This document shows positions 1 through 64,000 of a DNA stretch of 64,000 nucleotides, piece by piece. Made by a program: the position numbers and the translations under genes. Every line of letters begins with the position of its first letter. The stretch's first letter is position 1. Location of the stretch: NCBI GenBank assembly GCA_963717085.1, contig CAVQVM010000011.1, forward strand, positions 233,108 to 297,107. The letters run 5' to 3'. The notes under the pieces were generated by a model. The model made no database searches and was not told where the DNA came from. It was given only the letters and a program-made list of their open reading frames with translations. This DNA comes from an uncultured bacterium. GTDB taxonomy: Bacteria > Actinomycetota > Acidimicrobiia > Acidimicrobiales > VFJN01.

Positions 1-366
1 CTGCCCAAGTACGTCGTGTCCAACTCGCTCAACGAGGCCGATGCCATGTGGCGCGGCGAGCACCCTGACACCGCCCGCCTCGTGACCGGCGACGTCGTCG
101 CAGCGGTGCAGGCGCTGAAGGACGAACCCGGCGACGAGCTGCAGATCTGGGGAAGCAGCGAACTGCTCCACACGCTGTTGCAGCACAAGCTCGTCGACCG
201 CTTCCGCCTGATGACGTTTCCGCTGGTGCTCGGCTCCGGTCGCCGCTTGTTCAACGACGGCCTCCTCCCGGCGACTATGCGCCCTGTCGAGCTCGCCACG
301 ACCGATCTCGGCATCGTCCTCGGCACCTACGAACCAGCCGGTCCGGTTCGCCACGGCCAGATGTAG
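1..366 (+). CDS. Dihydrofolate reductase-family protein (RibD C-terminal domain-like), 5' end cut by window edge
   Basis: Frame 1 is open from base 1 (LPKYVVSNSL...LQIWGSSELLHTLLQHKLVDRFRLMTFPLVLGSGRRLF). This is the C-terminal half typical of RibD_C/DHFR-like reductases. Stop at 364-366; no start in window. Confidence 0.7.
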   Translation: MPKYVVSNSLNEADAMWRGEHPDTARLVTGDVVAAVQALKDEPGDELQIWGSSELLHTLLQHKLVDRFRLMTFPLVLGSGRRLFNDGLLPATMRPVELATTDLGIVLGTYEPAGPVRHGQM

Positions 367-444
367 CCGGCTGGGGATGGCCGTGCGAGATGTCAGCTTC
401 GGCATCAGGGCCGTCCTCTCACCTGCAGCTGGGTCCTGGCGACA

Positions 445-1050
445 TCATGCGGTCGGGTCGAGCGGTGGGTGCTCGAGGACGCGGGGCCGGTACTCGACCA
501 GCTGGATGCGGCCGTCGAAGGTGCGGTTGTCGATCATCTCGAGGGCGACGTCCGGGTAGCCGTCGTAGATGCGTTCTGCTCCAGTGGCGCCGGTGATCAC
601 CGGGAACATCACGACCCGGAAGCGATCAACGAGTCCGGCTCGCAGCAGCGACCGGCACAGGCTGATGCTGCCGATCGTGCTCATGAGGCCCGAGCCGCCC
701 TCCTTCATCGCCCGGACCGCTTCGACCGCGTCATCGCGCACGAGCGTGGAGTTGGCCCACGTGAGCGGGTCCGCGAGAGAGGCGGAGAACACCACCTTCG
801 ACGCTCGCGTGAGTCCGTCGACGGACGCCTCCTCGTCGGCGGTGAACTCGTCCGTTCCCGCAGGAGTCTCTCCGGCAGCGAAGCCCGACATCAGCCGGTA
901 CGTGTTCGCTCCCATCACGTACGTGACCTCGGGTTGTTCACCCAGCCAGGCGAGGTACTCAGGCCCCTCGAGACCCCAGAAGCCGGGCCAGCCCTCCGCC
1001 GACGCGTAGCCGTCGAGAGAGGTGATGAAGTCGACGAGGAGTTCTGGCAT
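445..1050 (-). CDS. Dihydrofolate reductase-family protein (RibD_C-like)
   Basis: 201-aa ORF with FITSLDGY..., VMGANTY..., GSISLCRSLLRAGLVDRFRVVMFPVITG. Same family pattern as the neighbouring partial gene; high third-position GC. Confidence 0.75.
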   Translation of the reverse strand: MPELLVDFITSLDGYASAEGWPGFWGLEGPEYLAWLGEQPEVTYVMGANTYRLMSGFAAGETPAGTDEFTADEEASVDGLTRASKVVFSASLADPLTWANSTLVRDDAVEAVRAMKEGGSGLMSTIGSISLCRSLLRAGLVDRFRVVMFPVITGATGAERIYDGYPDVALEMIDNRTFDGRIQLVEYRPRVLEHPPLDPTA

Positions 1051-1521
1051 GGTCGTGTCCTTGTCCTCTTGTCAGGTAGCCGCTCCTGCCTTCGCTACCA
1101 CGGCGACACGAGGTTGGACGGGCGGCGAGTCGAGAACTCATCGCCAACGCGCGACCGAGTCGATCGGAACGTGGCAGGTGCGTACCCAACGGCGCCCGGA
1201 AGGCGCGTGTCGAGGCACGCCGTTCGCGCTACCTGACGCCGGCTGAGCGGTGAGCCTCGGCAGCTAGCGCTCCAGCGCTGCTATCCCCCGCGAGCGCGCC
1301 CGATCGACGCTCGGGTTGCAGCCGCCGAGGGCGGCGGGTGTCCCAGAACACGCCTCCCCGAAGCCGCACCCGCGCGCTTCGACCGTCCCGAAGTGCCGAT
1401 AGGCCGCACCCATATCTGCCAGTGCTGGTGGGTTGGCGGCGGCGTCTGCTCGGTTCGGGCACTATGCGCTCGTCGTGACGACATTCGCGGGGCTCACTGC
1501 GGCATCGACGCCTCCGGCGGC

Positions 1522-1980
1522 TCAACCGGGCGCGTCGCCTGAGGACGCCTTCCACCGTCGATAAACGGGCATCTCGTCGTCCGAGTACTCCGTCGCCACC
1601 GCCTCCTCGATCGAGCACGCGTAGTGGACAAGCCCGTAGGGCGTCTGGCCGGGGCGCGCCGTCACCGCCGGGTGCGACGGAGGGATCTGCTCGAGCCATC
1701 CGCGCACCATGAACTCTCCGTATTCGCCAGCGTGGTCCTCCCACGGCTGTGCGGTGTGCAACGCGTAGCGCGCGTCGCGCGCCACCTCACGCAACTTTGG
1801 GCTCGTGTCGCGGAACGAGACGCACAGCAGCCCGGCGCCGAGCCAGGGAGAGACCGGGTGCACGCGTGGTCCGCCGTCGCGCCGAAGCGTCGCCTGGTAC
1901 ACGATCCGACCCTCCATGCGCGCTTGGGCGAAGGCGGCCAGATCCGGCGCGGCGTTCGCGAACTCAGCCCAGGTGGCCAC
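1522..1980 (-). CDS. Pyridoxamine 5'-phosphate oxidase-like FMN-binding protein (family call tentative)
   Basis: ORF 1522-2073. I prefer the GTG at 1980 (VATWAEFANAAPDLAAF...), giving about 152 aa. Resemblance to PNPOx-like split-barrel proteins is general only. Confidence 0.6.
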   Translation of the reverse strand: MATWAEFANAAPDLAAFAQARMEGRIVYQATLRRDGGPRVHPVSPWLGAGLLCVSFRDTSPKLREVARDARYALHTAQPWEDHAGEYGEFMVRGWLEQIPPSHPAVTARPGQTPYGLVHYACSIEEAVATEYSDDEMPVYRRWKASSGDAPG

Positions 1981-2210
1981 GACCGACGTACCGTACCGCC
2001 GCACTCGGCCTGGACGCTGCCCGGAGGAGCTGATCGCCGAAATTCGGTGGAAGGGAATCGAGTTCTGCATCATCCGACTACGCCCTCACTGATCGACGCA
2101 TAACTTGCCGCTATGCGCTCGCTCCGGCGCTCGCGATTGGGCATTCGGTGCCCGCTCGTCAACGGCCGCTTGGTCGCGCTCGGACACCCACGGTGCAGCC
2201 TTGAATAGAG

Positions 2211-2552
2211 CTACATGTGTGGCGGGCGCCACCACGCCAAGACCAAAGACACGGCCAGAAGGATCGCTACGCCGAGGGCGAAGTGCGCCGCCCACGCGCC
2301 CGCCAGGGTCGGGCCGCCCCACGAGTCCCGCAAGTCGTCGGCTCCGATGAGGGGATAGAGCACGCCTCGCAACACCACGATGAGCCACAACGGTCCGGTC
2401 AAGACCAAAGAGACCATCGAGACCCCGCCCGCTCGTTTCCCTAACCGGGCGGCGAGCTCGACGCGGTTCGTCGCCGCGGCGATGCCCGTCGCGATCACCG
2501 CCGGCAGCGCGGTCGCCACGACGATCGTGTCCATGCCCAAGCCTCGTCGCAT
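2211..2552 (-). CDS. Small integral membrane protein, unknown family
   Basis: 113-aa ORF with several hydrophobic helices (TIVVATALPAVIATGIAAA, MVSLVLTGPLWLIVVL, FALGVAILLAVSLVLAWW). Confidence 0.45.
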   Translation of the reverse strand: MRRGLGMDTIVVATALPAVIATGIAAATNRVELAARLGKRAGGVSMVSLVLTGPLWLIVVLRGVLYPLIGADDLRDSWGGPTLAGAWAAHFALGVAILLAVSLVLAWWRPPHM

Positions 2553-2838
2553 TGCTTGTGGGTCCTCGCTCGTGACGACTCGCGTGCGTCTCTGACGATG
2601 CCACGGGATGGAACTCGTCGCCGTTCAGCTGACGCCGCCAACCTCGCAGGTAGGCGTCGACACCAACTGATGCCGATCGGCGTCGCTGACCGGGACATCG
2701 GTGGCGACGCTGAAGCGAAGCGTGGGCTGCCAGCTCCTTTGCCCTGGTCCCGGGTGAGCGAGCGGCGTAGCTGTTGGGGTAGCGCCGTGATGTGTCGGGC
2801 AAGGGCGTCGGCGACGAGGGCGGCCGGCTGCGGTCTTG

Positions 2839-3909
2839 TCAGGAGAGGCGGTGGCGGAGCCGCCAGAAGCAGAACCCTATGAGGCCGAGGGCGAGGCCGG
2901 TGTAGATCCCGGTCTCGTACGCCTGGAGGGGCCAGAAGCGGCTGGAGGGCAGATAGCTCACCTGTTGCCGGTAGCCGAGCCGCGTTAGCTCGGCGAGGCA
3001 CGGCGAGAGCACACGACGCTTGTCGCCCGGCCCCGCGCCCGCGGGCGCTTGCCCCGGCGGGCTCTGGGGTGGTGCGCAGGGTCCTGCGGACGTGGAGACA
3101 GGAATGGTGTCGAGGGCGTGTCCGGACGCGTCGACGGTGTGGCTGGACAGTACCCAGGCGCCGGTGTCGGCCGCCGTTGCGCGCAGCTGTATGCGGCCAT
3201 CCTGAGCCACGCGAAAGTCGTCGAGGTTCGACGCGGTGATCTCGACGTTCGAGCGGGCGGGCGAGATGAGGTGGGGCCGGACCAGTTGCGGCATGGCGAT
3301 CTGGAGCGCCACGAAGAGGGCCAGGGCGATGGCCATCGCCGGGAGCGTGCGGCGGATCAGCATCCCGACGGTCACGCCAAGCGCGAACGCGAAGGCCGCG
3401 TAGCCGATCGGGACGATGCCGCGTGCGCCGAACAGCAGCGGCTCGATGCGTGAGCCCTGCGCGGCAGCGACGCTGGCCTTGTCGATCGGGGCGGACCACC
3501 AGTTCACCGCGAAGCTGCCCAGCCCCGCGGCGGTGATGGCGGCGATGCCGACGAGACCGAGCTTTACGGCCAGCCAGCGGGTGCGGGTGATGCTCTGGTT
3601 CCACACCAGCCGGTGCGTGCCGGCCTCGAGCTCACGGGCGATCAGCGGCGCTCCCCAGAACAGCCCGATGAGGGCGGGCAGGACCAACACGACGGAGGTG
3701 ACGGCGAAGCCCGGGCCCCGGTTGTCCCGGACGAACCGGTCGACGAAGTTCGAGCAGTCGCCGCCCTGGCTGGTGCAGGCGGCGATCCCGGTGGAGTAGT
3801 CGTCGGCCAGGTCGGGGCCGGTTAGGACCAGGATGACGGCGAGCGCGGCGAGCGCGGTGGCCATCATCGCGGCCGAGGCGCGGAACTGACGCCAGGTCAG
3901 CCAGAGCAT
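2839..3909 (-). CDS. ABC-2 type transporter permease
   Basis: 356 aa with an N-terminal TM, a Cys-containing extracytoplasmic loop and further TM helices. Overlaps the upstream ATPase gene by 13 nt. Confidence 0.75.
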   Translation of the reverse strand: MLWLTWRQFRASAAMMATALAALAVILVLTGPDLADDYSTGIAACTSQGGDCSNFVDRFVRDNRGPGFAVTSVVLVLPALIGLFWGAPLIARELEAGTHRLVWNQSITRTRWLAVKLGLVGIAAITAAGLGSFAVNWWSAPIDKASVAAAQGSRIEPLLFGARGIVPIGYAAFAFALGVTVGMLIRRTLPAMAIALALFVALQIAMPQLVRPHLISPARSNVEITASNLDDFRVAQDGRIQLRATAADTGAWVLSSHTVDASGHALDTIPVSTSAGPCAPPQSPPGQAPAGAGPGDKRRVLSPCLAELTRLGYRQQVSYLPSSRFWPLQAYETGIYTGLALGLIGFCFWRLRHRLS

Positions 3910-4799
3910 CGCAGTACCTCCAACGCGGGCCGGTTGTGGTCTTTGGCCGTGGCCTGGCCCATGTAGGCCAGGACGAGGTCTTCCATGCCCAGCTGGCCGA
4001 CGGTCCAGGCGGGGTCGTGGATCGGGGCGTCGGTGCGGACCAGCAGGGTGGTTTGACGGTCGGTATGGCTGGCGGCGATCACGTGCTGGCCGGCCGGCAG
4101 GGTGGCGGGGTCCCGGCGCGCCCCGGTGAGCCGGTAATGAGTCGCCAGCAGCGTGTCGATGTCGCCGGCGAGCTCCACGCGGGAGGCGACCAGCACGATC
4201 AGGTGGTCGCAGACGCGCTCCAGATCGGACACCAGGTGGGAGGACAAGACGACGCTAAGGTCGTGCTCGGCGACGGCCTCCATCAGGTCCTGTAGGAACT
4301 CGCGCCGGGCGAGCGGGTCGAGGCTGGCGACCGGTTCGTCGAGGACTAGCAACTCGGGGCGTTTGGCGACGCCCAAGGTGAGCGCGAGTTGGGCGCGCTG
4401 GCCGCCCGACAGCTTCCCGGCCCGCTGCGTGAGGTCCAGGCCGAGCCGCTCGATCCGGTAGCGGGCCAGGGCGTCGTCCCAGCCGGGGTTCAACCGGGCG
4501 CCGAGACGTAGATGGTCTTCGACGCTCAGCCCGGCGTAGGTGGGCGGGTCCTGGGCTACGTAGCCGACCTTCGCCAGCTGTGCCGGCCCGGCCGCGGGGT
4601 GGCCGCCGAGTACCTCGATCGTGCCGGAGGTCGGCGTAAGCATGCCGACGGCCAGGTCCAGCAGTGTCGTCTTCCCGGCACCGTTGGGGCCGACCAGCCC
4701 GACGACCCGCCCTGCGGGGACGTCCAGCGTGCAGTCCGACAACGCCCAGTTGCGCCCGTAGCTCTTGCCCAGCCCCTGGGCGCTTATGACGGCGGTCAT
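3897..4799 (-). CDS. ABC transporter ATP-binding protein
   Basis: Walker A GPNGAGKTT, ABC signature LSGGQRAQ, Walker B LLVLDEP. Confidence 0.9.
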   Translation of the reverse strand: MTAVISAQGLGKSYGRNWALSDCTLDVPAGRVVGLVGPNGAGKTTLLDLAVGMLTPTSGTIEVLGGHPAAGPAQLAKVGYVAQDPPTYAGLSVEDHLRLGARLNPGWDDALARYRIERLGLDLTQRAGKLSGGQRAQLALTLGVAKRPELLVLDEPVASLDPLARREFLQDLMEAVAEHDLSVVLSSHLVSDLERVCDHLIVLVASRVELAGDIDTLLATHYRLTGARRDPATLPAGQHVIAASHTDRQTTLLVRTDAPIHDPAWTVGQLGMEDLVLAYMGQATAKDHNRPALEVLRCSG

Positions 4800-5200
4800 G
4801 CTACGTCCTCCCGAGCGGCGGTCCGAAACGTGGTGATGAACAGGGCCTCGATGCTCTCGTCGTCGAGCCCGGCCCGCCGCGCCCTGTCCAGCCAGCGCCG
4901 CAAATCCTGGCGCAGCGGACCGTGCGCCGCGAGCGTGGCGTCGGCGAGCGTCCGCGTCACGAACGTCCCGATCCCCGGGCGAGCGGCCACGAGCCCGTCG
5001 TGCTCGAGCTCGCGGTAGGCCTTCAGGACGGTGTTGGGATTGATCGCCAGCCGCGCGACCACATCCTTGACCGTCGGAAGCTGATCACCCTCCCGCAACA
5101 GGCCCAGCCTGAGCGCCTGGCGCACCTGTCGCACGAGCTGCTGATACGGCGGCAGTCCGGACCCGGCGTCCAAGTGGAACTCTATCATCGGCTCAGTCAT
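4796..5200 (-). CDS. GntR-family transcriptional regulator (short YtrA-like type)
   Basis: Winged-helix segment LPTVKDVVARLAINPNTVLKAYRELEHDGLV. 134 aa, with a 4-nt overlap onto the ABC ATPase gene. An AT-richer promoter-like stretch lies just upstream (5201-5250). Confidence 0.85.
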   Translation of the reverse strand: MTEPMIEFHLDAGSGLPPYQQLVRQVRQALRLGLLREGDQLPTVKDVVARLAINPNTVLKAYRELEHDGLVAARPGIGTFVTRTLADATLAAHGPLRQDLRRWLDRARRAGLDDESIEALFITTFRTAAREDVA

Positions 5201-5822
5201 TTAGCTAGGATCATAGCACATTAGATGAATCCGGAAATAGAAACCTCCCGCTCGACCCAACCCCACCGGGCCGGACGGCCCGGCCCCGGGGGCTGACCCC
5301 TGCGCGCACCACGCAGCAAAGGCGCCGACGGTTGAACGAGTCCGCGCCGACAACCGTGCCGGTGCGACCGGCTCGTCCCCGCCGGCATCGACCGCGGGGT
5401 AGTTGCGGTCGCGGTCACCAGCGGCACGCTCGCACTTTCGCTCGAACCGGCACACGCCGACGACGGCGACGGTTCGTGCGTCTGGAGCTATGCAGACGGC
5501 AACGTCGAGTAATTGCCGGGGGTGACTCTACGATCGGCGTCTGTGGGAGGTGATCTCTCACCCAGACCTGTCCTTCGTGATACCGGATGAGGATGGCAGC
5601 CGGAGCTTCGGGCTCGCCCCCCAACCGGTTCTTCCCCACCCAGCCCAGACTCAGGTCCACCGCGCCAATATCGAACCACGGCCGCCAGCTTCTCGCCCCG
5701 GCCGACTCCTGTGGCGTGGTCAGATCGTCGAGATACATTCGTGAACGCTCGCCCAAGCGGCGGGTATCTCGCCTGCCAGGGCTCGGCGGGACGCGGCGAA
5801 CGCCCACGATTGAAGGGGTCTC

Positions 5823-6467
5823 ATGGCTGGTTACGCGGTTGCGCATGTGGACGAGATCGACGAGCTGGTCGACGGGGGTTGTGTCTTCCGGCCGGTCCGG
5901 CACCACTTCGGCATCACGTCGTTCGGTGCCACCGCGTGGACGGCCGGTGCCGCGGGCGACGTGATCGTCAATGAGCGCGACGAGGGCGATCCGACCGCAG
6001 ACGACGAGCTCTTCCTCGTGCTGCGAGGCCACGCCGTGTTCGAGCTCGAAGGTGACCGGGTGGATGCGCCGGCCGGGACGCTCGTCTTCGCTCCTCCGCG
6101 CACGACGCGAAGGGCGTTCGCCGAGGAGGCCGGGACCATGATCATGCTGATCGAAGGGACGCCGGGAAAGGCATACGAGCCTCGCGGCTGGGAGCTCTGG
6201 GCTCCGCTCGCCCCGCTCTACGAGTCGGGGGAGTACGCCGAGGTCGCCGACCGCCTACGAATTCTGGTCGAAGCCCACCCGCAGTACGGCTTGCTGTTCT
6301 ACAACCTCGCCTGCTGTGAGAGCCTCACGGGCCGAACCACCGACGCGCTTGACCACCTGCGACGAGCGATCGACATGTCCGAGGAGTTCCGCGGGCACGC
6401 GAAGCTCGATTCGGACCTGGACCTGATCCGCGACCAACCAGCGTTCAAGCAACTGATCAGCGACTAG
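5823..6467 (+). CDS. Cupin-domain protein with helical TPR-like C-terminal tail
   Basis: Cupin-like beta-barrel stretch ELFLVLRGHAVFELEGDRVDAPAGTLVF. The C-terminal helices resemble TPR (YGLLFYNLACCESLTGRTTDALDHLRRAI). Confidence 0.6.
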   Translation: MAGYAVAHVDEIDELVDGGCVFRPVRHHFGITSFGATAWTAGAAGDVIVNERDEGDPTADDELFLVLRGHAVFELEGDRVDAPAGTLVFAPPRTTRRAFAEEAGTMIMLIEGTPGKAYEPRGWELWAPLAPLYESGEYAEVADRLRILVEAHPQYGLLFYNLACCESLTGRTTDALDHLRRAIDMSEEFRGHAKLDSDLDLIRDQPAFKQLISD

Positions 6468-6831
6468 AGCTCTCGAGGGGATCCGGCGAACGGGCACTCC
6501 CGCCGCAAGCGGCCCGACGATGGCGAGGACGAGGACCGGCTTCTCGAGCTTCCCTGTCTCGGGACTGGCAAGTGCGACAACGAGGCCAAGCAAGAGGAAC
6601 GCCAGCACGACCAACAGCGCAAGAGCGAACGAGACACAACACAGGCTGACCCGTACATGGCGATCCCGACAGCGCATCTGCTGCCGGCGGATCACGACCG
6701 GGCCCGTCGGGTGGTCGACGCCGCATTCAGCGGAAGCCGGCGTGTCACGGATGTGTCACCCGCCTCGGCGAGCGTGCCGGCGCAAGGCGCTGACCTGGAC
6801 TAACAGCCCGCAGGCACAGAAAACGGTCAGT

Positions 6832-8505
6832 TCAGCTGGAACTAGCCAGCGTCTCGGACGAGCGCGAGAGCAGGAAACCTTCGTAGTCGCTCTCGACGAC
6901 CCTGGCGATCTCCTTGAAGAGCTTGGGCCGGCCCGCCGAGTTGAGCAGGTACCGGCGCGGCTTGCCCGGGATGTTGCTGCCGAAGTAGTAGCTGCTCGCC
7001 CCGAACGAGGGCGGCTTGGCCGCGTTCCGGTCGACCATGCTGGTCCACTCCTCCTCGGCCGCGGGATCCACCTCGATCGCGTCGAACCCGTGCTCACGCA
7101 CGTAGATGAGCGTGTCGGTGACGAAGTCGACCTGGTCGCCGTTGTACCGCGGGTTGTTCCCCGCCGCCGCATGCGGGCCACCCGGGAAGAAGAGGCTGGG
7201 GAAGCCGCTGGTCTGCACGCCGAGGAACGTCCTGGGACCGTCGGCCCAGTGCTGCTCCAGGGGCACGCCGTCCCGTCCGCGGATCCCCATGCGCAGGAGC
7301 GCGCCGGTGCCGAAATCGAAGCCGGTCGCCCACACGATGACGTCGAGCTCGCGCTCCCCCTCGGTCGTCTCGATCCCGTTCGGAGTCACCCGGACGATCG
7401 GCGTCTCCTTGACGTCGACGAGCGTGACGTTGGGCCGGTTGTAGGCCTCGTAGTACCCGGTCACGAACGGCGGCCGGTGCTCGCCGAAGCGGTGATCCTT
7501 CGGGATCAGCTTCCGGGCCGTTTCCGGATCGTGCACGATGCCAGTGATCTTCTCGGCGAGGAAGCCGCACCACTCGGCGTTGGCCGCGGGGTCGAGCAAC
7601 AGGTCGGTGTAGTTGCTGGTGAGCTTGGAGAAGCCGGGGCTGTTCCACATCCTCTCGAAGAAGGCCCGGCGGTCGTCCTCGGAGTCGTCGAAGGTCACCC
7701 GGTCGTGCGGCCGGTGGAGGAACCCGTGCGGTGACGTGTTCACCGTCTCGCAGATCACCTCGAACGCCGCCCGGAGCCGCGCCTGTTCGTCGGGGGTGAT
7801 CGGCCCGTTGTTCAGCGGAGTGCACCAGTTGGCGGTGCGCTGATAGACGGTGAGCGACTCGACCACCGGCGCGATGACCGGGACGATCTGCACGCCGCTC
7901 GAACCAGTGCCGACGACAGCGACGCGTTTGCCCGCGAAGTCGAGGGGACTCGCGGGCCACAGACCCGTGTGGTGCGACTCGCCGCCGAACTCCTCGCGCC
8001 CCGGTACGTCCGGGAAGTGGGGCACCGACAGCACGCCGGTCGTGGCCACGAGGTACCTCGCTCGGGTGACCGCATCGTCGCCGGTCGTGACGGTCCACGT
8101 CGCCATGGCCTCGTCGTAGGTGGCCGATGTGACCCTGGCGCCGAACCGCATGTGGCGACGGAGGTCGAACCGGTCGACGACGTGGTTGAGGTAGCGCTCG
8201 GTCTCGGGCTGCTCGGCGAAGTGCTCCTGCCACTCCCACTCGTCGAACAGCTCCTGGGAGAACAGATAGCCGTAGGTGTAGCTCTCGGAGTCGAACCGAG
8301 CTCCGGGGTAGCGGTTCCAGTACCAGGTCCCGCCCACGCCGCCGCCTGCCTCGACCAGGGCGACGGAGAAGCCGGCCTCTCGCGCGCGGTAGAGCTGGTA
8401 GATGCCCGTGATCCCGGCGCCGACGACGAGAACGTCCACATCGGGGCCATCGGGGGCGGGCGGGCCGACACGCCCGGCGCCTGCGGGTTGGGAGGATGTC
8501 GTCAT
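6832..8505 (-). CDS. Baeyer-Villiger (flavin-containing) monooxygenase
   Basis: GxGxxG (VVGAGITG), GGTWYWNRYPG, BVMO fingerprint FxGxxxHxxxWP (FGGESHHTGLWP), second dinucleotide motif VVGTGSSG. Confidence 0.9.
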   Translation of the reverse strand: MTTSSQPAGAGRVGPPAPDGPDVDVLVVGAGITGIYQLYRAREAGFSVALVEAGGGVGGTWYWNRYPGARFDSESYTYGYLFSQELFDEWEWQEHFAEQPETERYLNHVVDRFDLRRHMRFGARVTSATYDEAMATWTVTTGDDAVTRARYLVATTGVLSVPHFPDVPGREEFGGESHHTGLWPASPLDFAGKRVAVVGTGSSGVQIVPVIAPVVESLTVYQRTANWCTPLNNGPITPDEQARLRAAFEVICETVNTSPHGFLHRPHDRVTFDDSEDDRRAFFERMWNSPGFSKLTSNYTDLLLDPAANAEWCGFLAEKITGIVHDPETARKLIPKDHRFGEHRPPFVTGYYEAYNRPNVTLVDVKETPIVRVTPNGIETTEGERELDVIVWATGFDFGTGALLRMGIRGRDGVPLEQHWADGPRTFLGVQTSGFPSLFFPGGPHAAAGNNPRYNGDQVDFVTDTLIYVREHGFDAIEVDPAAEEEWTSMVDRNAAKPPSFGASSYYFGSNIPGKPRRYLLNSAGRPKLFKEIARVVESDYEGFLLSRSSETLASSS

Positions 8506-8533
8506 GCGGCCGGGGCGTGGGCGCCGGGTCTAG

Positions 8534-8564
8534 ATCGGCACGCCGACACACGGCGACGGCCGAT
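8534..8564. promoter_or_regulatory. Imperfect palindrome in the divergent BVMO/Rieske promoter region (operator candidate)
   Basis: ATCGGCACGCCG-ACACA-CGGCGACGGCCGAT. The outer arms ATCGGC/GCCGAT and inner arms CGCCG/CGGCG are reverse complements. Confidence 0.25.
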
Positions 8565-8630
8565 TCGAATCTTGTACCGACCGGTTAGCATATCGACGCC
8601 CTTGACCGGTCCTGGAGGGGAACGGGCTCC

Positions 8631-10010
8631 ATGGCGATCGTCGAACCGAAGCGCGCCGACATGACGGGTCCTGCCTTGCCGGTGCCGTACGCGATGGAGG
8701 TCCCCGACCGCGTCCGCAAGGAGCGCTACTTCGATCCGGACTTCTTCCGCATGGAAGCCGAGCTGCTGTGGCCCCGGGTGTGGCAGATGGCCTGCCGCCT
8801 GGACGAGATCCCCCGCGCCAACGACTTCGTCGAATATCAAGTCCTCGACCAGTCGGTCATCGTGGTGCGCACCGACGACCTGGGCGTGCGCGCCTTCCAG
8901 AACGCATGCCGCCACCGCGGCGCCCGCGTCGTCGAGGGGCGCGGGTCCTGCGAGAGCGGCTTCACCTGCCCGTTCCACGGGTGGTGCTACGGCCCGGACG
9001 GCAAGAACAGCTTCGTCCCGCGGGCCCGGACCTTCTCCGAGCACAACCTTCGACCGGAAGACCTCGACCTCGTGCCCGTGCGGTGCGAGATGTGGGGCGG
9101 GTGCGCGTGGATCAACCTCGACCGCGATGCGCCGCCGTTGCGGCACTGCATCGAGCCGGCCGCGAACACGCTCGACGCCTGGAAGGTCGGATCGCTGCGC
9201 GCCGAGTGGTGGCTCGCGTGCCGGCTCCCCGTGAACTGGAAGCTCGCCGTCGAAGCGTTCGTCGAGAGCTATCACGTGGTGGAGTCGCATCCGCAGCTCG
9301 TCATCCCCACGAGGTATGGAATGCGCGAGGGCGCACCGTTCGACCCGCGCAAGTTCGTCGACGCCGACATCCAGTACCTCCGGTCGATGAGCGAGGGCAT
9401 GGCCGGGATGGTCCATGCCAACGACGTGCGCATCGCCGAACGCCTCCGGGACATCGAGCTCCCCACCGACCCCGCCCTCGCGACGGCCACCTGGAACAGA
9501 ACACTCAACGACGCCGTCACGAGCTGGCACCGAGACCGGGGTGCCGACATCCCCCACCTGAACGAGCTCGCTCACCAAGGGCTCGACCAGGAGTTCTTCC
9601 ACTGCTTCCCGCACTACTTCGTGCTGCCGATGTACAGCAGCGCCTCGTCCTACCGATTTCGCCCGCTCGGGCCGGAAGAGACGCTGATGGACATCTGGTC
9701 GCTCACCCGGTACCCGGAAGGGGAGGAGCCCGAGAGCCCCGCACCTCCCGAGCCGTGGGAGTGCGACGATCCGCGCTGGCCGCCGATCCCTGCGCAGGAC
9801 TTCTCGAACCTGCCTCGGCAGCAACGAGGCCTGCACGCGAGAGGCTTCGAGTACATGCGCCTGTCCAGCGGGCTCGAGGGGCACATCTCGAACTTCGAAC
9901 GGACCATCGACGGCTTCCTCGCCGGCCTGTCCCACGAGAAGCTGTTCCAGGCTTTGCAGGCCGTCAGCGTGTATCCCTTCGACCGGCCAATCGTCGACCT
10001 CGGGTGGTAG
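8631..10010 (+). CDS. Rieske [2Fe-2S] aromatic-ring-hydroxylating oxygenase, alpha subunit
   Basis: Rieske motif CRHRGARVVEGRGSCESGFTCPFHGWCY (CxH...CxxH). Mononuclear-iron region NWKLAVEAFVESYHVVESHP. Confidence 0.9.
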   Translation: MAIVEPKRADMTGPALPVPYAMEVPDRVRKERYFDPDFFRMEAELLWPRVWQMACRLDEIPRANDFVEYQVLDQSVIVVRTDDLGVRAFQNACRHRGARVVEGRGSCESGFTCPFHGWCYGPDGKNSFVPRARTFSEHNLRPEDLDLVPVRCEMWGGCAWINLDRDAPPLRHCIEPAANTLDAWKVGSLRAEWWLACRLPVNWKLAVEAFVESYHVVESHPQLVIPTRYGMREGAPFDPRKFVDADIQYLRSMSEGMAGMVHANDVRIAERLRDIELPTDPALATATWNRTLNDAVTSWHRDRGADIPHLNELAHQGLDQEFFHCFPHYFVLPMYSSASSYRFRPLGPEETLMDIWSLTRYPEGEEPESPAPPEPWECDDPRWPPIPAQDFSNLPRQQRGLHARGFEYMRLSSGLEGHISNFERTIDGFLAGLSHEKLFQALQAVSVYPFDRPIVDLGW

Positions 10011-10019
10011 TGGGCGGTC

Positions 10020-10427
10020 GTGGGCGACGACATGACCTACGGGGAGGTCGTCGAAGGCATCCGCGCCACCCTCGCCGCCTACACGCAGGCGCTCGACGAC
10101 GGACGCACCGACGACGTCGTCGCCACCTTCTGCCCGGACGGTGTCTGTGACATCCCGGGCATGGGCACGTACGAGGGCCACGATGCGCTGCGCAGCGCGT
10201 TCGCGGGATGGAAGCCCCGCCGACCCCAGCGTCACCTAGTCCTCAACACCCTCGTCACCGACTGGAACGACCACGAAGCCCACGCGCTCAGCGACGTGCT
10301 GTTCATCCTGCTCGGCAGCTCGGGCTGGTCCATCGAGCTCGTCGGTCGGTACCACGACACCCTCCACCGCGTCGGCGGCGCGTGGCGGTTCCAGCGCCGC
10401 TTCGCCGAGTTCGTGACGCCGTCGTAG
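10020..10427 (+). CDS. SnoaL-like / NTF2-fold protein
   Basis: 135 aa with IRATLAAYTQALDDGRTDDVVATFCPDG...GRYHDTLHRVGGAWRF, a typical SnoaL_4-like pattern. The start could be the ATG at 10032. Confidence 0.7.
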   Translation: MGDDMTYGEVVEGIRATLAAYTQALDDGRTDDVVATFCPDGVCDIPGMGTYEGHDALRSAFAGWKPRRPQRHLVLNTLVTDWNDHEAHALSDVLFILLGSSGWSIELVGRYHDTLHRVGGAWRFQRRFAEFVTPS

Positions 10428-10444
10428 ACGTCACCCGCCGGCGG

Positions 10445-11284
10445 TCAGTCGACGAAGTCGGGCACGACCTCGCGTGCGAACCGCTCGACCTGGGCGGCAC
10501 CGGCACCGGGCCAGCCGCACACCAGGTAGTCGTAGCCGGCGTCGCGCCACTTGTCGGCGTGCTTGCGCGCCGTTTGGATGTCGTCTAGCGAGAGCGAGGC
10601 AGCCCGCCTGATGTCGCCGGGATCGCGGCCTGCCTCGACGGCGAGCTGGTCGATGCGCTCGTACGCCTCACGCAGCGAGTTGGGGGTCCCGTACGCGTGC
10701 CACACGTCGGCGTACCGAGCGACGAGCGGGATCGTGCGACGCGGCCCGCTGCCGCCCACCCAGATGGGCGGGCGGGGCTGCTGCACGGGCGTCGGCCGCA
10801 TCTGCGCGTCGCGCAGTGACACGACCCTGCCCTCGTACGACACGACCTCGCCGGTGAACAGGCGGGTCACGATCTCGAGGGTGTCCTCTAGCAGGTCGAA
10901 GCGCTCCCTCGTCGACGGGAAGGGGATGCCGAGCTCGTGGTGCTCCTCGTCGTGCCAGGCCGCGCCGAACGAGAGCTCGAGACGACCATGCGACGCGTGG
11001 TCGACGGTGAGCGCCTGGGCCGCGAACACCGACGGGTGCCTGTAGGTCACCCCTGTCACGAGCAGGCCGAGCCGGATGTGGTTCGTCACTCCGGTCAGGG
11101 CGGCGAGCGTCGTCATGCCCTCGAAGGTCTCCCCCGGGCCTTCGCCGTACATCGGTTGGAGGTGGTCGAAACCCCAGGCGCCGTCGAATCCCAGCTCCTC
11201 GGCGAACCGCACGCGGCGCACGATTTCGTCCCAGGGCATGCGTTGCTGCGCAACATCGAGTCCAAACCGCATGGGCCGGACCAT
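10445..11284 (-). CDS. LLM-class (luciferase-like, probably F420-dependent) oxidoreductase
   Basis: MRFGLDVAQQ...FAEELGFDGAWGFDHL...GRLELSFGAAW. Start uncertain (11308, 11284 or 11272). Confidence 0.8.
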   Translation of the reverse strand: MVRPMRFGLDVAQQRMPWDEIVRRVRFAEELGFDGAWGFDHLQPMYGEGPGETFEGMTTLAALTGVTNHIRLGLLVTGVTYRHPSVFAAQALTVDHASHGRLELSFGAAWHDEEHHELGIPFPSTRERFDLLEDTLEIVTRLFTGEVVSYEGRVVSLRDAQMRPTPVQQPRPPIWVGGSGPRRTIPLVARYADVWHAYGTPNSLREAYERIDQLAVEAGRDPGDIRRAASLSLDDIQTARKHADKWRDAGYDYLVCGWPGAGAAQVERFAREVVPDFVD

Positions 11285-11324
11285 CTCACACCCGCGCGCA
11301 GCAGGCAACGTCGTGGCGTCAGAC

Positions 11325-11738
11325 TCAGCCGCTCGCCGCGCAGACGTCGGTGTGGAGCCTCGTCAGTGTCGACGACGCGATGCGCCAGCCGTCGCCGACC
11401 TTCTCGTAGGTCTCGTGGTAGTGCCCGTAGCCGTCGAGTCGGGTGCCGTCCGGCCAGATGACGATGTCGTGGAGCGCCCAGACGCCGGTCGCCGTGGTCG
11501 ACGATGTCAGCTCGATCTCGGGCATGTGGCCGTGGTGGACGGTCACCGCGTCGGCGAGCACGTCGCGGAGGAACGCCAGGAACTCGTCGGCGCCGGTGAC
11601 CACGCTCCCGCCCGCGGCGGTGGTGTCCATCACGACGCCCTCGGTGAAGACTCCACGGAACCCTGCCCAGTCCTTGGTGTCCATGGTCCGGAAGTAGCGG
11701 GCCTTCAGCTGCTTGATCGCTTCGACGTCGTCCATCAC
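11325..11738 (-). CDS. SnoaL-like / NTF2-fold protein
   Basis: MDDVEAIKQLKARYFRTMDTKDWAGFRGVF... is a typical SnoaL_4 N-terminus. 4-nt overlap with the upstream SDR. Confidence 0.75.
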   Translation of the reverse strand: MMDDVEAIKQLKARYFRTMDTKDWAGFRGVFTEGVVMDTTAAGGSVVTGADEFLAFLRDVLADAVTVHHGHMPEIELTSSTTATGVWALHDIVIWPDGTRLDGYGHYHETYEKVGDGWRIASSTLTRLHTDVCAASG

Positions 11739-12529
11739 GAGACCTCCGGCGCGGTGGCGAGGCCGCGCAAGCCCTGCACGCAGCCGCCGTCGACGAGGAC
11801 GTCGACACCCGTCAGGAACGACGCCTCGTCCGACACGAGGAACGCGACGACCGCGGCCACCTCCCCGGCCGTGCCGAACCGCCCGATCGGTGTGGCGTCG
11901 AGCAGTACCCGCATCATCGGCTGGGCCTCGAGCTCCTGGCGCCCCATCCCGGTGTCGATGAGCCCGGGCGACACGGACAGCGCCCGGCCGCCACGCGGCC
12001 CCCAGGCGACCGCGGATCGGGCGGCCGCCCGGATGACGCCCCGCTTCGCCCAGGCGTACGCGAGGCCGGGGTCGTCGAACTGCGCGACCACGTCGTCGAG
12101 GAAGCCGTCGGCGGTCGGGTGCTCGACAAGGGCATCCAGGTCGGGGCGTGCGCCCATGAGCTCGACCTGGTGGGCGGCGGTGGACGCGAAGCAGACCGCG
12201 GTCGACCCTGGCTCGACGAGTGGATCGAACGCGTCGAGCAGGAGCTGCGTCCCCACCAGGTCGACCTCGAGGATCCGCCGCACGTCGGCCATCGTCGGCG
12301 AGATGCCCGCGGCGTGTACGAGCGCTCGGAACGGTCCCAGCCGGCGCGCCCTCGACGCGAGCTCAGCGACCGACTCGCGATCGGAGATGTCGCAGGCGAA
12401 ACCGACGGCCCCGTCGACGTCGGGGGCGTCGAGGTCGACGGCCAGGAGGTGGTCGGCACGACCGATGAGGCGTTCGACGCATGCCCGCCCCATCCCGCGG
12501 GCCCCGCCCGTCACCACGATGACGCTCAC
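11735..12529 (-). CDS. SDR-family oxidoreductase
   Basis: N-terminal TGGARGMG dinucleotide motif; 264 aa; SDR-like C-terminal region (FLVSDEASFLTGVDVLVDGG). Confidence 0.85.
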   Translation of the reverse strand: MSVIVVTGGARGMGRACVERLIGRADHLLAVDLDAPDVDGAVGFACDISDRESVAELASRARRLGPFRALVHAAGISPTMADVRRILEVDLVGTQLLLDAFDPLVEPGSTAVCFASTAAHQVELMGARPDLDALVEHPTADGFLDDVVAQFDDPGLAYAWAKRGVIRAAARSAVAWGPRGGRALSVSPGLIDTGMGRQELEAQPMMRVLLDATPIGRFGTAGEVAAVVAFLVSDEASFLTGVDVLVDGGCVQGLRGLATAPEVS

Positions 12530-12642
12530 GGCCGCGCACCGTAGGAGATCCGGTCGGCGCGTGCTGAACGGGCGCTCAGCAGCGCCGGTCGACGACGGCC
12601 GGGCGGCGAGGGCGTCGAGACCGTCCCCGTGGATGGGCGAAC

Positions 12643-12660
12643 TAGTTTGATGTCATACTA
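12643..12660. promoter_or_regulatory. 18-bp palindromic operator candidate TAGTTTGATGTCATACTA, overlapping a TAAAAT -10-like hexamer
   Basis: Half-sites TAGTTTGAT / TAGTATGAC match at 7 of 9 positions. A near-identical copy lies at 16391-16408. Sits 44 nt upstream of the P450 start, in the divergent SDR/P450 spacer. Confidence 0.45.
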
Positions 12661-12703
12661 AAATCGCCATGCCCGGCCGTCACCGGCGCTGAACGGAACA
12701 CTC

Positions 12704-13942
12704 GTGACAGATCTGCTAGCCACGAACTTCTTCCGCGATCGATCCGTGCAGGACGATCCGTATGCGTTCTTCGATGCGGTGCGGGCTCAGTCGCCGGTCT
12801 GGCAGGAGCCGCATTACGGGGTCTTCATGGTGACCGGCCACGAGGAGGCGCTCGCGGTCTACAACGACTCGGCGGCCTTCTCGTCGTGCAACGCGGTGAG
12901 CGGGCCCTTCAAGCGATTCCCCGAGCCGTTCGAGGGCGACGACGTGAGGGACCTCATCGAGCGCTACCGCGACGAGCTGCCGTTCAGCGACCAGCTTCCG
13001 GCGTTCGACCCTCCACGGCACACCGCGCACCGAGCGCTGATGATGCGGCTCTTGACGCCAGGACGGCTGCGGGCCAACGAGGAGTTCATGGGCCGGCTCG
13101 CCGATCGTCAGCTCGACGAGCTGATCGAGGCGGGCAGCTGCGAGTTCATCAGTGCCTACGCCGCACCGTTCACGCTGCTGGTGATCGCCGACCTGGAAGG
13201 CGTCCCCGAGTCCGATCACGGGCTGTTCACCGCCCGACTGACCAAGCTGCCCGAGGACCTGGAGCACAAGCCGCTCGAGTTCCTCTACGAGCAGTTCACG
13301 GCGTACATCGAGGATCGCCGCCGGACGCCACGCGACGACATCATGACGGCGATGGCCACCGCTACCTTCCCGGACGGGTCGACGCCGGAGGTGAACGACG
13401 TCGCGCTGCTCGCCGCGAACCTGTTCGCCGGGGGGCAGGAGACCACCGTGCGATTGCTCTCGTTCGCGCTGCGGATCATCGCGGAGCGACCCGACCTGCA
13501 GGAGCGGTTGCGGAGTGATCGCGACCCCATCCCGAACTTCGTCGAGGAGACGCTGCGGTTCGAGAGCCCGCTCCGCGCGCAGTTCCGCATGGCCAAGGTC
13601 CGGACGACGGTCGCCGGCGTCGACATCCCGGCTGGGAGCACGATGATGCTCCTGCCCGGCGCGGCCAACCGCGACCCGCGCCTGTTCGAGGACCCCCACG
13701 AGTTCGACCTCGAGCGGGAGAACGCCAAGTACCACGTCGCGTTCGGACACGGCATCCACCACTGCGCCGGGGCCCACCTCGCCCGGGCGGAGGGCCGGGT
13801 CACCATCAACCGGCTCCTCGACCGCACCTCGAGCATCACGATCGCGGAGGATGCGCACGGCCCGCCCGGTGCCCGCCGCTACGAGTACCTCCCGACGTAC
13901 TTCCTCCGCGGCCTCGCCAGCCTCCGGCTCAGGTTCGCGTAG
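12704..13942 (+). CDS. Cytochrome P450
   Basis: Heme-binding loop FGHGIHHCAGAHLA, EXXR (ETLRFESP), I-helix AGGQETT. Confidence 0.92.
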   Translation: MTDLLATNFFRDRSVQDDPYAFFDAVRAQSPVWQEPHYGVFMVTGHEEALAVYNDSAAFSSCNAVSGPFKRFPEPFEGDDVRDLIERYRDELPFSDQLPAFDPPRHTAHRALMMRLLTPGRLRANEEFMGRLADRQLDELIEAGSCEFISAYAAPFTLLVIADLEGVPESDHGLFTARLTKLPEDLEHKPLEFLYEQFTAYIEDRRRTPRDDIMTAMATATFPDGSTPEVNDVALLAANLFAGGQETTVRLLSFALRIIAERPDLQERLRSDRDPIPNFVEETLRFESPLRAQFRMAKVRTTVAGVDIPAGSTMMLLPGAANRDPRLFEDPHEFDLERENAKYHVAFGHGIHHCAGAHLARAEGRVTINRLLDRTSSITIAEDAHGPPGARRYEYLPTYFLRGLASLRLRFA

Positions 13943-13959
13943 AGGCCGATCCCGATCGC

Positions 13960-14748
13960 TCAGGTCGGCTCGGGCTTCGAGGCCCCCAGCATCAGCTTGA
14001 TCTGGGACGCCGGAGGACCGGCGGTCGTACCGCCGTCGACGGGCAGCACGACCCCGGTGATCTGAGCGGAGCGATCGCTGGCGAGGAACACGGCGGCCTC
14101 GGCGACGTCCTCGGGCCGCCCGGAGCGCGGGAGCGGCTGCGTCAGCTTCATCACGGAGTCCATGTCGTAGGTCGTCATCGCGGTCCGGATCTGCCCGGGC
14201 ACGAGGCAGTTCACCCGGATGCCGTACTGCGCGACATCGACGGCGATCGAGCGCGAGCTATGGATCACGGCCGCCTTGGTGGCCCGATAGGTGATCAGAC
14301 CGGCGCCCGCGTTGATCCCGGCGGTGGAGGAGGTGTTGATGATCGATCCGCCCCCGTGGGCCTTCATGTGACGAGCGGCGCGCTGCGTGCCGAGCAGGAC
14401 GCCGAGGAGGTTGATCTCCACCACCCGGGTGAAGTCGCTCAGGTCGTCGTGCAGGAAGCGGGTCATCGAGCTGGCGACCCCCGCGTTGTTCGACATCACG
14501 TGCAGCCCACCGAACCGCTCAACGGTGAAGTCGATGAGCGCCTGCACCTGGTCGGCGTCGGTGACGTCGGTCTGCTTGAACGCGGCGTTGTCGCCGAGCT
14601 CGGCCGCCAGGGCCTCGCCCGCCTCGGCGTCGATGTCCGCGACGACCACGCTCGCGCCTTCTTCGACGAACCGCTCGACGCTGGCGCGACCGATGCCGCT
14701 GGCACCGCCCGTGACGATGGCGACCTTGCCGGCGAGCTCCTCAGCCAT
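13960..14748 (-). CDS. SDR-family oxidoreductase
   Basis: True start is MAEELAGKVAIVTGGASGIGRA (ATG 14748). Also NNAG and the YxxxK region (YRATKAAV). The longer ORF up to 15186 is a shadow extension. 8-nt overlap with the upstream gene. Confidence 0.9.
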   Translation of the reverse strand: MAEELAGKVAIVTGGASGIGRASVERFVEEGASVVVADIDAEAGEALAAELGDNAAFKQTDVTDADQVQALIDFTVERFGGLHVMSNNAGVASSMTRFLHDDLSDFTRVVEINLLGVLLGTQRAARHMKAHGGGSIINTSSTAGINAGAGLITYRATKAAVIHSSRSIAVDVAQYGIRVNCLVPGQIRTAMTTYDMDSVMKLTQPLPRSGRPEDVAEAAVFLASDRSAQITGVVLPVDGGTTAGPPASQIKLMLGASKPEPT

Positions 14749-16381
14749 CGACCGCTCCTCCCTGCACTTGGGTTCCCGCCGCCTCGCCGGCGATGTGACC
14801 CCACACGAGCGCCATGCCGATGGTCGTTCCGCCGCCGAAGTAGGCCGGGCCGGCGGGGCTGGCGATGACGTTACCGGCCCCGTACAGACCCGGGATCGGG
14901 CGGTCGCGCACGTGTTGCACGCGACCGTGGGCGTCGATCCGGGGACCGCCGCTGGTCCCGACGGCGCCCAGGTGGACCGGCAGCGCGTAGTACGGCCCGC
15001 GTTCGAGGCTGCCGAGGTTCGGATGGGCGGCCGTCGGGTCACCGTGGAACCGGTCGTAGACGCTGTCGCCGCGACCGAAGTCCCGATCCCGGCCCTCGGC
15101 GACGAAGCCGTTCCAGCGGTGGACGGACTCGCGGAGCCCGGCGGCGTCGATGCCCGTGGCGGCGGCCAAGCCGTCGAGCGTGTCATGGACGAGCAGCCAG
15201 TCCGGATCGGGCGATCCGGGTCGCGCGCTGATCACGGGGTACCGCGACCGGTACTGCTGGTCGAACACCACCCAGCACGGAAGGTGGCGGGGCGAGGCGT
15301 CGTTGGCGTCGAAGGCGAAGAACGCCTTTTGCATGTCGTTGTAGTTGGCGGCCTCGTTCACGAACCGGCGCCCGAACCGGTCCACCATGATCGAGTGCGG
15401 GGCGGTGCGCTCCACGGCGATGAACCTGGCGAGCGGCCGCCCGTCGTACTCCTCGCCGGGCACCGCGCCGGCGGGATACCACCACGCCTCGTTCATGTTC
15501 GCCAGGTCGGCACCGACCTCCATCGCCATCAGCAACCCGTCGCCCTCGTTGCCCGGTGGGCTCGTGGGGTGCGTCAGCGGCCCGGGCAGGAACCGCGAAC
15601 ACAGCTCGCCGTTCCACTCGTAGCCGCCCGAGCCGAGCACCACGGCGCGGGCCGGCAGGTCGGCCCGCCGGCCGTCGCGCTCGACGACGAGCCCGGCCAC
15701 CGCGCCGTCGTGGACGATGAGCTCAGCGGCCCGCGCGCCGAGGACGGGCTCGATGCCGCGTGCCAAGCAGCCCTCGAGGAGACCGCCGACCAGGGCTTGT
15801 CCGCACGCGACCTGCTGCGCCTGGACCCGCCGCTTGATCTCGGCGGCGTCGTACCGCTCGGGCGTGTACGACGGGCGCCACTCGACGGTGGACTCCTGCA
15901 GGGTGAGCGGCAGGCCGAGCACGGGCGCGCGGCGCAGCGCCTTCGCCCAGTCGCCGAGCCGACTCGTGTCGTAGAGGGCGGGCTCGATCATCCGACCCGT
16001 GGCGCGGGCGCCCTCCATCTCCGGGTGGTAGTCGGGCCAGGCGATCGGCGCGAAGCGGACACCCGAGCGCCGCTCGAGGCCGGCGACGATGCCAGGTCCC
16101 TCGGCGACGTAACGGGCCAGCTGCTCGGCCGGCGCGCGACCGCCGCTGAGCGCAGCCATGTACACAAGCGCTTCCTCGCCGGAGTCGCCCGCACCCGTGA
16201 CGTGGTTGCCGGGCATCCACACGCCGCCACCGGACACCGCGGTCGTCCCGCCGAGCGCCTCGGCCCGTTCGACGACCGTCACCGTCGCGCCGGCATCGTG
16301 GGCCGCCAGGGCGGCGGCGAGGGCGGCCGCCCCGGTTCCGACGACGATGACGCGTGTCTCCGGGATCGGCCCCGTGGTCAC
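14741..16381 (-). CDS. FAD-dependent oxidoreductase, 3-ketosteroid dehydrogenase / fumarate-reductase flavoprotein-like
   Basis: VIVVGTGAAALAAALAAHDAGATVTVVERAEALGGTTAVSGGGVWMP is an FAD_binding_2-type N-terminus. GTG start at 16381 has no obvious SD, so it may be leaderless. Confidence 0.85.
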   Translation of the reverse strand: MTTGPIPETRVIVVGTGAAALAAALAAHDAGATVTVVERAEALGGTTAVSGGGVWMPGNHVTGAGDSGEEALVYMAALSGGRAPAEQLARYVAEGPGIVAGLERRSGVRFAPIAWPDYHPEMEGARATGRMIEPALYDTSRLGDWAKALRRAPVLGLPLTLQESTVEWRPSYTPERYDAAEIKRRVQAQQVACGQALVGGLLEGCLARGIEPVLGARAAELIVHDGAVAGLVVERDGRRADLPARAVVLGSGGYEWNGELCSRFLPGPLTHPTSPPGNEGDGLLMAMEVGADLANMNEAWWYPAGAVPGEEYDGRPLARFIAVERTAPHSIMVDRFGRRFVNEAANYNDMQKAFFAFDANDASPRHLPCWVVFDQQYRSRYPVISARPGSPDPDWLLVHDTLDGLAAATGIDAAGLRESVHRWNGFVAEGRDRDFGRGDSVYDRFHGDPTAAHPNLGSLERGPYYALPVHLGAVGTSGGPRIDAHGRVQHVRDRPIPGLYGAGNVIASPAGPAYFGGGTTIGMALVWGHIAGEAAGTQVQGGAVDG

Positions 16382-16390
16382 GTTGACGGA

Positions 16391-16408
16391 TAGTACGACA
16401 TCAAACTA
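16391..16408. promoter_or_regulatory. Second copy of the 18-bp operator candidate (minus-strand reading TAGTTTGATGTCGTACTA)
   Basis: 17 of 18 identical to 12643-12660. Lies 10 nt upstream of the GTG start at 16381 and contains a TACTAT -10-like hexamer. Sits in the divergent spacer to the amidohydrolase operon. Confidence 0.45.
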
Positions 16409-16583
16409 AACACGGGTACACGAGAGGCCGAGCGGATAGGCCCGCAAGTGGGAACAGAACATTACGGGATTTGCACCGTGAGCCAGGCAACACAGCTCGG
16501 CCTCCGGGAGCGCTGACCACGGTGAGACCCGACAACGTGCCTATCCGCACAGGTCCTAAGGCGCGACGGGGGATGGAGGTCGC

Positions 16584-17756
16584 ATGACGGCTCAGGTAGG
16601 CACGGTCACCTATCCCCGGGATGGGTTCGGTGCCCCGAAGGACCGGCAGGGGCACGCGACCGGGTCGGTGGGTCTGCCGGCGGGTACGGAGGTCTTCTCC
16701 GCGGACGACCACATCTCGCTCGCCGAGGACATCTTCTACGAGCGGTTCCCGGACTCGCTGAAGGAAGAGGCACCCCGCGTCATCTACGACGACGGGGCCT
16801 GGACGCTGGGCTTCGGCGGCAAGTCGCTCCTCCCGAGGGAGTTCAACGCGGTGCTGATGCAGTACGACCCGCTGGCTGGTTCCAGCACCAGCGACATCGG
16901 GGCCCGCCTCGGCGAGCTGGAGTCGGACGGCATCCACCGGGAGCTCGCCTTCCCGAACGCCATGCTCGCCCTGATGGGGTGGCCCGACAAGGCCATCCGG
17001 GAGCGCTGCTTTCGCATCTACAACGAGCACATCGCCGAGCTGCAGGAACAGTCGAACGGCCGCTTCCATGGCGTCGGGATGGTCAACTGGTGGGACGGCG
17101 AGGGGTGCCGCCGGACGCTGGCCGAGATGAAGGACCTGGGCCTGAAGACGTTCTGGCTGCCCCTCAAGCCCGGGGCAGGCGAAGACGACAAGCCGATCGA
17201 CTACAACAGCCCCGCCATGTACCCGGTGTGGGAGGCCATCGAGGAGAGTGGCCTCCCGGTGGCGCACCACATCGGCGAGGCTCCGCTGTCCTCGCCGTGC
17301 CGGGACAACAGCATCCTCGTCGGCATGGTGCACAACGTGGCGCCGTTCCGCGAGATGTTCGGCCGCTACGTGTTCGGCGGGATCCTCGATCGGCACCCCG
17401 GCATCACCGTGGGCTGGTTCGAGGGCGGCATCAATTGGGTCCCGGCGGCGATCCAGGACGCGGAGCACCTCTACGCCTCGCTGCAGCACATGGCCGACCA
17501 CGGGCTCGACCACGATGTCGCCCACTACTGGCACCAGCACATGTACGCGTCGTTCATGGTCGACCCGCTCGGGCTGGAGATGATCGACCGGATCGGGCTC
17601 GAGCGGGTGATGTGGTCGTCGGACTACCCGCACAACGAGAGCACCTTCGGCTACTCGGAGCGGTCGCTGGCCAGCGTGGTCGGGGCCGTCGGGCCCGAGG
17701 ACGCCGTCAAGATCGTGAGCACGAACGTCACGACGTTCCTCGGCCTCGACACCTGA
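16584..17756 (+). CDS. Amidohydrolase-2 family protein (ACMSD/LigW-like metal hydrolase/decarboxylase fold)
   Basis: SADDHISL near the N-terminus, AHHIGE, and a C-terminal MWSSDYPHNEST motif. Confidence 0.85.
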   Translation: MTAQVGTVTYPRDGFGAPKDRQGHATGSVGLPAGTEVFSADDHISLAEDIFYERFPDSLKEEAPRVIYDDGAWTLGFGGKSLLPREFNAVLMQYDPLAGSSTSDIGARLGELESDGIHRELAFPNAMLALMGWPDKAIRERCFRIYNEHIAELQEQSNGRFHGVGMVNWWDGEGCRRTLAEMKDLGLKTFWLPLKPGAGEDDKPIDYNSPAMYPVWEAIEESGLPVAHHIGEAPLSSPCRDNSILVGMVHNVAPFREMFGRYVFGGILDRHPGITVGWFEGGINWVPAAIQDAEHLYASLQHMADHGLDHDVAHYWHQHMYASFMVDPLGLEMIDRIGLERVMWSSDYPHNESTFGYSERSLASVVGAVGPEDAVKIVSTNVTTFLGLDT

Positions 17757-18991
17757 TGAGCGCGGCGCTCACCGACGTGTCCGGGACACTGGGCCTCCCC
17801 GCGCCACCCGACCCGGCCCGGATGCGGCGCGAACGCGGCGTGCGGCTGCGAGCGGCGATGGCGGACAAGGGCATCGACGCGCTGGTCCTGCTCAGCAACA
17901 GCAACGTGACCTACGCGACCGGCGCCAGCTGGCCGCTCAGCGACCACGGCCGGGGCAACGTCGAGCGCCCGGTCGCCGTCGTCCTCGCCGACGACGATTT
18001 GCCGCACCTGTTCACGCCCTTCGCCGCCGACGTCGCAACCCAGCTCGATCTCGATGAGGACCACCTCCACGGCCCGACCTACCTCGACGTCGGCGAGGGC
18101 GTCGCCGCCTTCGCCGCTGCGCTGGCGGGGCTCGTGCCCTCCACGGCGACGTTCGCGATCGACGATGTAACCGGGGCGATGCACGGTGCCCGGGACACCT
18201 TCTTCGCCGAGTGGCCGCCGCGAAGCGCCAGCGACGTGATGGGCCCGGCCCGCCTGATCAAGACCCCCGACGAGCTCGCCTACCTCCGCCACGGGCTGTG
18301 GATCACAGAGCAGGCCATGGCCGACGTCGAGGCCCGGCTCGCGCCGGGAGCGCGCCAGACCGACCTGACCGCAACCTTCCTGCACCGCGTGTTCGAGCTC
18401 GGGGCCGAGGCGAACGTCCTCGATCCGATCTGGCAGGTGATGCCGGACCGGCAGGCCGACCTGCCGTGGACCACCCACGGCGACCTCGCCTGCCCGCTGC
18501 TGAGCACGGAGCGTGAGCTACATCGGGGCGACGTCCTCTGGGTGGACACCGGCATCAGCTTCGGCGGGTTCCACTCCGACTTCGGTCGCACGTGGGTCGT
18601 CGGCGCCGAGCCCACCGACCGACAGCAGGCCCAGCACCAGCGATGGTGCGACATCAATGACGCCGTGGTGTCGGTCATGCGCGCCGGCGTGTCCGCCGCC
18701 GATCTCACCGCAACCGCGAAGGAGGTGTGCGGCGGGGACCAACCCTGGATGTCGCACTTCTACCTGGGCCACGGCCTGGGCCTCGACAGTGCGGAGGCGC
18801 CGTACGTCGGCACCGACCTCGGCGACGGCTACGACCGACGCCTCGTCCTCGAGGCCGGCACGGTGGTCGTGATCGAGCCCGTCGTGTGGGACGAGGGGCA
18901 CAGCGGCTACCGGTCCGAGAACGTCTTCGTCATCACCGACGACGGCTGCGTGAACCTCACCGACTACCCCTACGACCCGTATGGCGACTGA
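17756..18991 (+). CDS. M24-family (creatinase/prolidase fold) hydrolase, metal ligands apparently intact
   Basis: ATG 17756 overlaps the previous TGA by 1 nt. Creatinase_N-like start (GIDALVLLSNSNVTYATG). Pita-bread motifs WVDTGISFGGFHSDFGRTW, GHGLGL, VIEP, SENVFVIT. Confidence 0.8.
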   Translation: MSAALTDVSGTLGLPAPPDPARMRRERGVRLRAAMADKGIDALVLLSNSNVTYATGASWPLSDHGRGNVERPVAVVLADDDLPHLFTPFAADVATQLDLDEDHLHGPTYLDVGEGVAAFAAALAGLVPSTATFAIDDVTGAMHGARDTFFAEWPPRSASDVMGPARLIKTPDELAYLRHGLWITEQAMADVEARLAPGARQTDLTATFLHRVFELGAEANVLDPIWQVMPDRQADLPWTTHGDLACPLLSTERELHRGDVLWVDTGISFGGFHSDFGRTWVVGAEPTDRQQAQHQRWCDINDAVVSVMRAGVSAADLTATAKEVCGGDQPWMSHFYLGHGLGLDSAEAPYVGTDLGDGYDRRLVLEAGTVVVIEPVVWDEGHSGYRSENVFVITDDGCVNLTDYPYDPYGD

Positions 18992-20105
18992 ACCTCTCCC
19001 GGACCCCAAGGCCCTCCGGTACGCACGCCGCGAGCGGGCGTTGGCGGCGATGGAGGCGCACGACCTCGACCTCCTCGTGCTGGGGCGGGTCGCCAACATC
19101 CGCTACGTGTCCGGGGTGCCGGTGCTGTGGAACGCCGGTACGCGCCCGTTCGGGCCGGGCGCCGTGTTGGTGCGCGCCACGGGAGCGGTCCATCTGATGA
19201 GCACGTGGGACGAGGGGGTTCCGGAGGAGATACCCCACGACCACCTCTACGGGATCACCTGGAACCCGATGAACTACGTCGCGGCGCTCGAGCGGATCGG
19301 TGCCGACGTGCAGCCGCGCCGGGTCGGGACGGACGCGATGTCGCCGCTGTTCGCCCAGTTGCTGCCGATGGCGTTCCCGAGCGTGGCGATCGTCGACGGA
19401 GGGCCGGCGCTGCGCGACGCCAAGCGCATCAAGACGAACGAGGAGGTCGACGCGATCCGCGCCGCCCTCGTGGTCGCCGAGGCCGGGCTGGCCGCGGCGG
19501 TGGCCGAGCTTCGGCCCGGGGTGAGCGAGCGCGAGCTCACCGGTGTGTTCATGGATGCGATGGCGACCCGCGGCGTCACGACGCCGGCGACGCAGGACGT
19601 CGTCCGCATCACCACGGCTCGCGCCGCTCGCGAGGCCGGCGGTGACGGACGCGTGCAGGCCGGTGACCTCGTGGCATTCGACGCCGGGGTCGTCGCCGAC
19701 GGCTACGCCGGCGAGACGGGACGCACCTGGCCGGTCGAGCCGAACGGAACCGGGGGCTCGCTGGGCAAGCTCTACGAGCGATGGGAGCGACTGTGGGAGC
19801 GGCTGCTCGAGGCCTGCCGGCCCGGCGCAACGGGCAGTGGGCTCCTCGAGGCGTACGGGGCCGCTGGCGAGCCGCTCCCGCAGAGGCCGATCGGGCGCGG
19901 GCTGGGACTCGGCTTCGACGATCCGGTGATCGTCGGCGACCTGCCCGCGACCGCTGCCGACGAACGGCTGGACCCCGGCGTCGTCCTCGTCGTGACCGGA
20001 TGCGTCACCGACGACCGCGTCGCCACCGTCACCGCGCACGAAGCCGTACTCATCACCCCCGACGGGGCCGAGGTCCTGTCGGGCAGCCCGTTCTGGAACC
20101 GCTAG
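18981..20105 (+). CDS. M24-fold paralogue with degenerate metal-ligand positions
   Basis: 11-nt overlap with the previous gene. AFDAGVVADGYAGETGRTW, GRGLGLG (His position is Arg), VVTGC (Glu position is Thr), AHEAVLIT. Confidence 0.75.
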   Translation: MATEPLPDPKALRYARRERALAAMEAHDLDLLVLGRVANIRYVSGVPVLWNAGTRPFGPGAVLVRATGAVHLMSTWDEGVPEEIPHDHLYGITWNPMNYVAALERIGADVQPRRVGTDAMSPLFAQLLPMAFPSVAIVDGGPALRDAKRIKTNEEVDAIRAALVVAEAGLAAAVAELRPGVSERELTGVFMDAMATRGVTTPATQDVVRITTARAAREAGGDGRVQAGDLVAFDAGVVADGYAGETGRTWPVEPNGTGGSLGKLYERWERLWERLLEACRPGATGSGLLEAYGAAGEPLPQRPIGRGLGLGFDDPVIVGDLPATAADERLDPGVVLVVTGCVTDDRVATVTAHEAVLITPDGAEVLSGSPFWNR

Positions 20106-20289
20106 TGGGCGCTCGCGGAAGTTCCGTGGATGTATCGCCGCGGCAGATTCGTCGCTGGCAAGGACGCAGGAGGAAGGCGCAGCCAGCGGCTGCGGCGACG
20201 ACGAGGACGATGTCCAGCGGCGCATCTGGCCGGCGAGACGCCACGATGACTTCCGCGAGAGCCCACTTACAGCCCGGAGGGGCGACGAC

Positions 20290-21243
20290 ATGACCGACGA
20301 CACCAATGAGGAAGCGGACTGGATCCGCTACGTGAAGGATCCGGCGACCAAGATCGCGACCCTCACGTTGAACCGGCCCGACCGGCTCAACGCACCGACG
20401 ATCGCTATGCGGCTCCGGTACGCCGACCTGCTGCACCAGGCGAACATCGACGACGACGTGAAGGTCCTCGTGATCCGGGGCGAAGGCGACGACTTCGGCA
20501 GCGGGCAGGACCTCCCCGAGTTCATGGAGGCGCACGGGACCGACGATGGCCTCCTGCGCGAGGTGCAGCTCGAGGGAGCCGACGTCACTTATCCCCCCCG
20601 GCGCCAGTTCCGGCACGGCGCCACGGCCACCCAGTGGTTCGCCGATCCGCGGGGCGGCTGCCGGACCCTGCAGGAGTTCAAGAAGATCAGCATCGTCGAG
20701 GCAAAGGGCTATGTGTACGGCTGGCACTTCTACCAAGCCGGTGACGCCGACCTCGTGATCGCATCAGACGATGCCCTGTTCGGCCACGCCGCATGGCGCT
20801 ACGCGGGCACGGCGCCCCGCATGTGGTGGTGGGCGATGTCGATGGGCATCCGCAAGTTCCAGGAGATGGTCTTCACCGGCCGGCCCTTCACGGCCGCGGA
20901 GATGGCCGAGCTCGGCTTCGTGAACAGCGTGGTGCCGCGCGATCAGCTGGAAGCCGAGGTCGACAAGTACGCGACGGCGTGCGCCCAGAACCGGTCGACC
21001 GACGTCGTCTTCATGCAGAAGACGTTCTTCGAGATCATGAAGCAGTTCCAGGGCGAGTACATGGGGAGCCTGCTCACCGGTGTGCTCGAGTCGCTGGCGC
21101 CCTATGGCCGGCCCGACACCAACGAGCTGACCGTAACCAAGGGGATGTTCGAAGAGGGGATGACGAAGGCCGTCAAGGACTTCGACACCCGCTTCCCGCC
21201 CGAGTGGCGACTCAGCAAGAAGGGGCGCGAAGCGGCCGAGTGA
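20290..21243 (+). CDS. Enoyl-CoA hydratase/isomerase (crotonase) family protein
   Basis: IATLTLNRPDRLNA...VKVLVIRGEGDDFGSGQDL and a crotonase-fold length of 317 aa. Confidence 0.85.
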   Translation: MTDDTNEEADWIRYVKDPATKIATLTLNRPDRLNAPTIAMRLRYADLLHQANIDDDVKVLVIRGEGDDFGSGQDLPEFMEAHGTDDGLLREVQLEGADVTYPPRRQFRHGATATQWFADPRGGCRTLQEFKKISIVEAKGYVYGWHFYQAGDADLVIASDDALFGHAAWRYAGTAPRMWWWAMSMGIRKFQEMVFTGRPFTAAEMAELGFVNSVVPRDQLEAEVDKYATACAQNRSTDVVFMQKTFFEIMKQFQGEYMGSLLTGVLESLAPYGRPDTNELTVTKGMFEEGMTKAVKDFDTRFPPEWRLSKKGREAAE

Positions 21244-21255
21244 GGGAGCCGGTCC

Positions 21256-23646
21256 ATGACCGCGGCGCCGCCGCTCGATGACCTCGTCGTCGTCGATCTC
21301 TCCAGCGGGATCGCCGGCGCCTACTGCACGAAGATCCTCACCGACGGCGGCGCGGAGGTCGTCAAGGTGGAACCCCCGGAGGGCGATACGCTGCGCCGCT
21401 GGTCGGCGTCGGGGGCAGTGATCGCCGAGGGCGGCGAGGGCCCGCTGTTCACCTTCCTCGCGTCGGGGAAGCAGCGCCTGGTCGCCAACCCCGACGACGG
21501 GGAAGACGTCAAGCGCGTTCGTGCCCTCTTCGGGCGTGCCGATGTGGTCGTCTGGTCGAGGGGATCCCGGCTCGCCGAGTGCCCCGCGTTCTCACCGGAC
21601 GCGATCCGCCGCGTTGGACCGCACCTGACGGTCACATCGATCACGCCGTTCGGGTTGGAGGGACCGTGGTGCGACCGCGCCGCCACGGAGTTCACGCTCC
21701 AGGCGTGGTCCGGGGGGATCGTGGGCCTCGGGCGCGGCGCCCCGGACCGGGCGCCAATGTTCGTCGGCGGGCAGATCGGCGAGTGGCTCACCGGCACCTA
21801 CGCGGCGATCGGGACGATGGCCTCGCGGGCGCGCGCCCGGCACGACGGTGCGGGTGAGCTCGTCGACGTCTCGATGCTCGAGACGCTCGGCCTGTGCCTC
21901 ACCTACTACCCCGTCACGTACCACGACATGGTCGGTCGGCCGTTCCGGAGCGGACGATCCACCATCACCCCGGGCGTGGAGACGACGAGCGACGGCCTCG
22001 TCGGGCTCGGGGTGGGCACTGGCCAGCAGTGGCACGACTTCTGCGTGATGGTCGGGCACCCGGAGTGGATGGCGGACCGCTCCCTGTTTGCCAACCGCGC
22101 ACACCTGGGGCCGGACATCGCAGCCTGGGCGGCCGAGCACACCACCGCCGAGATACTCGAGCTGGCGGGCACGTGGCGCATCCCGCACGCGCCGATCGGC
22201 AACGGCGCCTCGATCCCGACGACCGACCACTTCGCGGCGCGCCGGTCGATCATCCGGAACGGTCGGGCCGGCGTCGCCGAACCCGACCGCCCCTACCGCT
22301 TCGTCCCGCCGTTGCTCAGCTCCCCCGCCGGCGCTGAGGCCCCGACGACCGAGGTGCCGGCGCCGAGCGCGCCCACGGATGCGCCCGAGCTGCCGTTCGA
22401 GGGTCTCCGGGTGCTCGATCTGACCGCCTTCTGGGCCGGCCCGCTGTGCACGCACGTGCTGGCGATGCTGGGGGCCGAGGTCCTCCACCTCGAGTCGACG
22501 GCCCGCCCCGATGGCACTCGTCTGCTCGCCGGGCTGCGGTTCTCGGAGCCCGACTGGTGGGAGCGGTCGGGGATCTTCGCCGGCCTGAACACCAACAAGC
22601 GGGGCCTGACGCTCGATCTCGTCAGGGACGAAGGGAGAGGGCTGCTACGGCGCTTGATCGCGACCTGCGACGTCGTCGTCGAGAACCACACGCCGCGAGT
22701 GCTGGATCAGCTCGGGTTCGATGCCGACGCCGTGCGCGCCATCCGGCCCGACATCGTCATGGTGCGCATGCCCGGCTTCGGGCTCGACGGCCCGTGGCGG
22801 GACGACCCGGCCTTCGCCTTCGTCATCGAGGACGCCTCGGGGCTGACCTGGATGACCGGTTACCCGGACCGGAACCCGGTCTCGCCGTACTGCGTCGGCG
22901 ACTCGAACGCGGGTCTCCACGCACTGAGCGGCCTGCTCCTCGCTCTCGAACACCGCCGGCGCACCGGCGAGGGCGTCGTCGTGGAAGCCGCGATGGTGGA
23001 CGCGGCGCTCAACGTCGCCGCGGAACAGGTCGTCGAGCACTCGGCGCATGGAGCGCTGCTCGGGCGGGATGGGAACCGGGGACCGACAGCGGCGCCGCAG
23101 AACCTCTACCTCACCTCCGACGTCGACGAGGCCGGTGCGCGCGACACATGGGTGGCCATCGCGGTCGCGAGCGACGAGCAGTGGCTCGCACTCCGTGGCG
23201 CGCTCGGTGAGCCGGGGTGGGCGATGGAGCCGGGGCTGGCGACGGAGTCCGGTCGGCGACGCCACCACGACGCCATCGATCGCCACCTTGGCAGCTGGTG
23301 CGCCGAGCGGCCGGCCGACGAGATCGTCGACTGCCTCTGGGGTGCCGCCGTCCCCGTGGCGCGGGTGATGCAGCCCCACGAGCAGGCGACGCTGCCGCAG
23401 TTGCAGTTCCGTCGCTTCTTCGAGGAACTCGACCATCCGGTCACGGGGACGGCTCGGCACAGCACGCTGCCGATGCGGTTCTCGCGCGGGCCCGACCGCT
23501 TCCACCGACGCCCGGCCCCGCTCCTCGGCGAGCACACCGACGAGGTGCTGCGCGGCCTCGGGGTCTCTGACGATGAGCTCGCACGGCTCCAGGAGGACGG
23601 CGTCATCGGCCGCACGCCGGATGCCGCGAAGAGCGCCAGCGGATAG
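21256..23646 (+). CDS. Family III (CaiB/BaiF) CoA-transferase, two fused modules
   Basis: Two N-terminal-type signatures: LVVVDLSSGIAGAYCTKILTDGGAEVVKVEPPEGD and LRVLDLTAFWAGPLCTHVLAMLGAEVLHLES. 796 aa. Confidence 0.85.
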   Translation: MTAAPPLDDLVVVDLSSGIAGAYCTKILTDGGAEVVKVEPPEGDTLRRWSASGAVIAEGGEGPLFTFLASGKQRLVANPDDGEDVKRVRALFGRADVVVWSRGSRLAECPAFSPDAIRRVGPHLTVTSITPFGLEGPWCDRAATEFTLQAWSGGIVGLGRGAPDRAPMFVGGQIGEWLTGTYAAIGTMASRARARHDGAGELVDVSMLETLGLCLTYYPVTYHDMVGRPFRSGRSTITPGVETTSDGLVGLGVGTGQQWHDFCVMVGHPEWMADRSLFANRAHLGPDIAAWAAEHTTAEILELAGTWRIPHAPIGNGASIPTTDHFAARRSIIRNGRAGVAEPDRPYRFVPPLLSSPAGAEAPTTEVPAPSAPTDAPELPFEGLRVLDLTAFWAGPLCTHVLAMLGAEVLHLESTARPDGTRLLAGLRFSEPDWWERSGIFAGLNTNKRGLTLDLVRDEGRGLLRRLIATCDVVVENHTPRVLDQLGFDADAVRAIRPDIVMVRMPGFGLDGPWRDDPAFAFVIEDASGLTWMTGYPDRNPVSPYCVGDSNAGLHALSGLLLALEHRRRTGEGVVVEAAMVDAALNVAAEQVVEHSAHGALLGRDGNRGPTAAPQNLYLTSDVDEAGARDTWVAIAVASDEQWLALRGALGEPGWAMEPGLATESGRRRHHDAIDRHLGSWCAERPADEIVDCLWGAAVPVARVMQPHEQATLPQLQFRRFFEELDHPVTGTARHSTLPMRFSRGPDRFHRRPAPLLGEHTDEVLRGLGVSDDELARLQEDGVIGRTPDAAKSASG

Positions 23647-23790
23647 GCACGTCCCCTTTGGCTCACGGTGGTCAGCGCCGCCGGAGGCCCAGCAGTTGAG
23701 CTGCGGCCCAGCAACAAATCCCGACGCGGGGGTGCCCTTGGCAACGCCCGATCCGCTGGGCCTCGAAACGGAGCAAGTAGGTTCCAGCCG

Positions 23791-24297
23791 GTGTCACACC
23801 AGCTCCGCTACGACCCGGTCGAGGCATCGCGCCAGCGGTGGATCGAACAGGGCTGGGACGAGAGCGCGCCGGGCATGGCCGCCGTCGTCTCGGTCATGCG
23901 GGCCGAGCAGATCTTCCTCCACCGGGCAACCGGGATCCTGCGTCCGCTCGGCCTGACGTTCGCCCGGTACCAGGTGCTCGGGATGCTGCGCTGGACGGGT
24001 CCGCTGACCCTCGGCGCGATCGGCCACCGGCTCTGGATCACGCCGGCGACGGTGACCAGCGCGATCGATCGACTGGAGGCGGCGGGTCTGTGCCGCCGCG
24101 CCTCCCACCCTCGGGACGCCCGCGCCACGCTCGTCGAGATCACCGCCAAGGGACGACGCCTGTTCGACCGCTCGGTCGAGAAGCTGAACGCCGACCTGTT
24201 CGGCACGGTCGGCCTCGCGGAGGAGGAGCTCGACCTGCTCGTCGGGCTCATCAGGAAGATCCGTGCCGGCGAGGGCGACGTCGTCGAGCTGAGCTGA
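23791..24297 (+). CDS. MarR-family transcriptional regulator
   Basis: LGLTFARYQVLGMLRWTGPLTLGAIGHRLWITPATVTSAIDRLEAAGLCRR. I prefer the GTG at 23791 over the ORF-track start at 23668. Confidence 0.75.
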   Translation: MSHQLRYDPVEASRQRWIEQGWDESAPGMAAVVSVMRAEQIFLHRATGILRPLGLTFARYQVLGMLRWTGPLTLGAIGHRLWITPATVTSAIDRLEAAGLCRRASHPRDARATLVEITAKGRRLFDRSVEKLNADLFGTVGLAEEELDLLVGLIRKIRAGEGDVVELS

Positions 24298-24351
24298 CGC
24301 CACGCCTGCTCCGCCGGTCGGCGGTGCTGACCAGGACGGACGGGTCGGGCC

Positions 24352-25020
24352 TCAGGCGCCGGGCGCGCGCCCCTCCCGGACGGCGTCATGAAGCAGGCCG
24401 ATGACCCAGGCGATGCCGGCGATGGCCTCGTCTCGATCGAGCTCCCAGTCCACCGCTAGGCGCTCGTAGACCGCCACACCCCAGAGCACGTCGAACATCG
24501 CCGCCGCCACGGAGCGATCCGCCTCGGTCCACCCCGCCGTATGGGGTCCCAGCGCCCGTAGGAGCGCCTCCCGCTGGCGCCGGCCAGCGGCGGTGAGGGT
24601 CGGGTCCAGCGGAGCGTGCCGCTCGAGCGGGTGCGAGGCGACGGCCGTGACGATGCGGCCGGCCACGTCGGCGATGCCTTCGAGCTGCAGCCGGTCGAGG
24701 TCGATGCCGGCCCGCTGCTCGAGGCGGTGCATGACGGCGTCGCGCAGCCCGCGCTCGTTTGCGAGGTGGCGGTAGACGGTGCGCTCGTTCACGCCCGCTC
24801 GCTTGGCCACGGCACGCACGGTGAGGCCGCGCCAGTCCCGGATCGCCGACGCACCGAGGAGCTCGCACCCGGCGGTCACGATCCGATCACGGGTCTCGGA
24901 CGCCCGCTGCTGGCGCAGCGTGCTGTCGTAACGGCGGCGTGCCGGCGCCGATTCGGGGCTCGGCGCCTCGCTCGCGCGCATCGCTCCCATGTTCCTAGGC
25001 CCCGGCCACCTGGCCGCCAC
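24352..25020 (-). CDS. TetR-family transcriptional regulator
   Basis: HTH region LTVRAVAKRAGVNERTVYRHLANERGL. The start could be one of the internal Met codons. Confidence 0.8.
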   Translation of the reverse strand: MAARWPGPRNMGAMRASEAPSPESAPARRRYDSTLRQQRASETRDRIVTAGCELLGASAIRDWRGLTVRAVAKRAGVNERTVYRHLANERGLRDAVMHRLEQRAGIDLDRLQLEGIADVAGRIVTAVASHPLERHAPLDPTLTAAGRRQREALLRALGPHTAGWTEADRSVAAAMFDVLWGVAVYERLAVDWELDRDEAIAGIAWVIGLLHDAVREGRAPGA

Positions 25021-25029
25021 GCGAGCCGG

Positions 25030-26226
25030 TCACGGTGTGCGCACCGGCAGCCTGTCCCAACCTCGGACCGTGGAGGTCGGGGCCAGCGTGGCGCCCTCCC
25101 AGTCGACGTCCCACTCGGGGAAGCGCTCGAGCACCTCCTCGAGGGCCACCCGCCCTTCGAGGCGAGCCAGCGCGGCACCGAGGCAGTAATGCGTCCCGAA
25201 ACCAAATGTGAGGTGCGAGCAGTTGCTGCGGTGGATGTCGAACGTGTCGCCGTTCGGGTTCTTGCGGTCGTCCCGGTTGGCGGAGCCGATGAGGCAGAGG
25301 AGGGCGCTGCGGGCCGGCACCGTCTGGCCCTGGATCTCTGCGTCCTTGGCGACGTAGCGCCCCACGTGGGGGGCTGGGGGCTCGAAGCGGAGGAGCTCCT
25401 CGATGGCGCCCGGGATGAGCGCGTGGTCATCGACCAGCTCGCGGCGCTGGTCGGGGTGCTCGGCCAGGACCTTCCCGGCCCAACCGATCAGCCGGGTCGT
25501 GGTCTCGTTGCCGGCACCCGACACCACCGTGATGTACGTGAGCAGCTCGTCACGGCGCAGGCGACGGACGGTGCCCGTCTCGTCCTCGAACTCGGCGTTG
25601 AGGAGGTCGGTCATGATGTCGTCGGACGGGTGCTCGGCCCGCCAGTCGATGTAGTCGGCGAACTGCTCCCCGTTGGCGAAGTCCTCCGACACCTGCATTG
25701 GCTGGCCGGCCTCCGTGCGGAGGTTCTCGTCGACGCGGTCGCGGATCCTCGGCTGATCCTCCTCCGGAATCCCCAACAGCATCCCGATCACCCGCATAGG
25801 CATCTGCGCCCCGAGATCGGCGACGAAGTCGAAGCCACCGGCGCCGACGAACGGATCCAGGCTCCGGGCGCAGAGCTCGCGGATCCTCGGCTCGAGCGCG
25901 GCCACCTTCTTGGGTGTGAACACCCGTGACAGCAGGCTGCGATGGATGGTGTGGGTCGGCGGGTCCTCGAAGATGACCACCCCGGGAGGCATCTCGATGT
26001 TGGCCTTGATCAGCTCGAGGATCCCGCCCCGGCCCGAGATGAACGTGTCCCGCTCGACGAGGCCGCGCTCGACGTCCTCGAAACGGCTCACCGCGTAGAA
26101 GTCGTGCGGCTCGTTGTAGTAAAGCGGTGCCTCCTCCCGCAGCCGGCGGAAGACGGGGTACGGATCCCGGTCGATGTCGACGTCGTACGGGTCGTAGTAG
26201 ACGTCCCTCGCCGTGCTTGTCGTCAC
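25030..26226 (-). CDS. Cytochrome P450
   Basis: Heme loop FGFGTHYCLGAALA, EXXR (EELLRFEPP), I-helix AGNETT. Confidence 0.92.
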   Translation of the reverse strand: MTTSTARDVYYDPYDVDIDRDPYPVFRRLREEAPLYYNEPHDFYAVSRFEDVERGLVERDTFISGRGGILELIKANIEMPPGVVIFEDPPTHTIHRSLLSRVFTPKKVAALEPRIRELCARSLDPFVGAGGFDFVADLGAQMPMRVIGMLLGIPEEDQPRIRDRVDENLRTEAGQPMQVSEDFANGEQFADYIDWRAEHPSDDIMTDLLNAEFEDETGTVRRLRRDELLTYITVVSGAGNETTTRLIGWAGKVLAEHPDQRRELVDDHALIPGAIEELLRFEPPAPHVGRYVAKDAEIQGQTVPARSALLCLIGSANRDDRKNPNGDTFDIHRSNCSHLTFGFGTHYCLGAALARLEGRVALEEVLERFPEWDVDWEGATLAPTSTVRGWDRLPVRTP

Positions 26227-26298
26227 CCGCGGCCCCTCGGTGAATTCGTGTCAGAACCGTGGCATGAAATGTCCGAACGCGTCAAGATCGCGGGATGG

Positions 26299-26994
26299 TC
26301 ATCCCGGTCGCGACGCTCGGAGCTGCTGGGCGCCCGCCACGGCGGTCGGTGGCAGAAGTTGGTCGATGAGGATCTCCGTCAGCCATCTCTCATACCGTTC
26401 GGGCCGCCAGCCTCTGTCTACAACGAGGAGCCGGTAGACCTCGGGGGACATGAGTGCGTGGATGATGTCCGCGGCGTCGCGCTCTCGTAGCTCGGGCCGT
26501 AGCGCGTCGGTGCGAGCCAGTGCGCGCGCCACAAGGCGTTGGCCTTGGTGGCGCTGTTGCGTGAGCTCGTCGAGCAGCGCCGCCGCGTCGGGGTCCGAGG
26601 CCGCCGCGCTGACGAGGATGCGGTAGATCGGCGCGGTCCTCGAGTTCACCTGGGCGGTGATTCCGACAAAGCCCGCCAGCTGGTTCTTCGCGTCTGGGTC
26701 GGCGAGGAGCGATCGGACGTGGGGGCGATCCGGCAACGGAACTGCCTCGTCGTCGCCGACGATGGAGACATCGAGCAGGGCCTTGAGGATCCCGCGCTTG
26801 GACGAGAACAGGCGGTACACGGTGGCCGGAGGGACATCCGATAGGGCGCTTATGGCCTCGATCGTCGTGGCCCCGTAGCCGCGTTCGAGGAACAGGGTCT
26901 GGGCGGCGTCGACGACCGCAGCCCGGGCCAGGCGGGTCCTTGCCTGGCCGCGGTTGGGGTCTGCGGACTTTTTCCTCTTGACTTCGGTCGCCAC
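26299..26994 (-). CDS. TetR-family transcriptional regulator
   Basis: HTH TIEAISALSDVPPATVYRLFSSKRGIL. Divergent from the VOC/UvrA-like genes. Confidence 0.85.
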   Translation of the reverse strand: MATEVKRKKSADPNRGQARTRLARAAVVDAAQTLFLERGYGATTIEAISALSDVPPATVYRLFSSKRGILKALLDVSIVGDDEAVPLPDRPHVRSLLADPDAKNQLAGFVGITAQVNSRTAPIYRILVSAAASDPDAAALLDELTQQRHQGQRLVARALARTDALRPELRERDAADIIHALMSPEVYRLLVVDRGWRPERYERWLTEILIDQLLPPTAVAGAQQLRASRPG

Positions 26995-27002
26995 CCCATG
27001 AG

Positions 27003-27031
27003 ACTACTACTCTCGAACTGAGAGTGCTACT
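27003..27031. promoter_or_regulatory. Inverted repeat ACTCTC-GAACT-GAGAGT with partly matching flanks (TetR operator candidate)
   Basis: Core arms at 27009-27014 and 27020-25 are exact reverse complements. Lies in the 88-bp AT-richer spacer between the divergent TetR and VOC genes. Confidence 0.35.
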
Positions 27032-27082
27032 ATCAATCTCAAAGGAGACCCACCGGGTCGACCGTGACCCACGACCAGAGGA

Positions 27083-27445
27083 GTGACCATGACCGGCTCT
27101 TCCACCCAGGGCATCAAGACCGTGCTCCATCCCGTGACCGACCTGGCGACCACCAAGGCCGTCTACACCGCCCTGCTCGGCGTCTCACCCCAGACCGACG
27201 AGTCCTACTACGTCGGCTTCGAGGCCGCCGGCCAGCACATCGGGCTGGTGCCGGCGGGTGGACCCCAGACCATGACCTCACCGGTCGCCTACTGGCACGT
27301 GCCCGACATCGAGGCGAAGCTCGCCGAGGTCGCCGCCGCGGGTGCCACCATCAAGGACCCCGCCCACGACGTCGGTGGCGGCCGCCTGGTGGCCACCGTC
27401 ACCGACCCCGACGGCAACGTCCTCGGGCTGCTCCAGGACCAATAG
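27083..27445 (+). CDS. VOC-family (glyoxalase/bleomycin-resistance fold) protein
   Basis: 120 aa with IKTVLHPVTDLATTKAVYTALLG...ATVTDPDGNVLGLLQ, a typical VOC pattern. Confidence 0.8.
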   Translation: MTMTGSSTQGIKTVLHPVTDLATTKAVYTALLGVSPQTDESYYVGFEAAGQHIGLVPAGGPQTMTSPVAYWHVPDIEAKLAEVAAAGATIKDPAHDVGGGRLVATVTDPDGNVLGLLQDQ

Positions 27446-27482
27446 GTGCCGACCCCCGCCACGCGCTACGGATGGAGACACG

Positions 27483-29870
<2,388 letters not shown>

Positions 29871-29908
29871 CCGAGCGCTCGTCCGGGGAGGGCTCGCCTC
29901 CGCTCCAA

Positions 29909-30955
29909 CTAGACCGCGGGGATGACCTCGTCGTGGATCAGGCGCAGCTGTGTGTCGACGTCGGCCACCCCCTCGATGTCCATCCCCGTGAACGCCTTGA
30001 CGAGGCTGCGGTCGGTGATCGCCAGGATCATGTGGTTCACGCCTGCCGGGGCGATCTCGTCGCGGATCTTGGCCGCGCACTCGGCCGGCGAGCCCGACAC
30101 CGACAGCCGCTCGGCCAGCGCCGGCGACGTCAGCTCTACGCCCTTGGCCAGGTCGCCGCCCCCGATGGCGTCGATGATCGGCTTCAGCTCGGCGGCGTCG
30201 ACGCCGTTGCGCGCGAGCTGCTCGGCGGGCATCGACGAGGCGTAGATGCCGACCATCGCGCGCGCCGCGTCCTTCGCTTTTGCCGCGTCCGGGCCGGTGG
30301 CGAACACCACCCACGCACCGATGTCGAGCGCGTCGGCGTTCTTGCCGGCCCGCTCGGCGCCGATGCGGAAGTGCTCGACGGCGAAGTCGTACGCCCCTCT
30401 CGTGTAGCTGAGCGCGTGGTGGCAGCCGTCGGACAGCTCACCGGCCGCCTCGAACGACTTCGGCCCGCGCATCGCCCCGATCATCACCGGTACGCGCTCC
30501 TGCACCGGCCGGGCGAACGTGAACAGCCCGTTGTAGGTGAAGAACTCGCCTGAGAACGTGATCGCGCCGTCATCGAGCAGCGTGCGTATGACGTGGTGCG
30601 CCTCCTTGGTGCGCGACAGCGGCCTGGTCGTCGTCCAGTCGATGCCGTACTGGGCGAGCAGCCCGAAGTTGCCGCTGGAGATCACCGCCTCGGCGCGCCC
30701 ACCCGAGAGCTCGTCGAGGGTGGCGATGGACTGGGCGATCAGCGTCGGCTCGCGCAGCACGACCGACGACAGGCTCGGCCCGAAGCGGATGTTCTCGGTC
30801 TGCGTCGCGGCGGCGGCGAACAGCAACCACATGTCCTTGTGCCACGTCTCGTCGGCGGCGTAGCAGGCGTGGAAGCCGAGCTCGTCGGCCAGCTTGATCG
30901 ACGCGAGCGACTCCGCCAGCGGGTAGTCGGGCAAGAGGACGTAGCTGTACTTCAC
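29909..30955 (-). CDS. LLM-class F420-dependent oxidoreductase (Mer/FGD-like)
   Basis: [41 protein letters not shown]... is a luciferase-like TIM-barrel pattern. 4-nt overlap with the upstream gene. Confidence 0.85.
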
Positions 30956-31290
30956 GGTGATCCTCCCTCACTCTGGATCGCATCGGGTGCTTCGGTGGTT
31001 CCGGTGGGGGGTTCAGCGTCGAGCTCGGCGAGGAGCTCGGCGCCCGACACGACGCGCTCGGCGAAGTGTCGATGCATCCACGCCAGGTGGTCGTGACGGC
31101 TGTGCATGATCCGCAACGTGTCCCAGTTGGGGAACGTCTGCTGGAGCACCCACCGCTCCATCAGGCGGGGATCGACCTCGTAGACGTGCTCGAAGCGGGT
31201 GATCGCCACGTCGCTCGCCCGCGCCGCCGGCGGCGGCGTCGTCTGCTCGGCGTGGCGGTAGCCGATCGGGCCGTTCGGGCCGGCCATCAC
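30952..31290 (-). CDS. Hypothetical His-rich small protein
   Basis: 112 aa, ATGA-coupled on both sides inside the operon. Contains MHSRHDHLAWMHRHF. No family recognised. Confidence 0.55.
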   Translation of the reverse strand: MMAGPNGPIGYRHAEQTTPPPAARASDVAITRFEHVYEVDPRLMERWVLQQTFPNWDTLRIMHSRHDHLAWMHRHFAERVVSGAELLAELDAEPPTGTTEAPDAIQSEGGSP

Positions 31291-32795
31291 CGACCACCTC
31301 CCTCATACGCCCTGTCGAGGCCGTACTTGCCGGGGTTCATGATGTTGTTCGGGTCGAGCAACCGCTTGACGTCGAGCATCACGCCGTAGCCGCGCCCGAG
31401 CTCCTCGGGCACCAGATCGACCTCGCCCTCCCGGCACGACCCGTGGCAGGCACTGATCGAGCCGCGGTAGCGCAGCGTCACCGCTGCGATGTCCCGCTTG
31501 GCCTGCACCCACAGCCGCCATGCCTCCTCACCGAGCTGCTGCTCCCAGATCCCGACGTCGATCTCGGTGAGGTAGTCGATGCCGGTCGCCCCGTTGGTGT
31601 AGGCGAACATCCCCCAGTCGTCGAAGACGTCGGTGCGCCGACGCAGCTCGGTGACAATGGCGTGCCACTCCCGCGTGACGGCGGGCAGGTTGGTGTGGCT
31701 GATCGAGGCGTCCTCGCAGTGCCAGCTCATCGGCACGACCTGACCCGAGCGGGTGCGACCGTGCAGCGGCGTCGCGTAGCGGTCGTGGCGCGCGGCCCAG
31801 TCGCCCTCGGAGATCTCGTCGCCGAGGTAGCGTCCGCCGTGCTCGCGGGCGATGCGCAGGAGGCGCTTGCCGCCGACGCGCACCTCGTCCTCCCACCCGT
31901 ACAGCGCCGTGCACACCAGCGCCTTCACGTCCGATGGCTGGGGGATGTAGGCCTCGTCATCGCGGCGCAGGTAGGCGACCTTCCACTCGTCGAACAGCAC
32001 GGCCCCGGCGAAGGTGGCGACGCCGGCCCGGGCGAGCGCGCCGACGCAGCGGTGGGCGCTGTCGTAGTCACTGAAGGCGAAGAACGGCGACAGCTCCGCC
32101 TCCGGCTTCGGGAACAGCTTGAGCGTCGCCCGGGTGGCGATCCCGAGCGTGCCCTGGTGACCCATGAACAGGTGCTTGAGCTGGTAGCCGCTCGAGCTGC
32201 GGGTGATGTTTCCGCCGATGCCGTCGCCGACGTGCATCACCTCGCCCGTCGGCAGGACGTGGTCGAAGCTGAGCACGAGGTCGCGGGTGTGCCCGTAGCG
32301 CGACCCGATCAGCGACCAGCCGCTCGTGCCGATCCGCCCCCCGACGAGGGAGCACGGGTACGACGCCGGGTTGTCCGGGTAGATCAGCCCGTGCCGGCCG
32401 AGGACCTCGTTGAGCTTGAGCATGTTGATGCCGACGCCGACGGTGCAGGTGCGGTTGTCGAGGTCGATCTCGTGGATCTGGTTCATCCGCTTGACGTCGA
32501 CGAGGATCCCGTGGCGCAGCGGCACGGCGCCGTCGGTCAGCCCCGTGCCGCCGTCGCGGGGCACGATCGGCACGGCCAGCTCGTTGGCGAGGCGGACGAC
32601 TGTGACGACGTCGTCGGTCGACTCGGGCAGCACGACGACGTCGGGGACGTGCTCGGACCACCGGTGCACCGGGAACGGGGCGGGCGTTCTCGCCCGGTTG
32701 AATCGGTCGGCCTTCGATGTCAGCACCTGGTCGGCGCGCAGGACGCCCTGCAGCCGGCTGACGAGGTGGTCGAGAGCGTCGGCGGTGAGGCTCAT
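31287..32795 (-). CDS. FAD-binding oxidoreductase (GlcD / FAD_binding_4 family)
   Basis: VVLPESTDDVVTVVRLANELAVPIVPRDGGTGLTDGAVPLRHGILVDVKRMNQI. 502 aa. Confidence 0.88.
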   Translation of the reverse strand: MSLTADALDHLVSRLQGVLRADQVLTSKADRFNRARTPAPFPVHRWSEHVPDVVVLPESTDDVVTVVRLANELAVPIVPRDGGTGLTDGAVPLRHGILVDVKRMNQIHEIDLDNRTCTVGVGINMLKLNEVLGRHGLIYPDNPASYPCSLVGGRIGTSGWSLIGSRYGHTRDLVLSFDHVLPTGEVMHVGDGIGGNITRSSSGYQLKHLFMGHQGTLGIATRATLKLFPKPEAELSPFFAFSDYDSAHRCVGALARAGVATFAGAVLFDEWKVAYLRRDDEAYIPQPSDVKALVCTALYGWEDEVRVGGKRLLRIAREHGGRYLGDEISEGDWAARHDRYATPLHGRTRSGQVVPMSWHCEDASISHTNLPAVTREWHAIVTELRRRTDVFDDWGMFAYTNGATGIDYLTEIDVGIWEQQLGEEAWRLWVQAKRDIAAVTLRYRGSISACHGSCREGEVDLVPEELGRGYGVMLDVKRLLDPNNIMNPGKYGLDRAYEGGGR

Positions 32796-32926
32796 TGCTT
32801 CCCGCTCTTGCTGCTTCGCAGCGGGCCGCTCGGGCTGTCGACGTGTTTTCTCCCGCTCCCACGGCCGCTCGGGCCGGGCTCGCTCTCACCTTGCTTCCCC
32901 GTCACCCTCGACGGACGCTCGCTCAT
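32792..32926 (-). repeat. Intercistronic dispersed repeat (copy A) containing a 44-codon mini-ORF ATGA-coupled to both neighbours
   Basis: The Fe-S gene TGA (32925-32923) overlaps ATG 32926. The mini-ORF (MSERPSRVTGKQGESEPGPSGRGSGRKHVDSPSGPLRSSKSGKQ) has a TGA (32794-32792) that overlaps the FAD-oxidase ATG 32795. Its 3' 45 nt are 43/45 identical to copy B. Confidence 0.8.
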
Positions 32927-34263
32927 CGCCCGGTGCCCGCGTCGCCGCCGACGTCGATCCCCAGCGACTCGGCGAGCAGCTCGTGGAGGTCGACGACGTC
33001 GATGCTCGCCTCGGCGCCCGCCGCGGTGAGCGGGCGCTCGGACCACGGGCAGGCGCTGACGAGCGTGTCGACGTCGAGCGTTGCGGCGTGCTCGATGCGC
33101 CGGGCGCTGATCGCAGCAGTCAGCTCCGGCTTCTCGATGGCCAGCCCGCCGCCGGCACCCGAGCAGTACGACCACTGGGTGACCCGGTCGACGTCGTGGA
33201 AGGTCAGCCCGGGGATGGCCCGCAGGATCTCGCGCGGCTCGCGCCAGATCCCCTTGCGCTTGTTCAGCCGGCACGGGTCGTGATACGTGACGGTGCGCTC
33301 GATCGGGACGTCGGGGCGCAGCCGGCCGTCGCCCAGCATCTCGGCGAACAGCTCGACGACGAGCACGACCTCGATGTCGAAGTCGTCGCCGAAGTAGCGC
33401 GGGTAGTCCTCGGTGAAGCTGATGTAGTCGTGGGGGTCGAGCACGAGCACCCGGCGGGCGCCAGTGGCGCGCCAATCGGCGAGGTTGTGCTCGGCGAAGC
33501 GGCGGGCCTGGTCGGTGTAGCCCATCTCGGCTGCCGGGCCGCCACAGCACCACTGCTCTGCCATCAGCCCGAACTCGTAGCCGGCGCGCTGGAGGATCTG
33601 GGCCACCGCCCGCGGCACCGAGGTGCGGTAGAAAGCGGCCTCGCAGTCGACGAACAGGATCGACTCGCCGCCGATCGGCAGGTCGAGGCCGTCGGCCCAG
33701 TCGCGGACGTGCTCCTGGCTCACCGGCGTGTCGCCAAGCACGGGCTCGTGGGTTCGCTCGCCGGTCGACGCGTTCCAGCGCTGCCACGCCGGCTGGTGGA
33801 CGCCCTCGTCGACGGCGAGCGCGCGCATCGCCTTGACGACGTCGACGGTACGGGTGCGGAAGCGGTAGAAGTCCCCGGTGAACAGCGTGTTCGGGCAGCG
33901 GAGCTCGCACGCCCCGCACTGCGTGCAGTTGACGTAGTCGGCGGCCACGTCGGCCACGTCGAGGTGGCCGCGCTCCATCGCCACGACGTTGGCGTGGAAC
34001 GCCGTCGGCGACCACGACTCGTTGCGCGTGACCTGCACGACCGGGCACACCTCGCGGCAGAACTTGTGGCCGGAGGAGAAGCAGTTGTAGGAGCCGTTGT
34101 GCCACTCTGCGAGGAACTCCACCGTGCGCTCGTCGCGTCCCGGCGCCGCCGGCGGGGCGACCGCCACGGTGTCCGGCTGGGCGTCCCACGGCTCGCCGCC
34201 GTCCCCCGATCCGGGCGTGTACGGCTCGGCCAACGACCGTCGCTGGTCGTCCGTCTCCGTCAT
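32923..34263 (-). CDS. (Fe-S)-binding protein, GlcF/HdrD-like with CCG domains
   Basis: Ferredoxin-type CTQCGACELRCPN plus Cys-rich CCG-type motifs (FVDCEAAFY, YHDPCRL). I prefer ATG 34263 (MTETDDQ) over the TTG at 34287. Confidence 0.85.
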   Translation of the reverse strand: MTETDDQRRSLAEPYTPGSGDGGEPWDAQPDTVAVAPPAAPGRDERTVEFLAEWHNGSYNCFSSGHKFCREVCPVVQVTRNESWSPTAFHANVVAMERGHLDVADVAADYVNCTQCGACELRCPNTLFTGDFYRFRTRTVDVVKAMRALAVDEGVHQPAWQRWNASTGERTHEPVLGDTPVSQEHVRDWADGLDLPIGGESILFVDCEAAFYRTSVPRAVAQILQRAGYEFGLMAEQWCCGGPAAEMGYTDQARRFAEHNLADWRATGARRVLVLDPHDYISFTEDYPRYFGDDFDIEVVLVVELFAEMLGDGRLRPDVPIERTVTYHDPCRLNKRKGIWREPREILRAIPGLTFHDVDRVTQWSYCSGAGGGLAIEKPELTAAISARRIEHAATLDVDTLVSACPWSERPLTAAGAEASIDVVDLHELLAESLGIDVGGDAGTGR

Positions 34264-34558
34264 GTGCCCCGAACCCCTCGAGAGCAAGACGAGCCGACCG
34301 AGCGCCAGCCCGCGCCCGCCACGGTAGCCCGTCGTCCGTGGCGGCGCGATGGCCTCCTACGGCGGTTCGGGTCGGCACTTGTGGCCCCGCCTAAACGGGG
34401 ATCGGGGTCACGGCGCCCGGAGGTCAGGCGCCACTCCCCACGCCGAGGTGACCTACAAGCCGGGATCCAGTGGTCGCGGTGCCGCTGTCAGTTGCTTCGT
34501 GCCCGCAGATAGCGGAACAGAAACCGCCAGGAACCGGCCGAACGGGCCGCCGGGTGTA

Positions 34559-35431
34559 CTATGGGTCGGCGATGGGGCGGTCGGCTGACCACAGGTGGTA
34601 GCCATCCGCTGGGTCGCCGGCCGTATGGGTGGCGTACCACAGCCGGAGGCGGCCGTCGCTCAGGTGCATCGCGCTGGGGCTCTGTACCCGGCCGGAGTCA
34701 TCGCCGACATCTCCGGGTGCGAGAGTCGTGCCTCGCAGGTCCCAGGTCACACCATCGTCGGAAGTGGCCATGTCGATGACGGCGCGGGCGCCGGCTTCGC
34801 TGACATAGAACATGGTGAATTGCCGGTGGCGCACGAGGACCCAGGGCTCGGAGACCGCCACCTCGTCGCGAGCGGGCTCGAGCACCGGTCCGACGCGGTC
34901 CCACGACGCACCGTTCGGGGACACTGCTGCCATGATCGCCGCCCGCCGGCCGTTGTCCGAGCCGTCGTAGCCGGAGTAGAAGAGCCACCACCGCTCGCCG
35001 GTCACAACAAGGCAGGGATGGGTGGCGCCGATCGCGTCGGGCTCGCCCCGCTGCATGAACGTGCCTTGTGCCTGCCATCGGTGACCGTCTACCGACGTGG
35101 CCATGTGGAGACGGGTGTCGGCCCCGTCGGAGCCGGCGTAGGCCATCAGGTAGCCGACGGGTGTGCGCACGACCGAGGGTGCTTCGACTCCGAACGCGTC
35201 ACTGTCCCCCGAGGAACCGGCGTCGATGCTGATCCCCAGGCGGCGCCAGGGCCGCCCGGGCTCCTGCACCGCCTCGAGGATCCGCCCGGTCGAGCCGTCG
35301 TGACCCGAGTACCACATCCGTAGCGTTCCGTCGTCGGCTTCGAGCAGCGAGGGCCGGAACGACCGGAGGCGGTCGAGGTCGGCCCAGGGGCCCGAGCCGG
35401 TGAGGACCACGCCGTGGCAAGTCCAGGACAT
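34559..35431 (-). CDS. Five-bladed beta-propeller glycoside-hydrolase-like protein (GH43/32/68/130 superfamily look)
   Basis: Start MSWTCHGVVL (ATG 35431). Recurrent blade motif: MWYSGHDG, LMAYAGSDG, LFYSGYDG, MFYVSEAG, LWYATHTAG. Confidence 0.6.
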   Translation of the reverse strand: MSWTCHGVVLTGSGPWADLDRLRSFRPSLLEADDGTLRMWYSGHDGSTGRILEAVQEPGRPWRRLGISIDAGSSGDSDAFGVEAPSVVRTPVGYLMAYAGSDGADTRLHMATSVDGHRWQAQGTFMQRGEPDAIGATHPCLVVTGERWWLFYSGYDGSDNGRRAAIMAAVSPNGASWDRVGPVLEPARDEVAVSEPWVLVRHRQFTMFYVSEAGARAVIDMATSDDGVTWDLRGTTLAPGDVGDDSGRVQSPSAMHLSDGRLRLWYATHTAGDPADGYHLWSADRPIADP

Positions 35432-35444
35432 GGCGACGCTCACG

Positions 35445-36212
35445 CTACCCAGCGGGAGGGTCGTGATCGCCCGGCCGCGGCCACCAGGACACTCCCGGCA
35501 TCGCCAGCACCGACGGCGGCGATCGGTGCAACGCCGGCGTAGCGCCTGATCGAACGATGCGTGGGCGCATCGGTTCGGGTGGCGGTACCGGCTCGGGTGG
35601 CGGGACCGGCTCGGGTGGCGGGACCGGCTCGGGTGGCCACGATTCGGCCAGGGGCGACGATTCTCGTTCGGCCGGCGTGGGCAGCGTGCTTCGGTCGTTG
35701 CCTGTCGTGTGGTGCTGGCCCTCGCGAACGATTGAGAGCGCAACCCGGCCCCTTGGGGTCGGGGCGCGGCGAGGCCCGGTTCTGGTGGGCTCGCCCGACA
35801 CCGCTCTGTCCCCCAGGTAGGCGATGGCTCGCTCCAGGAGCCGAACGCCGCGGCGGGTCGTGCCGTCGTTGGACGGGTGGCGCGCTTGGGAGCGTCCGAG
35901 ACGCAAGGCGTGGGTCATGGTGTCGGGATCGTGACCCGCCGTGCGTGCGAGCGCGAGCGCCTGGTCGGGCAGGTGGAGGCGGCCGGGGCCAGCCAGCTGG
36001 AGGCTGCGCTGCCACACGCGCTGCGCGACCTCCAACCCCGCGCGGCGGGCAGAAGGCGTCGATCTCGGATCGGAACCAGCGCGGGAATGGCCGGGGACTG
36101 GCGTCGATCCGTCGGTCGTCACGACGCGCGGCCGGTCCAGCTGCGGGGGGTTACCTCGTTCGGGTCTACATCCCGACCGAACAGCGCGGCTCGACAAGGT
36201 GGGCAGACCCAC
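35445..36212 (-). CDS. Hypothetical protein with (PEPVPP)n repeat; start undefined
   Basis: Third-position GC is high in this frame from about 36060 downward. The central part looks globular (RLLERAIAYLGDRAV). The stop lies 13 nt before the downstream propeller gene. May be joined to 36119-36439 by a frameshift. Confidence 0.3.
   Translation of the reverse strand: MGLPTLSSRAVRSGCRPERGNPPQLDRPRVVTTDGSTPVPGHSRAGSDPRSTPSARRAGLEVAQRVWQRSLQLAGPGRLHLPDQALALARTAGHDPDTMTHALRLGRSQARHPSNDGTTRRGVRLLERAIAYLGDRAVSGEPTRTGPRRAPTPRGRVALSIVREGQHHTTGNDRSTLPTPAERESSPLAESWPPEPVPPPEPVPPPEPVPPPEPMRPRIVRSGATPALHRSPPSVLAMPGVSWWPRPGDHDPPAG
35571..35640. repeat. 18-bp tandem repeat, about 3.8 copies (CGGCTCGGGTGGCGGGAC)
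   Basis: Units at 35571, 35589, 35607 and 35625. Encodes PEPVPP repeats on the minus strand. Confidence 0.9.
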
Positions 36213-36439
36213 CAGTCCGGCATAGCCGGCGCGTAGAGAGTGGGATCACCCTCGAACATCAAGCGGCACCGCCCGCACTGTCGAGGCGGTGGTTCAGCAT
36301 CGCCGGGCGCCTGCTGGGCGTGGGACTCGACCAGTGCGCGCTCGGCGCCTGCCAATAGCGCCACCCGAGGCCACCGCCGACGATCACGGGGAGCCAGGAT
36401 CTCCATGGTGAGTTCCATCCTCTGCGGCTGGACACTCAC
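36119..36439 (-). CDS. Hypothetical protein with CxxC...CxxC zinc-ribbon-like pair
   Basis: 106-aa ORF with QCGRCRLMFEGDPTLYAPAMPDWWVCPPCRAALFG. Overlaps the 5' end of ORF 35445-36212 in another frame. Confidence 0.3.
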   Translation of the reverse strand: MSVQPQRMELTMEILAPRDRRRWPRVALLAGAERALVESHAQQAPGDAEPPPRQCGRCRLMFEGDPTLYAPAMPDWWVCPPCRAALFGRDVDPNEVTPRSWTGRAS

Positions 36440-36524
36440 CGTCGACGACAGCCAGTTCCAGCACCTGCCGCAGAGGCTACACAGATGAGCCCTAAGACAT
36501 GCAATCTGTTTCTGGAATAGAGAT

Positions 36525-36530
36525 TATAGT
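36525..36530 (+). promoter_or_regulatory. -10-like hexamer TATAGT placed for a leaderless transcript
   Basis: TATAGT ends 6 nt before ATG 36537, in a locally AT-rich stretch (TTCTGGAATAGAGATTATAGT). No SD is present. Confidence 0.3.
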
Positions 36531-36536
36531 GTCGTC

Positions 36537-36878
36537 ATGGGAGGTTGGAGCTTCCTCACGAACCACGCCCGGACCCTGCTGTGCATCGCCGCCGATCCCG
36601 GAGCGCGCCTCCGCGACATCGCCACCACCGTGGGTATCACCGAGCGCAGAGCCCACGCCATCGTCAACGACCTCGTGGACGCCGGCTACGTGGTCAAGGA
36701 CCGCAATGGTCGTCGCAACCAGTACCGGATCCAGGCCGACCTGCCGCTCCGGGACCCGATCAACCGTCAACGCACCATCGGCGAGCTGCTCGACCTGCTC
36801 GTCGGCAGCGACGAACCCCGCGAAGGGATCAGCCCGAGGGACCGACGACCGCTGACCAAGGCCGCCGAGAGGCGCTGA
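36537..36878 (+). CDS. Winged-helix (ArsR/MarR-like) HTH transcriptional regulator
   Basis: LTNHARTLLCIAADPGARLRDIATTVGITERRAHAIVNDLVDAGYVVKDRNGRRNQY. Confidence 0.7.
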   Translation: MGGWSFLTNHARTLLCIAADPGARLRDIATTVGITERRAHAIVNDLVDAGYVVKDRNGRRNQYRIQADLPLRDPINRQRTIGELLDLLVGSDEPREGISPRDRRPLTKAAERR

Positions 36879-36995
36879 TCAACCGCACAGCCGTGCGACA
36901 CTCGTGCTGAGCGCCTCGGCACCCCGAGGGTGGCCTGCACCAAACGTCGACTTGGAGCGCGACCGTTGGTGAGTCGGTGATCCAAATCCGACTGC

Positions 36996-37199
36996 TCAAC
37001 CTGTCTGGCTGTAGGACTCGAAGGTGTCGGGGTCCGGTCGGAGGAGGGTACGGTCGCCCTTGCCGCCAACCGCGAGACCGATCACCTCGTGGCTGCCATC
37101 CTCGTTCTCCACAAGAGCCCAGACGACGACCGGGAAGGTGCCCCGCGAGGTCTGCATCTTGGCGCCATGCAGCGCAGGTGCGAGCTGCAAGATCTTCAT
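36996..37199 (-). CDS. Hypothetical small protein
   Basis: 67 codons from ATG 37199 (MKILQLAPALHGAKMQTSRGTFPVVVWALVENEDGSHEVIGLAVGG...). High third-position GC; no family. Confidence 0.35.
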   Translation of the reverse strand: MKILQLAPALHGAKMQTSRGTFPVVVWALVENEDGSHEVIGLAVGGKGDRTLLRPDPDTFESYSQTG

Positions 37200-37368
37200 G
37201 GACGCCACGGTAGACGTGGCCGCCGTCACCGGACGCAGAAACCACGGCCCCCCGCAGGCAACAGCCAGCGGATGACGAACCAAGGGGGCGAGGTCCCTCG
37301 CAGCTTCTAGCGGGCCAAACCAGCAAGGCCCTGACCCGGACCGGAAGTGGTGGCAGGAGTTGTGGTGA

Positions 37369-37539
37369 CCGGCGCAGATCGCCCGGCCTTGGCGTGTCGA
37401 GTTCCCTGACGACCCGCTGATGTGGGTGAGCCATGAGACGATCTACCAGACGTTGTTCGTGCGGGTCCCCGGCGAGCTACGCCGGCGAGCAGGTCACGGA
37501 GGGCGCGTTCGGGGTGCCGATTCGAAAATATGGTGGTGA
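37369..37539 (+). pseudogene. IS30-family transposase remnant (internal fragment only)
   Basis: Translates to PAQIARPWRVEFPDDPLMWVSHETIYQTLFVRVPGELRRR. That matches the conserved IS30 segment (..QIA...FPDDP.M.VSHETIY..L..Q..G.L...L). It has no DDE domain, no start and no inverted repeats. Confidence 0.6.
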
Positions 37540-38498
37540 TGAACCGGCGTGAGTTTCTGGCCGCGGGGGTGGGGCTGGTCGGCGCCACGGCGACTGCCGG
37601 CACGTTGGCCGGTGCGGTGTGGCCGCTGCTGTCGCGCGAGGACCTCTTGCCCGGCGAGGCGCCGGACGTGCAGCTCAGGCCCCATGCCTGGCAGACGGCG
37701 GACGACCGGTTGTCGTTCGTGGCGCTGGGCGACAACGGCAGCGGTGGCCGCCAGGCGCTGGCGGTCGCCGAGCGCATGGCCTTCACCTACCAGACGGCGC
37801 CGTACGGTCTGGTCGCCCTGCTGGGCGACATCTGCTACTACGGCAACTTTCGGCGCCGGTTCGACACTGTGTTCCGGCGTCCGCTCGGACCTCTCATCGA
37901 CGCGGGGGTGGGCTTCGAGCTCGCGATCGGCAACCACGACAACGCGGTCCACTTCAGCAACCACGGGTTGAGCGCCATCGAGGCCGAGCTCGAGCTGCTG
38001 GGCACGCCGGGTCGTTACTACACGACGAGCCAAGGCCCGGTGGACTTCTTCTTCCTCGACTCCAGCATCCCCGGCCTGTACGGGCCGAGAGCGCCCGAGC
38101 AGCTGAACTGGCTCGACGACGCCCTGGCCAGCTCTGCCAACCAGTGGAAGGTGGTGGCCTTGCATCACCCTCCCTACTCGTCCGGCCACCACGGCAGCAC
38201 GCCAGGCGCCCAGGAGCGTCTGGTGCCCCTCCTGAGCCGCCACCATGTCGACCTGGTCCTCAGCGGGCACGACCACGACTACGAGCGCATCGAGCCCCAG
38301 CACGGCGTCACGTACGTGGTGAGCGGCGGCGGCTGCAAGACCACCCGGGTGGGTCGCAGCGCGTTCACGGCAGTGGCCGAGCGCACGCTGCAGTTCCTCC
38401 ACGTCGAGGTCGTGGACGACCGCATGACGGCGACGTGCGTTCGGGAGGACGGGTCGGTGGCCGACCGGTTCAGGCTGCGAGCCCGGGAGGGGTCCTGA
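37530..38498 (+). CDS. Metallophosphoesterase (purple-acid-phosphatase-like) with twin-arginine signal
   Basis: TAT-type N-terminus NRREFLAAGVGLVGATA. Motifs GDNGSGG, GDICY, GNHD, LHHPPYSSGHHG, SGHDHDYER. Confidence 0.85.
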   Translation: MVVMNRREFLAAGVGLVGATATAGTLAGAVWPLLSREDLLPGEAPDVQLRPHAWQTADDRLSFVALGDNGSGGRQALAVAERMAFTYQTAPYGLVALLGDICYYGNFRRRFDTVFRRPLGPLIDAGVGFELAIGNHDNAVHFSNHGLSAIEAELELLGTPGRYYTTSQGPVDFFFLDSSIPGLYGPRAPEQLNWLDDALASSANQWKVVALHHPPYSSGHHGSTPGAQERLVPLLSRHHVDLVLSGHDHDYERIEPQHGVTYVVSGGGCKTTRVGRSAFTAVAERTLQFLHVEVVDDRMTATCVREDGSVADRFRLRAREGS

Positions 38499-38521
38499 GC
38501 GGCCGGGCCACCGACGCCGCC

Positions 38522-38965
38522 GTGGCCGCGGGCTTCGCGCTTGCCGGCTTCGTGGTCATCCTCGTCCCGGCCGTCGCCGTGCGCTCCGAGGTGTTGAACG
38601 CCGGCGTCGGCAGCATGGACGACGACGTCCTGGCGGCCAGCGCCGCCATGGGCGCCGTGCACATGGTCCTGGCGTGGAGGCGGCTGCGCGACGAGGAACG
38701 GATCGCCGCCCGCCGGCTGCACCTCTGGATCGCCGCGCTCAACGCGCTCGTCGTCCTTGCCTTGAGCGCATCCGTCTTGCTGCTGCTCGTCCTCTACTGG
38801 TTCCCCGACGAGCACGCCTCGCTCGCCAATCGTGGCTTCCCGGTGTTCCTCCTGTGGGCGGGGGTTCAGGGCGTGGCAATCCTCCTGGCCGAGGCGACGG
38901 CCCGTTTCGTCTTCTGGTGGCTCGAACCGCACGGACCCTCGACGCCCGGCCCATCCCCCCCGTGA
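38522..38965 (+). CDS. Integral membrane protein, unknown family
   Basis: Tail of ORF 37619-38965 with four hydrophobic helices. The GTG at 38522 is in frame just after the phosphoesterase stop. Start uncertain. Confidence 0.45.
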   Translation: MAAGFALAGFVVILVPAVAVRSEVLNAGVGSMDDDVLAASAAMGAVHMVLAWRRLRDEERIAARRLHLWIAALNALVVLALSASVLLLLVLYWFPDEHASLANRGFPVFLLWAGVQGVAILLAEATARFVFWWLEPHGPSTPGPSPP

Positions 38966-39225
38966 CGCCTGTCGTTTCAACGTCGAGTTGGCGCTGATCG
39001 ATGGCCCGCGACCAGAACTCGCGTGGCTCTTCCCACAGGATCCAGGAAACGAGGCGAAGCCAGGTCACTCGCGTAACTCGACGGGCGAGGCGCGGATCGG
39101 GGCATATGGCCAGGTCACGGCGCAGATACGACCTATCACCGGGTCCGGTCATCAGGTCACCTCGCCCCGGGTCGTCCACCCCAGAGCGCCGGCCGTGTGG
39201 CGCTCATGCCATGGCCCGACGCGAC

Positions 39226-39253
39226 GGAGCCGCCGGTTGGGACCGGCGGCTCC
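39226..39253 (-). terminator. GC-rich hairpin downstream of the cold-shock gene
   Basis: GGAGCCGCCGG-TTGGGA-CCGGCGGCTCC is a perfect 11-bp stem, 23 nt past the csp stop. It has no U-tract. Confidence 0.45.
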
Positions 39254-39275
39254 AGGGTGGTGCAGATGGAGCGCG

Positions 39276-39476
39276 TCAGATGACGCGTACGTTCTGCGCT
39301 TCCTCACCCTTGCGACCGGGGGCGACGTCGAATTCGACGCGCTGCCCCTCGTCGAGGGATCGGTAGCCGTTCCCCTGGATGTTCGAGTAGTGAACGAAAA
39401 CGTCGTCAGCGCCTTCGCGAGAGATGAAGCCGAAGCCCTTCTCGGCGTTGAAGAACTTCACAGTTCCAGTTGTCAC
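39276..39476 (-). CDS. cspA: Cold-shock protein (CspA family)
   Basis: GTG 39476. [34 protein letters not shown] contains the RNP1/RNP2 motifs. 66 aa. The long ORF to 40067 is an upstream shadow extension. Confidence 0.92.
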
Positions 39477-39724
39477 AGATTTGCTCTTCTCACTTTTGCC
39501 GGCCGTCCTTGTGACGACCCGATCCACGATGCTACCCGTCGATCGTGCAATTGAGCGCCGTGGAGCTCGCAAGCCCCTTGTTAGCCGGGCACCGCAGCGG
39601 TTTCTGTAGGGAGCCACAGACGGGGCGGGACGCCAGCAGCCACTGCACGAGCGGACGCGAGTTGGCGATCCGCTCGGACGGATCGACCGCGGATGTTGCC
39701 GGCTAGGCCTGGCCGATGGTCTCG

Positions 39725-40120
39725 CTAGTCGGCGAACACGTCCCGGGTCAGCTGGATGAAGAAGCTGTGGTCGTGCCCCTTGTTGGGATCGGTCGAGTTG
39801 TACGAGGTGTTCGACGCGCCGTCTGGCACTTCCTCTTCGGAGTAGATCGCCCCCACCGGGCACACGTCGTCCTGGTAGCAGGCGGTACAAGACGTGCACT
39901 CGTCGACGTTCACATACAGCAGGCTGTCGCCGAAGATCGCCACCGCGTCCGGGTTCGGCACGTGCGTGTTCTCGACGGTGCCGCTGCCGGCCTCGTCCTC
40001 CGAGAACAGCACCCCTTTCGACATGTCCACCTCGTAGATGCACTGCACGGGGCAGACATCGACGCACGCTCGGTCCTTCACGTCGATGCAGGCCTCGGTG
40101 ATGATCGCGATCCCTGACAT
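39725..40120 (-). CDS. Ferredoxin (FdxA-like 3Fe-4S/4Fe-4S type) with an internal insertion
   Basis: [24 protein letters not shown] and [14 protein letters not shown] cluster motifs. GGAG lies 8 nt upstream of ATG 40120. Confidence 0.8.
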
Positions 40121-40224
40121 GGTCGGCTCCATGAGCTCCGCAAGCGGCTACCCCAGGAATCTTCCCCCGCGGCGGGAGGGCCTAACCAGCTGAACCCCAG
40201 TCAGAGTTCTGGTTCAGTGGTGTC

Positions 40225-40800
40225 ATGCGAACGTTTGGACTCGCGGCGGCGGCTGTGGCCGGCGCCGTCGGCTACCGGCTTGTCGTGGGCGGGGAGCTGA
40301 CACTGGACACCGGGCTCGGTCGGCACATCCGACCACTGGGACCGCTGACGTTCACCATCGCGGCACCTCGCGAGACCGTCTTCGACGTGATTGCCGCGCC
40401 CTATCTGGGGCGGATGCCACGGGCGATAGCGGAGGAGATCGAGGTACTCGAGCGGGGCGGCGACATGGTTCTCGCCGCGCATCGGACCCCCGTGGGAGGG
40501 AGAATGGTGGCAACCACGATCGAGACCGTCCGCTTCGATCGTCCCGAGACGGTTGCGTTCCGACTGGTGCGGGGCCCGGTGCCTCATGTCGTCGAGCAGT
40601 TCACACTCCATGACGATGCCGGCGCCACGCGGCTCGACTACCGGGGCGAGCTCGGCACCGACTTCTGGCAGCTTGGTCGCTGGTGGGGAAATCAGGTGGC
40701 CGGCAAGTGGGAGGCGACCGTGTGGGGTTCCCTCGTCCGCGTGCGCGACGAAGCAGAACGCAAAGCCGCAAGCCGCCGCAGGCATCCGGAGCGGAGCTGA
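40225..40800 (+). CDS. SRPBCC (polyketide cyclase/START-like) fold protein with N-terminal hydrophobic segment
   Basis: 191 aa with TFTIAAPRETVFDVIAAPYLG...FRLVRGPVPHVVEQFTLHD...TRLDYRGEL, a pattern typical of the SRPBCC family. Confidence 0.65.
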   Translation: MRTFGLAAAAVAGAVGYRLVVGGELTLDTGLGRHIRPLGPLTFTIAAPRETVFDVIAAPYLGRMPRAIAEEIEVLERGGDMVLAAHRTPVGGRMVATTIETVRFDRPETVAFRLVRGPVPHVVEQFTLHDDAGATRLDYRGELGTDFWQLGRWWGNQVAGKWEATVWGSLVRVRDEAERKAASRRRHPERS

Positions 40801-40806
40801 CCGCGG

Positions 40807-41766
40807 GTGGCTGAGCTCGGTGCCGGGCGACGCCGGCGCCTTGCTGAGGAGCTCGAGGAGAGCGGGCTGCGCTCGGCGGGCAGCGAGGCCCTCCGCGAGA
40901 TGATGGTGGAGGAGATCGATCATGCGCTCCGTCCAACAGTCCACGAAAGGCGGGTCGCGAGTAGCGGCACGTTCCTCGAGCCCAGGTCGGATCCAGCCAC
41001 GTGGGCGCCCGGGACGCAGCTCGACATAACCCGCACGCCCCTCGGTCAGCAGCCTCTCTCTGCTGTTCGCCGCTATGCCGACGGGATCGCAAGCTGGGTC
41101 CTGCGCCGCACTGATGGCATCAACGAGTGGATGCTGTTCGACCGGCCGGCCGGTTCGGAGCGGGACCTCGTCGTGATGGCCGGTGTGTTCGATGCGACCC
41201 TCGTGCAGCGGCATCCCGCGGGGCCGGTTCGGGTGGTCGGAAGCTTCGGAGTGCTCCGCTGGGAGGGCTTCAGCTGGCACCTCGAGCCGCCGGTCCCCAG
41301 CTGGATCGACGTCGTCGCCGCGTGTCCGCTCTACGGGGATCCCGAGGTACTCGAGGCGATACTGGAGTTCGCGGTCCATGACCTCGGATCGATGGGCATC
41401 GGCTCACTGCTCATCTACCGGCCCGATCCAGCGCCCGGTCCCACAGTCGAGGAGCGGCTGCCGACGCCGCCGCCCCTGCAAATCCGCACGCCCTCTCACC
41501 TTGCTCCGCTCCGCCACGCCCTCGCCCAGATCGACGGCGCCGCCATCTTCGACACCGACGGGGTTCTGCGCCTCCTCGGCGTGCGGCTCGTGCCGAGCCA
41601 ACAAGCCGAGGAGACCGTCGAGGCGTTCGGCGGCACTCGCCACACTTCTGGCCGCCGCTACAGCCACGACGACCCTCTCGCGACCGTGATCGCCGTGAGC
41701 GAGGACGGTCCCGTCTCGGTGCTCCGCAACGGCGCGGTCCTCGGCCGTTCGGACAAGGCCGAATGA
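40807..41766 (+). CDS. Diadenylate-cyclase (DAC/DisA_N) domain protein with unassigned N-terminal domain
   Basis: The C-terminal part shows, in order, GSLLIY, IDGAAIF (DGA), GGTRHTSGRRYS (RHR-like) and VIAVSEDGPVSVL. GTG start 6 nt after the SRPBCC stop. Confidence 0.7.
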   Translation: MAELGAGRRRRLAEELEESGLRSAGSEALREMMVEEIDHALRPTVHERRVASSGTFLEPRSDPATWAPGTQLDITRTPLGQQPLSAVRRYADGIASWVLRRTDGINEWMLFDRPAGSERDLVVMAGVFDATLVQRHPAGPVRVVGSFGVLRWEGFSWHLEPPVPSWIDVVAACPLYGDPEVLEAILEFAVHDLGSMGIGSLLIYRPDPAPGPTVEERLPTPPPLQIRTPSHLAPLRHALAQIDGAAIFDTDGVLRLLGVRLVPSQQAEETVEAFGGTRHTSGRRYSHDDPLATVIAVSEDGPVSVLRNGAVLGRSDKAE

Positions 41767-41851
41767 CGGGGCCACGGGGCCGCCGCTCTCGACTTCCTTC
41801 ATGACGCGGTAGACCTCTGCCGCTTCGCGCGAATGCTCAAGGGAACGAGCT

Positions 41852-42358
41852 GTGGCGCCGGCCCGGTGGCGTGTGAGGCAGGCTGACGACGTGCAGGAAA
41901 CCCACGGCGGGCTACGGCCAAGGAGAGCCAAGCGAGACGAGGCCGCAGGAATCGCGGCTGTCTGGTTGCGTTCGCGGCAGGCGTCGATTCCGGCCATCCC
42001 CCCTCCGGTCCACAGTGACCACGAGGTGCACGAGTTCTTCGCGAGCGTGGTCCTGCCGGAGCGGGAAACGTGGGTGATCGATGACGACCATGGCGAGATC
42101 GTCGCGCTGCTCGTCCTCGAGTCGGGGTGGATTGACCAGTTGTATGTCGACCCGGGCCACACCGGGTGCGGCCTCGGGTCGCGCCTCCTCGACGTCGCCA
42201 AGGCGGTCTACCCCGAGGGTCTCGACCTCTGGACGTTCGCGGCGAACACCGGTGCCCGGCGCTTCTACGAGCGACATGGCTTCGTGGCAATCGAGTCGAC
42301 CGAGGGTCACAACGAGGAGGGAGCGCCAGACGTCCGCTATCACTGGCCGGCGACGTGA
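41852..42358 (+). CDS. GNAT-family N-acetyltransferase
   Basis: IDQLYVDPGHTGCGLGSRLLDVAK...ARRFYERHGF is an acetyl-CoA binding-type motif. Start uncertain. Confidence 0.75.
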   Translation: MAPARWRVRQADDVQETHGGLRPRRAKRDEAAGIAAVWLRSRQASIPAIPPPVHSDHEVHEFFASVVLPERETWVIDDDHGEIVALLVLESGWIDQLYVDPGHTGCGLGSRLLDVAKAVYPEGLDLWTFAANTGARRFYERHGFVAIESTEGHNEEGAPDVRYHWPAT

Positions 42359-42658
42359 CACACGGCGGTCCTGACGGCAGACGGCGAACCGACCACGGCT
42401 CAGCGGGGATCCGATCCCGGTGCCGGCCGGAGGAGGTGGTGGGGATACGATCCGGGCGGCGGAAATCCACGGGGTGTCGGCGGCCACGAGATCCTGAATA
42501 TTCGGACCGATCGCCTCAGCTACTGGGGACGACCGTCCCGTTGTCCGAGAGCGCCGCGCGGCGCATGACCTCCACGGAGCAGAATCGGACCGACCACACA
42601 AGCGCGCCCCGCTGCCAAAGCTGGTGCCCATCCATCACTCTCTCCCCAACGGAGTCCA

Positions 42659-42973
42659 ATGTCATCGACCCCAGAGCCCGAGCACCTCAACAATCCCCAT
42701 CACCGTCAAACGCTCCTCCAGGTCTTCCAGCATCCGGTGAGCCACAACATCGAGTGGCACGCCATGCTGTCGCTGCTCGAAGCCGTCGGATCGGTCGAAC
42801 TCCGCCATGACGGCGAGTACGCGGCTCACGTCGGTGCCGAGACCGCGTTCCTCGGCCGCCCGAAGGACAAGGACATCGACGTCGAGCAAGTCCTCGCCGT
42901 CCGCCGCCTGCTGACCGCCGCTGGATATGGTCCCGTCGTTGAGGCCCTGAAGGCCAAAGGCACGGAGGTCTGA
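42659..42973 (+). CDS. Hypothetical small protein
   Basis: 104 aa (HRQTLLQVFQHPVSHNIEWHAMLSLLEAVG...). Coding-like composition; no family recognised. Confidence 0.5.
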   Translation: MSSTPEPEHLNNPHHRQTLLQVFQHPVSHNIEWHAMLSLLEAVGSVELRHDGEYAAHVGAETAFLGRPKDKDIDVEQVLAVRRLLTAAGYGPVVEALKAKGTEV

Positions 42974-43087
42974 CGACGGCGGGCGACGTTGCGCTCGGTG
43001 CGCGGGCACCGGTAGCGCACCCGATCGTGTGGCTGCGTGCATCCGGCTGACGCCCCGGGACGCGGCCCCGGCTTCAGAACGGCAAAA

Positions 43088-43108
43088 GCCCAGGTCAGTG
43101 ACCTGGGC
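43088..43108. terminator. Bidirectional intrinsic-terminator-like hairpin
   Basis: AAAA-GCCCAGGTC-AGT-GACCTGGGC-TTT has a perfect 9-bp stem with T-runs on both strands. It lies 15 nt past the tRNA 3' end and downstream of the + strand gene ending at 42973. Confidence 0.6.
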
Positions 43109-43122
43109 TTTCACGCTGCTCT

Positions 43123-43199
<77 letters not shown>

Positions 43200-43276
43200 T
43201 CGTTGGGGAGACAACACCTTATCGGTCACCCTCCGACCCGCCAACCCTGCGTCGGCCGGGGCCGACCCCGGCCGCC

Positions 43277-46264
43277 CTACGCGGGGGAGGTCTCGGGCTC
43301 CGTTGTCGACGTGGTCGTGGTCGTCGAGTCGCCGCCGCCCTCGTCGCCGGTCAGCAGCTCGTTCGCCTGGGCGACAAGGTCGCGGGCCTGATTCAGGCGC
43401 TGCTGGAACGTGGCGAGGTCGCCGTCGGCCAGCGCCGCATCGGCCTGGTCGAAGAGCCGGTCCGCTTGGGCGAGCAACCTCGCAGCCTCTTCGGCCGTTG
43501 TGCCCCCCTGCTCGGGCGGCGGCTCGGCCTCGGGGGGCGGCTGCTCGCCCTCCGTGCTGGGGCGTTCCTGCGTCGCCACGCGTTCGCCGAACAGCCCCAC
43601 CAAGGCCTCCTGCAGCGTGTCCTCGATGACCACCGTGTCGCCGAAGTTGACGATGACCTTCTCGAGCTGCGGTAGCTGACGGGTCTCGTCCTGGGGAACG
43701 ACATAGAACGGCTGCACGTAGAGCAAGGCGTTGTCCACCGGGACAAGCAGGAGGTTGCCGTAAAGCACCTCCGACCCCCGTTGTCCTAGCTCGGTCTCGT
43801 CCCGGGCGACATTTTCGTCGGCCCTGATCGCCGCCGCCGCCAGCCCGGGACCGTCCGGCAGGTCGCTCGATGGCAACTCGTAGGTAACCAGCTCGCCGTA
43901 GTGGCCGGGATCCATGCGCGCCGCCATGAACGCCGTCAGGAGCTGACTTCGGTCGTCCTCGCTGAAGGGCACGAACGGGCGCATCAGCACCATCTCCGCC
44001 GCGTCCGACACGTCCCCCGACGCGTTCGGCAGCTGGAGCAGCTGGTAGTAGGGCGCGATGCGGGGCGCCTGGGCACCGGTGACCTGCCCCTGCTCGTTGG
44101 TGACCTGCGTGGAGGGGTCGGCGCCGGCAGTCCCCGGATCCCGGGCGACCCGCCAGGCGTCGTTCTGGTTGAAGAAATCGTCGGGATCGTCCAGGTGGTA
44201 GCGGCCATAGGCCGACGTCTGGATGCGGAAGAGGTCCTCTGGGTAACGCAGGTGGGCCTGCAGCTCCTCCGGGATGTCGTCGTCGCTGAACAGGTCGGGG
44301 AAGGCGTCCCGATAGGCGTCGATGATCGGATCGTCAGGATCCATCACGTAGAACGTGACCGTGCCGTCGTAGGCGTCGACCGTGGCCTTGACCGAGTTGC
44401 GCACGTAGTTGAACCGGTGGTTCAGCCCGCTCGACGAGGACACCTGGTCGGTGTCGGCCATCTGCCCGTACGGGTAGCGGGATGTCGTCGTGAACAGATC
44501 GACAACCCACTGGACCCGTCCGCCGACCAGCACCGGATAGGGGTCGTTGTCGGCCTCGAGGAACGGCGCCAGCTTGGTCACGCGGTCGATCACGTCCCGC
44601 ACATAGACGACGCGGGACTCGTCGGTCATGAAGTCGGAGATCAGCGGGTTGAGGTCGCCGAAGCGCAGCGCGAACGCCGCCCGTCGCACCAACGAGTTGG
44701 CCGGGACGCCGTCGTCCCCCGTGTAGGTCGCCGTTTGCGTCTCGCCATCCTCGTCCTGGAAGTCGATCTCGTCGCGGTTGGTGTTGACGACGATGTAGCC
44801 GTCGAGGTCCTCGCCGAAGTAGATCCCGGTCCCGGGAGCCTTGATCTCCAGGCCCTCGGCCTGGCTGGTCTGGGGGATCTCTCCCAGCACGAACTCGGGC
44901 TCGTTGCCCTCGGCCGCGTTGGACGGTGCCATCACGACGCCGTACCCGTGCGTGTATGCGAGGTGCGCCGCCTCCCACGAATCGCCGGGAACACCGTCGG
45001 GGTTGATCGTCCGGACGCCCACGTTCACCTGCGTGGGCTCGCCGTCGATCGTGTAGCGGTCAACGTCGACGTCGTTGATGTTGTAGAAGTTGCGGATCCG
45101 CTGCAGCTGCTCGAACGTCTGGCCCGAGAGGCGGGCGGCCGGATCCCACAACCGGATGTTGCGGACGGTGGGTTCGGCACCCGCCAGCGCCACCTCGTCG
45201 GCGTTGGTCTTGCGATCGAACCGCTCGGTCGTGACCTTGTCGAGGCCCAGCGCGGCCCTGGTCGCCTCGATGTTGCGCTCGATGTACGGGCGTTCCCGGG
45301 CCGACTCGTTGGGCTGGACCTGGAATCGCTGGACGTACTGGGGGTAGATCCCCCCGGCCACCACCGCTACGAACATCCACAGCCCCACGGCGACAGCAGG
45401 GAGCGTCCAGCCGCGGCGGAAGATGTTGACGACGAACAGCGCCGCCGCGCACAGGGAGATGAGCACCAGCAGGTTGAGTGCGGGCAGCTGCGCCTTGACA
45501 TCGGTGTAGCTGGCGCCGTCGACGATGCCCCGGGTGGAGGCCGTGAGCTCGAAGCGCTGCAGCCAGTAGTCGGTCGTCTTGACCAGCGCCAGCACCGCGA
45601 GGAGCACCGACAGGTGCGCCTTCACCTGCGGCGTCACCCGCGGCGACGGTGGCTGTACGCGGATGCCGCCGTTGAGGTAGTGCGCCACCGCCGTGACGAT
45701 GATGACGATCAGCAGCGACGCGAACAGCCAGTCGACCACGAACGACAGGAAGGGCAGCCGGAAGACGTAGAAGCCGATGTCGTTGTGGAACTGCGGATCC
45801 TCGATGCCGAAGTCGCCGCCGTTGGTGAACAGCACCCAGGAGTTCCACTCCGACGACACCCCTGACCCGGCGATGATCGCCAGCAGCACGCAGATGATGA
45901 TCCGCAGCCAGCCCATGCGGTCGTCGACGATGTCGTGGTACCGCTCGAGCAGCTCGTCCTCCGGGCCAGCCATCCGGTACGGCGGCGCGATGCGGTCTGC
46001 GATCAGCAGGTTGGACCAGGCCAGCAGGAAGAAGCCGACCATGAAGATGAGCGCCAGGCTCAGCTTGGCCCCGAGGATCCCCCGCCACACGCCGGTCTGG
46101 TTCAGCGAGTCGAACCACAGGTAGTCGGTGTAGAAGCCGGCGATGCCTCGGAGCGACGTGAGCAGGATGAATGCCGCGATGACGCCGACGATGAGGAGTG
46201 TGCGCCCGCGCCTGCCGTTCTTGCGCCGGGGCGCTCGGCGCGGCAGGTCGTCGGGGGCTCGCAT
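43277..46264 (-). CDS. UPF0182-family large polytopic membrane protein
   Basis: Start at ATG 46264 (MRAPDDLPRRAPRRKNGRRGRTLLIVGVIAAF...GFYTDYLWFDSL). Multiple N-terminal TM helices and a large extracytoplasmic domain. 995 aa. Confidence 0.85.
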   Translation of the reverse strand: MRAPDDLPRRAPRRKNGRRGRTLLIVGVIAAFILLTSLRGIAGFYTDYLWFDSLNQTGVWRGILGAKLSLALIFMVGFFLLAWSNLLIADRIAPPYRMAGPEDELLERYHDIVDDRMGWLRIIICVLLAIIAGSGVSSEWNSWVLFTNGGDFGIEDPQFHNDIGFYVFRLPFLSFVVDWLFASLLIVIIVTAVAHYLNGGIRVQPPSPRVTPQVKAHLSVLLAVLALVKTTDYWLQRFELTASTRGIVDGASYTDVKAQLPALNLLVLISLCAAALFVVNIFRRGWTLPAVAVGLWMFVAVVAGGIYPQYVQRFQVQPNESARERPYIERNIEATRAALGLDKVTTERFDRKTNADEVALAGAEPTVRNIRLWDPAARLSGQTFEQLQRIRNFYNINDVDVDRYTIDGEPTQVNVGVRTINPDGVPGDSWEAAHLAYTHGYGVVMAPSNAAEGNEPEFVLGEIPQTSQAEGLEIKAPGTGIYFGEDLDGYIVVNTNRDEIDFQDEDGETQTATYTGDDGVPANSLVRRAAFALRFGDLNPLISDFMTDESRVVYVRDVIDRVTKLAPFLEADNDPYPVLVGGRVQWVVDLFTTTSRYPYGQMADTDQVSSSSGLNHRFNYVRNSVKATVDAYDGTVTFYVMDPDDPIIDAYRDAFPDLFSDDDIPEELQAHLRYPEDLFRIQTSAYGRYHLDDPDDFFNQNDAWRVARDPGTAGADPSTQVTNEQGQVTGAQAPRIAPYYQLLQLPNASGDVSDAAEMVLMRPFVPFSEDDRSQLLTAFMAARMDPGHYGELVTYELPSSDLPDGPGLAAAAIRADENVARDETELGQRGSEVLYGNLLLVPVDNALLYVQPFYVVPQDETRQLPQLEKVIVNFGDTVVIEDTLQEALVGLFGERVATQERPSTEGEQPPPEAEPPPEQGGTTAEEAARLLAQADRLFDQADAALADGDLATFQQRLNQARDLVAQANELLTGDEGGGDSTTTTTSTTEPETSPA

Positions 46265-46310
46265 GAGGGCCGAGCCTACAGACAGCTGTTCGAACGGATG
46301 GAGCGGGGGC

Positions 46311-47054
46311 TTATCGCCGCTCGCCGGATTCGGCCGGGGCGCGCTCGACGCCGACGTCCACGGGCACGACCAGGCAACGGCAATCCGGATGTGCCGGAGA
46401 GCACAGGACCCCGGTGGGGAACGCCTCGCCCTTGCGGACGCCGCTCGCCAGGGCGTTGTCGTCGGCATCGGGGCAGGCCTCACCGCTCCGGTCGACGAGC
46501 CATCGGAGCTCGGTGTCGGACGGCGTGGCCTCGTAGACGCCCCACGCGTAGGCCGCGGCGGCGTAGTGCCGCACGGCGGCACCGATCCGCTGGCCCTTCC
46601 ACTCCCGGTAGACGGACCGGAGCCGCTCGGTCACCTCCTCGACGTCGCCCTCGCACTCGTCGAACGAGCGGGCGATCCGCTCCCGCATGGGCTCGACCAG
46701 GGACAGGCCCAGCTCGGAGGCGAGCGCCGAGCACGACCCGGTGACCTCGCGATCGACGCTGGCGGCGCCCGAGAGGGCGGCGACGTCGAGGTCGGGCAGG
46801 GCGGCGGCGGCGTAGCGCTGGACGTGCTCCTGGGCGGCGGGAACGACGTCGTCGAGGCCGGTGGGTTGGTCCCGGCGCAGTAGGTCGAACACCTCGTTCT
46901 GCTCGTCGGCCAGAACCCGCTTGAGCCGGCGGCCGAGGTCGCGCTCGACCGGGCCCAGGTGGGTGTCACGGTCGTGCAGCACAGCCGCATCGGGATCGAG
47001 CTCCTCGGCGTCTTCTCCCTCGGCTTCTCCCTCGGTTCTCCCTCGACTCGACAT
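46311..47054 (-). CDS. Hypothetical protein with C-terminal Cys/His motif (AHPDCRC); possibly the 3' part of the upstream DivIVA-domain gene
   Basis: Good third-position GC from about 47040 downward. The C-terminus ACPDADDNALASGVRKGEAFPTGVLCSPAHPDCRCLVVPV recalls the end of phage Mu-F/SPP1 gp7-type domains. Overlaps ORF 46966-48549 in another frame. Confidence 0.55.
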   Translation of the reverse strand: MSSRGRTEGEAEGEDAEELDPDAAVLHDRDTHLGPVERDLGRRLKRVLADEQNEVFDLLRRDQPTGLDDVVPAAQEHVQRYAAAALPDLDVAALSGAASVDREVTGSCSALASELGLSLVEPMRERIARSFDECEGDVEEVTERLRSVYREWKGQRIGAAVRHYAAAAYAWGVYEATPSDTELRWLVDRSGEACPDADDNALASGVRKGEAFPTGVLCSPAHPDCRCLVVPVDVGVERAPAESGERR

Positions 47055-48549
47055 GGGCTTCGCCGTCGGTCGCCGGCCGGGCCTCGGACCCCAGCGGATC
47101 GTCCATGACGGCAACCGCCGTGGCCCCGACCCCTAGCGCCTCGCCTCCGCCGGCCGTGCCCGGTGCGGGACCGCCGCGGTCGGCCTTGAGCCGCGCGAAG
47201 AGCTCCTCCACGTGATCCTGCTCGCCACCCTCGGCCTCCTCGCCCCCGCCGTCCCCGTACTCCGCGTCGTCGGCCGCCGCACCGGCGGTGTGGACCTCGT
47301 CCGCGTGCTCGTCGTCGGCGCGGGCCTCGTCGGCTGTGACCTCGACCTCCGTGGCGCCGTCAGCCTCATCCACCTCCGCGACCACGTCGTCGGTGGCGCC
47401 CGCCCGCTCGACGGGCGGCCCCGCCATCCGGACCGGCTCGGCGGCCATCGCCTCCGGCGCCGGCGCGCTCGGCTGCTCCTCCGCCGGGCGGCGGCGGAAC
47501 GGCCAGATGCTCTTCCGCTCGCCGGCCTCGCCGATGACGGTCCGGCGCGGTAAGCCGGCCTCCTCGTCGGCGAGATGGCGGTCGGCCGCCTCCAGGCCAC
47601 CGTCGATCAGCGCGTCGATCTGGTGGACATCCACCTCGTCCAAGCCGTCGATGTCCTCGACCAGCCCCGCCATGCGGGCCACCGTGAGCTCGGCCTCCAG
47701 CTCCTCGACCGATGGCTCCGGCTCCTCGCTCACCCGCCGTGCCGCCGACTCGCTGGCCAGCTTGGCCTGCGGCAGGGCCACGGTCAGCTCGCCCGTCGCC
47801 TCGTCAACGGTCCGGCGCACGACCTCGTAGGCCGCCAGCAGCCGCTCGCGGCCACCGTTCAGGCGCTCAAGCTGCTCACGGGCCGTCCGGCGGCGATGGG
47901 CCAGGTCGCCGAGCATCCGTTCCCGGACCACCTGGGCCTCGACCACGAGCTGCCGTCCCTGCTCACGGGCCGTGTCACGCAGCCGTTTGGCGTCGGACTC
48001 GGCCGCGGCCCGGGCCTGCTCGCCCTCCGCCAGCATCCGTTCCCGCTCGGCCTCCGCCGCGCGCCGCATCTCGTCGGCCAGCTCCTGGCCCTCGGCCCGC
48101 CGCCGCTCGAGGATCGCCTCGGCGTCATGGCGCAGCTGCTCGGCCTCGGAGATGATCTCGCGCCTGCGGTCGGCGCCATCGCGCTCGGCCTGCTCGACGA
48201 GCGTGTGCGCCTCGCCCTGCGCGTCCCGGACCATCCGGGCCGCCGCCTCCTCGGCCTTGGCCCGGATGTCGCCGGCGGCCTCCCGGGCGGCCTCGAGGAC
48301 CCGGGCCGTCTCGACGCCGAGCAACTCCACCAACCGGTGCTCGTCCAGCTGCTCGGCGAGCTGGGCACGAGCCTCGGCGCGCTCCGCCCGGTCCAGCTGG
48401 TGCGACTCGCCCCGTTGGAGCCGCCCGACGATCTCCGACAGTTCGTGGAGGAAGGCACGCACCTCGGTGGGGTCGTAGCCCTTCCGAGCGGTGGAAAAAT
48501 GTCGGCGGGCGATGCCCGTCGCATCGAGGGGAGAAGGCTCGGGCGGCAT
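46966..48549 (-). CDS. DivIVA-domain coiled-coil protein (3' end probably frameshifted)
   Basis: N-terminus FSTARKGYDPTEVRAFLHEL is a DivIVA motif. It is followed by a long Ala/Glu/Arg coiled coil and an acidic tail. Third-position GC collapses in the last ~30 codons. Confidence 0.75.
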   Translation of the reverse strand: MPPEPSPLDATGIARRHFSTARKGYDPTEVRAFLHELSEIVGRLQRGESHQLDRAERAEARAQLAEQLDEHRLVELLGVETARVLEAAREAAGDIRAKAEEAAARMVRDAQGEAHTLVEQAERDGADRRREIISEAEQLRHDAEAILERRRAEGQELADEMRRAAEAERERMLAEGEQARAAAESDAKRLRDTAREQGRQLVVEAQVVRERMLGDLAHRRRTAREQLERLNGGRERLLAAYEVVRRTVDEATGELTVALPQAKLASESAARRVSEEPEPSVEELEAELTVARMAGLVEDIDGLDEVDVHQIDALIDGGLEAADRHLADEEAGLPRRTVIGEAGERKSIWPFRRRPAEEQPSAPAPEAMAAEPVRMAGPPVERAGATDDVVAEVDEADGATEVEVTADEARADDEHADEVHTAGAAADDAEYGDGGGEEAEGGEQDHVEELFARLKADRGGPAPGTAGGGEALGVGATAVAVMDDPLGSEARPATDGEAHVESRENRGRSRGRRRRGARSRCGCAARP

Positions 48550-48638
48550 GACCCCCGATGGTATGACTCGCGCCGGCCACGCGCCGAGGGTCGATTTTCC
48601 CGCCGCTCTGGGTGGTGGCCCGCCCGTTGGGGGCGGTC

Positions 48639-49847
48639 TCAGCCTTGCGAAGCGGCCGGTTGGGGCAGGTCATCGACGTTCCCGCCCAGGTCGGCGAGGG
48701 CGACGAGTGCCTCGTCGAGCGTGTCTACGGCGATGACGTCGACGTCACCGGCGTGCTGCCGGGCCGCCTCGTAGTCGGCGCTCGGGACGAGGAAAACGTC
48801 GTAGCCCCGCGCCCGCACCGCCGCGGCCTTCTGTCCGGTCCCGCCCACGGGCCCCACCGTGCCGTCGCTGTTGATCGTGCCCGTGACCGCCACGTCCTCC
48901 CCACCGGTCAGGTCGCCGGGGGTCAGGTCGTCGATGATCGCCAGCGTGAACGCCAGTCCCGCCGACGGCCCGCCGACGTCGCCGGTGTCGATGGTGACGT
49001 CCACGGGAAAGTCGAAGTCGATGCCCCTGCCCGTGACCTCGATGCCGATGATGGCCCGGGCGGGATCGTCGGGATCGGCGCCCAGGGCGAGCTCGACATC
49101 TCGCGGCTGCGACCTGGTGGGCGGCTCGACCGTGATCGTGACCTCGTCGCCAGGGCTGTCGTCGGCGAGCAGTCGCGTGAGGTCGTCGGGCTCGTCGAGC
49201 TGCTCACCGTTCACCGCGGTGATGGTGTCCCCCGGCTCGAGCACCCCATCGGCGGGCAGGTCGGGCAGCACGTTGACCACGGTCTCCCCGGTGATGCTCA
49301 CGTCGACGGGGTGCCCCAGGCGTTCGAGCGCCACCTGGGTGGCCACCTGCTTGGACGTGTCCATCATCTGCAGGTTGAGCGTGCGATTCTCCTCGGCGTT
49401 GCGGTCGCCGAGCACCTTCTCGCGGGGAAACACGTCGACGTCGTCGTCGAGCCAGCCGGCGAGCATGCCGAAGAGCGTCGCCTGGCGCAGCGACACCGTC
49501 GTGTAGCTGATCGAGCCGTTTGACGGGAAGGTCTGCTCGTCGGCGACCGTGATCAGCGGCTCGGTGTCGCGCACGCTGCCGGGTCGGTACGCGTAGTACG
49601 GCAGCGGAACCGTGGCCGCGCCGACGACGAACGCCAGGACCAGGACGGTGAGCGCGATCGGCCAGATGCGCCGGCGCCGACGGCGGCGCGCCGGCCGCGC
49701 CCCGTCCCCGGAGGGCCCGTCGGGCGACGATTCCGGGAATTGCCGGGTGGCGCCGGCATCGGCGGTGGGCCGTTCGGTGCTCGGATCACGAACCGGGTCG
49801 GAGATCTCGTCAGGGGGGTGAGAAGAGGGTTCAGGCGGCATTAGCAT
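48639..49847 (-). CDS. PDZ-domain S16 (Lon C-terminal-like) serine protease, membrane anchored
   Basis: A TM helix (IWPIALTVLVLAFVVGAA), a PDZ domain (GVLEPGDTITAVNGEQL), and Lon-type GGPSAGLAFTLAI plus GGTGQKAAA (Ser/Lys dyad context). Only the last 402 codons of the 1021-aa ORF are credible. Confidence 0.85.
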   Translation of the reverse strand: MLMPPEPSSHPPDEISDPVRDPSTERPTADAGATRQFPESSPDGPSGDGARPARRRRRRRIWPIALTVLVLAFVVGAATVPLPYYAYRPGSVRDTEPLITVADEQTFPSNGSISYTTVSLRQATLFGMLAGWLDDDVDVFPREKVLGDRNAEENRTLNLQMMDTSKQVATQVALERLGHPVDVSITGETVVNVLPDLPADGVLEPGDTITAVNGEQLDEPDDLTRLLADDSPGDEVTITVEPPTRSQPRDVELALGADPDDPARAIIGIEVTGRGIDFDFPVDVTIDTGDVGGPSAGLAFTLAIIDDLTPGDLTGGEDVAVTGTINSDGTVGPVGGTGQKAAAVRARGYDVFLVPSADYEAARQHAGDVDVIAVDTLDEALVALADLGGNVDDLPQPAASQG

Positions 49848-49856
49848 CGGGCTCGC

Positions 49857-51128
49857 GTGGCCCTGGTAATACTCTGCGTGGTGATCGTCGGCGGGGGTGT
49901 CTTGGCCGTTGCGGTCGAGATGCTGGCGGCCAGTACGGACCAGCCTGCCACGGAAAGCGCCGATCTCCCCAGCGCCCGGAGGCGCTGGGGCGACACTGCG
50001 CTCGTCACCCGGCGCCGGGCCGAGACCGTCGTGCGGGCCACATGCCGAGGTGCCGTCCGGTGCACCGACCGCTCCGGGCTGGCGCTCGGCTTCGCCACGG
50101 GTGCGATGGCGCGTACTAGTGTCCGGGCGGCCCATTCCTGCCGGCACGCCGCCGCGGCGACCGGACGGGCAGCGGGTCAGGCTGGAGCTCAGACTGGGCG
50201 GACGGTCCTGAGCGTCAGCATGCGAGCCGGTCAAGCGACAGGAAGAGCGAGCATGCAGGCCGGGGAAGCGACGGGACGAGCGAGCATGCAGGCCGGTCGA
50301 GCCACCGGGCACGCCGGCACTCGCGCCGGCCGCCGGGCGGTCGCCGTCGCCCGCGGAGGCGGTGCCGCCCTGGTCGCCGCCGCCGCGACGGTCGGGGCAT
50401 CCACCGTGGCGGTGATCGGCGCCGGCAAGGCCCGGACGGCCGCGTTCGTCCGTCGGGCGGCGGCGGGCACACGCCGGACCGGAGCCCGGACCGCGGCAGG
50501 GACGGCGGAGGCCGTCCGGCGAGGCGGCGGGCGGGCGACCGTCGCCACGAGGCGGGGGACCCGACGAGCCGCGCATGCGACCAGGCGTGCCGCCACCCGC
50601 TTGGTGCCCGAGCCGGTAGCCATGCCCGACGAAGCGGACGATCGTGGCGCCCGATTCGCACGGGAGCCGGCCGCCGTCGCCGCCACTCCCGCAGCAGGGA
50701 CGGCGAAGCCGGCGGCCTTCGGGCCCGAGCCGGCGACCATCGAACCCGAACCGGTGGCCGTAGCGGCCAACCCCGCAGCCTTCGAGCCCGAGCCGGCCCC
50801 CTCCACGGCCATCCCCCCGATCTTCGAGGCCGAGCCCGCAGCCTTCGAGCCCGAGCCGGCCCCCTCCACGGCCATCCCCGCGACCACCGATGCGGTGGAC
50901 GCGGCCGCCGCTGGTCCCGTCGGCGTCGTCTCGACCGGCGACGGGCGAGGTCCGCCGCCGCAGCGTCGACTCGAGCAGGGCCAGGTGGTACCCCTGCGGC
51001 CCCGCGCGACGACCAGGCTCAGGGCGACGGGCGAGCTGCTGGTGCTGGTCGCCATTCTCGGCCTGGTGGTCTCGGGCATCATCGTTGCCTTGGCCGTGGC
51101 CGGCAACCAGGTGCTGAGCGGGCTCTGA
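49857..51128 (+). CDS. Repeat-rich Ala/Arg/Pro low-complexity protein with N- and C-terminal hydrophobic helices
   Basis: GTG 49857. This frame has consistently G/C third positions. N-terminal helix LVILCVVIVGGGVLAVAV, C-terminal helix LLVLVAILGLVVSGIIVALAVA, and internal 11-aa and 21-aa repeats. Confidence 0.45.
   Translation: MALVILCVVIVGGGVLAVAVEMLAASTDQPATESADLPSARRRWGDTALVTRRRAETVVRATCRGAVRCTDRSGLALGFATGAMARTSVRAAHSCRHAAAATGRAAGQAGAQTGRTVLSVSMRAGQATGRASMQAGEATGRASMQAGRATGHAGTRAGRRAVAVARGGGAALVAAAATVGASTVAVIGAGKARTAAFVRRAAAGTRRTGARTAAGTAEAVRRGGGRATVATRRGTRRAAHATRRAATRLVPEPVAMPDEADDRGARFAREPAAVAATPAAGTAKPAAFGPEPATIEPEPVAVAANPAAFEPEPAPSTAIPPIFEAEPAAFEPEPAPSTAIPATTDAVDAAAAGPVGVVSTGDGRGPPPQRRLEQGQVVPLRPRATTRLRATGELLVLVAILGLVVSGIIVALAVAGNQVLSGL
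50217..50315 (+). repeat. 33-bp tandem repeat x3 (encodes SMRAGQATGRA / SMQAGEATGRA / SMQAGRATGHA)
   Basis: Units start at 50217, 50250 and 50283. Confidence 0.85.
50772..50879 (+). repeat. 45-bp perfect direct repeat at 63-bp spacing (encodes PAAFEPEPAPSTAIP twice)
   Basis: CCCGCAGCCTTCGAGCCCGAGCCGGCCCCCTCCACGGCCATCCCC occurs at 50772-50816 and 50835-50879. Confidence 0.85.
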
Positions 51129-51144
51129 CGCGGCGTACGGGGCC

Positions 51145-51753
51145 ATGGGTCGGCAGATGGCGGACGCCGTGACCCGCCGGCGGGCGGCGGCCGTGGCCGG
51201 GCACCGCGGCGATGCCGCCGCCGCCCGCTCCTTCCTCGCGGATCCGGAGCCGTCGGTGCGCGCCACGGCGCTCGGCGCCCTGGCCCGCGCCCGGTCGCTG
51301 GCGACCGCGGACCTCGTCGCCGCCCTGGCGGACCCGTCCGCCGTCGTGCGGGCTCGGGCGGCGGAGCTGGCGGCAAACCTACCCGGGGACGTCGATCCCG
51401 TCCTGGGCCCGGTCCTCGACGATGCGGATGCCAGCGTCGTGGAGGCCGCGGCCTGGGCGTCGGGTGAGCGGCGACCCCCCGAACCCGGAGTGGTCGCGGC
51501 GCTGGCGACGGTGACGACCGGGCACGACGACCCGATCTGCCGGGAGGCGGCCGTGGCCGCGCTCGGCGCCATCGGCGACCCCACGGGCCTGCCCGCCGTC
51601 CTGGCCGCCACCACCGACCGCCCCGCGGTCCGGCGCCGGGCGGTGCTGGCGTTGGCGCCCTTCGACGGCCCGGAGGTCGAGGCCGCGCTCGAGCGGGCGC
51701 TCACGGATCGCGACTGGCAGGTCCGCCAGGCGGCGGAGGACGTGAGCCGCTAG
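51145..51753 (+). CDS. HEAT-repeat (PBS-lyase HEAT-like) protein
   Basis: Reiterated D..P.VR..A..ALG units (DPEPSVRATALGAL, DPSAVVRARAAELA, DPICREAAVAALGAIGDP, DRPAVRRRAVLALA, DRDWQVRQAA). Confidence 0.75.
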   Translation: MGRQMADAVTRRRAAAVAGHRGDAAAARSFLADPEPSVRATALGALARARSLATADLVAALADPSAVVRARAAELAANLPGDVDPVLGPVLDDADASVVEAAAWASGERRPPEPGVVAALATVTTGHDDPICREAAVAALGAIGDPTGLPAVLAATTDRPAVRRRAVLALAPFDGPEVEAALERALTDRDWQVRQAAEDVSR

Positions 51754-51778
51754 CTGGCCCCGCGGGGCCCGTCTGCGG

Positions 51779-52849
51779 TCACGGCCGGCTCCACGTGGAC
51801 TCCCAGGCGCCGAGCTCGGACTCGAATGCGGCCCGGAGCTCGGGCGGGGCGAACGACGCCGACATCGACCGCCGCTGCAGCGCCGCCAGGCCCCCCGCGT
51901 CGACCCCGTGGTGCTGGGTCACCAGGGCGAGCTCCCGCTCGAGCGTGGTCGAGAAGTAGCCGGGGTCGTCGGTGTTCACCGACACGTCCATCCCCAGGCC
52001 GATCATCTCGCCGATCGGATGATCCGCGATCGACGGTGCGGTGACGCCGAGCAGCGCATTGGAAGTGGGCGAGACCTCGAGCGGGACCTGTTCGTCGACC
52101 AGGCGCTGCGCCACCGATCGGTCCTCGAGCGCACGCACGCCATGGCCGATCCGTACAGCGCGAAGGCTGTCGAGGGCGCCGGTCACGCTCGCCGGCCCCG
52201 CGGCCTCGCCGGCGTGCACCACCGCCGGGACGCCGGCCGCCCGGGCGCGGGCGAACGTGTCGGCGTAGAGCTCGGGCGGCCACTCCGCCTCCGGCCCGCC
52301 CAGGCCCATCGCCACAGCCCCAACCGGTGCATTTGCGCCCGCCAGCAGCGAGGCGGTCAGGTGGTCGTCGGGAAGCTCCTGGCCTCGGGAGATGTCCAGG
52401 ATCCAGCGGACCTCGACGCCGCGGGCCGCAGCCCGCCGCTGGGCCTCGTCGAGGGCCGCGGCGTAGGCGGCCTCACCCCAGCCCCGGGTGCGGACGTGAT
52501 TGACCGGCGTGCTCGTGACCTCCGCCCACCGGACGCGCTGGCGCGCCAGCTCCTCGGTAAGCGCGTCGGCGCAGCTGACCAGATCGTCGGGCGTGCGCAG
52601 GACCGCGAGGCCAGCGCGGAACAGCTCGATGAAGTGGAGGAAGTCGCGGAACTGGTACCGCTTCGCCAGCTCGGCCTCGGACTCGACCCCGAGGTCGACA
52701 CCGTTGCGCTCGGCCAGCGCCAGCACCGTCGACGGCCGCATCGACCCCTCGAGGTGGACGTGGAGCTCGACCTTCGGGAGGGCGGCGATGGCCTCGGCGG
52801 GGACGGGGCCGGCGGGATCAGGGCCGGCGGCCATCACTAGTGGACGCAC
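51779..52849 (-). CDS. add: Adenosine deaminase
   Basis: PKVELHVHLEGS, HAGE, SVNTDDPGYFSTTLERE motifs. The start may be an internal Met. Confidence 0.9.
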   Translation of the reverse strand: MRPLVMAAGPDPAGPVPAEAIAALPKVELHVHLEGSMRPSTVLALAERNGVDLGVESEAELAKRYQFRDFLHFIELFRAGLAVLRTPDDLVSCADALTEELARQRVRWAEVTSTPVNHVRTRGWGEAAYAAALDEAQRRAAARGVEVRWILDISRGQELPDDHLTASLLAGANAPVGAVAMGLGGPEAEWPPELYADTFARARAAGVPAVVHAGEAAGPASVTGALDSLRAVRIGHGVRALEDRSVAQRLVDEQVPLEVSPTSNALLGVTAPSIADHPIGEMIGLGMDVSVNTDDPGYFSTTLERELALVTQHHGVDAGGLAALQRRSMSASFAPPELRAAFESELGAWESTWSRP

Positions 52850-53063
52850 CGTGGGAGGCCTCCAACACGCCGCCGCACCCCCGGCACCGGGCCCGCCATC
52901 CCGTCGGCGTGACCTGCACGGTCAGCCAGCGGCCGCAGTCCACGCAGAAGCGCCACGGCTCGTAGGGGCCGGAGCAACCCGGGCACTCCTCCACGGGAGC
53001 ACCGCACCCCGAGCAGTGGCGCCAGTGGGCCGGGGCGGGGAGAGTCGAGCGCGCAGGTGCCAA
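52818..53063 (-). CDS. Small zinc-ribbon protein (four CxxC pairs)
   Basis: CSGC, CPGC, CVDC, CRGC. High third-position GC. The only in-frame start is TTG 53063, 9 nt after an AGGAG. Overlaps the add 5' end. Confidence 0.5.
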   Translation of the reverse strand: MAPARSTLPAPAHWRHCSGCGAPVEECPGCSGPYEPWRFCVDCGRWLTVQVTPTGWRARCRGCGGVLEASHGASTSDGRRP

Positions 53064-53262
53064 CTCAGATCACTCCTGAGGCCGAGCGCAGGCGAGGCCG
53101 GCCCGAGCGGCCGTGGGAGCGGGAGGCACACGCCGAAGCCCGAGCGGCCGTGGGAGCGGAAGGCGCATGCCGAAGCCCGAGCGGCCCGGCGCCGGAGGCG
53201 CCAAGAGCGGGAAACGCCGCGGACGCTCGACGCACCTTCTCTAGCCCTCCCACTCAGATCAC
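53063..53262 (+). repeat. Dispersed repeat copy C (inverted relative to host genes) with 37-bp sub-repeats, flanked by an 11-bp direct repeat
   Basis: The + strand carries GCCCGAGCGGCCGTGGGAGCGGGAGG..., matching the minus strand of copy A. Sub-repeats 53101-53137 and 53138-53174 are 34/37 identical. ACTCAGATCAC occurs at 53063-53073 and 53252-53262. Confidence 0.75.
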
Positions 53263-54258
53263 CTTCGACAGCGTGCCCACGGGCATGCGCAGGTTGTCGA
53301 GCATGACCAGGTCCTCCTGTGGGGCTCGGCCCAGGGTCGTCAGGTAGTTGCCGACGATCAGGGCGTTGACGCCCGCCGTCATCCCCATCTCCTGCAGCTC
53401 ACCCAGCGTGACCTCCCGGCCGCCGGCATAGCGCAGGATCACGTCCGGCAGGGCCAGGCGGAACAGCGCGATCCAGCGGATCGCCTCCCGCGCCGCCACC
53501 AGCGGGCGACCGGCCAGCGGCGTGCCCGGGCGGGGATCGAGGAAGTTGAGGGGCACCTCGGCCGGCCCCGCCTCCCGCAGCTGCCCGAGCAGCTCGATGC
53601 GCTGCTCCTCGGATTCCCCCATCCCCAAGAGCACGCCACAGCACAGCTCCATCCCGTTCTGCCGGACGAGCTGGCAGGTGGCGAACCGCTCCTCCCAGGT
53701 GTGGGTGGTCACGATGTGCGGGAAGTGCGACCGGGCGGTCTCGAGGTTGTGGTTGTAGCGGTGGGTACCGGCGGCGGCGAGGCGACGGGCCTGGTCGTCG
53801 TCGAGGATGCCGGCGCTGACCGCGACGTTGAGGCCCGTCTCGCGGCGGATGAGGGGCACGACCTCCTCGAGATGCGCCATCAACCGCTCGTCGGGGCCGC
53901 GCACGGCGTAGACCAGGCAGAACTCGCTGGCTCCCAGGGCCGCCGTCTCCGTGGCCGCGGCCACCACCTCGTCGTGTCCCAGCAGCGGGACCGCCTTCAC
54001 CGGCGAGTCGTAGCGCGCGGACTGCGAGCAGAACTGGCAGTCCTCGGGGCAGCCGCCCGTCTTGGCGGACAGGATCCCCTCGACCTCGACGACGTCGCCG
54101 CACCACGCCAGGCGCACCTCGTGCGCGAGCGCGGCCAGCGGCGCGTCGTCGGCATCGGGCACACCCGCCAGGTCCGACAGCTCGTCGAGTGTCAGCTGGC
54201 GCCGATCGTCGAGCAGCGCCCGTCGGGCGGCGTCGAGCAGTTCGGTCGTGGCTGGCAC
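53254..54258 (-). CDS. bioB: Biotin synthase
   Basis: Radical-SAM CPEDCQFCSQS, YNHNLET, and the C-terminal region typical of BioB. I prefer GTG 54258 (334 aa); the long ORF up to 54750 is an upstream extension. Confidence 0.88.
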   Translation of the reverse strand: MPATTELLDAARRALLDDRRQLTLDELSDLAGVPDADDAPLAALAHEVRLAWCGDVVEVEGILSAKTGGCPEDCQFCSQSARYDSPVKAVPLLGHDEVVAAATETAALGASEFCLVYAVRGPDERLMAHLEEVVPLIRRETGLNVAVSAGILDDDQARRLAAAGTHRYNHNLETARSHFPHIVTTHTWEERFATCQLVRQNGMELCCGVLLGMGESEEQRIELLGQLREAGPAEVPLNFLDPRPGTPLAGRPLVAAREAIRWIALFRLALPDVILRYAGGREVTLGELQEMGMTAGVNALIVGNYLTTLGRAPQEDLVMLDNLRMPVGTLSKVI

Positions 54259-54380
54259 GGCCGGTGACGTTACTGGCGACCGCGACCACGAACCCGAATC
54301 GTTCCGGTGGGAGCCGTGCGGCACACACCCGGACGGCTTCACCCAGTTGCGTCTGGCGGACGGCTCGGGGCGGTCGGGCC

Positions 54381-55394
54381 CTAGCGCCCGGCCTGGAACA
54401 CCACCCGCAGCGCCGCCGGCTCCTCGATGCAGCGGCCGGCGCCCAGCACGACGCACTCGAGGGCGCTTTCGACGAGGTGCACGTCGATCTCGGTCTCGTG
54501 GGCGATGCGCTGGTCGAGGCCGGCCAGCATGCCGCCCCCGCCCACCAAGTGCAGGCCCTGGGTGATGAGGTCGTGGGCCAGCTCGGGCGGTGCGTTCCCG
54601 AGGCACGCGACGACCGACTCGATGATCTCGGTGATCACGTCGTCGATGGCGGCGCGGATCTCGGCCGGCGTCAGGATCACCGTCTTCGGCAGGCCCGATG
54701 CCAGGTCCCGCCCCCGGACCTCGGCCTTGAGCTCGTCGCGCACCGGCCACGCCGATCCGATGGCGATCTTGATCTCCTCGGCGGTGCGCTCGCCCACGGC
54801 GATGCCGTACTCACGCCGCACGTAGGCCTGGATGGCCCCGTCGATGTCGAAGCTGCCGACCCGCACGGCGTCGAGTGCCACCACCCCGCCGAGCGACACC
54901 AGGGCGGTCTCGGTGGTGCCGCCCCCGACGTCGATCACCAGGCTGGCGATTGGCTCGTGGATCGGGAGGCCGCAGCCGATGGCGGCGGCCATGGGCTGCT
55001 CGATGAGGAAGGCGTCCGTGGCCCCCGCCCGCCGCGCGGCCTCGGCCACCGCCCGCCGCTCGACCTCCGTGATGGCCGAGGGCACACAGACCACCACGCG
55101 TGGCCGGTTGAAGCGGCCGACCCGCACGCGGTGCAACAGCAGCCGGATCATCCTCTGCGTCACGTCGAAGTCCGTGATCGCGCCCTGGCGGAGGGGGCGC
55201 TCGGCGACGATGTCGCTGGGGGTGCGCCCGATCATCTGCCAGGCGTCGTGGCCCATCGCCAGCACCTCACGGGTGCGGGTGTTGAGGGCGATCACGGTCG
55301 GCTCGTTGAGGACGATGCCGCGGCCCCGCTCGTAGACGAGGGTGTTGGCGGTACCGAGGTCGATGGCGAGGTCGCGGGCCACTACCGCTTCCAC
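54381..55394 (-). CDS. mreB: Rod-shape-determining actin homologue MreB
   Basis: RDLAIDLGTANTLVY, EPMAAAIG, VIDVGGGTTE, GGGGMLAGLD motifs. GTG start at 55394. Confidence 0.92.
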   Translation of the reverse strand: MEAVVARDLAIDLGTANTLVYERGRGIVLNEPTVIALNTRTREVLAMGHDAWQMIGRTPSDIVAERPLRQGAITDFDVTQRMIRLLLHRVRVGRFNRPRVVVCVPSAITEVERRAVAEAARRAGATDAFLIEQPMAAAIGCGLPIHEPIASLVIDVGGGTTETALVSLGGVVALDAVRVGSFDIDGAIQAYVRREYGIAVGERTAEEIKIAIGSAWPVRDELKAEVRGRDLASGLPKTVILTPAEIRAAIDDVITEIIESVVACLGNAPPELAHDLITQGLHLVGGGGMLAGLDQRIAHETEIDVHLVESALECVVLGAGRCIEEPAALRVVFQAGR

Positions 55395-55564
55395 CAGCGC
55401 CGGGTTCGGACCTCGCCGTCGCGCGGGGCCAGCGCTTCCATCTCACGGCGGAAGTTGTCGATGCTGGCGTCGAACGAGGTGGGGGGCCGGTTCCGGAGGT
55501 ACAGCACGGTCAAGCCGACCGCGGATATCACCACCGCGAGCAGGAGGAAGGCGACGGCAGCCAC
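55382..55564 (-). CDS. Small single-pass membrane protein
   Basis: VAAVAFLLLAVVISAVGLTVLYLRNRPPTSFDASIDNFRREMEALAP... Its stop overlaps the mreB start by 13 nt. Start is GTG 55564 or TTG 55576. Confidence 0.4.
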   Translation of the reverse strand: MAAVAFLLLAVVISAVGLTVLYLRNRPPTSFDASIDNFRREMEALAPRDGEVRTRRWWKR

Positions 55565-55568
55565 CGAA

Positions 55569-56078
55569 TCAGCCAATCCCCGCGTCGCCGATGTGCTGCG
55601 CCTCGAGCCCCCAGCTCTCGCCGCCCGTCCACGACTCGCGCTTCCAGATGGGAACCGAGCGCTTGAGGGTGTCGATGCAGAACCGGGCCGCGGCGAAGGC
55701 CTCGTCGCGGTGCGGCGCCGACACGGCGACGACGACCGCGCTCTCGCCGATCTCCAGGACGCCCACGCGGTGCAGCAGGGCGAGGCGGCCGACCATGGGC
55801 CACCGCACGCGCGCCTCCTCGGCCACGTCGCGCAGTCGGGGGACGACCTGCTCCTCGTACGCCTCGTACTCGAGTTGGTGGACCCCGGGTCGGCCCTCGG
55901 CATGGTCCCGGGCGGTGCCCGAGAAGACGACCAGGCCGCCGCAGTCGGGGCGCACCGCCCAGGCGGTGGCCTCGGCCACCGGGAGCGGCGATGCGGACAG
56001 GCCGATCCAGGTCTCGCCCTCGGGGGGCGCGAGCGCGGCTCGCCCGGCCTCGTTGCTCGGCCTCTCCATCGTGTTCAT
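55569..56078 (-). CDS. moaE: Molybdopterin synthase catalytic subunit MoaE
   Basis: LEYEAYEEQVVPRL...LLHRVGVLEIGESAVVVAVSAPHRDEAFAAARFCIDTLKRSVPIWKRE. Confidence 0.88.
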   Translation of the reverse strand: MNTMERPSNEAGRAALAPPEGETWIGLSASPLPVAEATAWAVRPDCGGLVVFSGTARDHAEGRPGVHQLEYEAYEEQVVPRLRDVAEEARVRWPMVGRLALLHRVGVLEIGESAVVVAVSAPHRDEAFAAARFCIDTLKRSVPIWKRESWTGGESWGLEAQHIGDAGIG

Positions 56079-56142
56079 GCTACGCAGGCCCCGACCGGTG
56101 GGCGCGGTCTCTGGGCGGCGACCCAGGGTTATCCTCCGCGGC

Positions 56143-57288
56143 GTGCCCTTCGACGACGACGCCGAAGCGGATTTCTTCCGGTTCCGTCCGCCGCCGCACC
56201 CCGACGATCGGCTGTGGCGTCACCCGTCGGAGCTGGAGCCGCAGCGAGCCGACGGCGCTGGCGGCCACGACCGGCAGCCCGGACGCCCCTGGGGGGTGGT
56301 GGCGGTCGCGGGCACGGCAGGAGCGGTCCTCGCGGGTGCGGGGGTCCTGGCATTCGGCCTGGGCGAGCGCACCGTCGATCGCCCCGTGGTCGAGCGTGTC
56401 GCCCTCGACACGGTGTCGTCCGCGCCGCGGGCCGATCAGACCACCAATGGCATCCGCCGGCATGTGGCGCCCGCGGTCGTCTCCGTCGAGGGAGGAGGCT
56501 CCGGGATCGTCGTGCGCGACGACGGGATCGTGCTCACGAGCGCCAGCGTCGTCGACGGCGGCGGTCCCCTGAGCGTCCGCCTGCCCGACGGGTCGTCGAC
56601 CGATGCGGAGGTCGTGGGCTCCGACCTGTCGACCGGGATCGCGGTGCTCGACCTGGACGGGCGTGGCTACGAGACCGGCCTGCTGGCCAGCGAGGCGGGG
56701 CTGGTGCAGGGCCAGATGTCCTTCACCGTGAGCTTCGGCTCCACGGGCGGCGCCACCACGGTGGCGGCCCTCGTCGGGGCCACCCGTCGCTACCAGACCC
56801 CGGCCGGCACCACGCTCGACGCCGTCGTCGAGACCACCGGCGACGCACCGGCGCACGCCGTCGGGGGGCCGCTGGTCAACGCCAGCGGGGTGGTGGTCGG
56901 CGTGGTCACCGGCGTCGACGACGGCACCGCTTCCTATGTCGTCCCGGTCGAGGTGGCGCGCAAGGTCGCCGAAGACCTGGTGGCGGTCGGCAAGGTGGAG
57001 CGCTGCTGGCTCGGCATCGAGGGGAGCGATGCCGGCGATCCCGAGGTAGCCGGCGGCGGGGTGCTGATCGCCTCGGTGGCGCCCGACAGCCCGGCCGAGG
57101 ACGGCGGCCTGCGGGTCGGCGACGTCCTCGTCGAGGTCGACGGGCGGATGATCGGCCACGTGCCCGACCTCATGATCACCCTGCGGTCGCGGTCTCCGGG
57201 CGACGAGATCGCGGCAACGGTGGTGCGCGACGACAACCCCACCACAGTGATCGTCACCCTCGGGGGACAGAGCCGGGCCGCCAGCTGA
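56143..57288 (+). CDS. HtrA/S1C-like fold plus PDZ protein lacking the catalytic triad
   Basis: Trypsin-fold landmarks are present but with substitutions: GSGIVVRDDGIVLTSASVV (His position is Ser), STGIAVLDL (Asp position is Gly), HAVGGPLVN (GNSGGPL Ser position is Val). PDZ: GVLIASVAPDSPAEDGGLRVGDVLVEVDG. Start is GTG 56143 or ATG 56077. Confidence 0.7.
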   Translation: MPFDDDAEADFFRFRPPPHPDDRLWRHPSELEPQRADGAGGHDRQPGRPWGVVAVAGTAGAVLAGAGVLAFGLGERTVDRPVVERVALDTVSSAPRADQTTNGIRRHVAPAVVSVEGGGSGIVVRDDGIVLTSASVVDGGGPLSVRLPDGSSTDAEVVGSDLSTGIAVLDLDGRGYETGLLASEAGLVQGQMSFTVSFGSTGGATTVAALVGATRRYQTPAGTTLDAVVETTGDAPAHAVGGPLVNASGVVVGVVTGVDDGTASYVVPVEVARKVAEDLVAVGKVERCWLGIEGSDAGDPEVAGGGVLIASVAPDSPAEDGGLRVGDVLVEVDGRMIGHVPDLMITLRSRSPGDEIAATVVRDDNPTTVIVTLGGQSRAAS

Positions 57289-57333
57289 GCCGGAGCCCGC
57301 GACGCCGCCGTGAGGCGCCCACACCCGCGGACA

Positions 57334-58374
57334 CTAGCGACGCGCGCGCAACAGGCGCCGGGCGGCCAACACCCCGCCGGTGGCGATCGCGGCGACGCCG
57401 GCGGCCGCCAGCCCGAGCGCGATCTCCTGGCGCCGGCGGGGGCTCATCGTGGCCCAGGCACCAGCCTCGAAGGCATCGACGCACGCCTCCTCGTTGGTCA
57501 CCGTGGGCGACCAGCCCTGGGCGCGCAGGCGGTCGTTGGCGATCGTCCACGGGTGCAGCGTGTACGCCACCAGCTCCGGGGGCGTCGGTCCCAGGCCCCA
57601 GCGGAATCCCCAGCGGACCAGGCGGCCCGCCACCCGTTCCGGCAGCGGGACCTTCAGCGGCGCGCCGGTCAGCGAGCGCACCTCGTCGCCCGGGACCGAT
57701 CCATCGGGCGCCACGTTGTAGGTGCCGTCGAGCCGCCGGCTCCGGCCCAGGTGAACGGCCGCCGCGAGGTCGCCCACGTCCAGGAACTGGACCGGGGGCT
57801 CGTCGGCCGTCTCGGGGACCGCCGGTCCCGGCCGCAGCGCGGGCACCAGCCACTCGCGACTGTCGGACCCGGCCGTCCGCGCCGGACGCAGCACGGTGAG
57901 CACCGCACCGGGATGGGCGCTCCGCCACTCGGCCGCCAGCCGCTCGATCTCGGCGCGCTCCGCGGCGAAGGCGAAGCCGGGGTTGGGACGCAGCGTCGCC
58001 TCCTCGGTCAGCGGCACCGGGTTGTTGGGCCAGGCGCCGTAGACGGTGGCGCTCGAGAGGACGACGAGGTGCGCCACCGCGGCATCGCCGGCGGCCTCGA
58101 ACAGCCGGCGGGCCCGGTCGACGTCACTGGTCGGCGCCGTCGGCGACGCCGGCACGGAGGTCGCCAGGTGCACCACGGCGTCGGCGCCCTCGAGGTGCGG
58201 CTTGACGTCGTCAAAGCCGAGGTCGATGCGGCGCACGTCCACGCCGTCGGGCAGACCCACCACGGATCGACCGGCGAGGGCGACCACGGCGCCGACGTCC
58301 GGGTCGCCGGCGGTCAGCGCGGCGACACGGCGGCCGAGCGGCGAGTCGACGCCCGTGATGACGACGGTACCCAT
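57334..58374 (-). CDS. NAD-dependent epimerase/dehydratase-family protein with C-terminal TM helix
   Basis: ATG 58374 (MGTVVITGVDSPLGRRV). SSATVYG region. C-terminal helix IALGLAAAGVAAIATGGVLAA. Confidence 0.75.
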   Translation of the reverse strand: MGTVVITGVDSPLGRRVAALTAGDPDVGAVVALAGRSVVGLPDGVDVRRIDLGFDDVKPHLEGADAVVHLATSVPASPTAPTSDVDRARRLFEAAGDAAVAHLVVLSSATVYGAWPNNPVPLTEEATLRPNPGFAFAAERAEIERLAAEWRSAHPGAVLTVLRPARTAGSDSREWLVPALRPGPAVPETADEPPVQFLDVGDLAAAVHLGRSRRLDGTYNVAPDGSVPGDEVRSLTGAPLKVPLPERVAGRLVRWGFRWGLGPTPPELVAYTLHPWTIANDRLRAQGWSPTVTNEEACVDAFEAGAWATMSPRRRQEIALGLAAAGVAAIATGGVLAARRLLRARR

Positions 58375-58436
58375 GGCTCTTACCTTGCCAGCTGGGACCG
58401 GCTGAAACACCACGGGGTCGGAAGCAGCGCGCCGCG

Positions 58437-59732
58437 GTGGTCGGCGGACCGGGTGGCGATAGCGTCGGGTGGGTGAGCGAGCCTGGCTCTCCCGATCCCT
58501 TCGAGGGATTTCCGCTGTTCGGTGACCTGGCCAAGCTCTTCGGCCAGGGCGGGCGCGGGGTCCCCTGGGACGCCGCCCGCAGCCTGGCACTGGCCGTCGC
58601 CACCGACAACCAGAGCGAGGCCAACGTCGATCCGATCGAGCGCATCAAGCTGGAGCAGCTCGCCCGGGTCGCGGAGCTCCACGTCGCCAACGTCACCGGC
58701 CTATCCACCACCATCACAGGGCGCGAGCTCAAGATCCTGCCGGTGAACCGGGGCCACTGGGCCCAGCGCACGCTGGAGGACTACCGGCCGCTGCTCGAGA
58801 AGCTCGCCGGCTCCCTGGGATCGCCCGACATCGGCGGGCTCGGCGGACCCGGTGGGGTCGGCAGCGAGCTCGATCTCGGCGACGACGCGGCGCTCGGGTT
58901 GGGTCAGGATCCCGACGACCAGCTTGCGGCGATGCTGGGCCCGATGATCCAGGCGATGCAGCCGATGATGGTGGCGATGACCGCGGGATCGATGGTCGGT
59001 CACCTGGCCCGCCGCTCGTTCGGCCAGTACGACCTGCCGATCCCCAGGACGCCTTCGGACGAGCTGTTGATCCTGGTCCCGAACCTCGATGCCTTCGGCG
59101 AGGAGTGGAGCCTGCCGGCCGACGACCTGCGCCTGTGGATCTGCATGCACGAGATCGCCCACCACACCGTGCTCGGCGTCCCGCACGTGCGCGAGCGGCT
59201 CGAGCTCCTGCTGACGCGCTACACGACCAGCTTCCGCACCGATCCCCAAGCCCTCGAGGAGCACCTCGGCGACATCGACCTCGGCGGCGGCCCCGAGTCG
59301 CTGGCCGGGCTCCAACAGGTCCTCGGCGAGCCCGGGGCGCTGCTGGGTGCGATCCAGTCCGACGAGCAGCGGGCGCTGCTCCCCCAGCTGGAGGCGCTGG
59401 TGGCCGTGGTGGTCGGGGTCGTCGATCACGTGATGGACGAGGTGGGCGCCAAGCTGATCAGCAGCTACGGCATGCTGACCGAGGCGCTGCGGCGCCGGCG
59501 CGTGGAGACCGCCGAGGCCGACCGCTTCGTCGAGCGGTTGCTCGGCCTCGAGCTCACCCAGTCGACCTACGACCGCGGCTCGCGCTTCGTGGCCGGCGTG
59601 ATCGAACGGGCTGGGCCCGAGGGGTTGGCCCGGCTGTGGGAGGGCGAGCGGATGATCCCCAGCCCGCCCGAGGTCGACGCCCCGGGGCTGTGGTTGGCGC
59701 GCATCGACCTGCCCGACCTCCCCGCGGAGTAA
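58437..59732 (+). CDS. Zinc-dependent metalloprotease-like protein (DUF2342-type)
   Basis: HExxH motif in LWICMHEIAHHTVLGVPHVRERL. About 430 aa. The start may be the downstream GTG (VSEPGSPDPFEG). Confidence 0.75.
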   Translation: MVGGPGGDSVGWVSEPGSPDPFEGFPLFGDLAKLFGQGGRGVPWDAARSLALAVATDNQSEANVDPIERIKLEQLARVAELHVANVTGLSTTITGRELKILPVNRGHWAQRTLEDYRPLLEKLAGSLGSPDIGGLGGPGGVGSELDLGDDAALGLGQDPDDQLAAMLGPMIQAMQPMMVAMTAGSMVGHLARRSFGQYDLPIPRTPSDELLILVPNLDAFGEEWSLPADDLRLWICMHEIAHHTVLGVPHVRERLELLLTRYTTSFRTDPQALEEHLGDIDLGGGPESLAGLQQVLGEPGALLGAIQSDEQRALLPQLEALVAVVVGVVDHVMDEVGAKLISSYGMLTEALRRRRVETAEADRFVERLLGLELTQSTYDRGSRFVAGVIERAGPEGLARLWEGERMIPSPPEVDAPGLWLARIDLPDLPAE

Positions 59733-59777
59733 TCCGGCCGGCCCTCCGGCGCTACTGCAGCTTCGTGGGGTCGATGA

Positions 59778-61301
59778 TCACCGTGCGGTCGCCTCCGGTG
59801 CCACCGTTGCCGCCATTGCGGCCATTGCGGCGCTCGCCGTCGTCGGGATCGATCGTGGTCGCGTCCACATCGGTGGCTTCGAGGTCCCTGGCGCGGTCGT
59901 AAGGAGGAGGCGGGGGCCGCGGGGCGGCGTTGGTGCGGGCGCCGAGAGTTCCGGAGGCGCGGGCGTGGCGACGTGATCGCCGGCGCCACCCTCACCCTTG
60001 CCACCGCGGCGGCGGGCCTTGACGGCCGCCCGGATGCGGCGGACCACGGGGTTCGGGCGCTGCGCGGGGAGCTGGCCCCGGCCGAGCGCCCGGAGCCCGG
60101 CAACGTAGGAGAACAGTGCGAACCCGCCGCACGCAGCCACCACCAGGAAGCCGATCTGCACGGGGATCGTCACGATCACCGGGATGAACGCCCCGACCAC
60201 CCAGGTGAGCTGGAAGCGGGTCTCGAACTTGGCGAACGACCGCCCCCGGTTGGCGTCCGGGGCGTCGCGCTGCACCACCGAGTCGAACGCCAGCTTGGCG
60301 CTGCTGGCCGAGACCCCGACGCACGCAGCCAGCGTGGTCGCCGCCGCGAGGCCGCCGGTCCACGCAGCCAGCACCGCCGCCACCGTGGTGATGCCGAGCA
60401 CGATCTGCACGATCCGCTCCTCGGGGACGCCGGCCCGCCGCATCGCCGGGGCCACCAGCGCGCCGAGCAGCGACCCCACGCCGCTGGCCGCCAGCACGAG
60501 GCCGAACTCCCAGGCCGCGGCGCCCTGGCTGCGCAGGTAGAAGGCGATCAGGAAGGTGAGGAAGCCGACGATGCCGCGCATGAGCCCCATCGCCGACGCC
60601 GCCAGCACGATCCCGCCGCCCCGCAGCTCGTTGCGTTCCGTCTGTGACGTGTCGTCTTCGGCGACCTGGGTCGGGGGGATCCGGACGCCGAGCACGGCGG
60701 CCACCGTGCAGGCGACGGCCGCAAGGATCAGCACCGCCTGGCTCCCCGCGATGGTGGCCGCGATGCCGGCCGGGACGGCCGCGGCGAAGGTCACGACACC
60801 CGACAGGAACGACAGTTTCGCGTTCGCCTCCACCAGCTCGTCGTCGGACCGCACGACCGTGGGCACGATGGCCGACTTGGCCACGTGGTAGCTCTTCGAC
60901 AGCACCAGCACGGCGAACGCCTCGGGGAACAGCAGCAGGCTGTCGATGTCGCGGATCATCAGGATGGCGAGCACCGCCCGTAGAGCGTTGGCGGCGATCA
61001 CCATCCAGCGACGCCCGCCCTTGACGCGGTCGAGCGTGGGACCGATCAGCGGCGCCACCACCGCGAAGGGCGCCATCGTCAGCGCCAGGTAGAGCGCCAC
61101 GCGGGAGCGGGCCGCGTCAGGATCGATGGATAGGAACAGCGAGTCGGCCAGGGCCAGCGTGATCAGCGTGTCGCCGGCCACCGTTGCGGCATGGGTGCGG
61201 GCCAACCGGGTGAACGGGGTGACGACGAACGCCCCTGCGCCCGTGGGCTTGGGCTGGCCCAGCGGCTGCCACCCGCCGTTGCCGGCGTTAGTCGCCATCA
61301 C
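59778..61301 (-). CDS. MFS transporter with long basic/Pro-rich C-terminal tail
   Basis: About 12 hydrophobic helices (LALADSLFLSIDPDAARSRVALYLALTMAPFAVVAPLIGPTLDR...), then a low-complexity tail. Confidence 0.8.
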   Translation of the reverse strand: MMATNAGNGGWQPLGQPKPTGAGAFVVTPFTRLARTHAATVAGDTLITLALADSLFLSIDPDAARSRVALYLALTMAPFAVVAPLIGPTLDRVKGGRRWMVIAANALRAVLAILMIRDIDSLLLFPEAFAVLVLSKSYHVAKSAIVPTVVRSDDELVEANAKLSFLSGVVTFAAAVPAGIAATIAGSQAVLILAAVACTVAAVLGVRIPPTQVAEDDTSQTERNELRGGGIVLAASAMGLMRGIVGFLTFLIAFYLRSQGAAAWEFGLVLAASGVGSLLGALVAPAMRRAGVPEERIVQIVLGITTVAAVLAAWTGGLAAATTLAACVGVSASSAKLAFDSVVQRDAPDANRGRSFAKFETRFQLTWVVGAFIPVIVTIPVQIGFLVVAACGGFALFSYVAGLRALGRGQLPAQRPNPVVRRIRAAVKARRRGGKGEGGAGDHVATPAPPELSAPAPTPPRGPRLLLTTAPGTSKPPMWTRPRSIPTTASAAMAAMAATVAPEATAR

Positions 61302-61425
61302 GAGCGAGGGTAACGGAGGGTGGAGACGACCCGAGGCAATAACGAACGCCGCCGAAGAGTCGAGGCAATGGCGAACGGTCTTCGTTCGTCATTGCCTCGC
61401 CCTCAGCCCACCGTTCGCGATTGCC

Positions 61426-62148
61426 TCATGCAGTCGCCGCCGTCTTCGGCGTGTCGTACTTGTAGCCCAGGCCGCGGATGGTGACGATGCGGGTGGGTAC
61501 CGACGGGTCCCGCTCGACCTTGGCCCGCAGCCGCTTGATGTGCACGTCGAGGGTCTTGGTGTCGCCGACGTAGTCGGTGCCCCACACCCGGTCGATGAGG
61601 GTCTCGCGGGGTAGCACCCGCCCAGCGTTCGTCAGGAGGATCTCGAGCAGCTCGAACTCCTTGAGCGGGAGGCGCACCTGCTCGCCCCGGATCTCCACCT
61701 CGTGGCGCTCGGGGTCGAGTCGGACATCGCCCACCTGGAGCACGTCGCCGGACGCGGCCCGCGTCCCCGCCTCCGGGGGCCGCCGACGGAGCACCGCCCG
61801 CATGCGCGCCACCAGCTCGCGCAGGCGATAGGGCTTGGTGACGTAGTCGTCGGCACCGACCTCCAGGCCGACCACCGTGTCGATCTCCGACCCCTTGGCG
61901 GTGACCATGATGATGGGCACCGCCGAGCGCCGCCGCAGCTCGCGGCACACGTCCACCCCCGAGACCTTGGGGAGCATCACGTCGAGCAGCACCAGGTCGG
62001 GCTTCACGACGTCGAACAGGTCGAGTGCCTCCGCGCCGTCGTGCGCCACCTGCACACGGAAGCCCTCGCGCTTGAGGCCCACGGTGAGCGCCTCGACGAA
62101 GCTGTCCTCGTCCTCGACGAGGAACACGGTGGCCTCGGGAGTACTCAT
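61426..62148 (-). CDS. regX3: OmpR-family response regulator, RegX3 orthologue
   Basis: ATG 62148 (MSTPEATVFLVEDED...). LLDVMLP, IIMVTAKGSEIDTVVGLEVGADDYVTKPY, LIDRVWGTDYVGDTKTLDVHIKRLRAKVE. Closely parallels the mycobacterial RegX3 sequence as I recall it. Confidence 0.9.
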   Translation of the reverse strand: MSTPEATVFLVEDEDSFVEALTVGLKREGFRVQVAHDGAEALDLFDVVKPDLVLLDVMLPKVSGVDVCRELRRRSAVPIIMVTAKGSEIDTVVGLEVGADDYVTKPYRLRELVARMRAVLRRRPPEAGTRAASGDVLQVGDVRLDPERHEVEIRGEQVRLPLKEFELLEILLTNAGRVLPRETLIDRVWGTDYVGDTKTLDVHIKRLRAKVERDPSVPTRIVTIRGLGYKYDTPKTAATA

Positions 62149-62287
62149 TGCTCCCCGCTCATGCTGCTTCGCAGCGGGCCGCTCGGGCTCCGGCGTGTGA
62201 TCTTCCGCTCTTGCGTGTCGCACGTCACCCTGACGCGGCGGGCCGCTCGGGCCCAAGACTCACTCTCTCGCCCTTCGGGACGCTCGT

Positions 62288-62291
<4 letters not shown>
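62145..62291 (-). repeat. Intercistronic dispersed repeat (copy B) in the senX3-regX3 spacer, with a 48-codon ATGA-coupled mini-ORF
   Basis: The kinase TGA (62290-62288) overlaps ATG 62291. The mini-ORF (MNERPEGRESESWARAARRVRVTCDTQERKITRRSPSGPLRSSMSGEQ) has a TGA (62147-62145) that overlaps regX3 ATG 62148. Confidence 0.8.
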
Positions 62292-63540
<1,249 letters not shown>

Positions 63541-63544
<4 letters not shown>

Positions 63545-63826
63545 GAGCGGAGCTCCTGACCGGTCGACCGTGTGACCGCCAGGGAGCCGGGCGACGATGG
63601 GGTCCGGGGGCGCAGCCCCCGCGGGAGCACGGTCATGAGCGGAGCTCCTGACCGGTCGACCGTGTGACCGCCAGGGAGCCGGGCGACGATGGGGTCCGGG
63701 GGCGCAGCCCCCGCGGGAGCACGGTCATGAGCGGAGCTCCTGACCGGTCGACCGTGCGACCGCCAGGGAGCCGGGCGACGATGGGGTCCGGGGGCGCAGC
63801 CCCCGCGGGAGCACGGTCATGAGCGG
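63541..63826 (-). repeat. 92-bp tandem repeat, 3 full copies plus a 10-bp partial fourth, including the senX3 RBS and start codon
   Basis: Copies at 63541-63632, 63633-63724 (identical to the first) and 63725-63816 (one substitution). TCATGAGCGG recurs at 63817. Confidence 0.95.
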
Positions 63827-63851
63827 GACCCGGGCCCCCCTCGTGGTGCCA

Positions 63852-64000
63852 TCACGCGGTTCTCCTGTCCTCCGTGGGCACGACGTCGAGGACGCCGGCC
63901 ACGTCGACGCGCTCGTCGATGCCGATGCCGCTGAGGGCGGTCACCGACACGAAACCCTGAGCGACGATGGCGGTGTCCGAGTCCGGCGGCAGGTCCGTGT
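63852..64000 (-). CDS. 3' end of a gene, SurE (5'/3'-nucleotidase)-like C-terminus; 5' part outside window
   Basis: The minus frame reads ...TDLPPDSDTAIVAQGFVSVTALSGIGIDERVDVAGVLDVVPTEDRRTA-stop. SDTAIVAQGFVSVTAL resembles the SurE TDxxAVxxGYVSITPL motif. Confidence 0.4.
   Translation of the reverse strand, partial: TDLPPDSDTAIVAQGFVSVTALSGIGIDERVDVAGVLDVVPTEDRRTA

Follow-up and report, generated by a model that had tools for sequence, protein, structure and literature searches.

MarR-family dimers usually bind palindromes of 16-18 bp (PMC6391409), and some MarR repressors control catabolic operons. PcaV of Streptomyces coelicolor, an actinobacterial MarR repressor of protocatechuate catabolism, controls its own expression and is released by the pathway substrate; its two palindromic, promoter-near operators show conservation between species (PMC3616709). 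CouR, from Rhodococcus jostii RHA1 and Rhodopseudomonas palustris, FerC and HcaR are likewise MarR repressors, and their inducer is a CoA thioester intermediate (PMC5487221). The UrtR subfamily (HucR, PecS and MftR) recognises 18-bp palindromes of two 9-bp half-sites with T1 and A18, and its members carry an N-terminal extension (PMC11602129; PMC6391409); in the UrtR consensus, TxxCTx8AGxxA, positions 4 and 15 must be C and G, respectively (PMC11602129). In the TetR family, KstR and KstR2 are local repressors with palindromic operators at several, often divergent, promoters of catabolic clusters that hold KstD-like, P450, SDR and CoA-transferase genes (PMC3068626).

The locus described here lies in a 64-kb stretch of DNA (hereafter the window) from an uncultured soil Acidimicrobiales/Microthrixaceae MAG. 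It shares with the KstR and KstR2 systems both these gene types and a local regulator, but the regulator belongs to the MarR family. The features to which we refer are as follows, with promoter elements and operators given as predictions.

11735-12529, minus strand: SDR upstream of the P450, its start 114 nt from O1
12643-12660, no strand: operator O1, TAGTTTGATGTCATACTA, 43 nt 5' of the P450 start codon
12654-12659, plus strand: candidate P450 -10 CATACT, inside O1, read from the sequence
12659-12664, plus strand: candidate P450 -10 TAAAAT, overlapping the end of O1, read from the sequence
12704-13942, plus strand: CYP150-like cytochrome P450 (Pfam PF00067), a single-gene unit under O1
13960-14748, minus strand: SDR2 short-chain dehydrogenase, second gene of the divergent unit
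14741-16381, minus strand: FAD_binding_2 "KstD-like" dehydrogenase (Pfam PF00890, 3.2e-70)
16383-16388, plus strand: -35 TTGACG of the amidohydrolase-operon promoter, 2 nt before O2
16390-16395, minus strand: candidate -10 TACTAT of a leaderless KstD-like promoter, read from the sequence
16391-16408, no strand: operator O2, TAGTACGACATCAAACTA on the plus strand, filling the gap from -35 to -10 at the amidohydrolase promoter
16407-16412, plus strand: candidate -10 TAAACA of the amidohydrolase promoter, placed by alignment with relatives
16584-23646, plus strand: amidohydrolase operon, five genes before marR (Pfam)
16584-17756, plus strand: Amidohydro_2, first gene of the operon (Pfam)
17756-18991, plus strand: M24/creatinase-like a (Pfam)
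18981-20105, plus strand: M24 b (Pfam)
20290-21243, plus strand: enoyl-CoA hydratase (Pfam)
21256-23646, plus strand: class III CoA-transferase, fused two-domain (Pfam)
23791-24297, plus strand: MarR-family regulator (PF01047), last operon gene, proposed repressor binding O1 and O2

The original prediction had placed two near-identical 18-mers at O1 and O2, and both are present there, identical at 17 of 18 positions when O2 is read on the minus strand. Allowing up to 3 mismatches, the 18-mer has exactly two matches in 64 kb, and the degenerate pattern TAGTNTGANNTCANACTA likewise returns O1 and O2 alone; 100 dinucleotide-preserving shuffles gave an expectation of 0 against the two seen, which bears out the view that such a pair is very unlikely to be fortuitous. 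A symmetric weight matrix made from 10 sites scores the window sites at 33.3 and 32.5, with the runner-up position in the 64 kb at 8.5. The sites are 3.7 kb apart and intergenic: O1 falls between the start of the upstream SDR (12529, minus strand) and the P450 GTG (12704), and O2 between the GTG of the KstD-like gene (16381, minus strand) and the amidohydrolase ATG (16584). Because their flanks differ and the likeness ends at the edges of the 18-mer, they are not parts of a duplicated segment. Each is an imperfect palindrome, as had been proposed, with 6-7 of 9 symmetric pairs. The operator consensus, TAsTwyGAy-rTCrwAsTA, consists of two 9-bp half-sites (TAnTwyGAy), a dyad within the approximately 16-20 bp (pseudo)palindrome characteristic of MarR-dimer operators. 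Across 19 distinct sites neither T4 nor G7 varies; all 38 half-sites have T at position 4, and position 15 is therefore A.

The product of 23791-24297, whose start codon we set by alignment with orthologues, has the MarR winged helix-turn-helix (PF01047 at 1.3e-11, PF12802 at 1.5e-9). Against the PDB it matches 52 distinct MarR chains (E<1e-3), and 4B8X (SCO5413 of S. coelicolor) ranks first, at 6e-27 over residues 26-164. The operator resembles those of the UrtR subfamily in its 18 bp, its 9-bp half-sites, and its T1 and A18, and the regulator also has an N-terminal extension; however, the C and G that UrtR proteins contact are absent, T4 and A15 being invariant instead, and the window lacks urate-related gene context, so that we do not place the regulator in that subfamily. 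Similarity to PcaV is weak (4FHT, E 7.4e-5), and the layouts differ: PcaV operators are 20 bp long around a TCAGxxxxCTGA core and share the single divergent pcaV-pcaI spacer, whereas those of the window are 18 bp and serve two promoters, and marR is last in its operon rather than divergent. Similarity to CouR is equally modest (6C28, E 6.4e-5). The CoA-transferase and hydratase of the window operon recall the CoA-activating enzymes and enoyl-CoA hydratases of the CouR, FerC and HcaR operons, but the pathway is not one of hydroxycinnamate catabolism. In the literature, as far as we searched it, we found no earlier description of this 18-bp operator and MarR design.

The KstR motif is TnnAACnnGTTnnA. 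This string occurs in PMC1995591, and the KstR2 consensus is AnCAAGnnCTTGnT (PMC3068626). Neither pattern matches anywhere in the window, in agreement with the claim that the palindrome is not a KstR or KstR2 motif, and in more than 100 related loci we found 5 scattered matches to the KstR pattern and 0 to that of KstR2. The motifs of these TetR-family repressors are 14 bp long, against the 18 bp of the window operator.

Homologues of the P450 carry the JGI label "P450 family 150 subfamily A5", and the best NCBIfam matches of the KstD-like protein, 4-oxocyclohexanecarboxylate 2-dehydrogenase and 3-ketosteroid dehydrogenase, are both under cut-off. The end of the KstD-like gene and the beginning of SDR2 share 8 nt, and an identical overlap is found in locus L001 (the L numbers denote related loci, each taken with roughly 10 kb on either side). 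The gene order of the operon matches that of L001, L003, L005-L008, L084 and L102-L104. We note that a 140-nt insertion sits between the promoter/operator and Amidohydro_2 in the window, and that marR is preceded by a 144-nt spacer with an inserted repeat; such small inserted repeats near the sites are unrelated in sequence and are missing from relatives that retain the operator.

Both sites overlap candidate promoter elements, as originally claimed. At O1, the TAAAAT hexamer said to overlap the site 40 nt before the P450 GTG is indeed present. The other candidate -10, CATACT, does not vary among the P450-proximal sites of close relatives (L001, L005-L008), and in L007 a promoter-prediction tool called GTGACA-17-CATACT. 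At the amidohydrolase promoters, TTGACr stands 2 nt 5' of the operator in all 15 loci inspected, including L052 (L006 reads TTTGACA). In the general promoter layout this gap is 1-2 nt, and the -10 starts at the operator's terminal TA. TAAACA of the window is a poor match to the -10 consensus, where relatives have TAAATT, TAATCT or TAAATA; the tool called TTGACA-18-TAAATT around the operator in L027. Consensus hexamers adjoin or overlap the operator in every locus inspected; a promoter scan of the window itself gave no call at O1 or O2. Judged from this cross-species conservation, the predicted promoter at O2 faces the plus strand, toward the operon that runs from the amidohydrolase to MarR. 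The interval between -35 and -10 is the classic place from which a repressor blocks RNA polymerase.

On the minus strand, O2 had been said to contain TACTAT, which holds for most of that hexamer (16395-16390), its final T lying one base outside the 18-mer. It is followed after 8 nt by the KstD-like GTG. This start codon, 10 nt from O2, has no Shine-Dalgarno sequence, and the leaderless promoter first suggested for this gene is plausible. The L004 counterpart has TAATAT, 8 nt and GTG, and in L084 the operator and GTG context are identical to those of the window.

Comparison with related loci ties the sites to the MarR gene. Fifteen loci with a MarR orthologue (L001/L002, L003/L005, L004, L006-L008, L010, L017, L020, L027, L084 and L102-L104) carry 1-3 sites each at the same promoters, those upstream of the CYP150-like P450 and of the amidohydrolase operon, and a sixteenth, L052, whose MarR is 44% identical, has its top score at a diverged site in the matching promoter position. 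The motif is absent from all 70 loci that have the core operon without the MarR; these are mostly Mycobacterium and Nocardia, and since most MarR-less loci belong to the Mycobacteriales, phylogeny partly confounds this correlation. Over 1.72 Mb of related loci the scores fall into two separate groups, and every site scoring at least 19 lies at a promoter in a MarR-bearing locus. A counterpart of O1 with one substitution stands 45-75 nt 5' of the P450 orthologue in L001, L005, L006 and L008, and diverged P450-proximal sites occur in L007 (3 substitutions) and L104, where the P450 has been placed behind MarR with its own site 50 nt upstream. The sites stay with their promoters when genes are rearranged: the split operon of L010, L017, L020 and L027 has them 5' of both M24a-M24b-CoAT-MarR and the amidohydrolase; L020 and L027 have an additional site in the P450/SDR spacer, and L010 a third adjoining its SDR2 homologue.

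These comparisons agree with the claim that one repressor serves both sites, and they single out the MarR: among ORFs in the window between 6 and 28 kb, it alone is present in 10 of 10 motif-bearing and 0 of 70 motif-less loci. The original prediction had named this MarR among its candidates, together with two neighbouring TetR-family genes, TetR1 (24352-25020) and TetR2 (26299-26994), for which this pattern does not hold. TetR operators are likewise short palindromes at divergent promoters of catabolic clusters, KstR2 being an example (PMC3068626), and TetR1 adjoins MarR in the window. Its homologues, however, are limited to two other loci (L005 and L084), that of TetR2 was found in no locus searched, and L006-L008, L010, L017, L020, L027 and L102 all bear the motif with neither gene's homologue detectable within 10 kb; we therefore consider a TetR-bound operator very improbable. 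A regulator encoded elsewhere, whether global or pathway-specific, would leave the co-occurrence with MarR as shared cluster ancestry, a view to which the partly phylogenetic correlation and the span of the loci examined, about 20 kb each, lend something. Against it, the co-occurrence outlasts rearrangement and is seen both in a Frankiaceae MAG (L027) and in the distinct Acidimicrobiales/Microthrixaceae lineage, diverged MarR is paired with diverged site in L052, and a paralogous MarR clade at the unrelated icmF locus has a related palindrome. On this evidence a distant regulator is unlikely.

That the repeat is no protein-binding site at all, but arose by chance, belongs to the core promoter or marks a mobile element's end, is barely credible: it does overlap promoter hexamers, and small inserted repeats occur nearby, but those repeats share no sequence with it, no chance match is expected, the likeness is restricted to 18 bp with dyad symmetry, and position is conserved between loci with diverged flanks. 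Transcriptional activation does occur among MarR proteins, and the sign of regulation cannot come from position alone. Nevertheless, activator sites are mostly upstream of -35, whereas this site fills the -35/-10 spacer and overlaps the -10, as is typical of steric repression, and we give little credence to the MarR acting here as an activator or dual regulator.

Both window sites are copies of one conserved element, and we consider it likely, from the comparative sequence evidence, that this 18-bp palindrome serves the MarR-family regulator as its operator. On O2, a MarR dimer would fill the spacer between the two hexamers of the operon promoter (TTGACG and the -10), with the first codon of the divergent KstD-like/SDR2 unit 10 nt away, and a second dimer on O1 would cover the -10 of the P450 promoter; RNA polymerase would thereby be excluded from these promoters. 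Because marR lies in the operon, the circuit would be autoregulated; there is no site directly upstream of marR, and autoregulation consequently depends on co-transcription across the 144-nt spacer. An inducer would free the repressor, and we infer that it is most likely an alicyclic/terpenoid-type substrate or a CoA thioester made by the operon's CoA-transferase. Of the four or more transcription units first proposed, the P450 and the amidohydrolase operon are supported and the divergent KstD-like/SDR2 unit is likely to be controlled, but sequence comparison does not support control of the upstream SDR, because its start is 114 nt from O1 and because the O1-type site holds its distance to the P450 whichever gene a locus has on the upstream side.

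SCO5413, the closest solved structure, is described (reference 28 of PMC3616709) as a MarR that is widespread among actinomycetes and whose function is unknown, and we found no operator for it in the literature examined. A paralogous MarR clade, SCO5413-like by eye and 49-51% identical to the window MarR, adjoins icmF. The two share a recognition-helix pattern, TP/HP-x-(T/S)VT-x-x-(I/V)DRLE, and an N-terminal motif, DP(V/I)E-x-x-R-x-x-W-x-x-x-GW, that lies outside the 4B8X alignment. In L090, L092 and L093 an 18-bp palindrome of operator-like geometry stands just 5' of icmF; that of L090 matches each window site at 15 of 18 positions, and with the window-clade matrix the icmF-linked sites score low (15.9, 8.5 and 0.9). 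The SCO5413-like paralogues stand beside icmF whereas the window MarR belongs to a different operon, and we therefore regard the window MarR as a sister group, not an orthologue, of the SCO5413-like clade. We suggest, tentatively, that the two may form one subfamily that has a common TAGT-N10-ACTA-type 18-bp palindrome and senses acyl-CoA intermediates, with one branch acting on icmF (the fused isobutyryl-CoA mutase) and the other on a P450/dehydrogenase/CoA-transferase pathway for an alicyclic/terpenoid-type acid.

The arrangement as a whole is most likely an ordinary regulatory design, and aside from the icmF/SCO5413 lead it is a textbook one. It provides a testable model, with a regulator, two operators and the arrangement of the promoters, for an uncharacterised but conserved catabolic cluster, abundant among soil Acidimicrobiia. 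The MarR and its 18-bp operator make up a small module that might be tried out as a biosensor in the search for the pathway's substrate. The related palindrome 5' of icmF beside SCO5413-like MarRs is in addition a lead on a widespread actinomycete regulator; if the single-subfamily reading is true, the SCO5413 group would gain what may be its first operator, regulon and effector class.

The two 18-bp palindromes lie where the original prediction placed them, TAGTTTGATGTCATACTA at 12643-12660 on the plus strand (site 1) and TAGTTTGATGTCGTACTA at 16391-16408 in minus-strand reading (site 2). A search tolerating three or fewer mismatches returns just these two 18-mers from the window and none from 100 shuffles. 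Ten sites were used to build a symmetric weight matrix, by which the two score 33.3 and 32.5 against 8.5 for the runner-up anywhere in the 64 kb. The copies have unrelated flanks, and the likeness is therefore confined to the 18 bp. The surrounding genes, called from GC3 framing and Pfam, are as follows:

11735-12529, minus strand: upstream SDR (SDR1)
12704-13942, plus strand: CYP150-like P450
13960-14748, minus strand: SDR2
14741-16381, minus strand: FAD_binding_2 "KstD-like" dehydrogenase
16584-17756, plus strand: Amidohydro_2 (amidohydrolase)
17756-18991, plus strand: M24/creatinase-like protein a (M24a)
18981-20105, plus strand: M24/creatinase-like protein b (M24b)
20290-21243, plus strand: enoyl-CoA hydratase
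21256-23646, plus strand: fused two-domain class III CoA-transferase
23791-24297, plus strand: MarR regulator
24352-25020, minus strand: TetR1
25030-26226, minus strand: second P450
26299-26994, minus strand: TetR2

The GTG of the first P450 gene lies 43 nt downstream of site 1, and site 2 is flanked by the KstD-like GTG on one side and the amidohydrolase ATG on the other. We judged the host to be an uncultured Acidimicrobiales/Microthrixaceae bacterium by how its close homologues and loci are named; an exact-sequence look-up of the window P450 gave no match.

Related loci were gathered around P450 homologues, around amidohydrolase homologues (80, taken from species-representative genomes), around MarR homologues from metagenomes, and around three more MarR orthologues located on long contigs. 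The core operon, made up of amidohydrolase, M24, M24, hydratase and CoA-transferase, is spread widely through Actinomycetota, and numerous species of Mycobacterium and Nocardia have it. Among the gathered loci, MarR stands behind it only in Acidimicrobiia, some uncultured Actinomycetota and one Frankiaceae MAG. At a score of at least 19, the weight matrix found one to three sites in each of 15 loci that carry MarR, and it found none in 70 loci lacking the gene. A sixteenth MarR-bearing locus is L052, whose MarR is only 44% identical and differs in the recognition helix too; the best-scoring stretch of this locus (13.7) is a diverged palindrome, TGCTACGAAGCCGAAGTA, placed precisely at the equivalent promoter position.

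The original prediction proposed a single repressor and listed as candidates this MarR and the two neighboring TetR-family regulators. A presence test of every ORF between 6 and 28 kb of the window singled out MarR as the only one found in all 10 motif-bearing loci and in none of the 70 motif-less loci. TetR1 has homologues elsewhere only in L005 and in L084, the closest relative, and TetR2 has none in the other loci; because neither is conserved alongside the motif, we rejected both. The one-repressor reading was thus right in kind, and it can be sharpened: judging from these comparisons, the 18-bp palindrome is most likely the operator of the operon's own MarR (23791-24297).

The sites follow their promoters through rearrangement. 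Four loci (L010, L017, L020 and L027) have a split operon, with M24a-M24b-CoA-transferase-MarR and amidohydrolase-hydratase on opposite strands, and sites lie upstream of both units. A third site is found in the P450/SDR spacer in L020 and L027 and beside an SDR2 homologue in L010. In L104 the P450 gene has been relocated directly behind MarR, with its own putative operator (10618-10635) 50 nt upstream, and the amidohydrolase spacer of L103 has two, 40 bp apart (2968-2985 and 3008-3025). The gene upstream of the P450 varies by locus, being a peptidase, another P450 or a Rieske oxygenase where the window has an SDR, yet the distance from site to P450 is kept, and hence we assign site 1 to the P450 promoter. 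Of the four or more transcription units originally proposed as targets, the upstream SDR accordingly lacks support. The conserved targets would be the promoters of the P450 and of the amidohydrolase operon, and the divergent KstD-like/SDR2 unit is probably a target as well.

Nineteen distinct site sequences define the half-site as T1 A2 n3 T4 w5 y6 G7 A8 y9, in which T4 and G7 are invariant, and the full site as TAnTwyGAy-rTCrwAnTA. The amidohydrolase promoter has the same layout in every inspected locus: TTGACr (TTTGACA in L006), 2 nt, the operator, and a hexamer that opens with the operator's last TA (TAAATT, TAATCT or TAAATA; TAAACA in the window). The M24a promoter of the rearranged loci reads TTGACA, 1 nt, operator, followed by TAATCT in three loci and TAAAAA in L017. 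At the P450 promoter, CATACT inside the operator is invariant and is the likely -10, the alternative being the overlapping TAAAAT named in the original prediction. A promoter and terminator scan of window positions 12400-16700 made no call at either site; the window promoters were assigned from alignment with relatives and from promoter-scan calls of TTGACA-18-TAAATT around the site in L027 and GTGACA-17-CATACT in L007. By this alignment, the operator would lie over the -35/-10 spacer and reach into the -10 at all of these promoters. Such a position is the usual place for steric repression.

On the KstD-like side of site 2, the minus strand reads TACTAT, 8 nt, GTG, with no Shine-Dalgarno sequence, and is compatible with the leaderless promoter put forward in the original prediction. 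The layout recurs in L004 (TAATAT, 8 nt, GTG) and in L084, where the operator and GTG context are identical. In the window, L084 and L004, the divergent FAD_binding_2 gene is of one type, 84-92% identical and with the leaderless GTG start. A distant paralogue (36% identical) with a normal leader takes the position in most relatives; in other Microthrixaceae (including L001, L005, L008 and L052) the gene there is 35-37% identical and has a Shine-Dalgarno-led ATG. It looks as if the gene was swapped for a distant paralogue while the operator was retained.

The amidohydrolase leader and other gaps of the operon contain inserted sequence relative to L084, which shares 87-96% amino-acid identity across common genes. 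A repeat of about 130-140 nt is present in two copies, at 16420-16560 (plus strand) and about 23639-23789 (minus strand), neither of which is in L084; the blocks GGCCTCCGGnnGCGCTGACCACnGTGAG and ACGTGCCTATCCGC are common to both. The first copy lies in the 5' leader between operator and amidohydrolase ATG, where the site-to-ATG gap is 175 nt against 49 nt in L084, and the second lies between CoA-transferase and MarR and provides the CoA-transferase stop codon. A profile search of the window and about 100 loci recovered the two copies (E 3.6e-34 and 1.4e-33) and no others; the repeat has no Rfam match and has the look of a small element of the MITE or REP kind. A third insertion of about 165 nt (20104-20270), unrelated in sequence to this repeat, separates M24b from the hydratase and takes about 7 codons off M24b. 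This insertion forms a long imperfect palindrome with a predicted hairpin of -107 kcal/mol, and its ends are 19-nt inverted repeats with 95% complementarity. It is unusual to find three small insertions between the genes of a single operon. Rfam searches covering 12300-16900 and 19900-24400 brought up nothing above threshold, just matches at chance level (asX3, E 0.34), and therefore the long leader is not a known riboswitch; the fold of the 169-nt leader RNA is not unusually stable (z = -1.5). A Guanidine-II riboswitch match within the CoA-transferase coding region (22794-22839, plus strand; 25.7 bits against a gathering score of 32, E 0.034) is most likely due to chance.

We also compared the motif with known systems. 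The KstR pattern is TnnAACnnGTTnnA. The KstR2 consensus is AnCAAGnnCTTGnT (PMC3068626). The window has no match to either, which agrees with the original prediction that the motif belongs to neither regulator. KstR and KstR2 consensus sites are also absent from the MarR-less, motif-less loci (L009, L011-L016, L018, L019, L021-L026, L028-L051 and L053-L083), which carry the core operon at 64-70% identity and include many Mycobacterium, Nocardia, Williamsia and Rhodococcus genomes. With no MarR, motif or KstR/KstR2 sites, the pathway must therefore have a different regulation there. Membership in the UrtR group was rejected: its consensus is TxxCTx8AGxxA, and the sites here have an invariable T at position 4 and A at 15. 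Because C4/G15 of that consensus do not fit, a likeness to the HucR operator was dropped as well.

The MarR start was fixed at GTG 23791 by alignment with orthologues, which open (M/V)-x-x-x-L-x-YDPVEASR. Its closest solved structure is 4B8X, Streptomyces coelicolor SCO5413 (E 6e-27), which is described, in a reference cited by PMC3616709, as a MarR that is widespread in actinomycetes and whose function is unknown. A paralogous, SCO5413-like clade, 49-51% identical to the window MarR, occurs in metagenome loci L090-L095, and in L090, L092 and L093 it adjoins the fused isobutyryl-CoA mutase, IcmF. Just upstream of icmF in these three loci is an 18-bp palindrome of the same geometry (L090, 8550-8567; L092, 10445-10477; L093, 6780-6797). 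That of L090, TAGTTGTATGTCCTACTA, matches each window site at 15 of 18 positions, and the other two match less well. These three loci suggest that sites of this type go with the MarR subfamily in an unrelated gene setting as well.

Because the operon encodes a CoA-transferase and a hydratase, and the paralogues are linked to icmF, an acyl-CoA is a reasonable guess for the inducer. The pathway appears to work on an alicyclic ring: the KstD-like and SDR proteins score best against cyclohexanecarboxylate-pathway dehydrogenases, below the cut-off. On the pathway, the CYP150 literature yielded one fact: M. marinum CYP150A5 hydroxylates beta-ionone (PMC6237146), a hint, short of identification, of alicyclic or terpenoid substrates. 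In its design the system fits the pattern of catabolic MarR repressors such as PcaV, which is autoregulated and released by substrate and has two conserved palindromic operators; it resembles, too, CouR, FerC and HcaR, for which release by a CoA thioester is a feature. This kind of system is well known, and the proposed MarR-operator pair is a new instance of it. The palindrome upstream of icmF may in turn be the operator, and icmF the target, of a widespread MarR group whose function is unknown.

Follow-up and report, generated by a model that had tools for sequence, protein, structure and literature searches.

The Fe-S/FAD-oxidase operon and its bridging mini-ORF

The window, as we call the whole 64,000-nt stretch of DNA that was analysed (contig CAVQVM010000011.1, from an uncultured member of the Acidimicrobiales), contains a minus-strand operon. 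Its Fe-S subunit gene (32923–34263, −) encodes a GlcF/LutA-like protein in which Pfam recognizes a 4Fe-4S dicluster domain and two CCG cysteine-rich domains (PF02754, PF13183). The longest Fe-S ORF extends to 34287, and the start at 34263 (ATGACGGAG) yields 446 residues, in agreement with the gene call in L002. The downstream gene (31287–32795, −) encodes a 502-residue FAD-linked oxidase with FAD_binding_4 (PF01565) and FAD-oxidase_C (PF02913) domains, similar to GlcD or D-lactate dehydrogenase, with homologues named FAD-binding oxidoreductase or glycolate oxidase. The remaining operon (29909–31290, −) comprises a 112-residue protein (30952–31290) and a luciferase-like monooxygenase (29909–30955; Pfam Bac_luciferase). 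The gene order is identical in L241–L244, and the Pfam domains (CCG and 4Fe-4S, FAD_binding_4 and FAD-oxidase_C, Bac_luciferase) match the gene descriptions in an earlier note made from the sequence alone.

The Fe-S and FAD-oxidase genes are bridged by a mini-ORF of 44 codons plus stop (32792–32926, −; translation MSERPSRVTGKQGESEPGPSGRGSGRKHVDSPSGPLRSSKSGKQ). Its ATG (32924–32926) overlaps the TGA stop of the Fe-S ORF (32923–32925), its own TGA stop (32792–32794) overlaps the ATG of the FAD-oxidase gene (32793–32795), and the two junction ATGs are 131 nt apart (3n + 2). Translation, ATGA overlaps and spacing were all confirmed as the earlier note had given them. The same note had described every other junction in the operon as ATGA; the overlaps are present, but the downstream junctions carry GTGATG and GTGA, reading GGTGATGG (GTGA or TGATG) and CCGTGAAG (GTGA).

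Modular architecture of the repeat

The repeat at this junction (copy A) is built from discrete modules, all on the minus strand. The left direct repeat, ATGAGC (32921–32926), is one copy of a duplicated junction that is single in the empty site of L241, and the right direct repeat, also ATGAGC (32790–32795), is the start of the FAD-oxidase gene, as seen by comparing filled and empty sites. The inserted element proper measures 125 nt (32796–32920) and is missing from L241, a 96.8%-identical relative. The head module (32899–32924) consists of GAGCGAGCGTCC (32913–32924) followed by a hairpin, CCGTC-GAGGGT-GACGG (32899–32914), that appears in the predicted fold. Unit A1 (39 nt, 32836–32874) contains the core GCCCGAGCGGCC, the short variable segment GTGG, GAGCGGGAG and a spacer. 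Unit A2 with the tail (32796–32835) has its core at 32824–32835 and a covarying hairpin, GCTGC-GAA-GCAGC, at 32810–32822; it ends with GAGCGGG (32801–32807) and the purine-rich tail GAAGCA directly before the FAD-oxidase ATG. The CCCGCT...AGCGGG stem that had been noted at 32801–32825 is present.

Across the family, the consensus has three parts: a head, TGAGCGAGCGTCC, with a variable hairpin; at least one unit, running from GCCCGAGCGGCC through a C-GNA-G hairpin to GAGCGGRR; and a purine-rich tail ending in NTGA. Long forms have imperfect terminal inverted repeats of ~19 bp (for instance AGAGGCCGAGCGGATAGGC and GCCTATCCGCGTGGCCTCT in L042) and 11–14-bp flanking repeats, and occur away from junctions; copies A and B lack the right arm.

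C-GNA-G loops form extra-stable DNA mini-hairpins (PMC13037366, PMC3201870). In the family, 94.9% of cells are paired, double-sided changes number 47 against 12.3 ± 3.5 in shuffles (0 of 500 reach this value), and 48 of 105 variable segments have a perfect stem 5 bp long or longer, against 2.6 expected. About 25 different stems occur. The nucleic-acid hairpin of the element is selected and covarying.

At the RNA level, the fold of copy A is not stabler than its shuffles (z = −0.1), and its minimum-free-energy structure gives no sign of the hairpin covering the Shine–Dalgarno sequence or the ATG; a structural role in coupling is therefore unsupported, and a hairpin enforcing coupling by occluding these sites was rejected. 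A known RNA family was also rejected: a scan of the window with Rfam 15 at gathering thresholds returned tRNA only, and a permissive scan of 32700–33000 only noise (17–18 bits against cut-offs of 70–79).

Two further copies in the window

Copy B (62145–62291, −) has two units and a 48-codon mini-ORF with ATGA at both ends; as the earlier note had recorded, its product shares with that of copy A the M-x-ERP start and the SPSGPLRSS-x-SG-x-Q end. A 26-mer common to copies A and B occurs exactly twice in the window, with no occurrence expected from 100 shuffles, so the repeat is no product of chance. Upstream of copy B lies a SenX3-like kinase (62288–63544, −; 44% identical to Mycobacterium tuberculosis SenX3) and downstream a RegX3-like response regulator (61426–62148, −; 61% identical to M. 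tuberculosis RegX3), so that the junction is the ortholog of the M. tuberculosis senX3-regX3 junction.

A third copy (copy C, ~53074–53251, +), unmentioned in the note, belongs to the same superfamily. With its flanking repeats it spans 53063–53262 and contains three tandem 37-nt units with cores at 53101, 53138 and 53175. Its left end is GAGGCCGAGCG and its right end, CGCGGACGCTCG, is an inverted head-like sequence; the copy is flanked by an 11-bp direct repeat, ACTCAGATCAC (53063–53073 and 53252–53262), which includes the stop codon of a radical-SAM gene. Copy C is antisense to both neighbouring genes and has no mini-ORF bridge. An exact-protein look-up of the radical-SAM neighbour, for unit-number alleles of copy C that could serve as a control without translation, gave no match.

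Insertion, empty sites and unit-number polymorphism

The filled site of the window reads GCG-ATGAGC-[125 nt]-ATGAGC-CTCACC and the empty site of L241 (98% amino-acid and 96.8% nucleotide identity) reads GCGATGAGCCTCACC. The element is an insertion, because in this close relative the Fe-S and FAD-oxidase genes are in direct ATGA overlap. The same two genes overlap directly by GTGA in L243 and in Pseudonocardia L244, and these overlaps argue against L241 being a derived deletion of an ancestral spacer. The comparison supports the note's proposal of a dispersed repeat inserted into the operon junction without breaking start/stop coupling, and its expectation that the two genes would be coupled directly where the element is absent (ATGA in L241, GTGA in L243 and L244). 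Its statement that the element supplies the downstream ATG is partly right: the empty site already carries ATGAGC, which the insertion duplicated. In a second filled/empty pair, L189 and L198, respectively, 77 nt are inserted precisely at a start codon, with duplication of the ATG.

Unit number is polymorphic as well. Among copy A alleles with identical flanking proteins, unit A1 (exactly 39 nt) is missing in L002 and L204, and the copy B allele of L001, again with identical flanking proteins, has one unit fewer (−66 nt); both loci thus exist with one or two units in such strains. Copy B of a related species, L179, is a 24-codon version. Across the family, up to 4 units are found in junction copies and 6–7 in other arrays. 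Flanking duplications of 3, 6, 11, 12, 14, 22 and 28 bp were observed, a range that does not fit a simple fixed-stagger transposase. At the copy A junction, the element is present in L234 (94.5% identical) and absent from the closer L241 (96.8%), so precise loss, re-insertion or recombination must also occur. In L242, the Fe-S/FAD junction carries a different repeat in three 92-nt (3n + 2) copies, each of which starts with the gene's own ATGACGAYCA and forms an ATGA-linked 31-codon ORF.

A large family that keeps its frame

A genome scan returned at least 118 family stretches; about four fifths of the matches listed are labelled Acidimicrobiia, and the family is large and resides mostly in this class. 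Complete Acidimicrobiia chromosomes with copies include OZ244866.1, OZ241903.1 and OZ220727.1. The reference-genome DNA nearest to the window is a Microthrixaceae MAG (76–82% nucleotide identity over ~2 kb). A literature search found no earlier description relevant to this repeat in Acidimicrobiia. Family copies sit at unrelated genes without a common function, and intergenic copies are sense to both neighbours in 30 cases against 6 antisense, as counted from exact-core matches that replaced a too permissive fuzzy pattern (279 matches).

A metagenome scan with a pattern that contained no ATGA gave 74 distinct family matches, in which the head is abutted by TGA in 61 and by NTGA in 58, with NTGAG directly before the head in 58 of the 74. 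Overlap couples 42 of the 58 distinct head-bearing copies to the gene that follows, and 11 are fused to it in the true gene frame; one lies at a contig end and four are neither coupled nor fused. A random frame would leave about two thirds coupled or fused, and the observed 53 of 57 is an excess that is real but not enormous. The tail places a stop in frame with the head ATG in 30 of 35 cases, although the search was not conditioned on this frame. Family copies are related by descent, and counts of in-frame copies overstate the independent support; distinct length classes are the fairer measure, and 11 distinct lengths are in frame against 4 out of frame. Mini-ORF length ranges from 23 to 65 codons, and frame is maintained family-wide.

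Comparison with mycobacterial MIRUs

Insertion at start codons and gene junctions with an overlap-linked small ORF was described for the MIRUs by Supply et al. 1997 (summarized in PMC12548453 and PMC3184786). One paper (PMC4213456) limits MIRUs to M. leprae and the M. tuberculosis complex, and a 2025 review places them in many mycobacteria (PMC12548453). The present family resembles them in its short units (40–100 bp), often in tandem and variable in number between strains; in insertion at start codons and operon junctions, along the direction of transcription; in filled and empty sites with short direct repeats including ATGA; in a small ORF that overlaps the stop of the gene before it with its start and the start of the gene after it with its stop (−4 spacing); in copies that run in frame into the downstream gene; and in GC-rich internal inverted repeats. 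All these likenesses were confirmed by direct comparison with the real M. tuberculosis senX3-regX3 locus (L245), where 77-nt units each start at ATGA, the first two encode ATGA-linked 25-codon ORFs, the third continues into regX3 in the same frame (in this strain) and the MIRU head ATGACC is the regX3 start. In the window, copies A and B point in the same direction as the genes on either side and, like the 42 coupled family copies, carry the overlap-linked ORF; filled sites, compared with empty ones, have duplicated direct repeats (ATGAGC for the window against L241, ATG for L189 against L198), and tandem unit number varies between strains at both window loci.

There are differences as well. 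The host is not Mycobacterium: the family is found mainly in MAGs of Acidimicrobiia, a different class. No sequence homology is detectable; the element is modular, made of a head, a variable number of hairpin units and a tail, so that units can be read in any frame; and long forms with terminal inverted repeats exist outside junctions. We regard the family as new, of MIRU type in its behaviour and apparently unrelated in sequence.

Comparison with other repeat systems

The BOX elements of Streptococcus pneumoniae are modular intergenic repeats composed of boxA, a variable number of boxB and boxC, and the present repeat has a boxA-like head and a variable number of boxB-like units, to which its long form adds a boxC-like tail with partial complementarity to the head. 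The two are, however, unrelated in sequence and in host phylum, and we know of no report of BOX elements on start/stop overlaps or with bridging ORFs. REP/BIME elements and REPINs, mobilized by RAYT (IS200/IS605-like) transposases, share with this family a short GC-rich hairpin adjoining a motif that is conserved and single-stranded, assembly into mosaics or tandem arrays, a transcribed intergenic location and a possible single-stranded DNA hairpin substrate. REPs differ in lying after stop codons rather than on start codons, in having no known bridging ORF and in stems that are uniform within a genome, in contrast to the many stems of this family. Nothing suggestive of a RAYT (Y1 HUH) gene was noticed beside the copies examined.

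Rickettsia palindromic elements are selfish repeats tolerated because they are in frame. The 11 in-frame N-terminal fusions described above behave similarly. Rickettsia elements, however, enter coding sequences and become part of the protein, whereas most copies here form a separate, coupled ORF outside it. MITEs such as Correia/NEMIS or ERIC are non-autonomous and flanked by direct repeats; the likeness extends to non-autonomous size, flanking repeats and co-transcription with neighbours, and perhaps to the imperfect terminal inverted repeats of the long forms (copy C, too, has head-like inverted ends). However, the flanking repeats have no fixed length (3–28 bp, unlike a target-site duplication), junction-type copies lack the right arm, and no parent IS is known.

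A ribosome-relay model and its alternatives

Copy A is best explained, with a probability of about 0.8, as the insertion of a modular, hairpin-bearing Acidimicrobiia repeat whose mini-ORF relays ribosomes and preserves coupling in a MIRU-like manner. The element entered precisely at an ATGA overlap that the Fe-S and FAD-oxidase genes already had, and the junction ATGAGC was duplicated. Each end of the insert therefore has a stop/start overlap, and the insert length keeps the Fe-S-side and FAD-oxidase ATGs 3n + 2 apart. A ribosome ending at the Fe-S TGA would re-initiate on the overlapping mini-ORF ATG, translate 44 codons without function of their own, end at the mini-ORF TGA and re-initiate on the overlapping FAD-oxidase ATG; through this relay, the translational coupling of the operon would survive insertion. 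The element would be tolerated because a throw-away mini-ORF carries ribosomes across the gap. From sequence comparison, the mini-ORF is predicted to be translated, frame maintenance probably reflects purifying selection on coupling, and the element appears to be, or to have been, mobile. The earlier suggestion that coupling is preserved holds in that start/stop overlaps stand at both ends of the insert.

It could be argued that the repeat is kept for its product, a conserved functional micro-peptide (M-x-ERP…SPSGPLRSS-x-SG-x-Q); the earlier note took the reading frame to be conserved beyond the DNA. Copies A and B do share peptide termini, and many single-unit copies encode nearly the same 24–26-residue peptide (MSERP.GRESERGPSGPLRSSKSGKQ), but DNA identity accounts for this similarity. 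The shared frame of copies A and B is real at both ends and breaks down inside, where PSGRGSG (A) stands against ARAARR (B); units occur in all three frames, being read as PSGP, ARAAR or PERP depending on the copy, and in two frames within copy B alone. Stops in this frame in other copies were to count against conservation, and in the frame used in the window the commonest unit variant (…GGCCCGTGAGCG…) contains a TGA. The three codon positions vary to an equal extent (11/9/11, 5/6/7 and 22/17/23 variable sites), and the ratio of synonymous to nonsynonymous changes in the mini-ORF frame (42:171) is like that of the control frames (26:167 and 46:155). Each compensatory stem change alters two residues, mini-ORF length is far from constant, and the 11 fused copies join the downstream protein instead. 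What is conserved is length and frame together with the covarying C-GNA-G hairpin, not the peptide, on which there is no constraint; a micro-peptide was rejected on frame usage, codon-position and substitution tests and is very improbable. A useful cis role, by tuning the Fe-S:FAD ratio, by mRNA stabilization or processing through the hairpins or by an internal promoter, is improbable to a lesser degree. Selection on the hairpin speaks for it, as do the spread of the family across a whole class and the tail, whose purine-rich GGGAAG or GGGGAG lies within a few nucleotides of the ATG it precedes and has no counterpart in the empty site. Copy B, moreover, lies in a two-component junction whose MIRU-containing spacer has reported promoter activity in M. 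tuberculosis (PMC4213456). The hairpin may, however, be selected just as well for the spread of the element itself, and strains whose flanking proteins are identical or nearly so differ in whether they have the element and in how many units it contains, which fits a dispensable element. The copies also share no functional class of gene, the overall fold is not unusual and has no Rfam match, and a consensus scan of copy A and its surroundings found neither a sigma-70-like promoter nor an intrinsic terminator, so an internal promoter or terminator there was rejected.

Local tandem duplication or slippage of the junction, without mobility or dispersal, would explain why unit number differs between strains and why long gene-start duplications flank several copies (28 nt in L004, 22 nt in L054, ~20 nt in L174). 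Such a process can change the number of units but cannot disperse them: dozens of loci that have nothing else in common, in many genomes and metagenomes, carry this head, unit and tail, and the window alone holds three copies at unrelated genes. Slippage remains valid as a mechanism of unit gain and loss and is refuted for dispersal; as a full account of the element it is scarcely credible. True homology to the MIRUs, through inheritance or transfer within Actinomycetota, draws on an identical organization, checked on the real M. tuberculosis locus, on the shared orthologous senX3-regX3 junction and on an 11-mer, GAGCGNAGCGA (N being T in M. tuberculosis, C in MIRU292 and C, A or G here), that is fairly element-specific, with 68 of 86 occurrences in 1.7 Mb beside a unit. 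The 11-mer, the only sequence in common, is weak evidence, because both families are GAGCG-rich and of low complexity. Pairwise alignment to MIRU292 (the M. avium paratuberculosis unit taken from PMC7977185) is marginal (z = 2.4; 69 of 2000 shuffles are as good), and when nhmmer profiles were built from 25 junction-type elements and from 62 units, the M. tuberculosis spacer and MIRU292 scored ~0 with them, at the level of shuffled sequences. Homology, suggested by a resemblance in GAGCGCAGCGA…GAGCGG, was rejected on these results, and we consider it quite unlikely.

Alongside the preferred reading of copy A as a MIRU-like insertion, a broader proposal can be put forward tentatively: the family and the MIRUs may be two branches of an ancient, Actinomycetota-wide class of mobile DNA. 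Its members would insert at stop/start codons (TGAG/ATGA), would have as their defining feature a C-GNA-G mini-hairpin on the sense strand within GAGCG motifs and would propagate through a single-stranded DNA intermediate by means of a host- or element-encoded enzyme. We hold this to be possible, though unlikely.

Implications for mobile DNA and gene annotation

MIRUs are used worldwide for tuberculosis typing, and how they move and why they prefer start codons is still unexplained. The papers cited here describe them in mycobacteria only, and an abundant family in another actinobacterial class, unrelated in sequence, behaves alike and is present even in the orthologous senX3-regX3 junction, which suggests that insertion into start/stop overlaps combined with a relay ORF is a general strategy of selfish DNA in gene-dense, high-GC genomes. 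If the two-branch proposal were true, the ~30-year-old question of MIRU movement would become testable by comparative genomics. Many recent filled/empty and unit-number polymorphisms were seen in Acidimicrobiia. The many natural filled and empty alleles and length variants lend themselves to the study of mobility and of termination-reinitiation coupling. For annotation, mini-ORF copies should not be taken for conserved micro-proteins, and gene finders can go wrong on the mini-ORFs and the resulting N-terminal 'extensions'; several records give M. tuberculosis RegX3 a length of 245–277 residues, not 227.

Junction architecture and element anatomy

Copy A of the repeat (32796–32920, minus strand) lies between two minus-strand genes: an Fe-S gene with Pfam 4Fe-4S and CCG domains upstream, and an FAD-oxidase gene (FAD_binding_4 and FAD-oxidase_C) downstream. 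The same operon encodes a 112-aa protein without Pfam assignment and a luciferase-like monooxygenase (LLM) recognized by Pfam. The Fe-S TGA (32923–32925, minus strand) overlaps an ATG (32924–32926) that opens a 44-codon mini-ORF, whose translation is exactly that of the earlier note and whose TGA (32792–32794) overlaps the FAD-oxidase ATG (32793–32795). The 131-nt spacing between the two junction ATGs and the CCCGCT…AGCGGG stem at 32801–32825 are also as first described. Copy B (62145–62291), between genes assigned by Pfam to a histidine kinase and an OmpR-type response regulator, has an equal arrangement with a 48-codon ORF. The two copies have in common a 26-nt identical stretch found nowhere else in the window (G+C 70.5%), with 0 expected in shuffles. 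The remaining operon junctions, which had all been called ATGA overlaps, do overlap but read GGTGATGG and CCGTGAAG, i.e. GTGA/TGATG. The original count of two copies overlooked a third, at ~53074–53251 on the plus strand; a profile search of the window found no copies beyond these three.

The element is modular, with a head, at least one unit and a tail. The head consists of TGAGCGAGCGTCC and, after it, a hairpin that varies between copies (in copy A, CCGTC-GAGGGT-GACGG), the unit of GCCCGAGCGGCC, a variable segment and GAGCGGRR, and the tail is purine-rich with NTGA at its end. In copy A, a short 39-nt unit is joined to a terminal unit whose hairpin is GCTGC-GAA-GCAGC; copy B combines a 64-nt unit, with a differing hairpin (CGTCA-GGG-TGACG), and the same terminal unit. 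Copy C (53063–53262, plus strand) is antisense relative to both neighbours and carries three tandem units between inverted, head-like ends. Its units measure 37 nt (3n+1), whereas the equivalent unit in copy A, whose ORF bridges genes, measures 39 nt. Copy C is flanked by an 11-bp direct repeat, ACTCAGATCAC (53063–53073 and 53252–53262), which takes in the stop codon of a radical-SAM/BATS gene (53254–54750, minus strand). Across the window, the only Rfam gathering-threshold match is a tRNA gene (43126–43199, minus strand).

A polymorphic insertion

Exact look-ups of the flanking proteins retrieved metagenome contigs encoding proteins identical to those of the window, in which one unit fewer is present at copy A (L002, −39 nt) or at copy B (L001, −66 nt); both differences are multiples of three. 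The Fe-S/FAD operon was then compared across loci retrieved as FAD-oxidase homologues. The junction contains one unit in L204 and L002 (~99% nucleotide identity to the window), two units in L234 (94.5% nucleotide), and three tandem copies of a different 92-nt repeat in L242 (89% amino acid). In keeping with the proposal that the insertion was accommodated at a coupled junction, the two genes overlap directly in relatives without the element, through ATGA in L241 (98% amino acid, 96.8% nucleotide) and GTGA in L243 (83% amino acid) and L244 (Pseudonocardia xinjiangensis, 82% amino acid). The filled window junction reads GCG-ATGAGC-[125 nt]-ATGAGC-CTCACC versus GCGATGAGCCTCACC in the empty L241; the element has therefore inserted into an ATGA junction, and the duplication on its flanks includes the junction itself. 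Copy A is thus a genuine, polymorphic insertion, and gain and loss of the element at this junction are both recent.

Filled and empty alleles occur elsewhere. L189 differs from L198 by a 77-nt insertion precisely at a start codon without an upstream gene, with the ATG duplicated and the gene one codon longer; a long-form copy likewise has an empty allele (L020 versus L010). Flanking direct duplications of 11–28 bp (L004, L036, L051, L053, L054 and copy C) all include TGAG (a stop codon followed by G), and this sequence pattern suggests that the target is anchored on TGAG/ATGA or that it shares microhomology with the TGAG… end of the element.

The FAD/112-aa (31283–31310, minus strand) and 112-aa/LLM (30948–30975, minus strand) junctions have a strong GGGAGG Shine-Dalgarno sequence 8–12 nt 5' of the overlapping start. 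The empty Fe-S/FAD site in L241 has none, so before insertion this junction probably relied on termination-reinitiation alone. Two FAD-oxidase homologues, P0017 (879 aa) and P0091 (750 aa), also contain the CCG Fe-S domain PF02754; therefore, the subunits may be fused in some lineages, or the gene caller merged overlapping genes.

Frame and hairpin are maintained, the peptide is not

A metagenome scan used a pattern of head and core only, so that no ATGA was built into it. It gave 74 distinct family hits, with a TGA directly abutting the head in 61/74 and an overlapping start codon in 58/74. Among these 58 copies, 42 are overlap-coupled to the downstream gene or next tandem copy (38 by NTGA, 3 by TGATG or TAATG, 1 joined to the next tandem copy), 11 place the head ATG in the true frame of the downstream gene as an in-frame N-terminal fusion, 1 runs off the contig end, and 4 are neither coupled nor fused. 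Mini-ORFs span 23–65 codons. When frame is not conditioned on, the tail stop is in frame with the head ATG in 30/35 tails. Shared ancestry makes the copies non-independent, so a count of length classes is fairer, and this count (11 distinct lengths in frame versus 4 out of frame) points to frame maintenance across the family. Many copies lack an upstream gene altogether, and the general position of the element is on a start codon, not specifically at an operon junction. The fused copies (L146, L159, L172, L174, L182, L187, L197, L209, L215, L223, L229) mostly have the hairpin variant GGCC-GAAG-GCC and the tail GCAACGA, with predicted N-terminal extensions of ~25–50 aa, e.g. on a 6-phosphogluconate-dehydrogenase-like protein in L146.

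The earlier note had further proposed that the peptide frame of the repeat is conserved between copies. The ORF is indeed open in copies A and B, but depending on the copy the unit's frame gives PSGP…, ARAAR… or PERP…, the two units of copy B lie in different frames, and in the window's frame a TGA interrupts the commonest unit variant (…GGCCCGTGAGCGCAGCG…). Within equal-length classes, the three codon positions contribute evenly to the variable sites (11/9/11, 5/6/7 and 22/17/23), and the mini-ORF frame, with 42:171 synonymous to nonsynonymous changes, is like the two control frames (26:167 and 46:155). Stops in this frame were among the outcomes that the earlier note itself had named as refuting a conserved peptide. 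Conservation of the peptide does not survive these comparisons, and a functional peptide is very improbable. Besides length, the conserved feature is the hairpin. Perfect stems of 5 bp or more are present in 48/105 distinct variable segments versus 2.6 expected (maximum 8), with ~25 different stem sequences. In 43 equal-length units, 94.9% of cells pair versus 69.6% in shuffles, double-sided changes number 47 versus 12.3±3.5 (reached by 0/500 shuffles), pairing collapses in all slid registers, and G·U pairs number just two. A C·G pair closes the G-N-A loop, and the commonest unit variant contains GCGCAGC, GCGAAGC or GCGGAGC; GCGNAGC and d(GNA) triloops are documented DNA mini-hairpins of exceptional stability (PMC13037366, PMC3201870). 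The scarce wobble pairs and the kind of loop are a hint that the hairpin may act at the DNA level, perhaps in propagation.

An adaptive cis-regulatory role is possible but unlikely. At copy A, the whole RNA fold is unremarkable (z = −0.1), with no sequestration of the Shine-Dalgarno sequence or ATG, and no promoter-like or terminator-like site was found there; the element has no Rfam match. The arrangement first noticed is real as a whole, and its most likely explanation, held at a confidence of about 0.8, is that a MIRU-like repeat, selfish or neutral, is tolerated via a relay mini-ORF, which would pass ribosomes across the insert and so make the element tolerable.

Relation to MIRUs and distribution

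The passages of PMC12548453 and PMC3184786 that cite Supply et al. 1997 describe MIRUs as 40–100-bp units with imperfect terminal inverted repeats, GC-rich internal inverted repeats, and filled and empty sites that show tetranucleotide direct repeats; one paper confines them to M. leprae and the M. tuberculosis complex (PMC4213456). Copy B is flanked by orthologues of M. tuberculosis regX3 and senX3 (61% and 44% identity, respectively), and the MIRU organisation at that locus (L245) corresponds to that of the Acidimicrobiia element in every point. At L245, three units of 77 nt (3n+2) each start with ATGA and open with ATGACC, like regX3; the first two each form an ATGA-linked 25-codon ORF, and in this strain the third continues in frame into regX3. 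Several public M. tuberculosis RegX3 gene calls (L245:1356-2271; P0121–P0124) are N-terminally extended into MIRUs, at 245–277 aa versus 227. Sequence homology to MIRUs was undetectable in profile searches, and a published MIRU292 unit (PMC7977185) aligns pairwise with marginal similarity; the sole common sequence is an 11-mer, GAGCGNAGCGA. With the same organisation and no detectable homology, the element is therefore classed as MIRU-like in its working and outside the MIRU sequence family. It is new, being sequence-unrelated to MIRUs and in a new bacterial class, though its kind is known.

The 92-nt repeat of L242 (three tandem copies, L242:2225-2500) occupies the same Fe-S/FAD junction. Every copy starts with ATGACGAYCA, as the FAD gene itself does, and constitutes a 31-codon ORF linked through ATGA (MT[T/I]MAFPGHAGRCWSLARWRSLARIVDRVHP*). 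Since a repeat of differing sequence bridges too, bridging arises from junction duplication plus a 3n+2 length and is independent of the particular element sequence. Read on the opposite strand, this repeat is rich in GCGAGCGAGCG and contains GGGAACGCCATGA and the hairpin CGGCC-TGCGT-GGCCG, and it may be a family relative in the other orientation.

A scan of one genome per species found the unit core in at least 118 stretches; among the matches listed, about four-fifths come from Acidimicrobiia MAGs (Ca. Aldehydirespirator, Poriferisodalis, Microthrixaceae and others) and tandem arrays reach six units. In addition to the junction form, the family includes longer forms, whose terminal inverted repeats (~19 bp) are imperfect, and short forms abutting stop codons. 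Co-orientation with neighbours is preferred (sense/sense 30, antisense/antisense 6). The nearest reference-genome DNA to the window is a Microthrixaceae MAG, at 76–82% identity. In a MAG labelled Acidobacteria (L012:1498-1636), two canonical units with the hairpin GCCGC-GAA-GCGGC lie inside a ~102-nt tandem repeat, so either the family reaches outside Acidimicrobiia or the contig is mis-binned. Long 9-nt-period arrays made of the core motif in L133, L157 and L186 (CCCGAGCGG, CCCGAGCGT, CCCAAGCGG) look like a micro- or minisatellite derived from the element's core.

Follow-up and report, generated by a model that had tools for sequence, protein, structure and literature searches.

A DACNK-DAC protein of an uncultured Acidimicrobiales bacterium: a probable soluble diadenylate cyclase in a variable genomic context

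Introduction

According to a 2023 review (PMC10117811), Actinobacteria have DisA as their sole DAC protein. The gene analysed here, from an uncultured member of the Acidimicrobiales, encodes a protein in which a DAC domain follows a DACNK domain, and the locus raises the following questions: does a DAC of the RHT type, with Thr in the position of the second Arg of the RHR motif, make c-di-AMP; which cue is sensed by DACNK; and is DACNK itself a dead copy of the DAC domain? The gene lies in a 64,000-nt stretch of DNA, referred to below as the window.

Results

Gene and domain organization

The coordinates of the gene, its domains and motifs, and its two neighbours are collected in Table 1. The N-terminal half of the protein matched the Pfam family PF21753, "Probable sensor domain DACNK", with a score of 65.7 bits (E=5e-18; gathering score 27) over profile positions 2-145 of 146. 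The first-pass annotation of this DNA had regarded this half as unrecognised, possibly a new sensor-like domain; the match shows it to be a catalogued one. DACNK was reportedly defined by Galperin in 2023. The C-terminal part matched PF02457 (DisA_N) with 30.5 bits (E=2.9e-7) over profile positions 48-118 of 119; this match is significant, and its score is barely over the Pfam gathering score of 27.

The motifs that had been read from the sequence are real and stand in the expected order: GSLLIY (residues 199-204), IDGAAIF (242-248), GGTRHTSGRRYS (275-286), which contains R278-H279-T280, and VIAVSEDGPVSVL (294-306). In the phmmer alignment to CdaA, GALL is paired with GSLL, DGA with DGA, GTRHR with GTRHT, and SEETGGVSV with SEDGPVSV. 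A single-sequence phmmer search against the PDB sequences was not significant (E=0.5), though the motifs aligned in order. No TM helix was predicted in the protein, the maximum 19-residue Kyte-Doolittle hydropathy being 1.39, and no match to an HhH domain or a DisA linker was obtained with Pfam or NCBIfam, in agreement with the first reading on both points. NCBIfam gave no match above its cut-offs for the whole protein, and the DisA equivalog PRK13482 scored 15.5 bits where its cut-off is 201.

Table 1. Positions in the window of the DACNK-DAC gene, its domains and motifs, and the adjacent genes
Feature	Coordinates	Strand	Remarks
DACNK-DAC protein gene, predicted soluble diadenylate cyclase	40807..41766	+	ORF, GTG start, 319 aa
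DACNK domain, probable regulatory/sensor	40837..41283	+	PF21753, residues 11-159; structural domain ~1-175
DAC (DisA_N) domain, predicted catalytic	41332..41754	+	residues ~176-316; PF02457 match 236-310
DGA motif (D243 G244 A245)	41533..41541	+	
G-T-R-H-T (G276-T280), RHR-motif equivalent, Thr for second Arg	41632..41646	+	
S-E-D (S298 E299 D300), counterpart of CdaA SEE segment	41698..41706	+	phmmer alignment to CdaA
SRPBCC (Polyketide_cyc2) gene, upstream neighbour	40225..40800	+	Pfam 34 bits
GNAT ORF, downstream neighbour	41852..42358	+	Pfam Acetyltransf_1, 51.9 bits

Predicted structure and comparison with known cyclases

The full-length protein was modelled with AlphaFold (AF2) from an alignment of 48 sequences, which yielded a two-domain model with a pLDDT of 94.0 and a pTM of 0.90. 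When this model was compared with the PDB by Foldseek, the 50 best matches were all DAC enzymes, with E values down to 1e-6, and included M. tuberculosis and T. maritima DisA, Firmicutes CdaA/DacA, CdaM/DacM, and CdaS (2FB5). The top TM-score of the model was 0.66, normalised to CdaA. The C-terminal ~140 aa are thus predicted to adopt the DAC fold, whose absence from a predicted structure would have spoken against the original assignment.

The assignment of a soluble DAC protein distinct from DisA, CdaA, and CdaS in an Acidimicrobiales genome was upheld. The best Foldseek matches came from the DNA-integrity scanning DAC DisA (M. tuberculosis DisA 9y9y, E=1e-6), which is likewise actinobacterial; in DisA, however, the DAC domain stands at the N-terminus, with a helical linker and HhH behind it, whereas in the present protein it is C-terminal and neither element is present. 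The membrane-anchored CdaA/DacA of Firmicutes (PDB 4RV7, 6HVL, 6GYW, 8OGK) shares the DAC fold, and its DGA motif, the Thr-Arg-His of its RHR region, and its S-E-acidic segment align with those of the present protein. CdaA/DacA has three N-terminal TM helices and a cdaA-cdaR-glmM context, both of which are lacking here, where SRPBCC, GNAT, and ferredoxin genes lie nearby. Moreover, CdaA/DacA carries RHR instead of RHT, and the present protein differs from CdaA in a Pro-rich insertion after the first strand (residues 205-228). The sporulation DAC CdaS (PDB 2FB5) is likewise soluble, with an autoinhibitory N-terminal regulator and a C-terminal DAC domain, but its regulator consists of two helices, whereas the probable regulator in the present protein is a 175-aa alpha/beta domain. 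With the DACNK-DAC family (PF21753 + PF02457), by comparison, the protein shares its architecture, its length of ~319 aa, and its motifs including RHT, and no substantive difference was found.

Family, distribution and prior annotation

The search for homologues covered 5.8 billion proteins and gave 2,342 hits, of which the best 120 were all ~319 aa long and all carried PF21753 and PF02457. Both domains were also detected by Pfam in each of 48 diverse full-length relatives with 27-56% identity. Against 1.84 billion cluster representatives, an exhaustive HMMER scan yielded 85 clusters at E<=1e-30, rising to 544 at the looser limit of E<=1e-3. A C-terminal CxxC...CPxC zinc ribbon is an extra feature in ~40% of the family representatives; the present protein belongs to the short form. 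Some near-identical proteins (94-96%) were already deposited at NCBI and JGI, where they are labelled "diadenylate cyclase [Acidimicrobiales bacterium]" and "sensor domain DACNK-containing protein", respectively. The gene therefore belongs, as a typical case, to a family already named in the Pfam, NCBI, and JGI catalogues, and little about it is new. No assayed DACNK-DAC member was found in the searchable literature.

At the level of species (185,579 species, one genome per species; query, an alignment of 11 sequences), relatives were found in 412 genomes. Among the best 80 of these 412 (69-94% identity), 77 were labelled Acidimicrobiia/Actinomycetota, and the other three were two MAGs with the generic label 'bacterium' (L016 and L080) and one bin labelled Burkholderiales (L041). 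A cultured and fully sequenced host is Aquihabitans sp. G128 (protein P0314, CP077604.1, 59% identity). The DACNK-DAC family is widespread in uncultured soil Acidimicrobiales. The generalisation that Actinobacteria have DisA only thus fails for the class Acidimicrobiia, in which the soluble DACNK-DAC protein is common; this exception is already recorded in the databases. Papers that cite the 2023 census by Galperin (J Bacteriol, PMC10127676) report that it sorts DAC proteins into 22 families on the basis of the N-terminal domain.

Catalytic motifs and selection

Residues D243, A245, G276, R278, H279, and S298 were invariant in the 48 diverse relatives, including those with only ~30% identity. 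The 120 close orthologues carried DGA in 118 cases, RHT in 119, and S(E/D)DG in 119; a scan for the S-x-x-G motif split the last group into SEDG (109/120) and SDDG (10/120). Variants of this motif among the family representatives include SADG, SQDG, and SSDG, the D300 site being almost always Asp and site 299 variable. In the 94 family representatives that contain the motifs, the RHR region read RHT in 66 and RHR in 10, with RHA, RHS, RHG, and RHN in a few each, and the DGA site read DGA in 40, DLA in 22, and DRA in 12, so that the Gly of DGA is frequently Leu or Arg across the wider family. RHT, which had been noted as a variant in this gene, is thus the consensus of its family. It had also been taken as a hint of a different cyclase product, of which the analysis gave no indication.

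These residues were compared with those for which contacts or mutants are reported. In S. aureus DacA, the Asp and Gly of DGA touch the ribose, and the Thr before RHR touches the phosphate (PMC6368335). The first Arg of RHR touches the ribose in DacM and is essential there (bioRxiv 10.1101/2022.03.11.483894). Changing RHR to AAA abolished ATP binding and activity in DacA (PMC3328451) and CdaS (PMC4568413), whereas the G73A exchange in the DGA motif of M. tuberculosis DacA left activity intact (PMC3328451); the cited mutants of the RHR motif cover the change to AAA or the first Arg. Judged from the alignments, the present protein retains the residues that in solved DACs touch the ribose and the alpha-phosphate of ATP, namely D243-G244, T277, R278, and H279, together with the S298-x-D300 segment. 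R283/R284 are conserved and lie on the same helix as RHT, one helical turn onward, and we infer that they may take over phosphate contacts in place of the missing second Arg.

The median dN/dS against 80 orthologues was 0.19; taken separately, the DAC domain gave 0.16 and the N-terminal DACNK domain 0.22. Both domains are under purifying selection, and the DAC domain is constrained more. In DACNK, the conserved polar residues were E15, E36, H46/E47, R88, D92-G93, E118, Q134/R135, and W157.

Gene neighbourhood

The SRPBCC gene upstream and the GNAT gene downstream, both reported in the first-pass annotation, were confirmed in the window. The stop codon of the SRPBCC gene (TGA, 40798-40800) lies 6 nt before the GTG of the DAC gene, GGAG precedes this GTG, and the two genes are probably co-transcribed in the present genome. 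The row had further been proposed as a functional module. In 32 of 80 orthologue loci, gene calling based on GC3 did not recover the DAC gene, and the synteny was therefore re-tested by tblastn (E<=1, within 3 kb), for which 75 of the 80 loci had enough flank for SRPBCC and 79 for GNAT. An upstream SRPBCC gene was found in one of the 75 loci, L001, which has 93% DNA identity, and a GNAT gene downstream of the DAC gene in none of the 79.

The adjacency of SRPBCC and DAC is limited to relatives with at least 93% DNA identity (L001, L088, and L091), and even among close relatives the row breaks at 94-99.6% DNA identity. In L088 (96%), the SRPBCC-DAC pair is followed by an APH-type kinase gene. 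The SRPBCC gene of L089 (94% DNA identity) is cut to its last 72 codons, next to an intact DAC gene. L091 encodes an identical DAC protein within flanks that are 99.6-99.85% identical, and there two-thirds of the GNAT ORF, on its 3' side, are replaced (window positions 42068-42568) and no gene is called. In L001, L088, and L089, homology to the window stops at 41768, 2 nt past the DAC stop codon. Conservation thus extends to the DAC gene only.

When the called neighbours were clustered, no family was shared by more than 7 of 45 loci or kept a constant position, and no conserved neighbour gene was found in 80+ loci. According to Pfam, the gene stands between GlyRS and hypothetical genes on one side and a P450 gene on the other in Aquihabitans, and in another relative between Acetyltransf_3 and two Flavodoxin_2 genes and an Indigoidine_A gene; these two contexts belong to relatives at 59-61% identity. 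A relative of the long form shows two ABC2 genes, zf-UBP, DAC, and MgtC. On this synteny evidence, SRPBCC and GNAT appear to be chance neighbours in the present lineage and not parts of a system.

Structural likeness between DACNK and the DAC domain

DACNK was also modelled on its own (AF2, pLDDT 94.5), and the 25 best matches of this model in the PDB were all DAC domains (Foldseek, TM 0.39-0.43), beyond which the probability fell to <=0.14. M. tuberculosis DisA was the best match (E=3.5e-3, probability 0.98), CdaA reached a TM of 0.43, and the superposition on CdaM gave an rmsd of 4.6 Å over 118 columns. A comparison of the model with viral structures returned noise only (probability <=0.41). 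Helices and strands follow one another in the same order in DACNK and the DAC domain. Under permissive settings, hhalign placed D92-G93 on D243-G244, V45-H46-E47...G54 on V190-H191-D192...G199, and G139-P-V-R-V on G301-P-V-S-V.

Sequence support for an internal duplication was rejected. The hhalign comparison of the N-terminal domain with the DAC profile gave P=0.036, with 29 of 200 block-shuffled controls scoring as high, and in a permutation of whole SSEs, 38 of 200 controls did so (z=0.6). The likeness is therefore a structural one, seen by Foldseek only, and the profile tests were negative; we regard it as a modest new lead from modelling.

From the models, DACNK could be a degenerate copy of the DAC fold, so that the protein would be a tandem of pseudo-DAC and DAC, the inactive copy regulating the active one. 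This proposal is tentative, and we consider it possible rather than probable. The pseudo-DAC copy might occupy the catalytic face in cis, mimicking a head-to-head partner, or alternatively it might bind ATP or c-di-AMP allosterically. If so, DACNK would parallel the degenerate GGDEF and EAL domains of c-di-GMP signalling.

Proposed function and alternatives

Fold, architecture, motif conservation, selection, and the lack of partner genes are shown by the results above. Activity, product, and the role of DACNK are inferred together in the reading that we prefer, to which we give a probability of about 0.7: the protein would be a cytoplasmic, stand-alone c-di-AMP synthase whose DAC domains pair head-to-head between chains, with DACNK gating the pairing. 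The DAC domains of two chains, each with ATP and a divalent metal, would meet head-to-head and form c-di-AMP. DACNK would respond to some cytoplasmic cue and would control the timing of the encounter via ligand binding or control of the oligomeric state, by analogy with the N-terminal helices of CdaS or with GlmM acting on CdaA.

Several features were weighed against the cyclase reading: the RHR motif is not intact, the Pfam DAC score is marginal, and in the wider family Leu or Arg frequently takes the place of the DGA Gly.

The same features bear on the view that the DAC domain is non-canonical and serves as a receptor or pseudo-enzyme that binds ATP or c-di-AMP, or makes another nucleotide product. 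In its favour, the second RHR Arg is replaced by Thr (119/120 orthologues, 66/94 representatives), DLA or DRA stands for DGA in about a third of the representatives, the Pfam score is close to its threshold, and RHR-to-AAA mutants lose ATP binding (PMC3328451). However, the residues that contact the substrate (D, G, T, first R, H, S) show little or no variation, the Gly of DGA was dispensable in M. tuberculosis DacA (PMC3328451), the DAC domain is constrained more strongly than the N-terminal domain by dN/dS, and there is no sequence sign of altered base specificity. We therefore consider a non-canonical DAC domain unlikely. Far less credence can be given to a module in which SRPBCC senses a small ligand and signals to the cyclase, with GNAT as the third member. 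Here the 6-nt gap and the GGAG before GTG suggest co-translation in the present genome, and the SRPBCC and DAC genes also stand side by side in L001, L088, and L091; against this stand the counts of 1/75 for SRPBCC and 0/79 for GNAT among species-level loci even at a tblastn E<=1, the different neighbours at 59-61% identity (GlyRS and P450; flavodoxin-like and Indigoidine_A), the shortened SRPBCC gene of L089, the disrupted GNAT gene of L091, and the end of homology 2 nt after the DAC stop. By synteny, such a module is largely refuted.

A role in defence, in which phage would trigger c-di-AMP signalling of a CBASS-like kind, appears just as improbable. The DAC domain has a weak NCBIfam match to 'DS2_3_antiphage' (E=0.0014; 17 bits, where the cut-off is 630), the genomic context of the gene is highly variable, and some dac genes are said, in Galperin's 2023 account, to be located with defence genes, all of which count for this role. 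PADLOC, however, returned no match for the DACNK-DAC protein, its neighbours, or one relative of the long form; the neighbours are ordinary metabolic or housekeeping genes with no adjacent effector gene in the inspected loci; and purifying selection acts on the orthologues, which are present in 412 species-level genomes.

Surroundings in the window

When the window was translated in six frames and searched with a family DAC HMM, no further DAC was detected, and Rfam found no c-di-AMP riboswitch in the window, a tRNA-Met being the sole match. The window is a piece of ordinary chromosome, with oxygenases, P450s, an SDR, a CoA-transferase, MarR and TetR regulators, and a UvrA-like ABC protein. 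It further carries GlcD/GlcF-like genes and genes for a TAT-signal metallophosphoesterase, CspA, FdxA, and UPF0182, as well as the tRNA-Met, and also DivIVA, adenosine deaminase, MreB, MoaE, and a histidine kinase.

Gene neighborhood of the DAC gene

Among the loci that carry relatives of the DAC gene, fdxA was the sole recurring neighbor: in L038, L039, and L014, which are distant orthologue loci, a distance of 67–82 nt separates it from the DAC gene. Because fdxA adjoins the DAC gene in these loci, the SRPBCC gene looks like an insertion between the two in the lineage of the window. In L089, a 94%-identical relative, the SRPBCC gene was cut to its last 72 codons (2937–3152; 96% identity to residues 107–178), and the DAC gene was intact. 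The 135-aa FdxA-like ferredoxin of the window matched the actinobacterial FdxA model (~107 aa) in two separated stretches, suggesting that it contains an insertion.

On the downstream side, the homology of three independent loci (L001, L088, and L089; 93–96% DNA identity) to the window ended at a common position, 41768, exactly 2 nt past the DAC stop codon. An APH-type kinase, an inositol monophosphatase, and a DeoR regulator followed the DAC gene in L088 and L089; the corresponding place in the window was occupied by the GNAT gene, a hypothetical gene, and tRNA-Met. Position 41768 is thus a sharp boundary of recombination or rearrangement.

A further difference was found in L091, a locus whose DAC protein is identical to that of the window and whose flanks are 99.6–99.85% identical. 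In place of window positions 42068–42568, L091 carried a different segment of ~700 nt (6265–6972), in which the public record has no called gene. The replaced stretch covers the 3′ two-thirds of the GNAT ORF; the alignable part of GNAT was limited to residues 1–72 (84%). Either polymorphism at the population level or a difference in assembly accounts for this.

With regard to taxonomic labels, one orthologue among the best 80 loci (L041, CAZLEC010000206.1; 73% identity) came from a MAG labelled "uncultured Burkholderiales." The other 79 comprised 77 labelled Acidimicrobiia/Actinomycetota and two (L016 and L080) with generic "bacterium" labels. The L041 contig is probably mis-binned.

Variation in the DACNK-DAC family

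In the family alignment (A1), 38 of the 94 representatives (~40%), including P0155, P0161, P0163, and P0168, carried an extra C-terminal CxxC...CPxC zinc-ribbon tail of ~80 aa (columns ~400–470), and the window protein was without it. In the locus of P0155 (L084), a gene for an 83-aa zf-UBP protein (3226–3477) preceded the DAC gene at a distance of 4 nt. In the wider family (representatives P0121–P0270), the Asp and Ala of the DGA motif were fixed and the Gly was often replaced, giving DLA (22/94) or DRA (12/94). The canonical RHR motif was in the minority (10/94).

Other features of the window

Coordinates of additional features in the window
Feature	Position	Strand	Remark
UvrA-like protein, 864 aa	27276–29870	+
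FdxA-like ferredoxin, 135 aa	39725–40132	−	matches FdxA model
104-aa ORF	42659–42973	+	no Pfam family; between GNAT and tRNA-Met
tRNA-Met	43123–43199	−
Long high-GC3 ORF	46966–48669	−	DivIVA domain; overlaps 47554–48774 (+)
Long high-GC3 ORF	47554–48774	+	no Pfam match; overlaps 46966–48669 (−)

The 864-aa protein was called UvrA-like on the basis of its two ABC ATPase regions together with a zinc-finger-like CxxC segment. A 68%-identical copy of the 104-aa ORF adjoins the DAC gene in L016 (6986–7288), on the opposite strand. Since only the minus-strand member of the overlapping high-GC3 pair has a recognizable domain, the plus-strand member is probably a shadow ORF. Past about 46 kb (~46000–64000), the GC content of the window rises stepwise from ~0.67–0.70 to 0.72–0.78, with a maximum of 0.777 at 50–52 kb.

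Follow-up and report, generated by a model that had tools for sequence, protein, structure and literature searches.

A modular intercistronic repeat inserted, with duplication of the gene junction, between bioB and bsaP in Acidimicrobiia

How did a reversed copy of a modular repeat come to lie between bioB and bsaP, and what became of the gene junction that it entered? In mycobacteria, BioB function needs BsaP (PMC11099021). In the 64,000-nucleotide stretch of DNA analysed here (the window), which belongs to an uncultured Acidimicrobiales lineage of the Acidimicrobiia, the two genes are separated by a repeat, copy C, which has two relatives, copies A and B, in the same stretch. The features concerned are as follows.

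32796..32922, plus strand: copy A, canonical, lying between the genes for a GlcF/GlpC-like Fe-S protein and a GlcD-like FAD oxidase
62149..62287, plus strand: copy B, canonical, lying between the genes for a senX3/PhoR-like kinase and a regX3-like regulator
53254..54258, minus strand: bioB, biotin synthase, 334 codons plus stop (TIGR00433, 351 bits; 334 aa in relatives)
53252..53262, minus strand: upstream junction copy, GTGATCTGAGT, with the bioB Val-Ile codons, TGA and the GT of the former bsaP start codon
53214..53251, minus strand: locus-specific 38-nt segment GGGAGGGCTAGAGAAGGTGCGTCGAGCGTCCGCGGCGT, kept in every filled lineage and absent from other family members
53175..53213, minus strand: module 1, long form, TTCCCGCTC-TT-(GGCGCC TCC GGCGCC hairpin, 53188-53202)-G-GGCCGCTCGGGC
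53138..53174, minus strand: module 2, short form, 37 nt, TTCGGCATGCGCCTTCCGCTC-CCAC-GGCCGCTCGGGC
53101..53137, minus strand: module 3, a second short form of 37 nt, matching module 2 at 34/37 positions, part of it 97% complementary to copy A
53074..53100, minus strand: family tail, short form, CGGCCTCGC-CTG-CGCTCGGCCTC-AGGA, which provides most of the AGGAG before bsaP
53063..53073, minus strand: downstream junction copy, with the TGA of the bridging ORF (53067-53065) and, at 53063, the opening T of the TTG with which bsaP starts
52818..53063, minus strand: bsaP, 81-aa biotin synthase auxiliary protein with four CxxC motifs, TTG start (NCBIfam NF052237, 41.3 bits against a cutoff of 39; the Pfam BsaP match is weak)

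Copy C is inverted with respect to copies A and B, as the initial annotation had described: 53092-53125 is 97% complementary over 34 nt to 32850-32883 of copy A. Its 37-bp sub-repeats (53101-53137 and 53138-53174) differ at three of 37 positions, and Tandem Repeats Finder delimited 53101-53186 with a period of 37, 2.3 copies and 93% matches. Copy C has three modules of 37-39 bp each, bracketed by the junction repeats, and the modules of copies A and B measure 39-64 bp. The 12-mer GGCCGCTCGGGC occurs exactly seven times in the window and is confined to the three elements (two on the plus strand in A, two on the plus strand in B and three on the minus strand in C); with one mismatch allowed there were 15 matches against 4.8 expected, a number reached by none of 100 shuffles. 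We call an orientation canonical when this core is on the strand opposite to transcription. Copies A and B, both canonical, have ATGA overlaps at both ends and are crossed by bridging ORFs of 44 and 48 codons respectively. The empty site of copy B is a plain ATGA overlap, GGATGAGTACC, in the related loci L197 and L201-204, and the filled site reads ATGA...ATGA in the window and in L198/199. The window also holds a 92-bp unit with the ribosome-binding site and start codon of the kinase gene, in 3.2 tandem copies of 99% identity.

The 11-mer ACTCAGATCAC lies on the plus strand at 53063-53073 and 53252-53262, letter for letter as first reported, with a start-to-start distance of 189 bp. Its minus-strand reading is GTGATCTGAGT, and the upstream copy includes GTG ATC of bioB and the TGA at 53256-53254. 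Sampling of same-geometry flank pairs across the window gave an exact repeat of at least 11 nt in 1.5% of cases and of at least 13 nt in 0.4%, and the junction repeat by itself is only moderately unusual. We took the duplication as real because it lies exactly on the gene junction and because empty sites exist. The empty site predicted in the initial annotation was found in the closest relatives, reading ..GGGTGATCTGAGTGGCA.. in L197 and L200 and ..GGGTCATCTGAGTGGCA.. in L196. These three loci, whose BioB proteins are 93-96% identical, carry TGAGTGGCA with a single junction copy, and in empty sites the bioB stop adjoins the bsaP start directly. Filled sites with two junction copies were present in the window, L001, L198, L199, L201-204 and L207-209; further empty loci were L205, L210, L211 and L116-L139, more than 20 distant relatives being empty. 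Element presence is patchy on the bioB tree. The arrangement named beforehand as contrary evidence, the 11-mer twice without the element, was seen in no relative. Copy C is therefore an insertion, and the 11-mer is a duplicated target junction.

Module number varies at this site, which holds one, two, three, four or five modules across related strains, in line with the modular and length-variable family that had been proposed. The tail type of copy C, GGCCTCGC..CGCTCGGCCTC[T/A/G][A/G]G, recurs in L073, L075, L005, L041 and others. The 38-nt segment, when searched by BLAST against all loci, matched only orthologous bioB loci (L001, L198/199, L201-204 and L207-209), and since it has no counterpart elsewhere the element boundary on this upstream side is uncertain. 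An 18-nt exact match of the segment in L099 lies within a coding region and was put down to chance. We also considered whether a duplication of ~55 bp had included the segment as a decayed copy of the bsaP 5' region. This was rejected, as global alignments were no better than shuffles: among comparisons with eight bsaP 5' regions, 23 of 24 gave p ≥0.07, and the lowest value, p = 0.014, is uncorrected for 24 tests.

The two copies of the junction repeat co-vary between lineages, as GTG/GTG or GCC/GCC, and the GCC/GCC co-variation is unaccounted for by selection on separate functions of the two copies. The bioB 3' end, AAGGTGATC, is complementary to the 3' end of 16S rRNA and is probably the Shine-Dalgarno site of bsaP, judging by this complementarity. 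In the L201 lineage this putative site is weakened (AAGGCCATC), yet the junction repeat remains perfect. The repeat in L001 reads as 13 bp; we did not rely on this length, since a homopolymer TT may have been misread as T in this long-read assembly, which shows 79 gap openings over 6.4 kb. Comparison of empty with filled sites gives copy B a flanking repeat of 4 bp, ATGA; copy A has one of about 6 bp and copy C one of 10-13 bp.

The AGGAG and the open frame of the initial annotation were both recovered: the AGGAG (53077-53073, minus strand) is 9 nt ahead of the TTG at 53063, and a 62-codon ORF (53065..53253, minus strand) starts with GTG directly after the bioB TGA, in the bioB frame, and ends at the duplicated TGA. 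This bridging ORF is kept in the one-, two- and three-module alleles, with its end always within the downstream junction repeat; it stops at the duplicated TGA in the one-module allele (L201), and 5 nt earlier in a different frame in the two-module allele (L001). L198/L199, which are indel-prone long-read assemblies, have CTG as their upstream start codon, and there the frame continues into bsaP. The bridging ORF could be a by-product of the 72% G+C content, and two of the three frames would stop in the junction repeat anyway because TGA is present in two frames.

Beyond the window, a scan for two cores 22-52 nt apart matched at least 114 loci, 72 of them in named Acidimicrobiia-lineage MAGs, and the family is widespread in Acidimicrobiia. 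In each unit, CCCGCTC is followed by a variable hairpin or by CCAC, and this in turn by GGCCGCTCGGGC; the units follow one another head to tail up to a closing CGCTCGGCCTC-type tail, with all cores of a cluster on one strand. Using gene calls from a crude codon-position G+C rule, 45 of 109 elements were placed between co-directional genes, 17 in divergent and five in convergent spacers. Canonical orientation prevailed between co-directional genes (38 versus 7 reversed), which puts copy C in the minority. A complete chain of coupled ORFs was found in 17 of the 38 canonical copies, and ATGA stood at both ends in A, B, L019, L042, L053 and L062. In long modules there is a hairpin of 4-7 bp whose arms show compensatory changes; short modules and the common TTGTTCGCTGCGCTCACG class have no hairpin. 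Across the family five of six hairpin pairs change on both sides, a covariation score reached by none of 500 shuffles. Our literature search found no paper on repeats in Acidimicrobiia.

Could the interval be kept for what it encodes or signals? A regulatory RNA or DNA signal between bioB and bsaP (attenuator, processing site or internal promoter, for example) would fit the conserved local hairpin with its compensatory changes, and a precedent exists in the senX3-regX3 spacer of M. tuberculosis, where MIRUs can drive regX3 expression through promoter activity (PMC4213456). We consider it very unlikely. The fold of the whole region is no better than that of shuffles (z = 0.17 as RNA and 0.50 as DNA) and no Rfam family matched, on which grounds we rejected global structure in either the RNA or the DNA. 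A promoter or terminator inside the element was rejected as well, because 52600-53500 yielded no site resembling either. Moreover, the hairpin is decayed in the L201 lineage, and the element is absent in sister lineages and runs to one to five modules elsewhere. The absence in sister lineages also speaks against a functional small protein encoded by the 62-codon ORF. This reading draws on the open frame, its position directly after the bioB stop and its match to the bioB frame. It is the least plausible of those considered: the peptides are not conserved, with 62, 48 and 38 residues among alleles, because the 37-bp module changes shift the frame, and their composition is repetitive and of low complexity.

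How the element arrived is a separate matter. The initial annotation had proposed insertion with target-site duplication and a MITE-like mobility signature. The insertion was upheld, and the empty sites identify the 11-mer as the duplicated target junction; the transposase-type nature of the duplication was not borne out. A classical MITE would be a non-autonomous element with terminal inverted repeats, moved by a transposase from elsewhere, and the 11-13 bp repeat would be its target-site duplication. The flanking repeat and empty sites at copy C and the patchy presence on the bioB tree are consistent with this, as is the inverted similarity of the copy C ends, CGAGCGTCCGCGG and CGCCTGCGCTCGG, which match in about 8/11 to 9/13 positions. 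That similarity had been noted as weak, and so it is; it was not seen in the other members inspected, in which the left end opens straight onto the first module and lacks an inverted tail. Nor did inspection of other flanks reveal long direct repeats: copy B has only ATGA, and in 100 elements the longest flanking repeat was distributed like the control, with no excess of long repeats, which rules these out as a family rule. The sole other outlier with a junction-containing repeat was L090, a Solirubrobacterales MAG with a different repeat. The length of the flanking repeat is not fixed from copy to copy, and the modules are direct, not inverted. A MITE origin is therefore unlikely, and the mobility signature originally proposed is not supported. 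Terminal inverted repeats bounded by CTAG, as in IS630-like elements, an idea that came from L041 and the CTAG at 53228-53231, were likewise rejected, as 20 tail-bearing elements showed conserved right tails and unrelated left ends.

A tentative alternative, which we rate as somewhat less improbable than a MITE, needs no dedicated mobile machinery. In a replication or repair accident, the nascent strand at the bioB/bsaP junction would have switched to a family copy via microhomology (CGCTC/TGGGA-type), and its return upstream of the exit point would have duplicated 11-18 bp; later duplication or deletion of whole units would keep the junction copies alike. The variable repeat length, the changes in the number of 37-bp modules and the GCC/GCC co-variation all suit such copying, the 92-bp tandem unit indicates that junction-containing units do duplicate in this window, and the bsaP 5' region of empty sites has family-like motifs such as CCCGCTCGCTCGAC. 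Against it, the strong orientation bias and the class-wide conserved 12-mer point to a factor that recognises the family specifically, canonical copies stop exactly at ATGA, and no donor copy with the 38-nt segment was found among all loci.

On balance, copy C is best regarded as a vertically inherited, junction-duplicating insertion of a modular intercistronic repeat family, with a bridging ORF that may preserve coupling; we think this reading slightly more likely than not. In copies A and B, the transcribed strand supplies ATG...TGA mini-ORFs whose ends overlap the flanking stop and start codons (ATGA). Copy C has no start or stop codons of its own because it lies in the rarer, opposite orientation, and the insertion instead copied the target junction, with the last codons of bioB, its TGA stop and the bsaP start codon. 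bioB retains its native end, and the putative ribosome-binding site, the stop and the start in front of bsaP are still native-like. The former start codon and the duplicated stop delimit the bridging ORF; ribosomes that terminate on bioB could cross the element by translating it, and bsaP translation would so stay coupled to that of bioB. Module number later changed between strains, presumably by slippage, and the one sister clade without the element would most simply reflect precise loss. Selection may be the reason why the junction repeat stays intact. The insertion chemistry was apparently not that of a fixed-stagger transposase. A variant that we rate as improbable is a still-active Acidimicrobiia machinery, possibly the same as the MIRU mover, that targets operon stop/start junctions, inserts in either orientation, excises precisely and re-inserts. 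Reverse insertions would then be viable through the copied ribosome-binding-site/stop/start junction, and the junction copies could be kept identical by repeated excision and re-insertion, or by repeated gain and loss of whole units. Such machinery would explain the GCC/GCC co-variation and the patchy distribution at the bioB/bsaP and kinase/regulator sites.

Among known systems, mycobacterial interspersed repetitive units (MIRUs; Supply et al. 1997, Mol Microbiol 26:991) offer the closest parallels to copies A, B and C in architecture. MIRUs are units of 40-100 bp, often in tandem and variable in copy number, as here, and lie between operon genes, as do all three copies; copy B sits in a senX3-regX3-like spacer, the place where MIRUs were discovered. 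Their small ORFs overlap the flanking stop and start codons through ATGA, which A and B do directly and C only via its duplicated junction. MIRUs have one preferred orientation, whereas the bias here is 38:7 and copy C is reversed. They show tetranucleotide direct repeats, empty and filled sites, and start-codon insertion with a 4-nt overlap (PMC3184786; PMC12548453); copy B agrees with this, but at copy C the repeat extends to 10-13 bp of the junction in place of ATGA. The direct repeats and the empty and filled sites are thus already known from MIRU papers. Reviews of Supply et al. 1997 report both, so the remark in the initial annotation that classical descriptions do not emphasise mobility is mistaken. 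The present family differs also in its host, Acidimicrobiia rather than Mycobacterium, in its motifs (CCCGCTC and GGCCGCTCGGGC with a variable hairpin) and in its units of 27-64 bp. REP/BIME elements of enterobacteria and pseudomonads, associated with RAYT transposases, are similar in their short G+C-rich stem-loop units, so far as the long modules are concerned, and in their modular mosaics of variable length, their frequent position between operon genes and their conserved motifs beside a hairpin. However, REPs alternate in orientation and form no coupled ORFs, whereas the modules here are all direct, and HUH-type insertion expects no flanking duplication. BOX elements of Streptococcus pneumoniae are likewise modular, with a variable number of middle modules and dispersed intergenic copies, but they are unrelated in sequence and host, their boxA and boxC ends can pair, and they show no stop/start coupling. 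Bacterial MITEs (Correia/NEMIS, ERIC) are also small, non-coding and dispersed, and copy C resembles them in being polymorphic for insertion and flanked by a repeat; their terminal inverted repeats are clear and their duplication is short and of fixed length (e.g. TA), in contrast with the weak ends and 4-13 bp repeats seen here.

The question of how MIRU-type repeats move, and why they are tolerated inside operons, dates from 1997, and this family is comparative material for it. The architecture recurs here in an actinobacterial class distant from the mycobacteria, complete MAG chromosomes contain hundreds of copies, filled alleles can be set clearly against empty ones, and both orientations occur. 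The bioB site shows what must be duplicated for a viable insertion in reverse orientation. Our data also suggest that a tight stop/start junction, such as that of bioB and bsaP, can take up 100-260 bp of repeat DNA, and that a bridging ORF with a second junction copy would keep expression coupled. This bears on the annotation of small ORFs and gene starts in high-G+C genomes.

Copy C, the element at 53063-53262, lies between an upstream gene for biotin synthase (TIGR00433, 351 bits) and a downstream gene for the biotin synthase auxiliary protein BsaP (NF052237, 41.3 bits; cutoff 39), which has 81 residues and four CxxC motifs. The statements of the initial annotation on the 11-mer GTGATCTGAGT on both sides of the element, its spacing of 189 bp, the 62-codon ORF across the element and the AGGAG 9 nt ahead of the bsaP TTG were all confirmed. 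So were the 37-bp modules (repeat units), for which Tandem Repeats Finder gave period 37, 2.3 copies and 93%, and the inverted similarity to copy A, 97% over 34 nt. The 12-mer core of the repeat family, GGCCGCTCGGGC, had seven exact occurrences in the 64 kb, all inside the three elements A, B and C. The right-hand tail of copy C is of the family type (GGCCTCGC..CGCTCGGCCTC), and its 38-nt left segment was confined to the bioB/bsaP locus.

Copy C and its flanks, minus strand
bioB 3' end: ...TCG AAG GTG ATC TGA
Segment directly after the bioB TGA: GTG GGA GGG CTA GAG AAG GTG CGT CGA GCG TCC GCG GCG T
Module 1: TTCCCGCTC-TT-GGCGCC-TCC-GGCGCC-G-GGCCGCTCGGGC
Modules 2 and 3, 37 nt each: end in CCGCTC-CCAC-GGCCGCTCGGGC
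Tail of copy C: CGGCCTCGCCTGCGCTCGGCCTCAGGA, then the second GTGATCTGAGT
bsaP start (bsaP, 52818-53063): TTG GCA CC..., after the second GTGATCTGAGT

No promoter-like or terminator-like sites and no Rfam match were found at the copy C region, and its global folding showed nothing unusual; the sole Rfam match in the window was a tRNA gene (43126-43199, minus strand; RF00005, 66 bits). BsaP of the window's genus carries an N-terminal extension of ~15 residues, MAPARSTLPAPAHWR, missing from more distant relatives, and the DNA of this extension (window 52818-53063; also the empty sites L196, L197 and L200) holds motifs that resemble those of the family, for example CCCGCTCGCTCGAC; they may be left over from an earlier insertion or may reflect a target preference. 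The 33-bp and 21/63-bp tandem repeats at 50217-50302 and 50681-50890, upstream of or within a PDZ/Lon-like gene, are probably coding low-complexity repeats.

The junctions of relatives were gathered by exact-protein look-ups and a metagenome scan.

Sites without (empty) and with (filled) an element; L numbers are loci from other genomes or metagenomes
bioB/bsaP, empty: L197, L200 (BioB 93% identical), ..GGGTGATCTGAGTGGCA..
bioB/bsaP, empty: L196 (BioB 96% identical), ..GGGTCATCTGAGTGGCA..
bioB/bsaP, empty: L205/206, L210, L211/212 and ~20 more distant relatives, stop-start gap of 0-10 nt or overlap (TGATG, GTGA)
bioB/bsaP, filled, 3 modules: window, repeat GTGATCTGAGT
bioB/bsaP, filled, 2 modules: L001
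bioB/bsaP, filled, 4 and 5 modules: L198, L199, repeat GGTGATCTGA
bioB/bsaP, filled, 1 module: L201-204, L207-209, repeat AAGGCCATCTGA
Copy B site, empty: L197, L201-204, ..GGCAGGATGAG.., plain ATGA overlap
Copy B site, filled: window, L198/199, ATGA on both sides

The empty bioB/bsaP site that had been predicted was present almost letter for letter in L196, L197 and L200, and none of the relatives examined carried the 11-mer twice without the element, the case named beforehand as favouring recombination or slippage over transposition. Copy C is proven to be an insertion with duplication of the junction. The reading of this duplication as a target-site duplication with a MITE-like transposition signature fared differently: insertion and junction duplication stood, but not the textbook target-site duplication, as the flanking repeats measured 4, ~6 and 10-13 bp at copies B, A and C respectively, and the longest flanking repeats in 100 elements were distributed like the control. 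This variable length argues against a transposon-like mechanism for copy C. The outliers were copy C itself, L090 and, at loci outside Acidimicrobiia that seem to be unrelated, a few shorter matches. L090:3560-3860, from a Solirubrobacterales MAG (CAWHSI010000001.1), holds a different 58-bp repeat that contains GGCCGCTCGGGC and has a 15-bp direct repeat, CGCACGGAGATGAGC, on either side. This direct repeat includes GGAGATGA, with a ribosome-binding site and an ATGA stop/start junction; the repeat at copy C likewise covers a ribosome-binding site and a stop/start junction. The left ends of other family members begin directly with the first module. Since an exact flanking repeat of at least 11 nt occurred in 1.5% of same-geometry samples of the window, the repeat at copy C becomes convincing only when its position and the comparative data are taken into account.

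The other two copies in the window are as follows.
Copy A: 32796-32922, core on the plus strand, between a GlcF/GlpC-like Fe-S gene and a GlcD-like oxidase gene, both on the minus strand
Copy B: 62149-62287, core on the plus strand, between a PhoR/SenX3-like kinase gene and its regulator gene (senX3-regX3-like pair), both on the minus strand

In both, the TGA of the upstream gene overlaps the ATG (ATGA) opening an ORF of 44 (A) or 48 codons (B), which in turn ends in a TGA overlapping the start ATG of the downstream gene. This anatomy matches the description of mycobacterial interspersed repetitive units (MIRUs), for which later reviews give insertion at start codons and an overlap of 4 nt (PMC12548453, PMC3184786), and copy B occupies the same operon position as the first MIRUs of M. 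tuberculosis, found in the senX3-regX3 spacer (PMC4213456). The mobility signature presented in the initial annotation as one not stressed in classical accounts of such repeats has already been published for MIRUs, with tetranucleotide direct repeats and empty counterparts in M. leprae described in later reviews (PMC12548453, PMC3184786). A 92-bp tandem repeat in the window (63537-63826; 3.2 copies, 99% identity) separates a surE-like gene from the senX3-like kinase gene. Read on the minus strand, every unit runs from the kinase gene's ATGACCGT to the kinase ribosome-binding site, GGTCAGGAGCTCCGCTC, and is a mini-ORF of 31 codons, ATGA-coupled to the following one by the overlap of its TGA with that ORF's ATG; L198 and L199 have two units here and one GGCCGCTCGGGC module just upstream.

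A family scan (two cores 22-52 nt apart, one genome per species) matched at least 114 stretches. Among the matches listed, 72 came from MAGs named Acidimicrobiales, Acidimicrobiia, Microthrixaceae, Ca. Aldehydirespirator or Ca. Poriferisodalis and 13 from unnamed Actinomycetota or bacteria, the rest being mostly unrelated microsatellites of other phyla. For 109 clusters among the matches listed, genes were called by codon-position G+C, a crude method checked on the window; 45 clusters lay between co-directional genes, 17 in divergent spacers and 5 in convergent ones. The core was opposite to transcription (the canonical orientation) in 38 of the 45 and in the same sense in 7, a minority that includes copy C. 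An unbroken ORF chain coupled by overlaps was seen in 17/38 canonical copies, often with ATGA at every module boundary (e.g. L019, L062). The stretch from CCGCTC to the core was of three kinds: CCAC-type (3-10 nt), a non-pairing TTGTTCGCTGCGCTCACG class, and a hairpin class, in which the loop is TTC, TGC or TCC and the stems, of at least eight different sequences, pair perfectly. Among 18 hairpin variants, both sides changed in 5 of 6 pairs and the observed covariation was reached by no shuffle; the variants were chosen for folding, so that their 100% pairing is partly circular, a reservation that does not apply to the compensatory changes. Read on the opposite strand, the loops are GAA, GCA or GGA; DNA mini-hairpins with a GNA triloop closed by C-G are exceptionally stable. 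In Ca. Aldehydirespirator and Acidimicrobiales chromosomes (L005, L041 and others), as many as 6-7 identical modules of 43-44 bp form arrays closed by a long tail (GGCCTCGC..variable..CGCTCGGCCTCTAGG). Many of these arrays occupy divergent spacers and cannot serve there as intercistronic couplers.

In a neighbour-joining bioB tree, the filled window and L001 had the empty L196/L197/L200 clade as their sister (bootstrap 1.0). A single clade united these with the L198/199 and L201 groups (0.885), and the empty L205, L210 and L211 fell outside it. One gain plus one precise loss at bioB/bsaP requires two events and independent gains three. Element identity between lineages (80-88%) was close to bioB third-position identity (78-85%), which fits orthologous, nearly neutral evolution of the element, although insertions from diverging master copies would be compatible with the same figures. 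The two junction-repeat copies co-vary between lineages: in the L201 lineage (L201-L204, L207-L209; e.g. L201:10990-11130) BioB ends ..SKAI and both copies carry the derived GCCATC, whereas outgroups and the other filled lineages have GT(G/C)ATC. A single ancient insertion would thus need conversion between two 12-bp repeats ~100 bp apart, and independent insertions would need the same subfamily to strike the same junction three times. Duplication and deletion of whole units could homogenize the junction copies, and the 92-bp repeat at the kinase gene is an example of such unit-level change within the window.

The 3' terminus of bacterial 16S rRNA, ...GAUCACCUCCU, is complementary to AAGGUGAUC, which codes for the last three residues of BioB and is suitably spaced from the bsaP start; such pairing would explain why ..AAGGT(G/C)ATCTGA is conserved among relatives. 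The duplicated piece at copy C is most likely a functional unit of ribosome-binding site, stop and start. An element in canonical orientation supplies its own ATG and TGA, whereas a reversed one lacks them, and we infer that a reversed insertion at this tight junction would be viable only if each flank carries a ribosome-binding site, a stop and a start. A bridging ORF would then extend from the old start (GTG or ATG immediately following the bioB TGA) to the duplicated stop. This ORF has 38, 48 and 62 codons in the 1-, 2- and 3-module alleles, and in these its stop always falls inside the downstream repeat, which has TGA in two frames. Termination 1-5 nt from the bsaP start, behind AGGAG, would permit re-initiation. 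BsaP is required for BioB activity in mycobacteria (PMC11099021), which makes selection for co-expression of bioB and bsaP plausible. The concept of MIRU-type repeats is already known; the family of copy C is a new, Acidimicrobiia-wide counterpart of these repeats, and copy C is an informative reverse-orientation variant of it.
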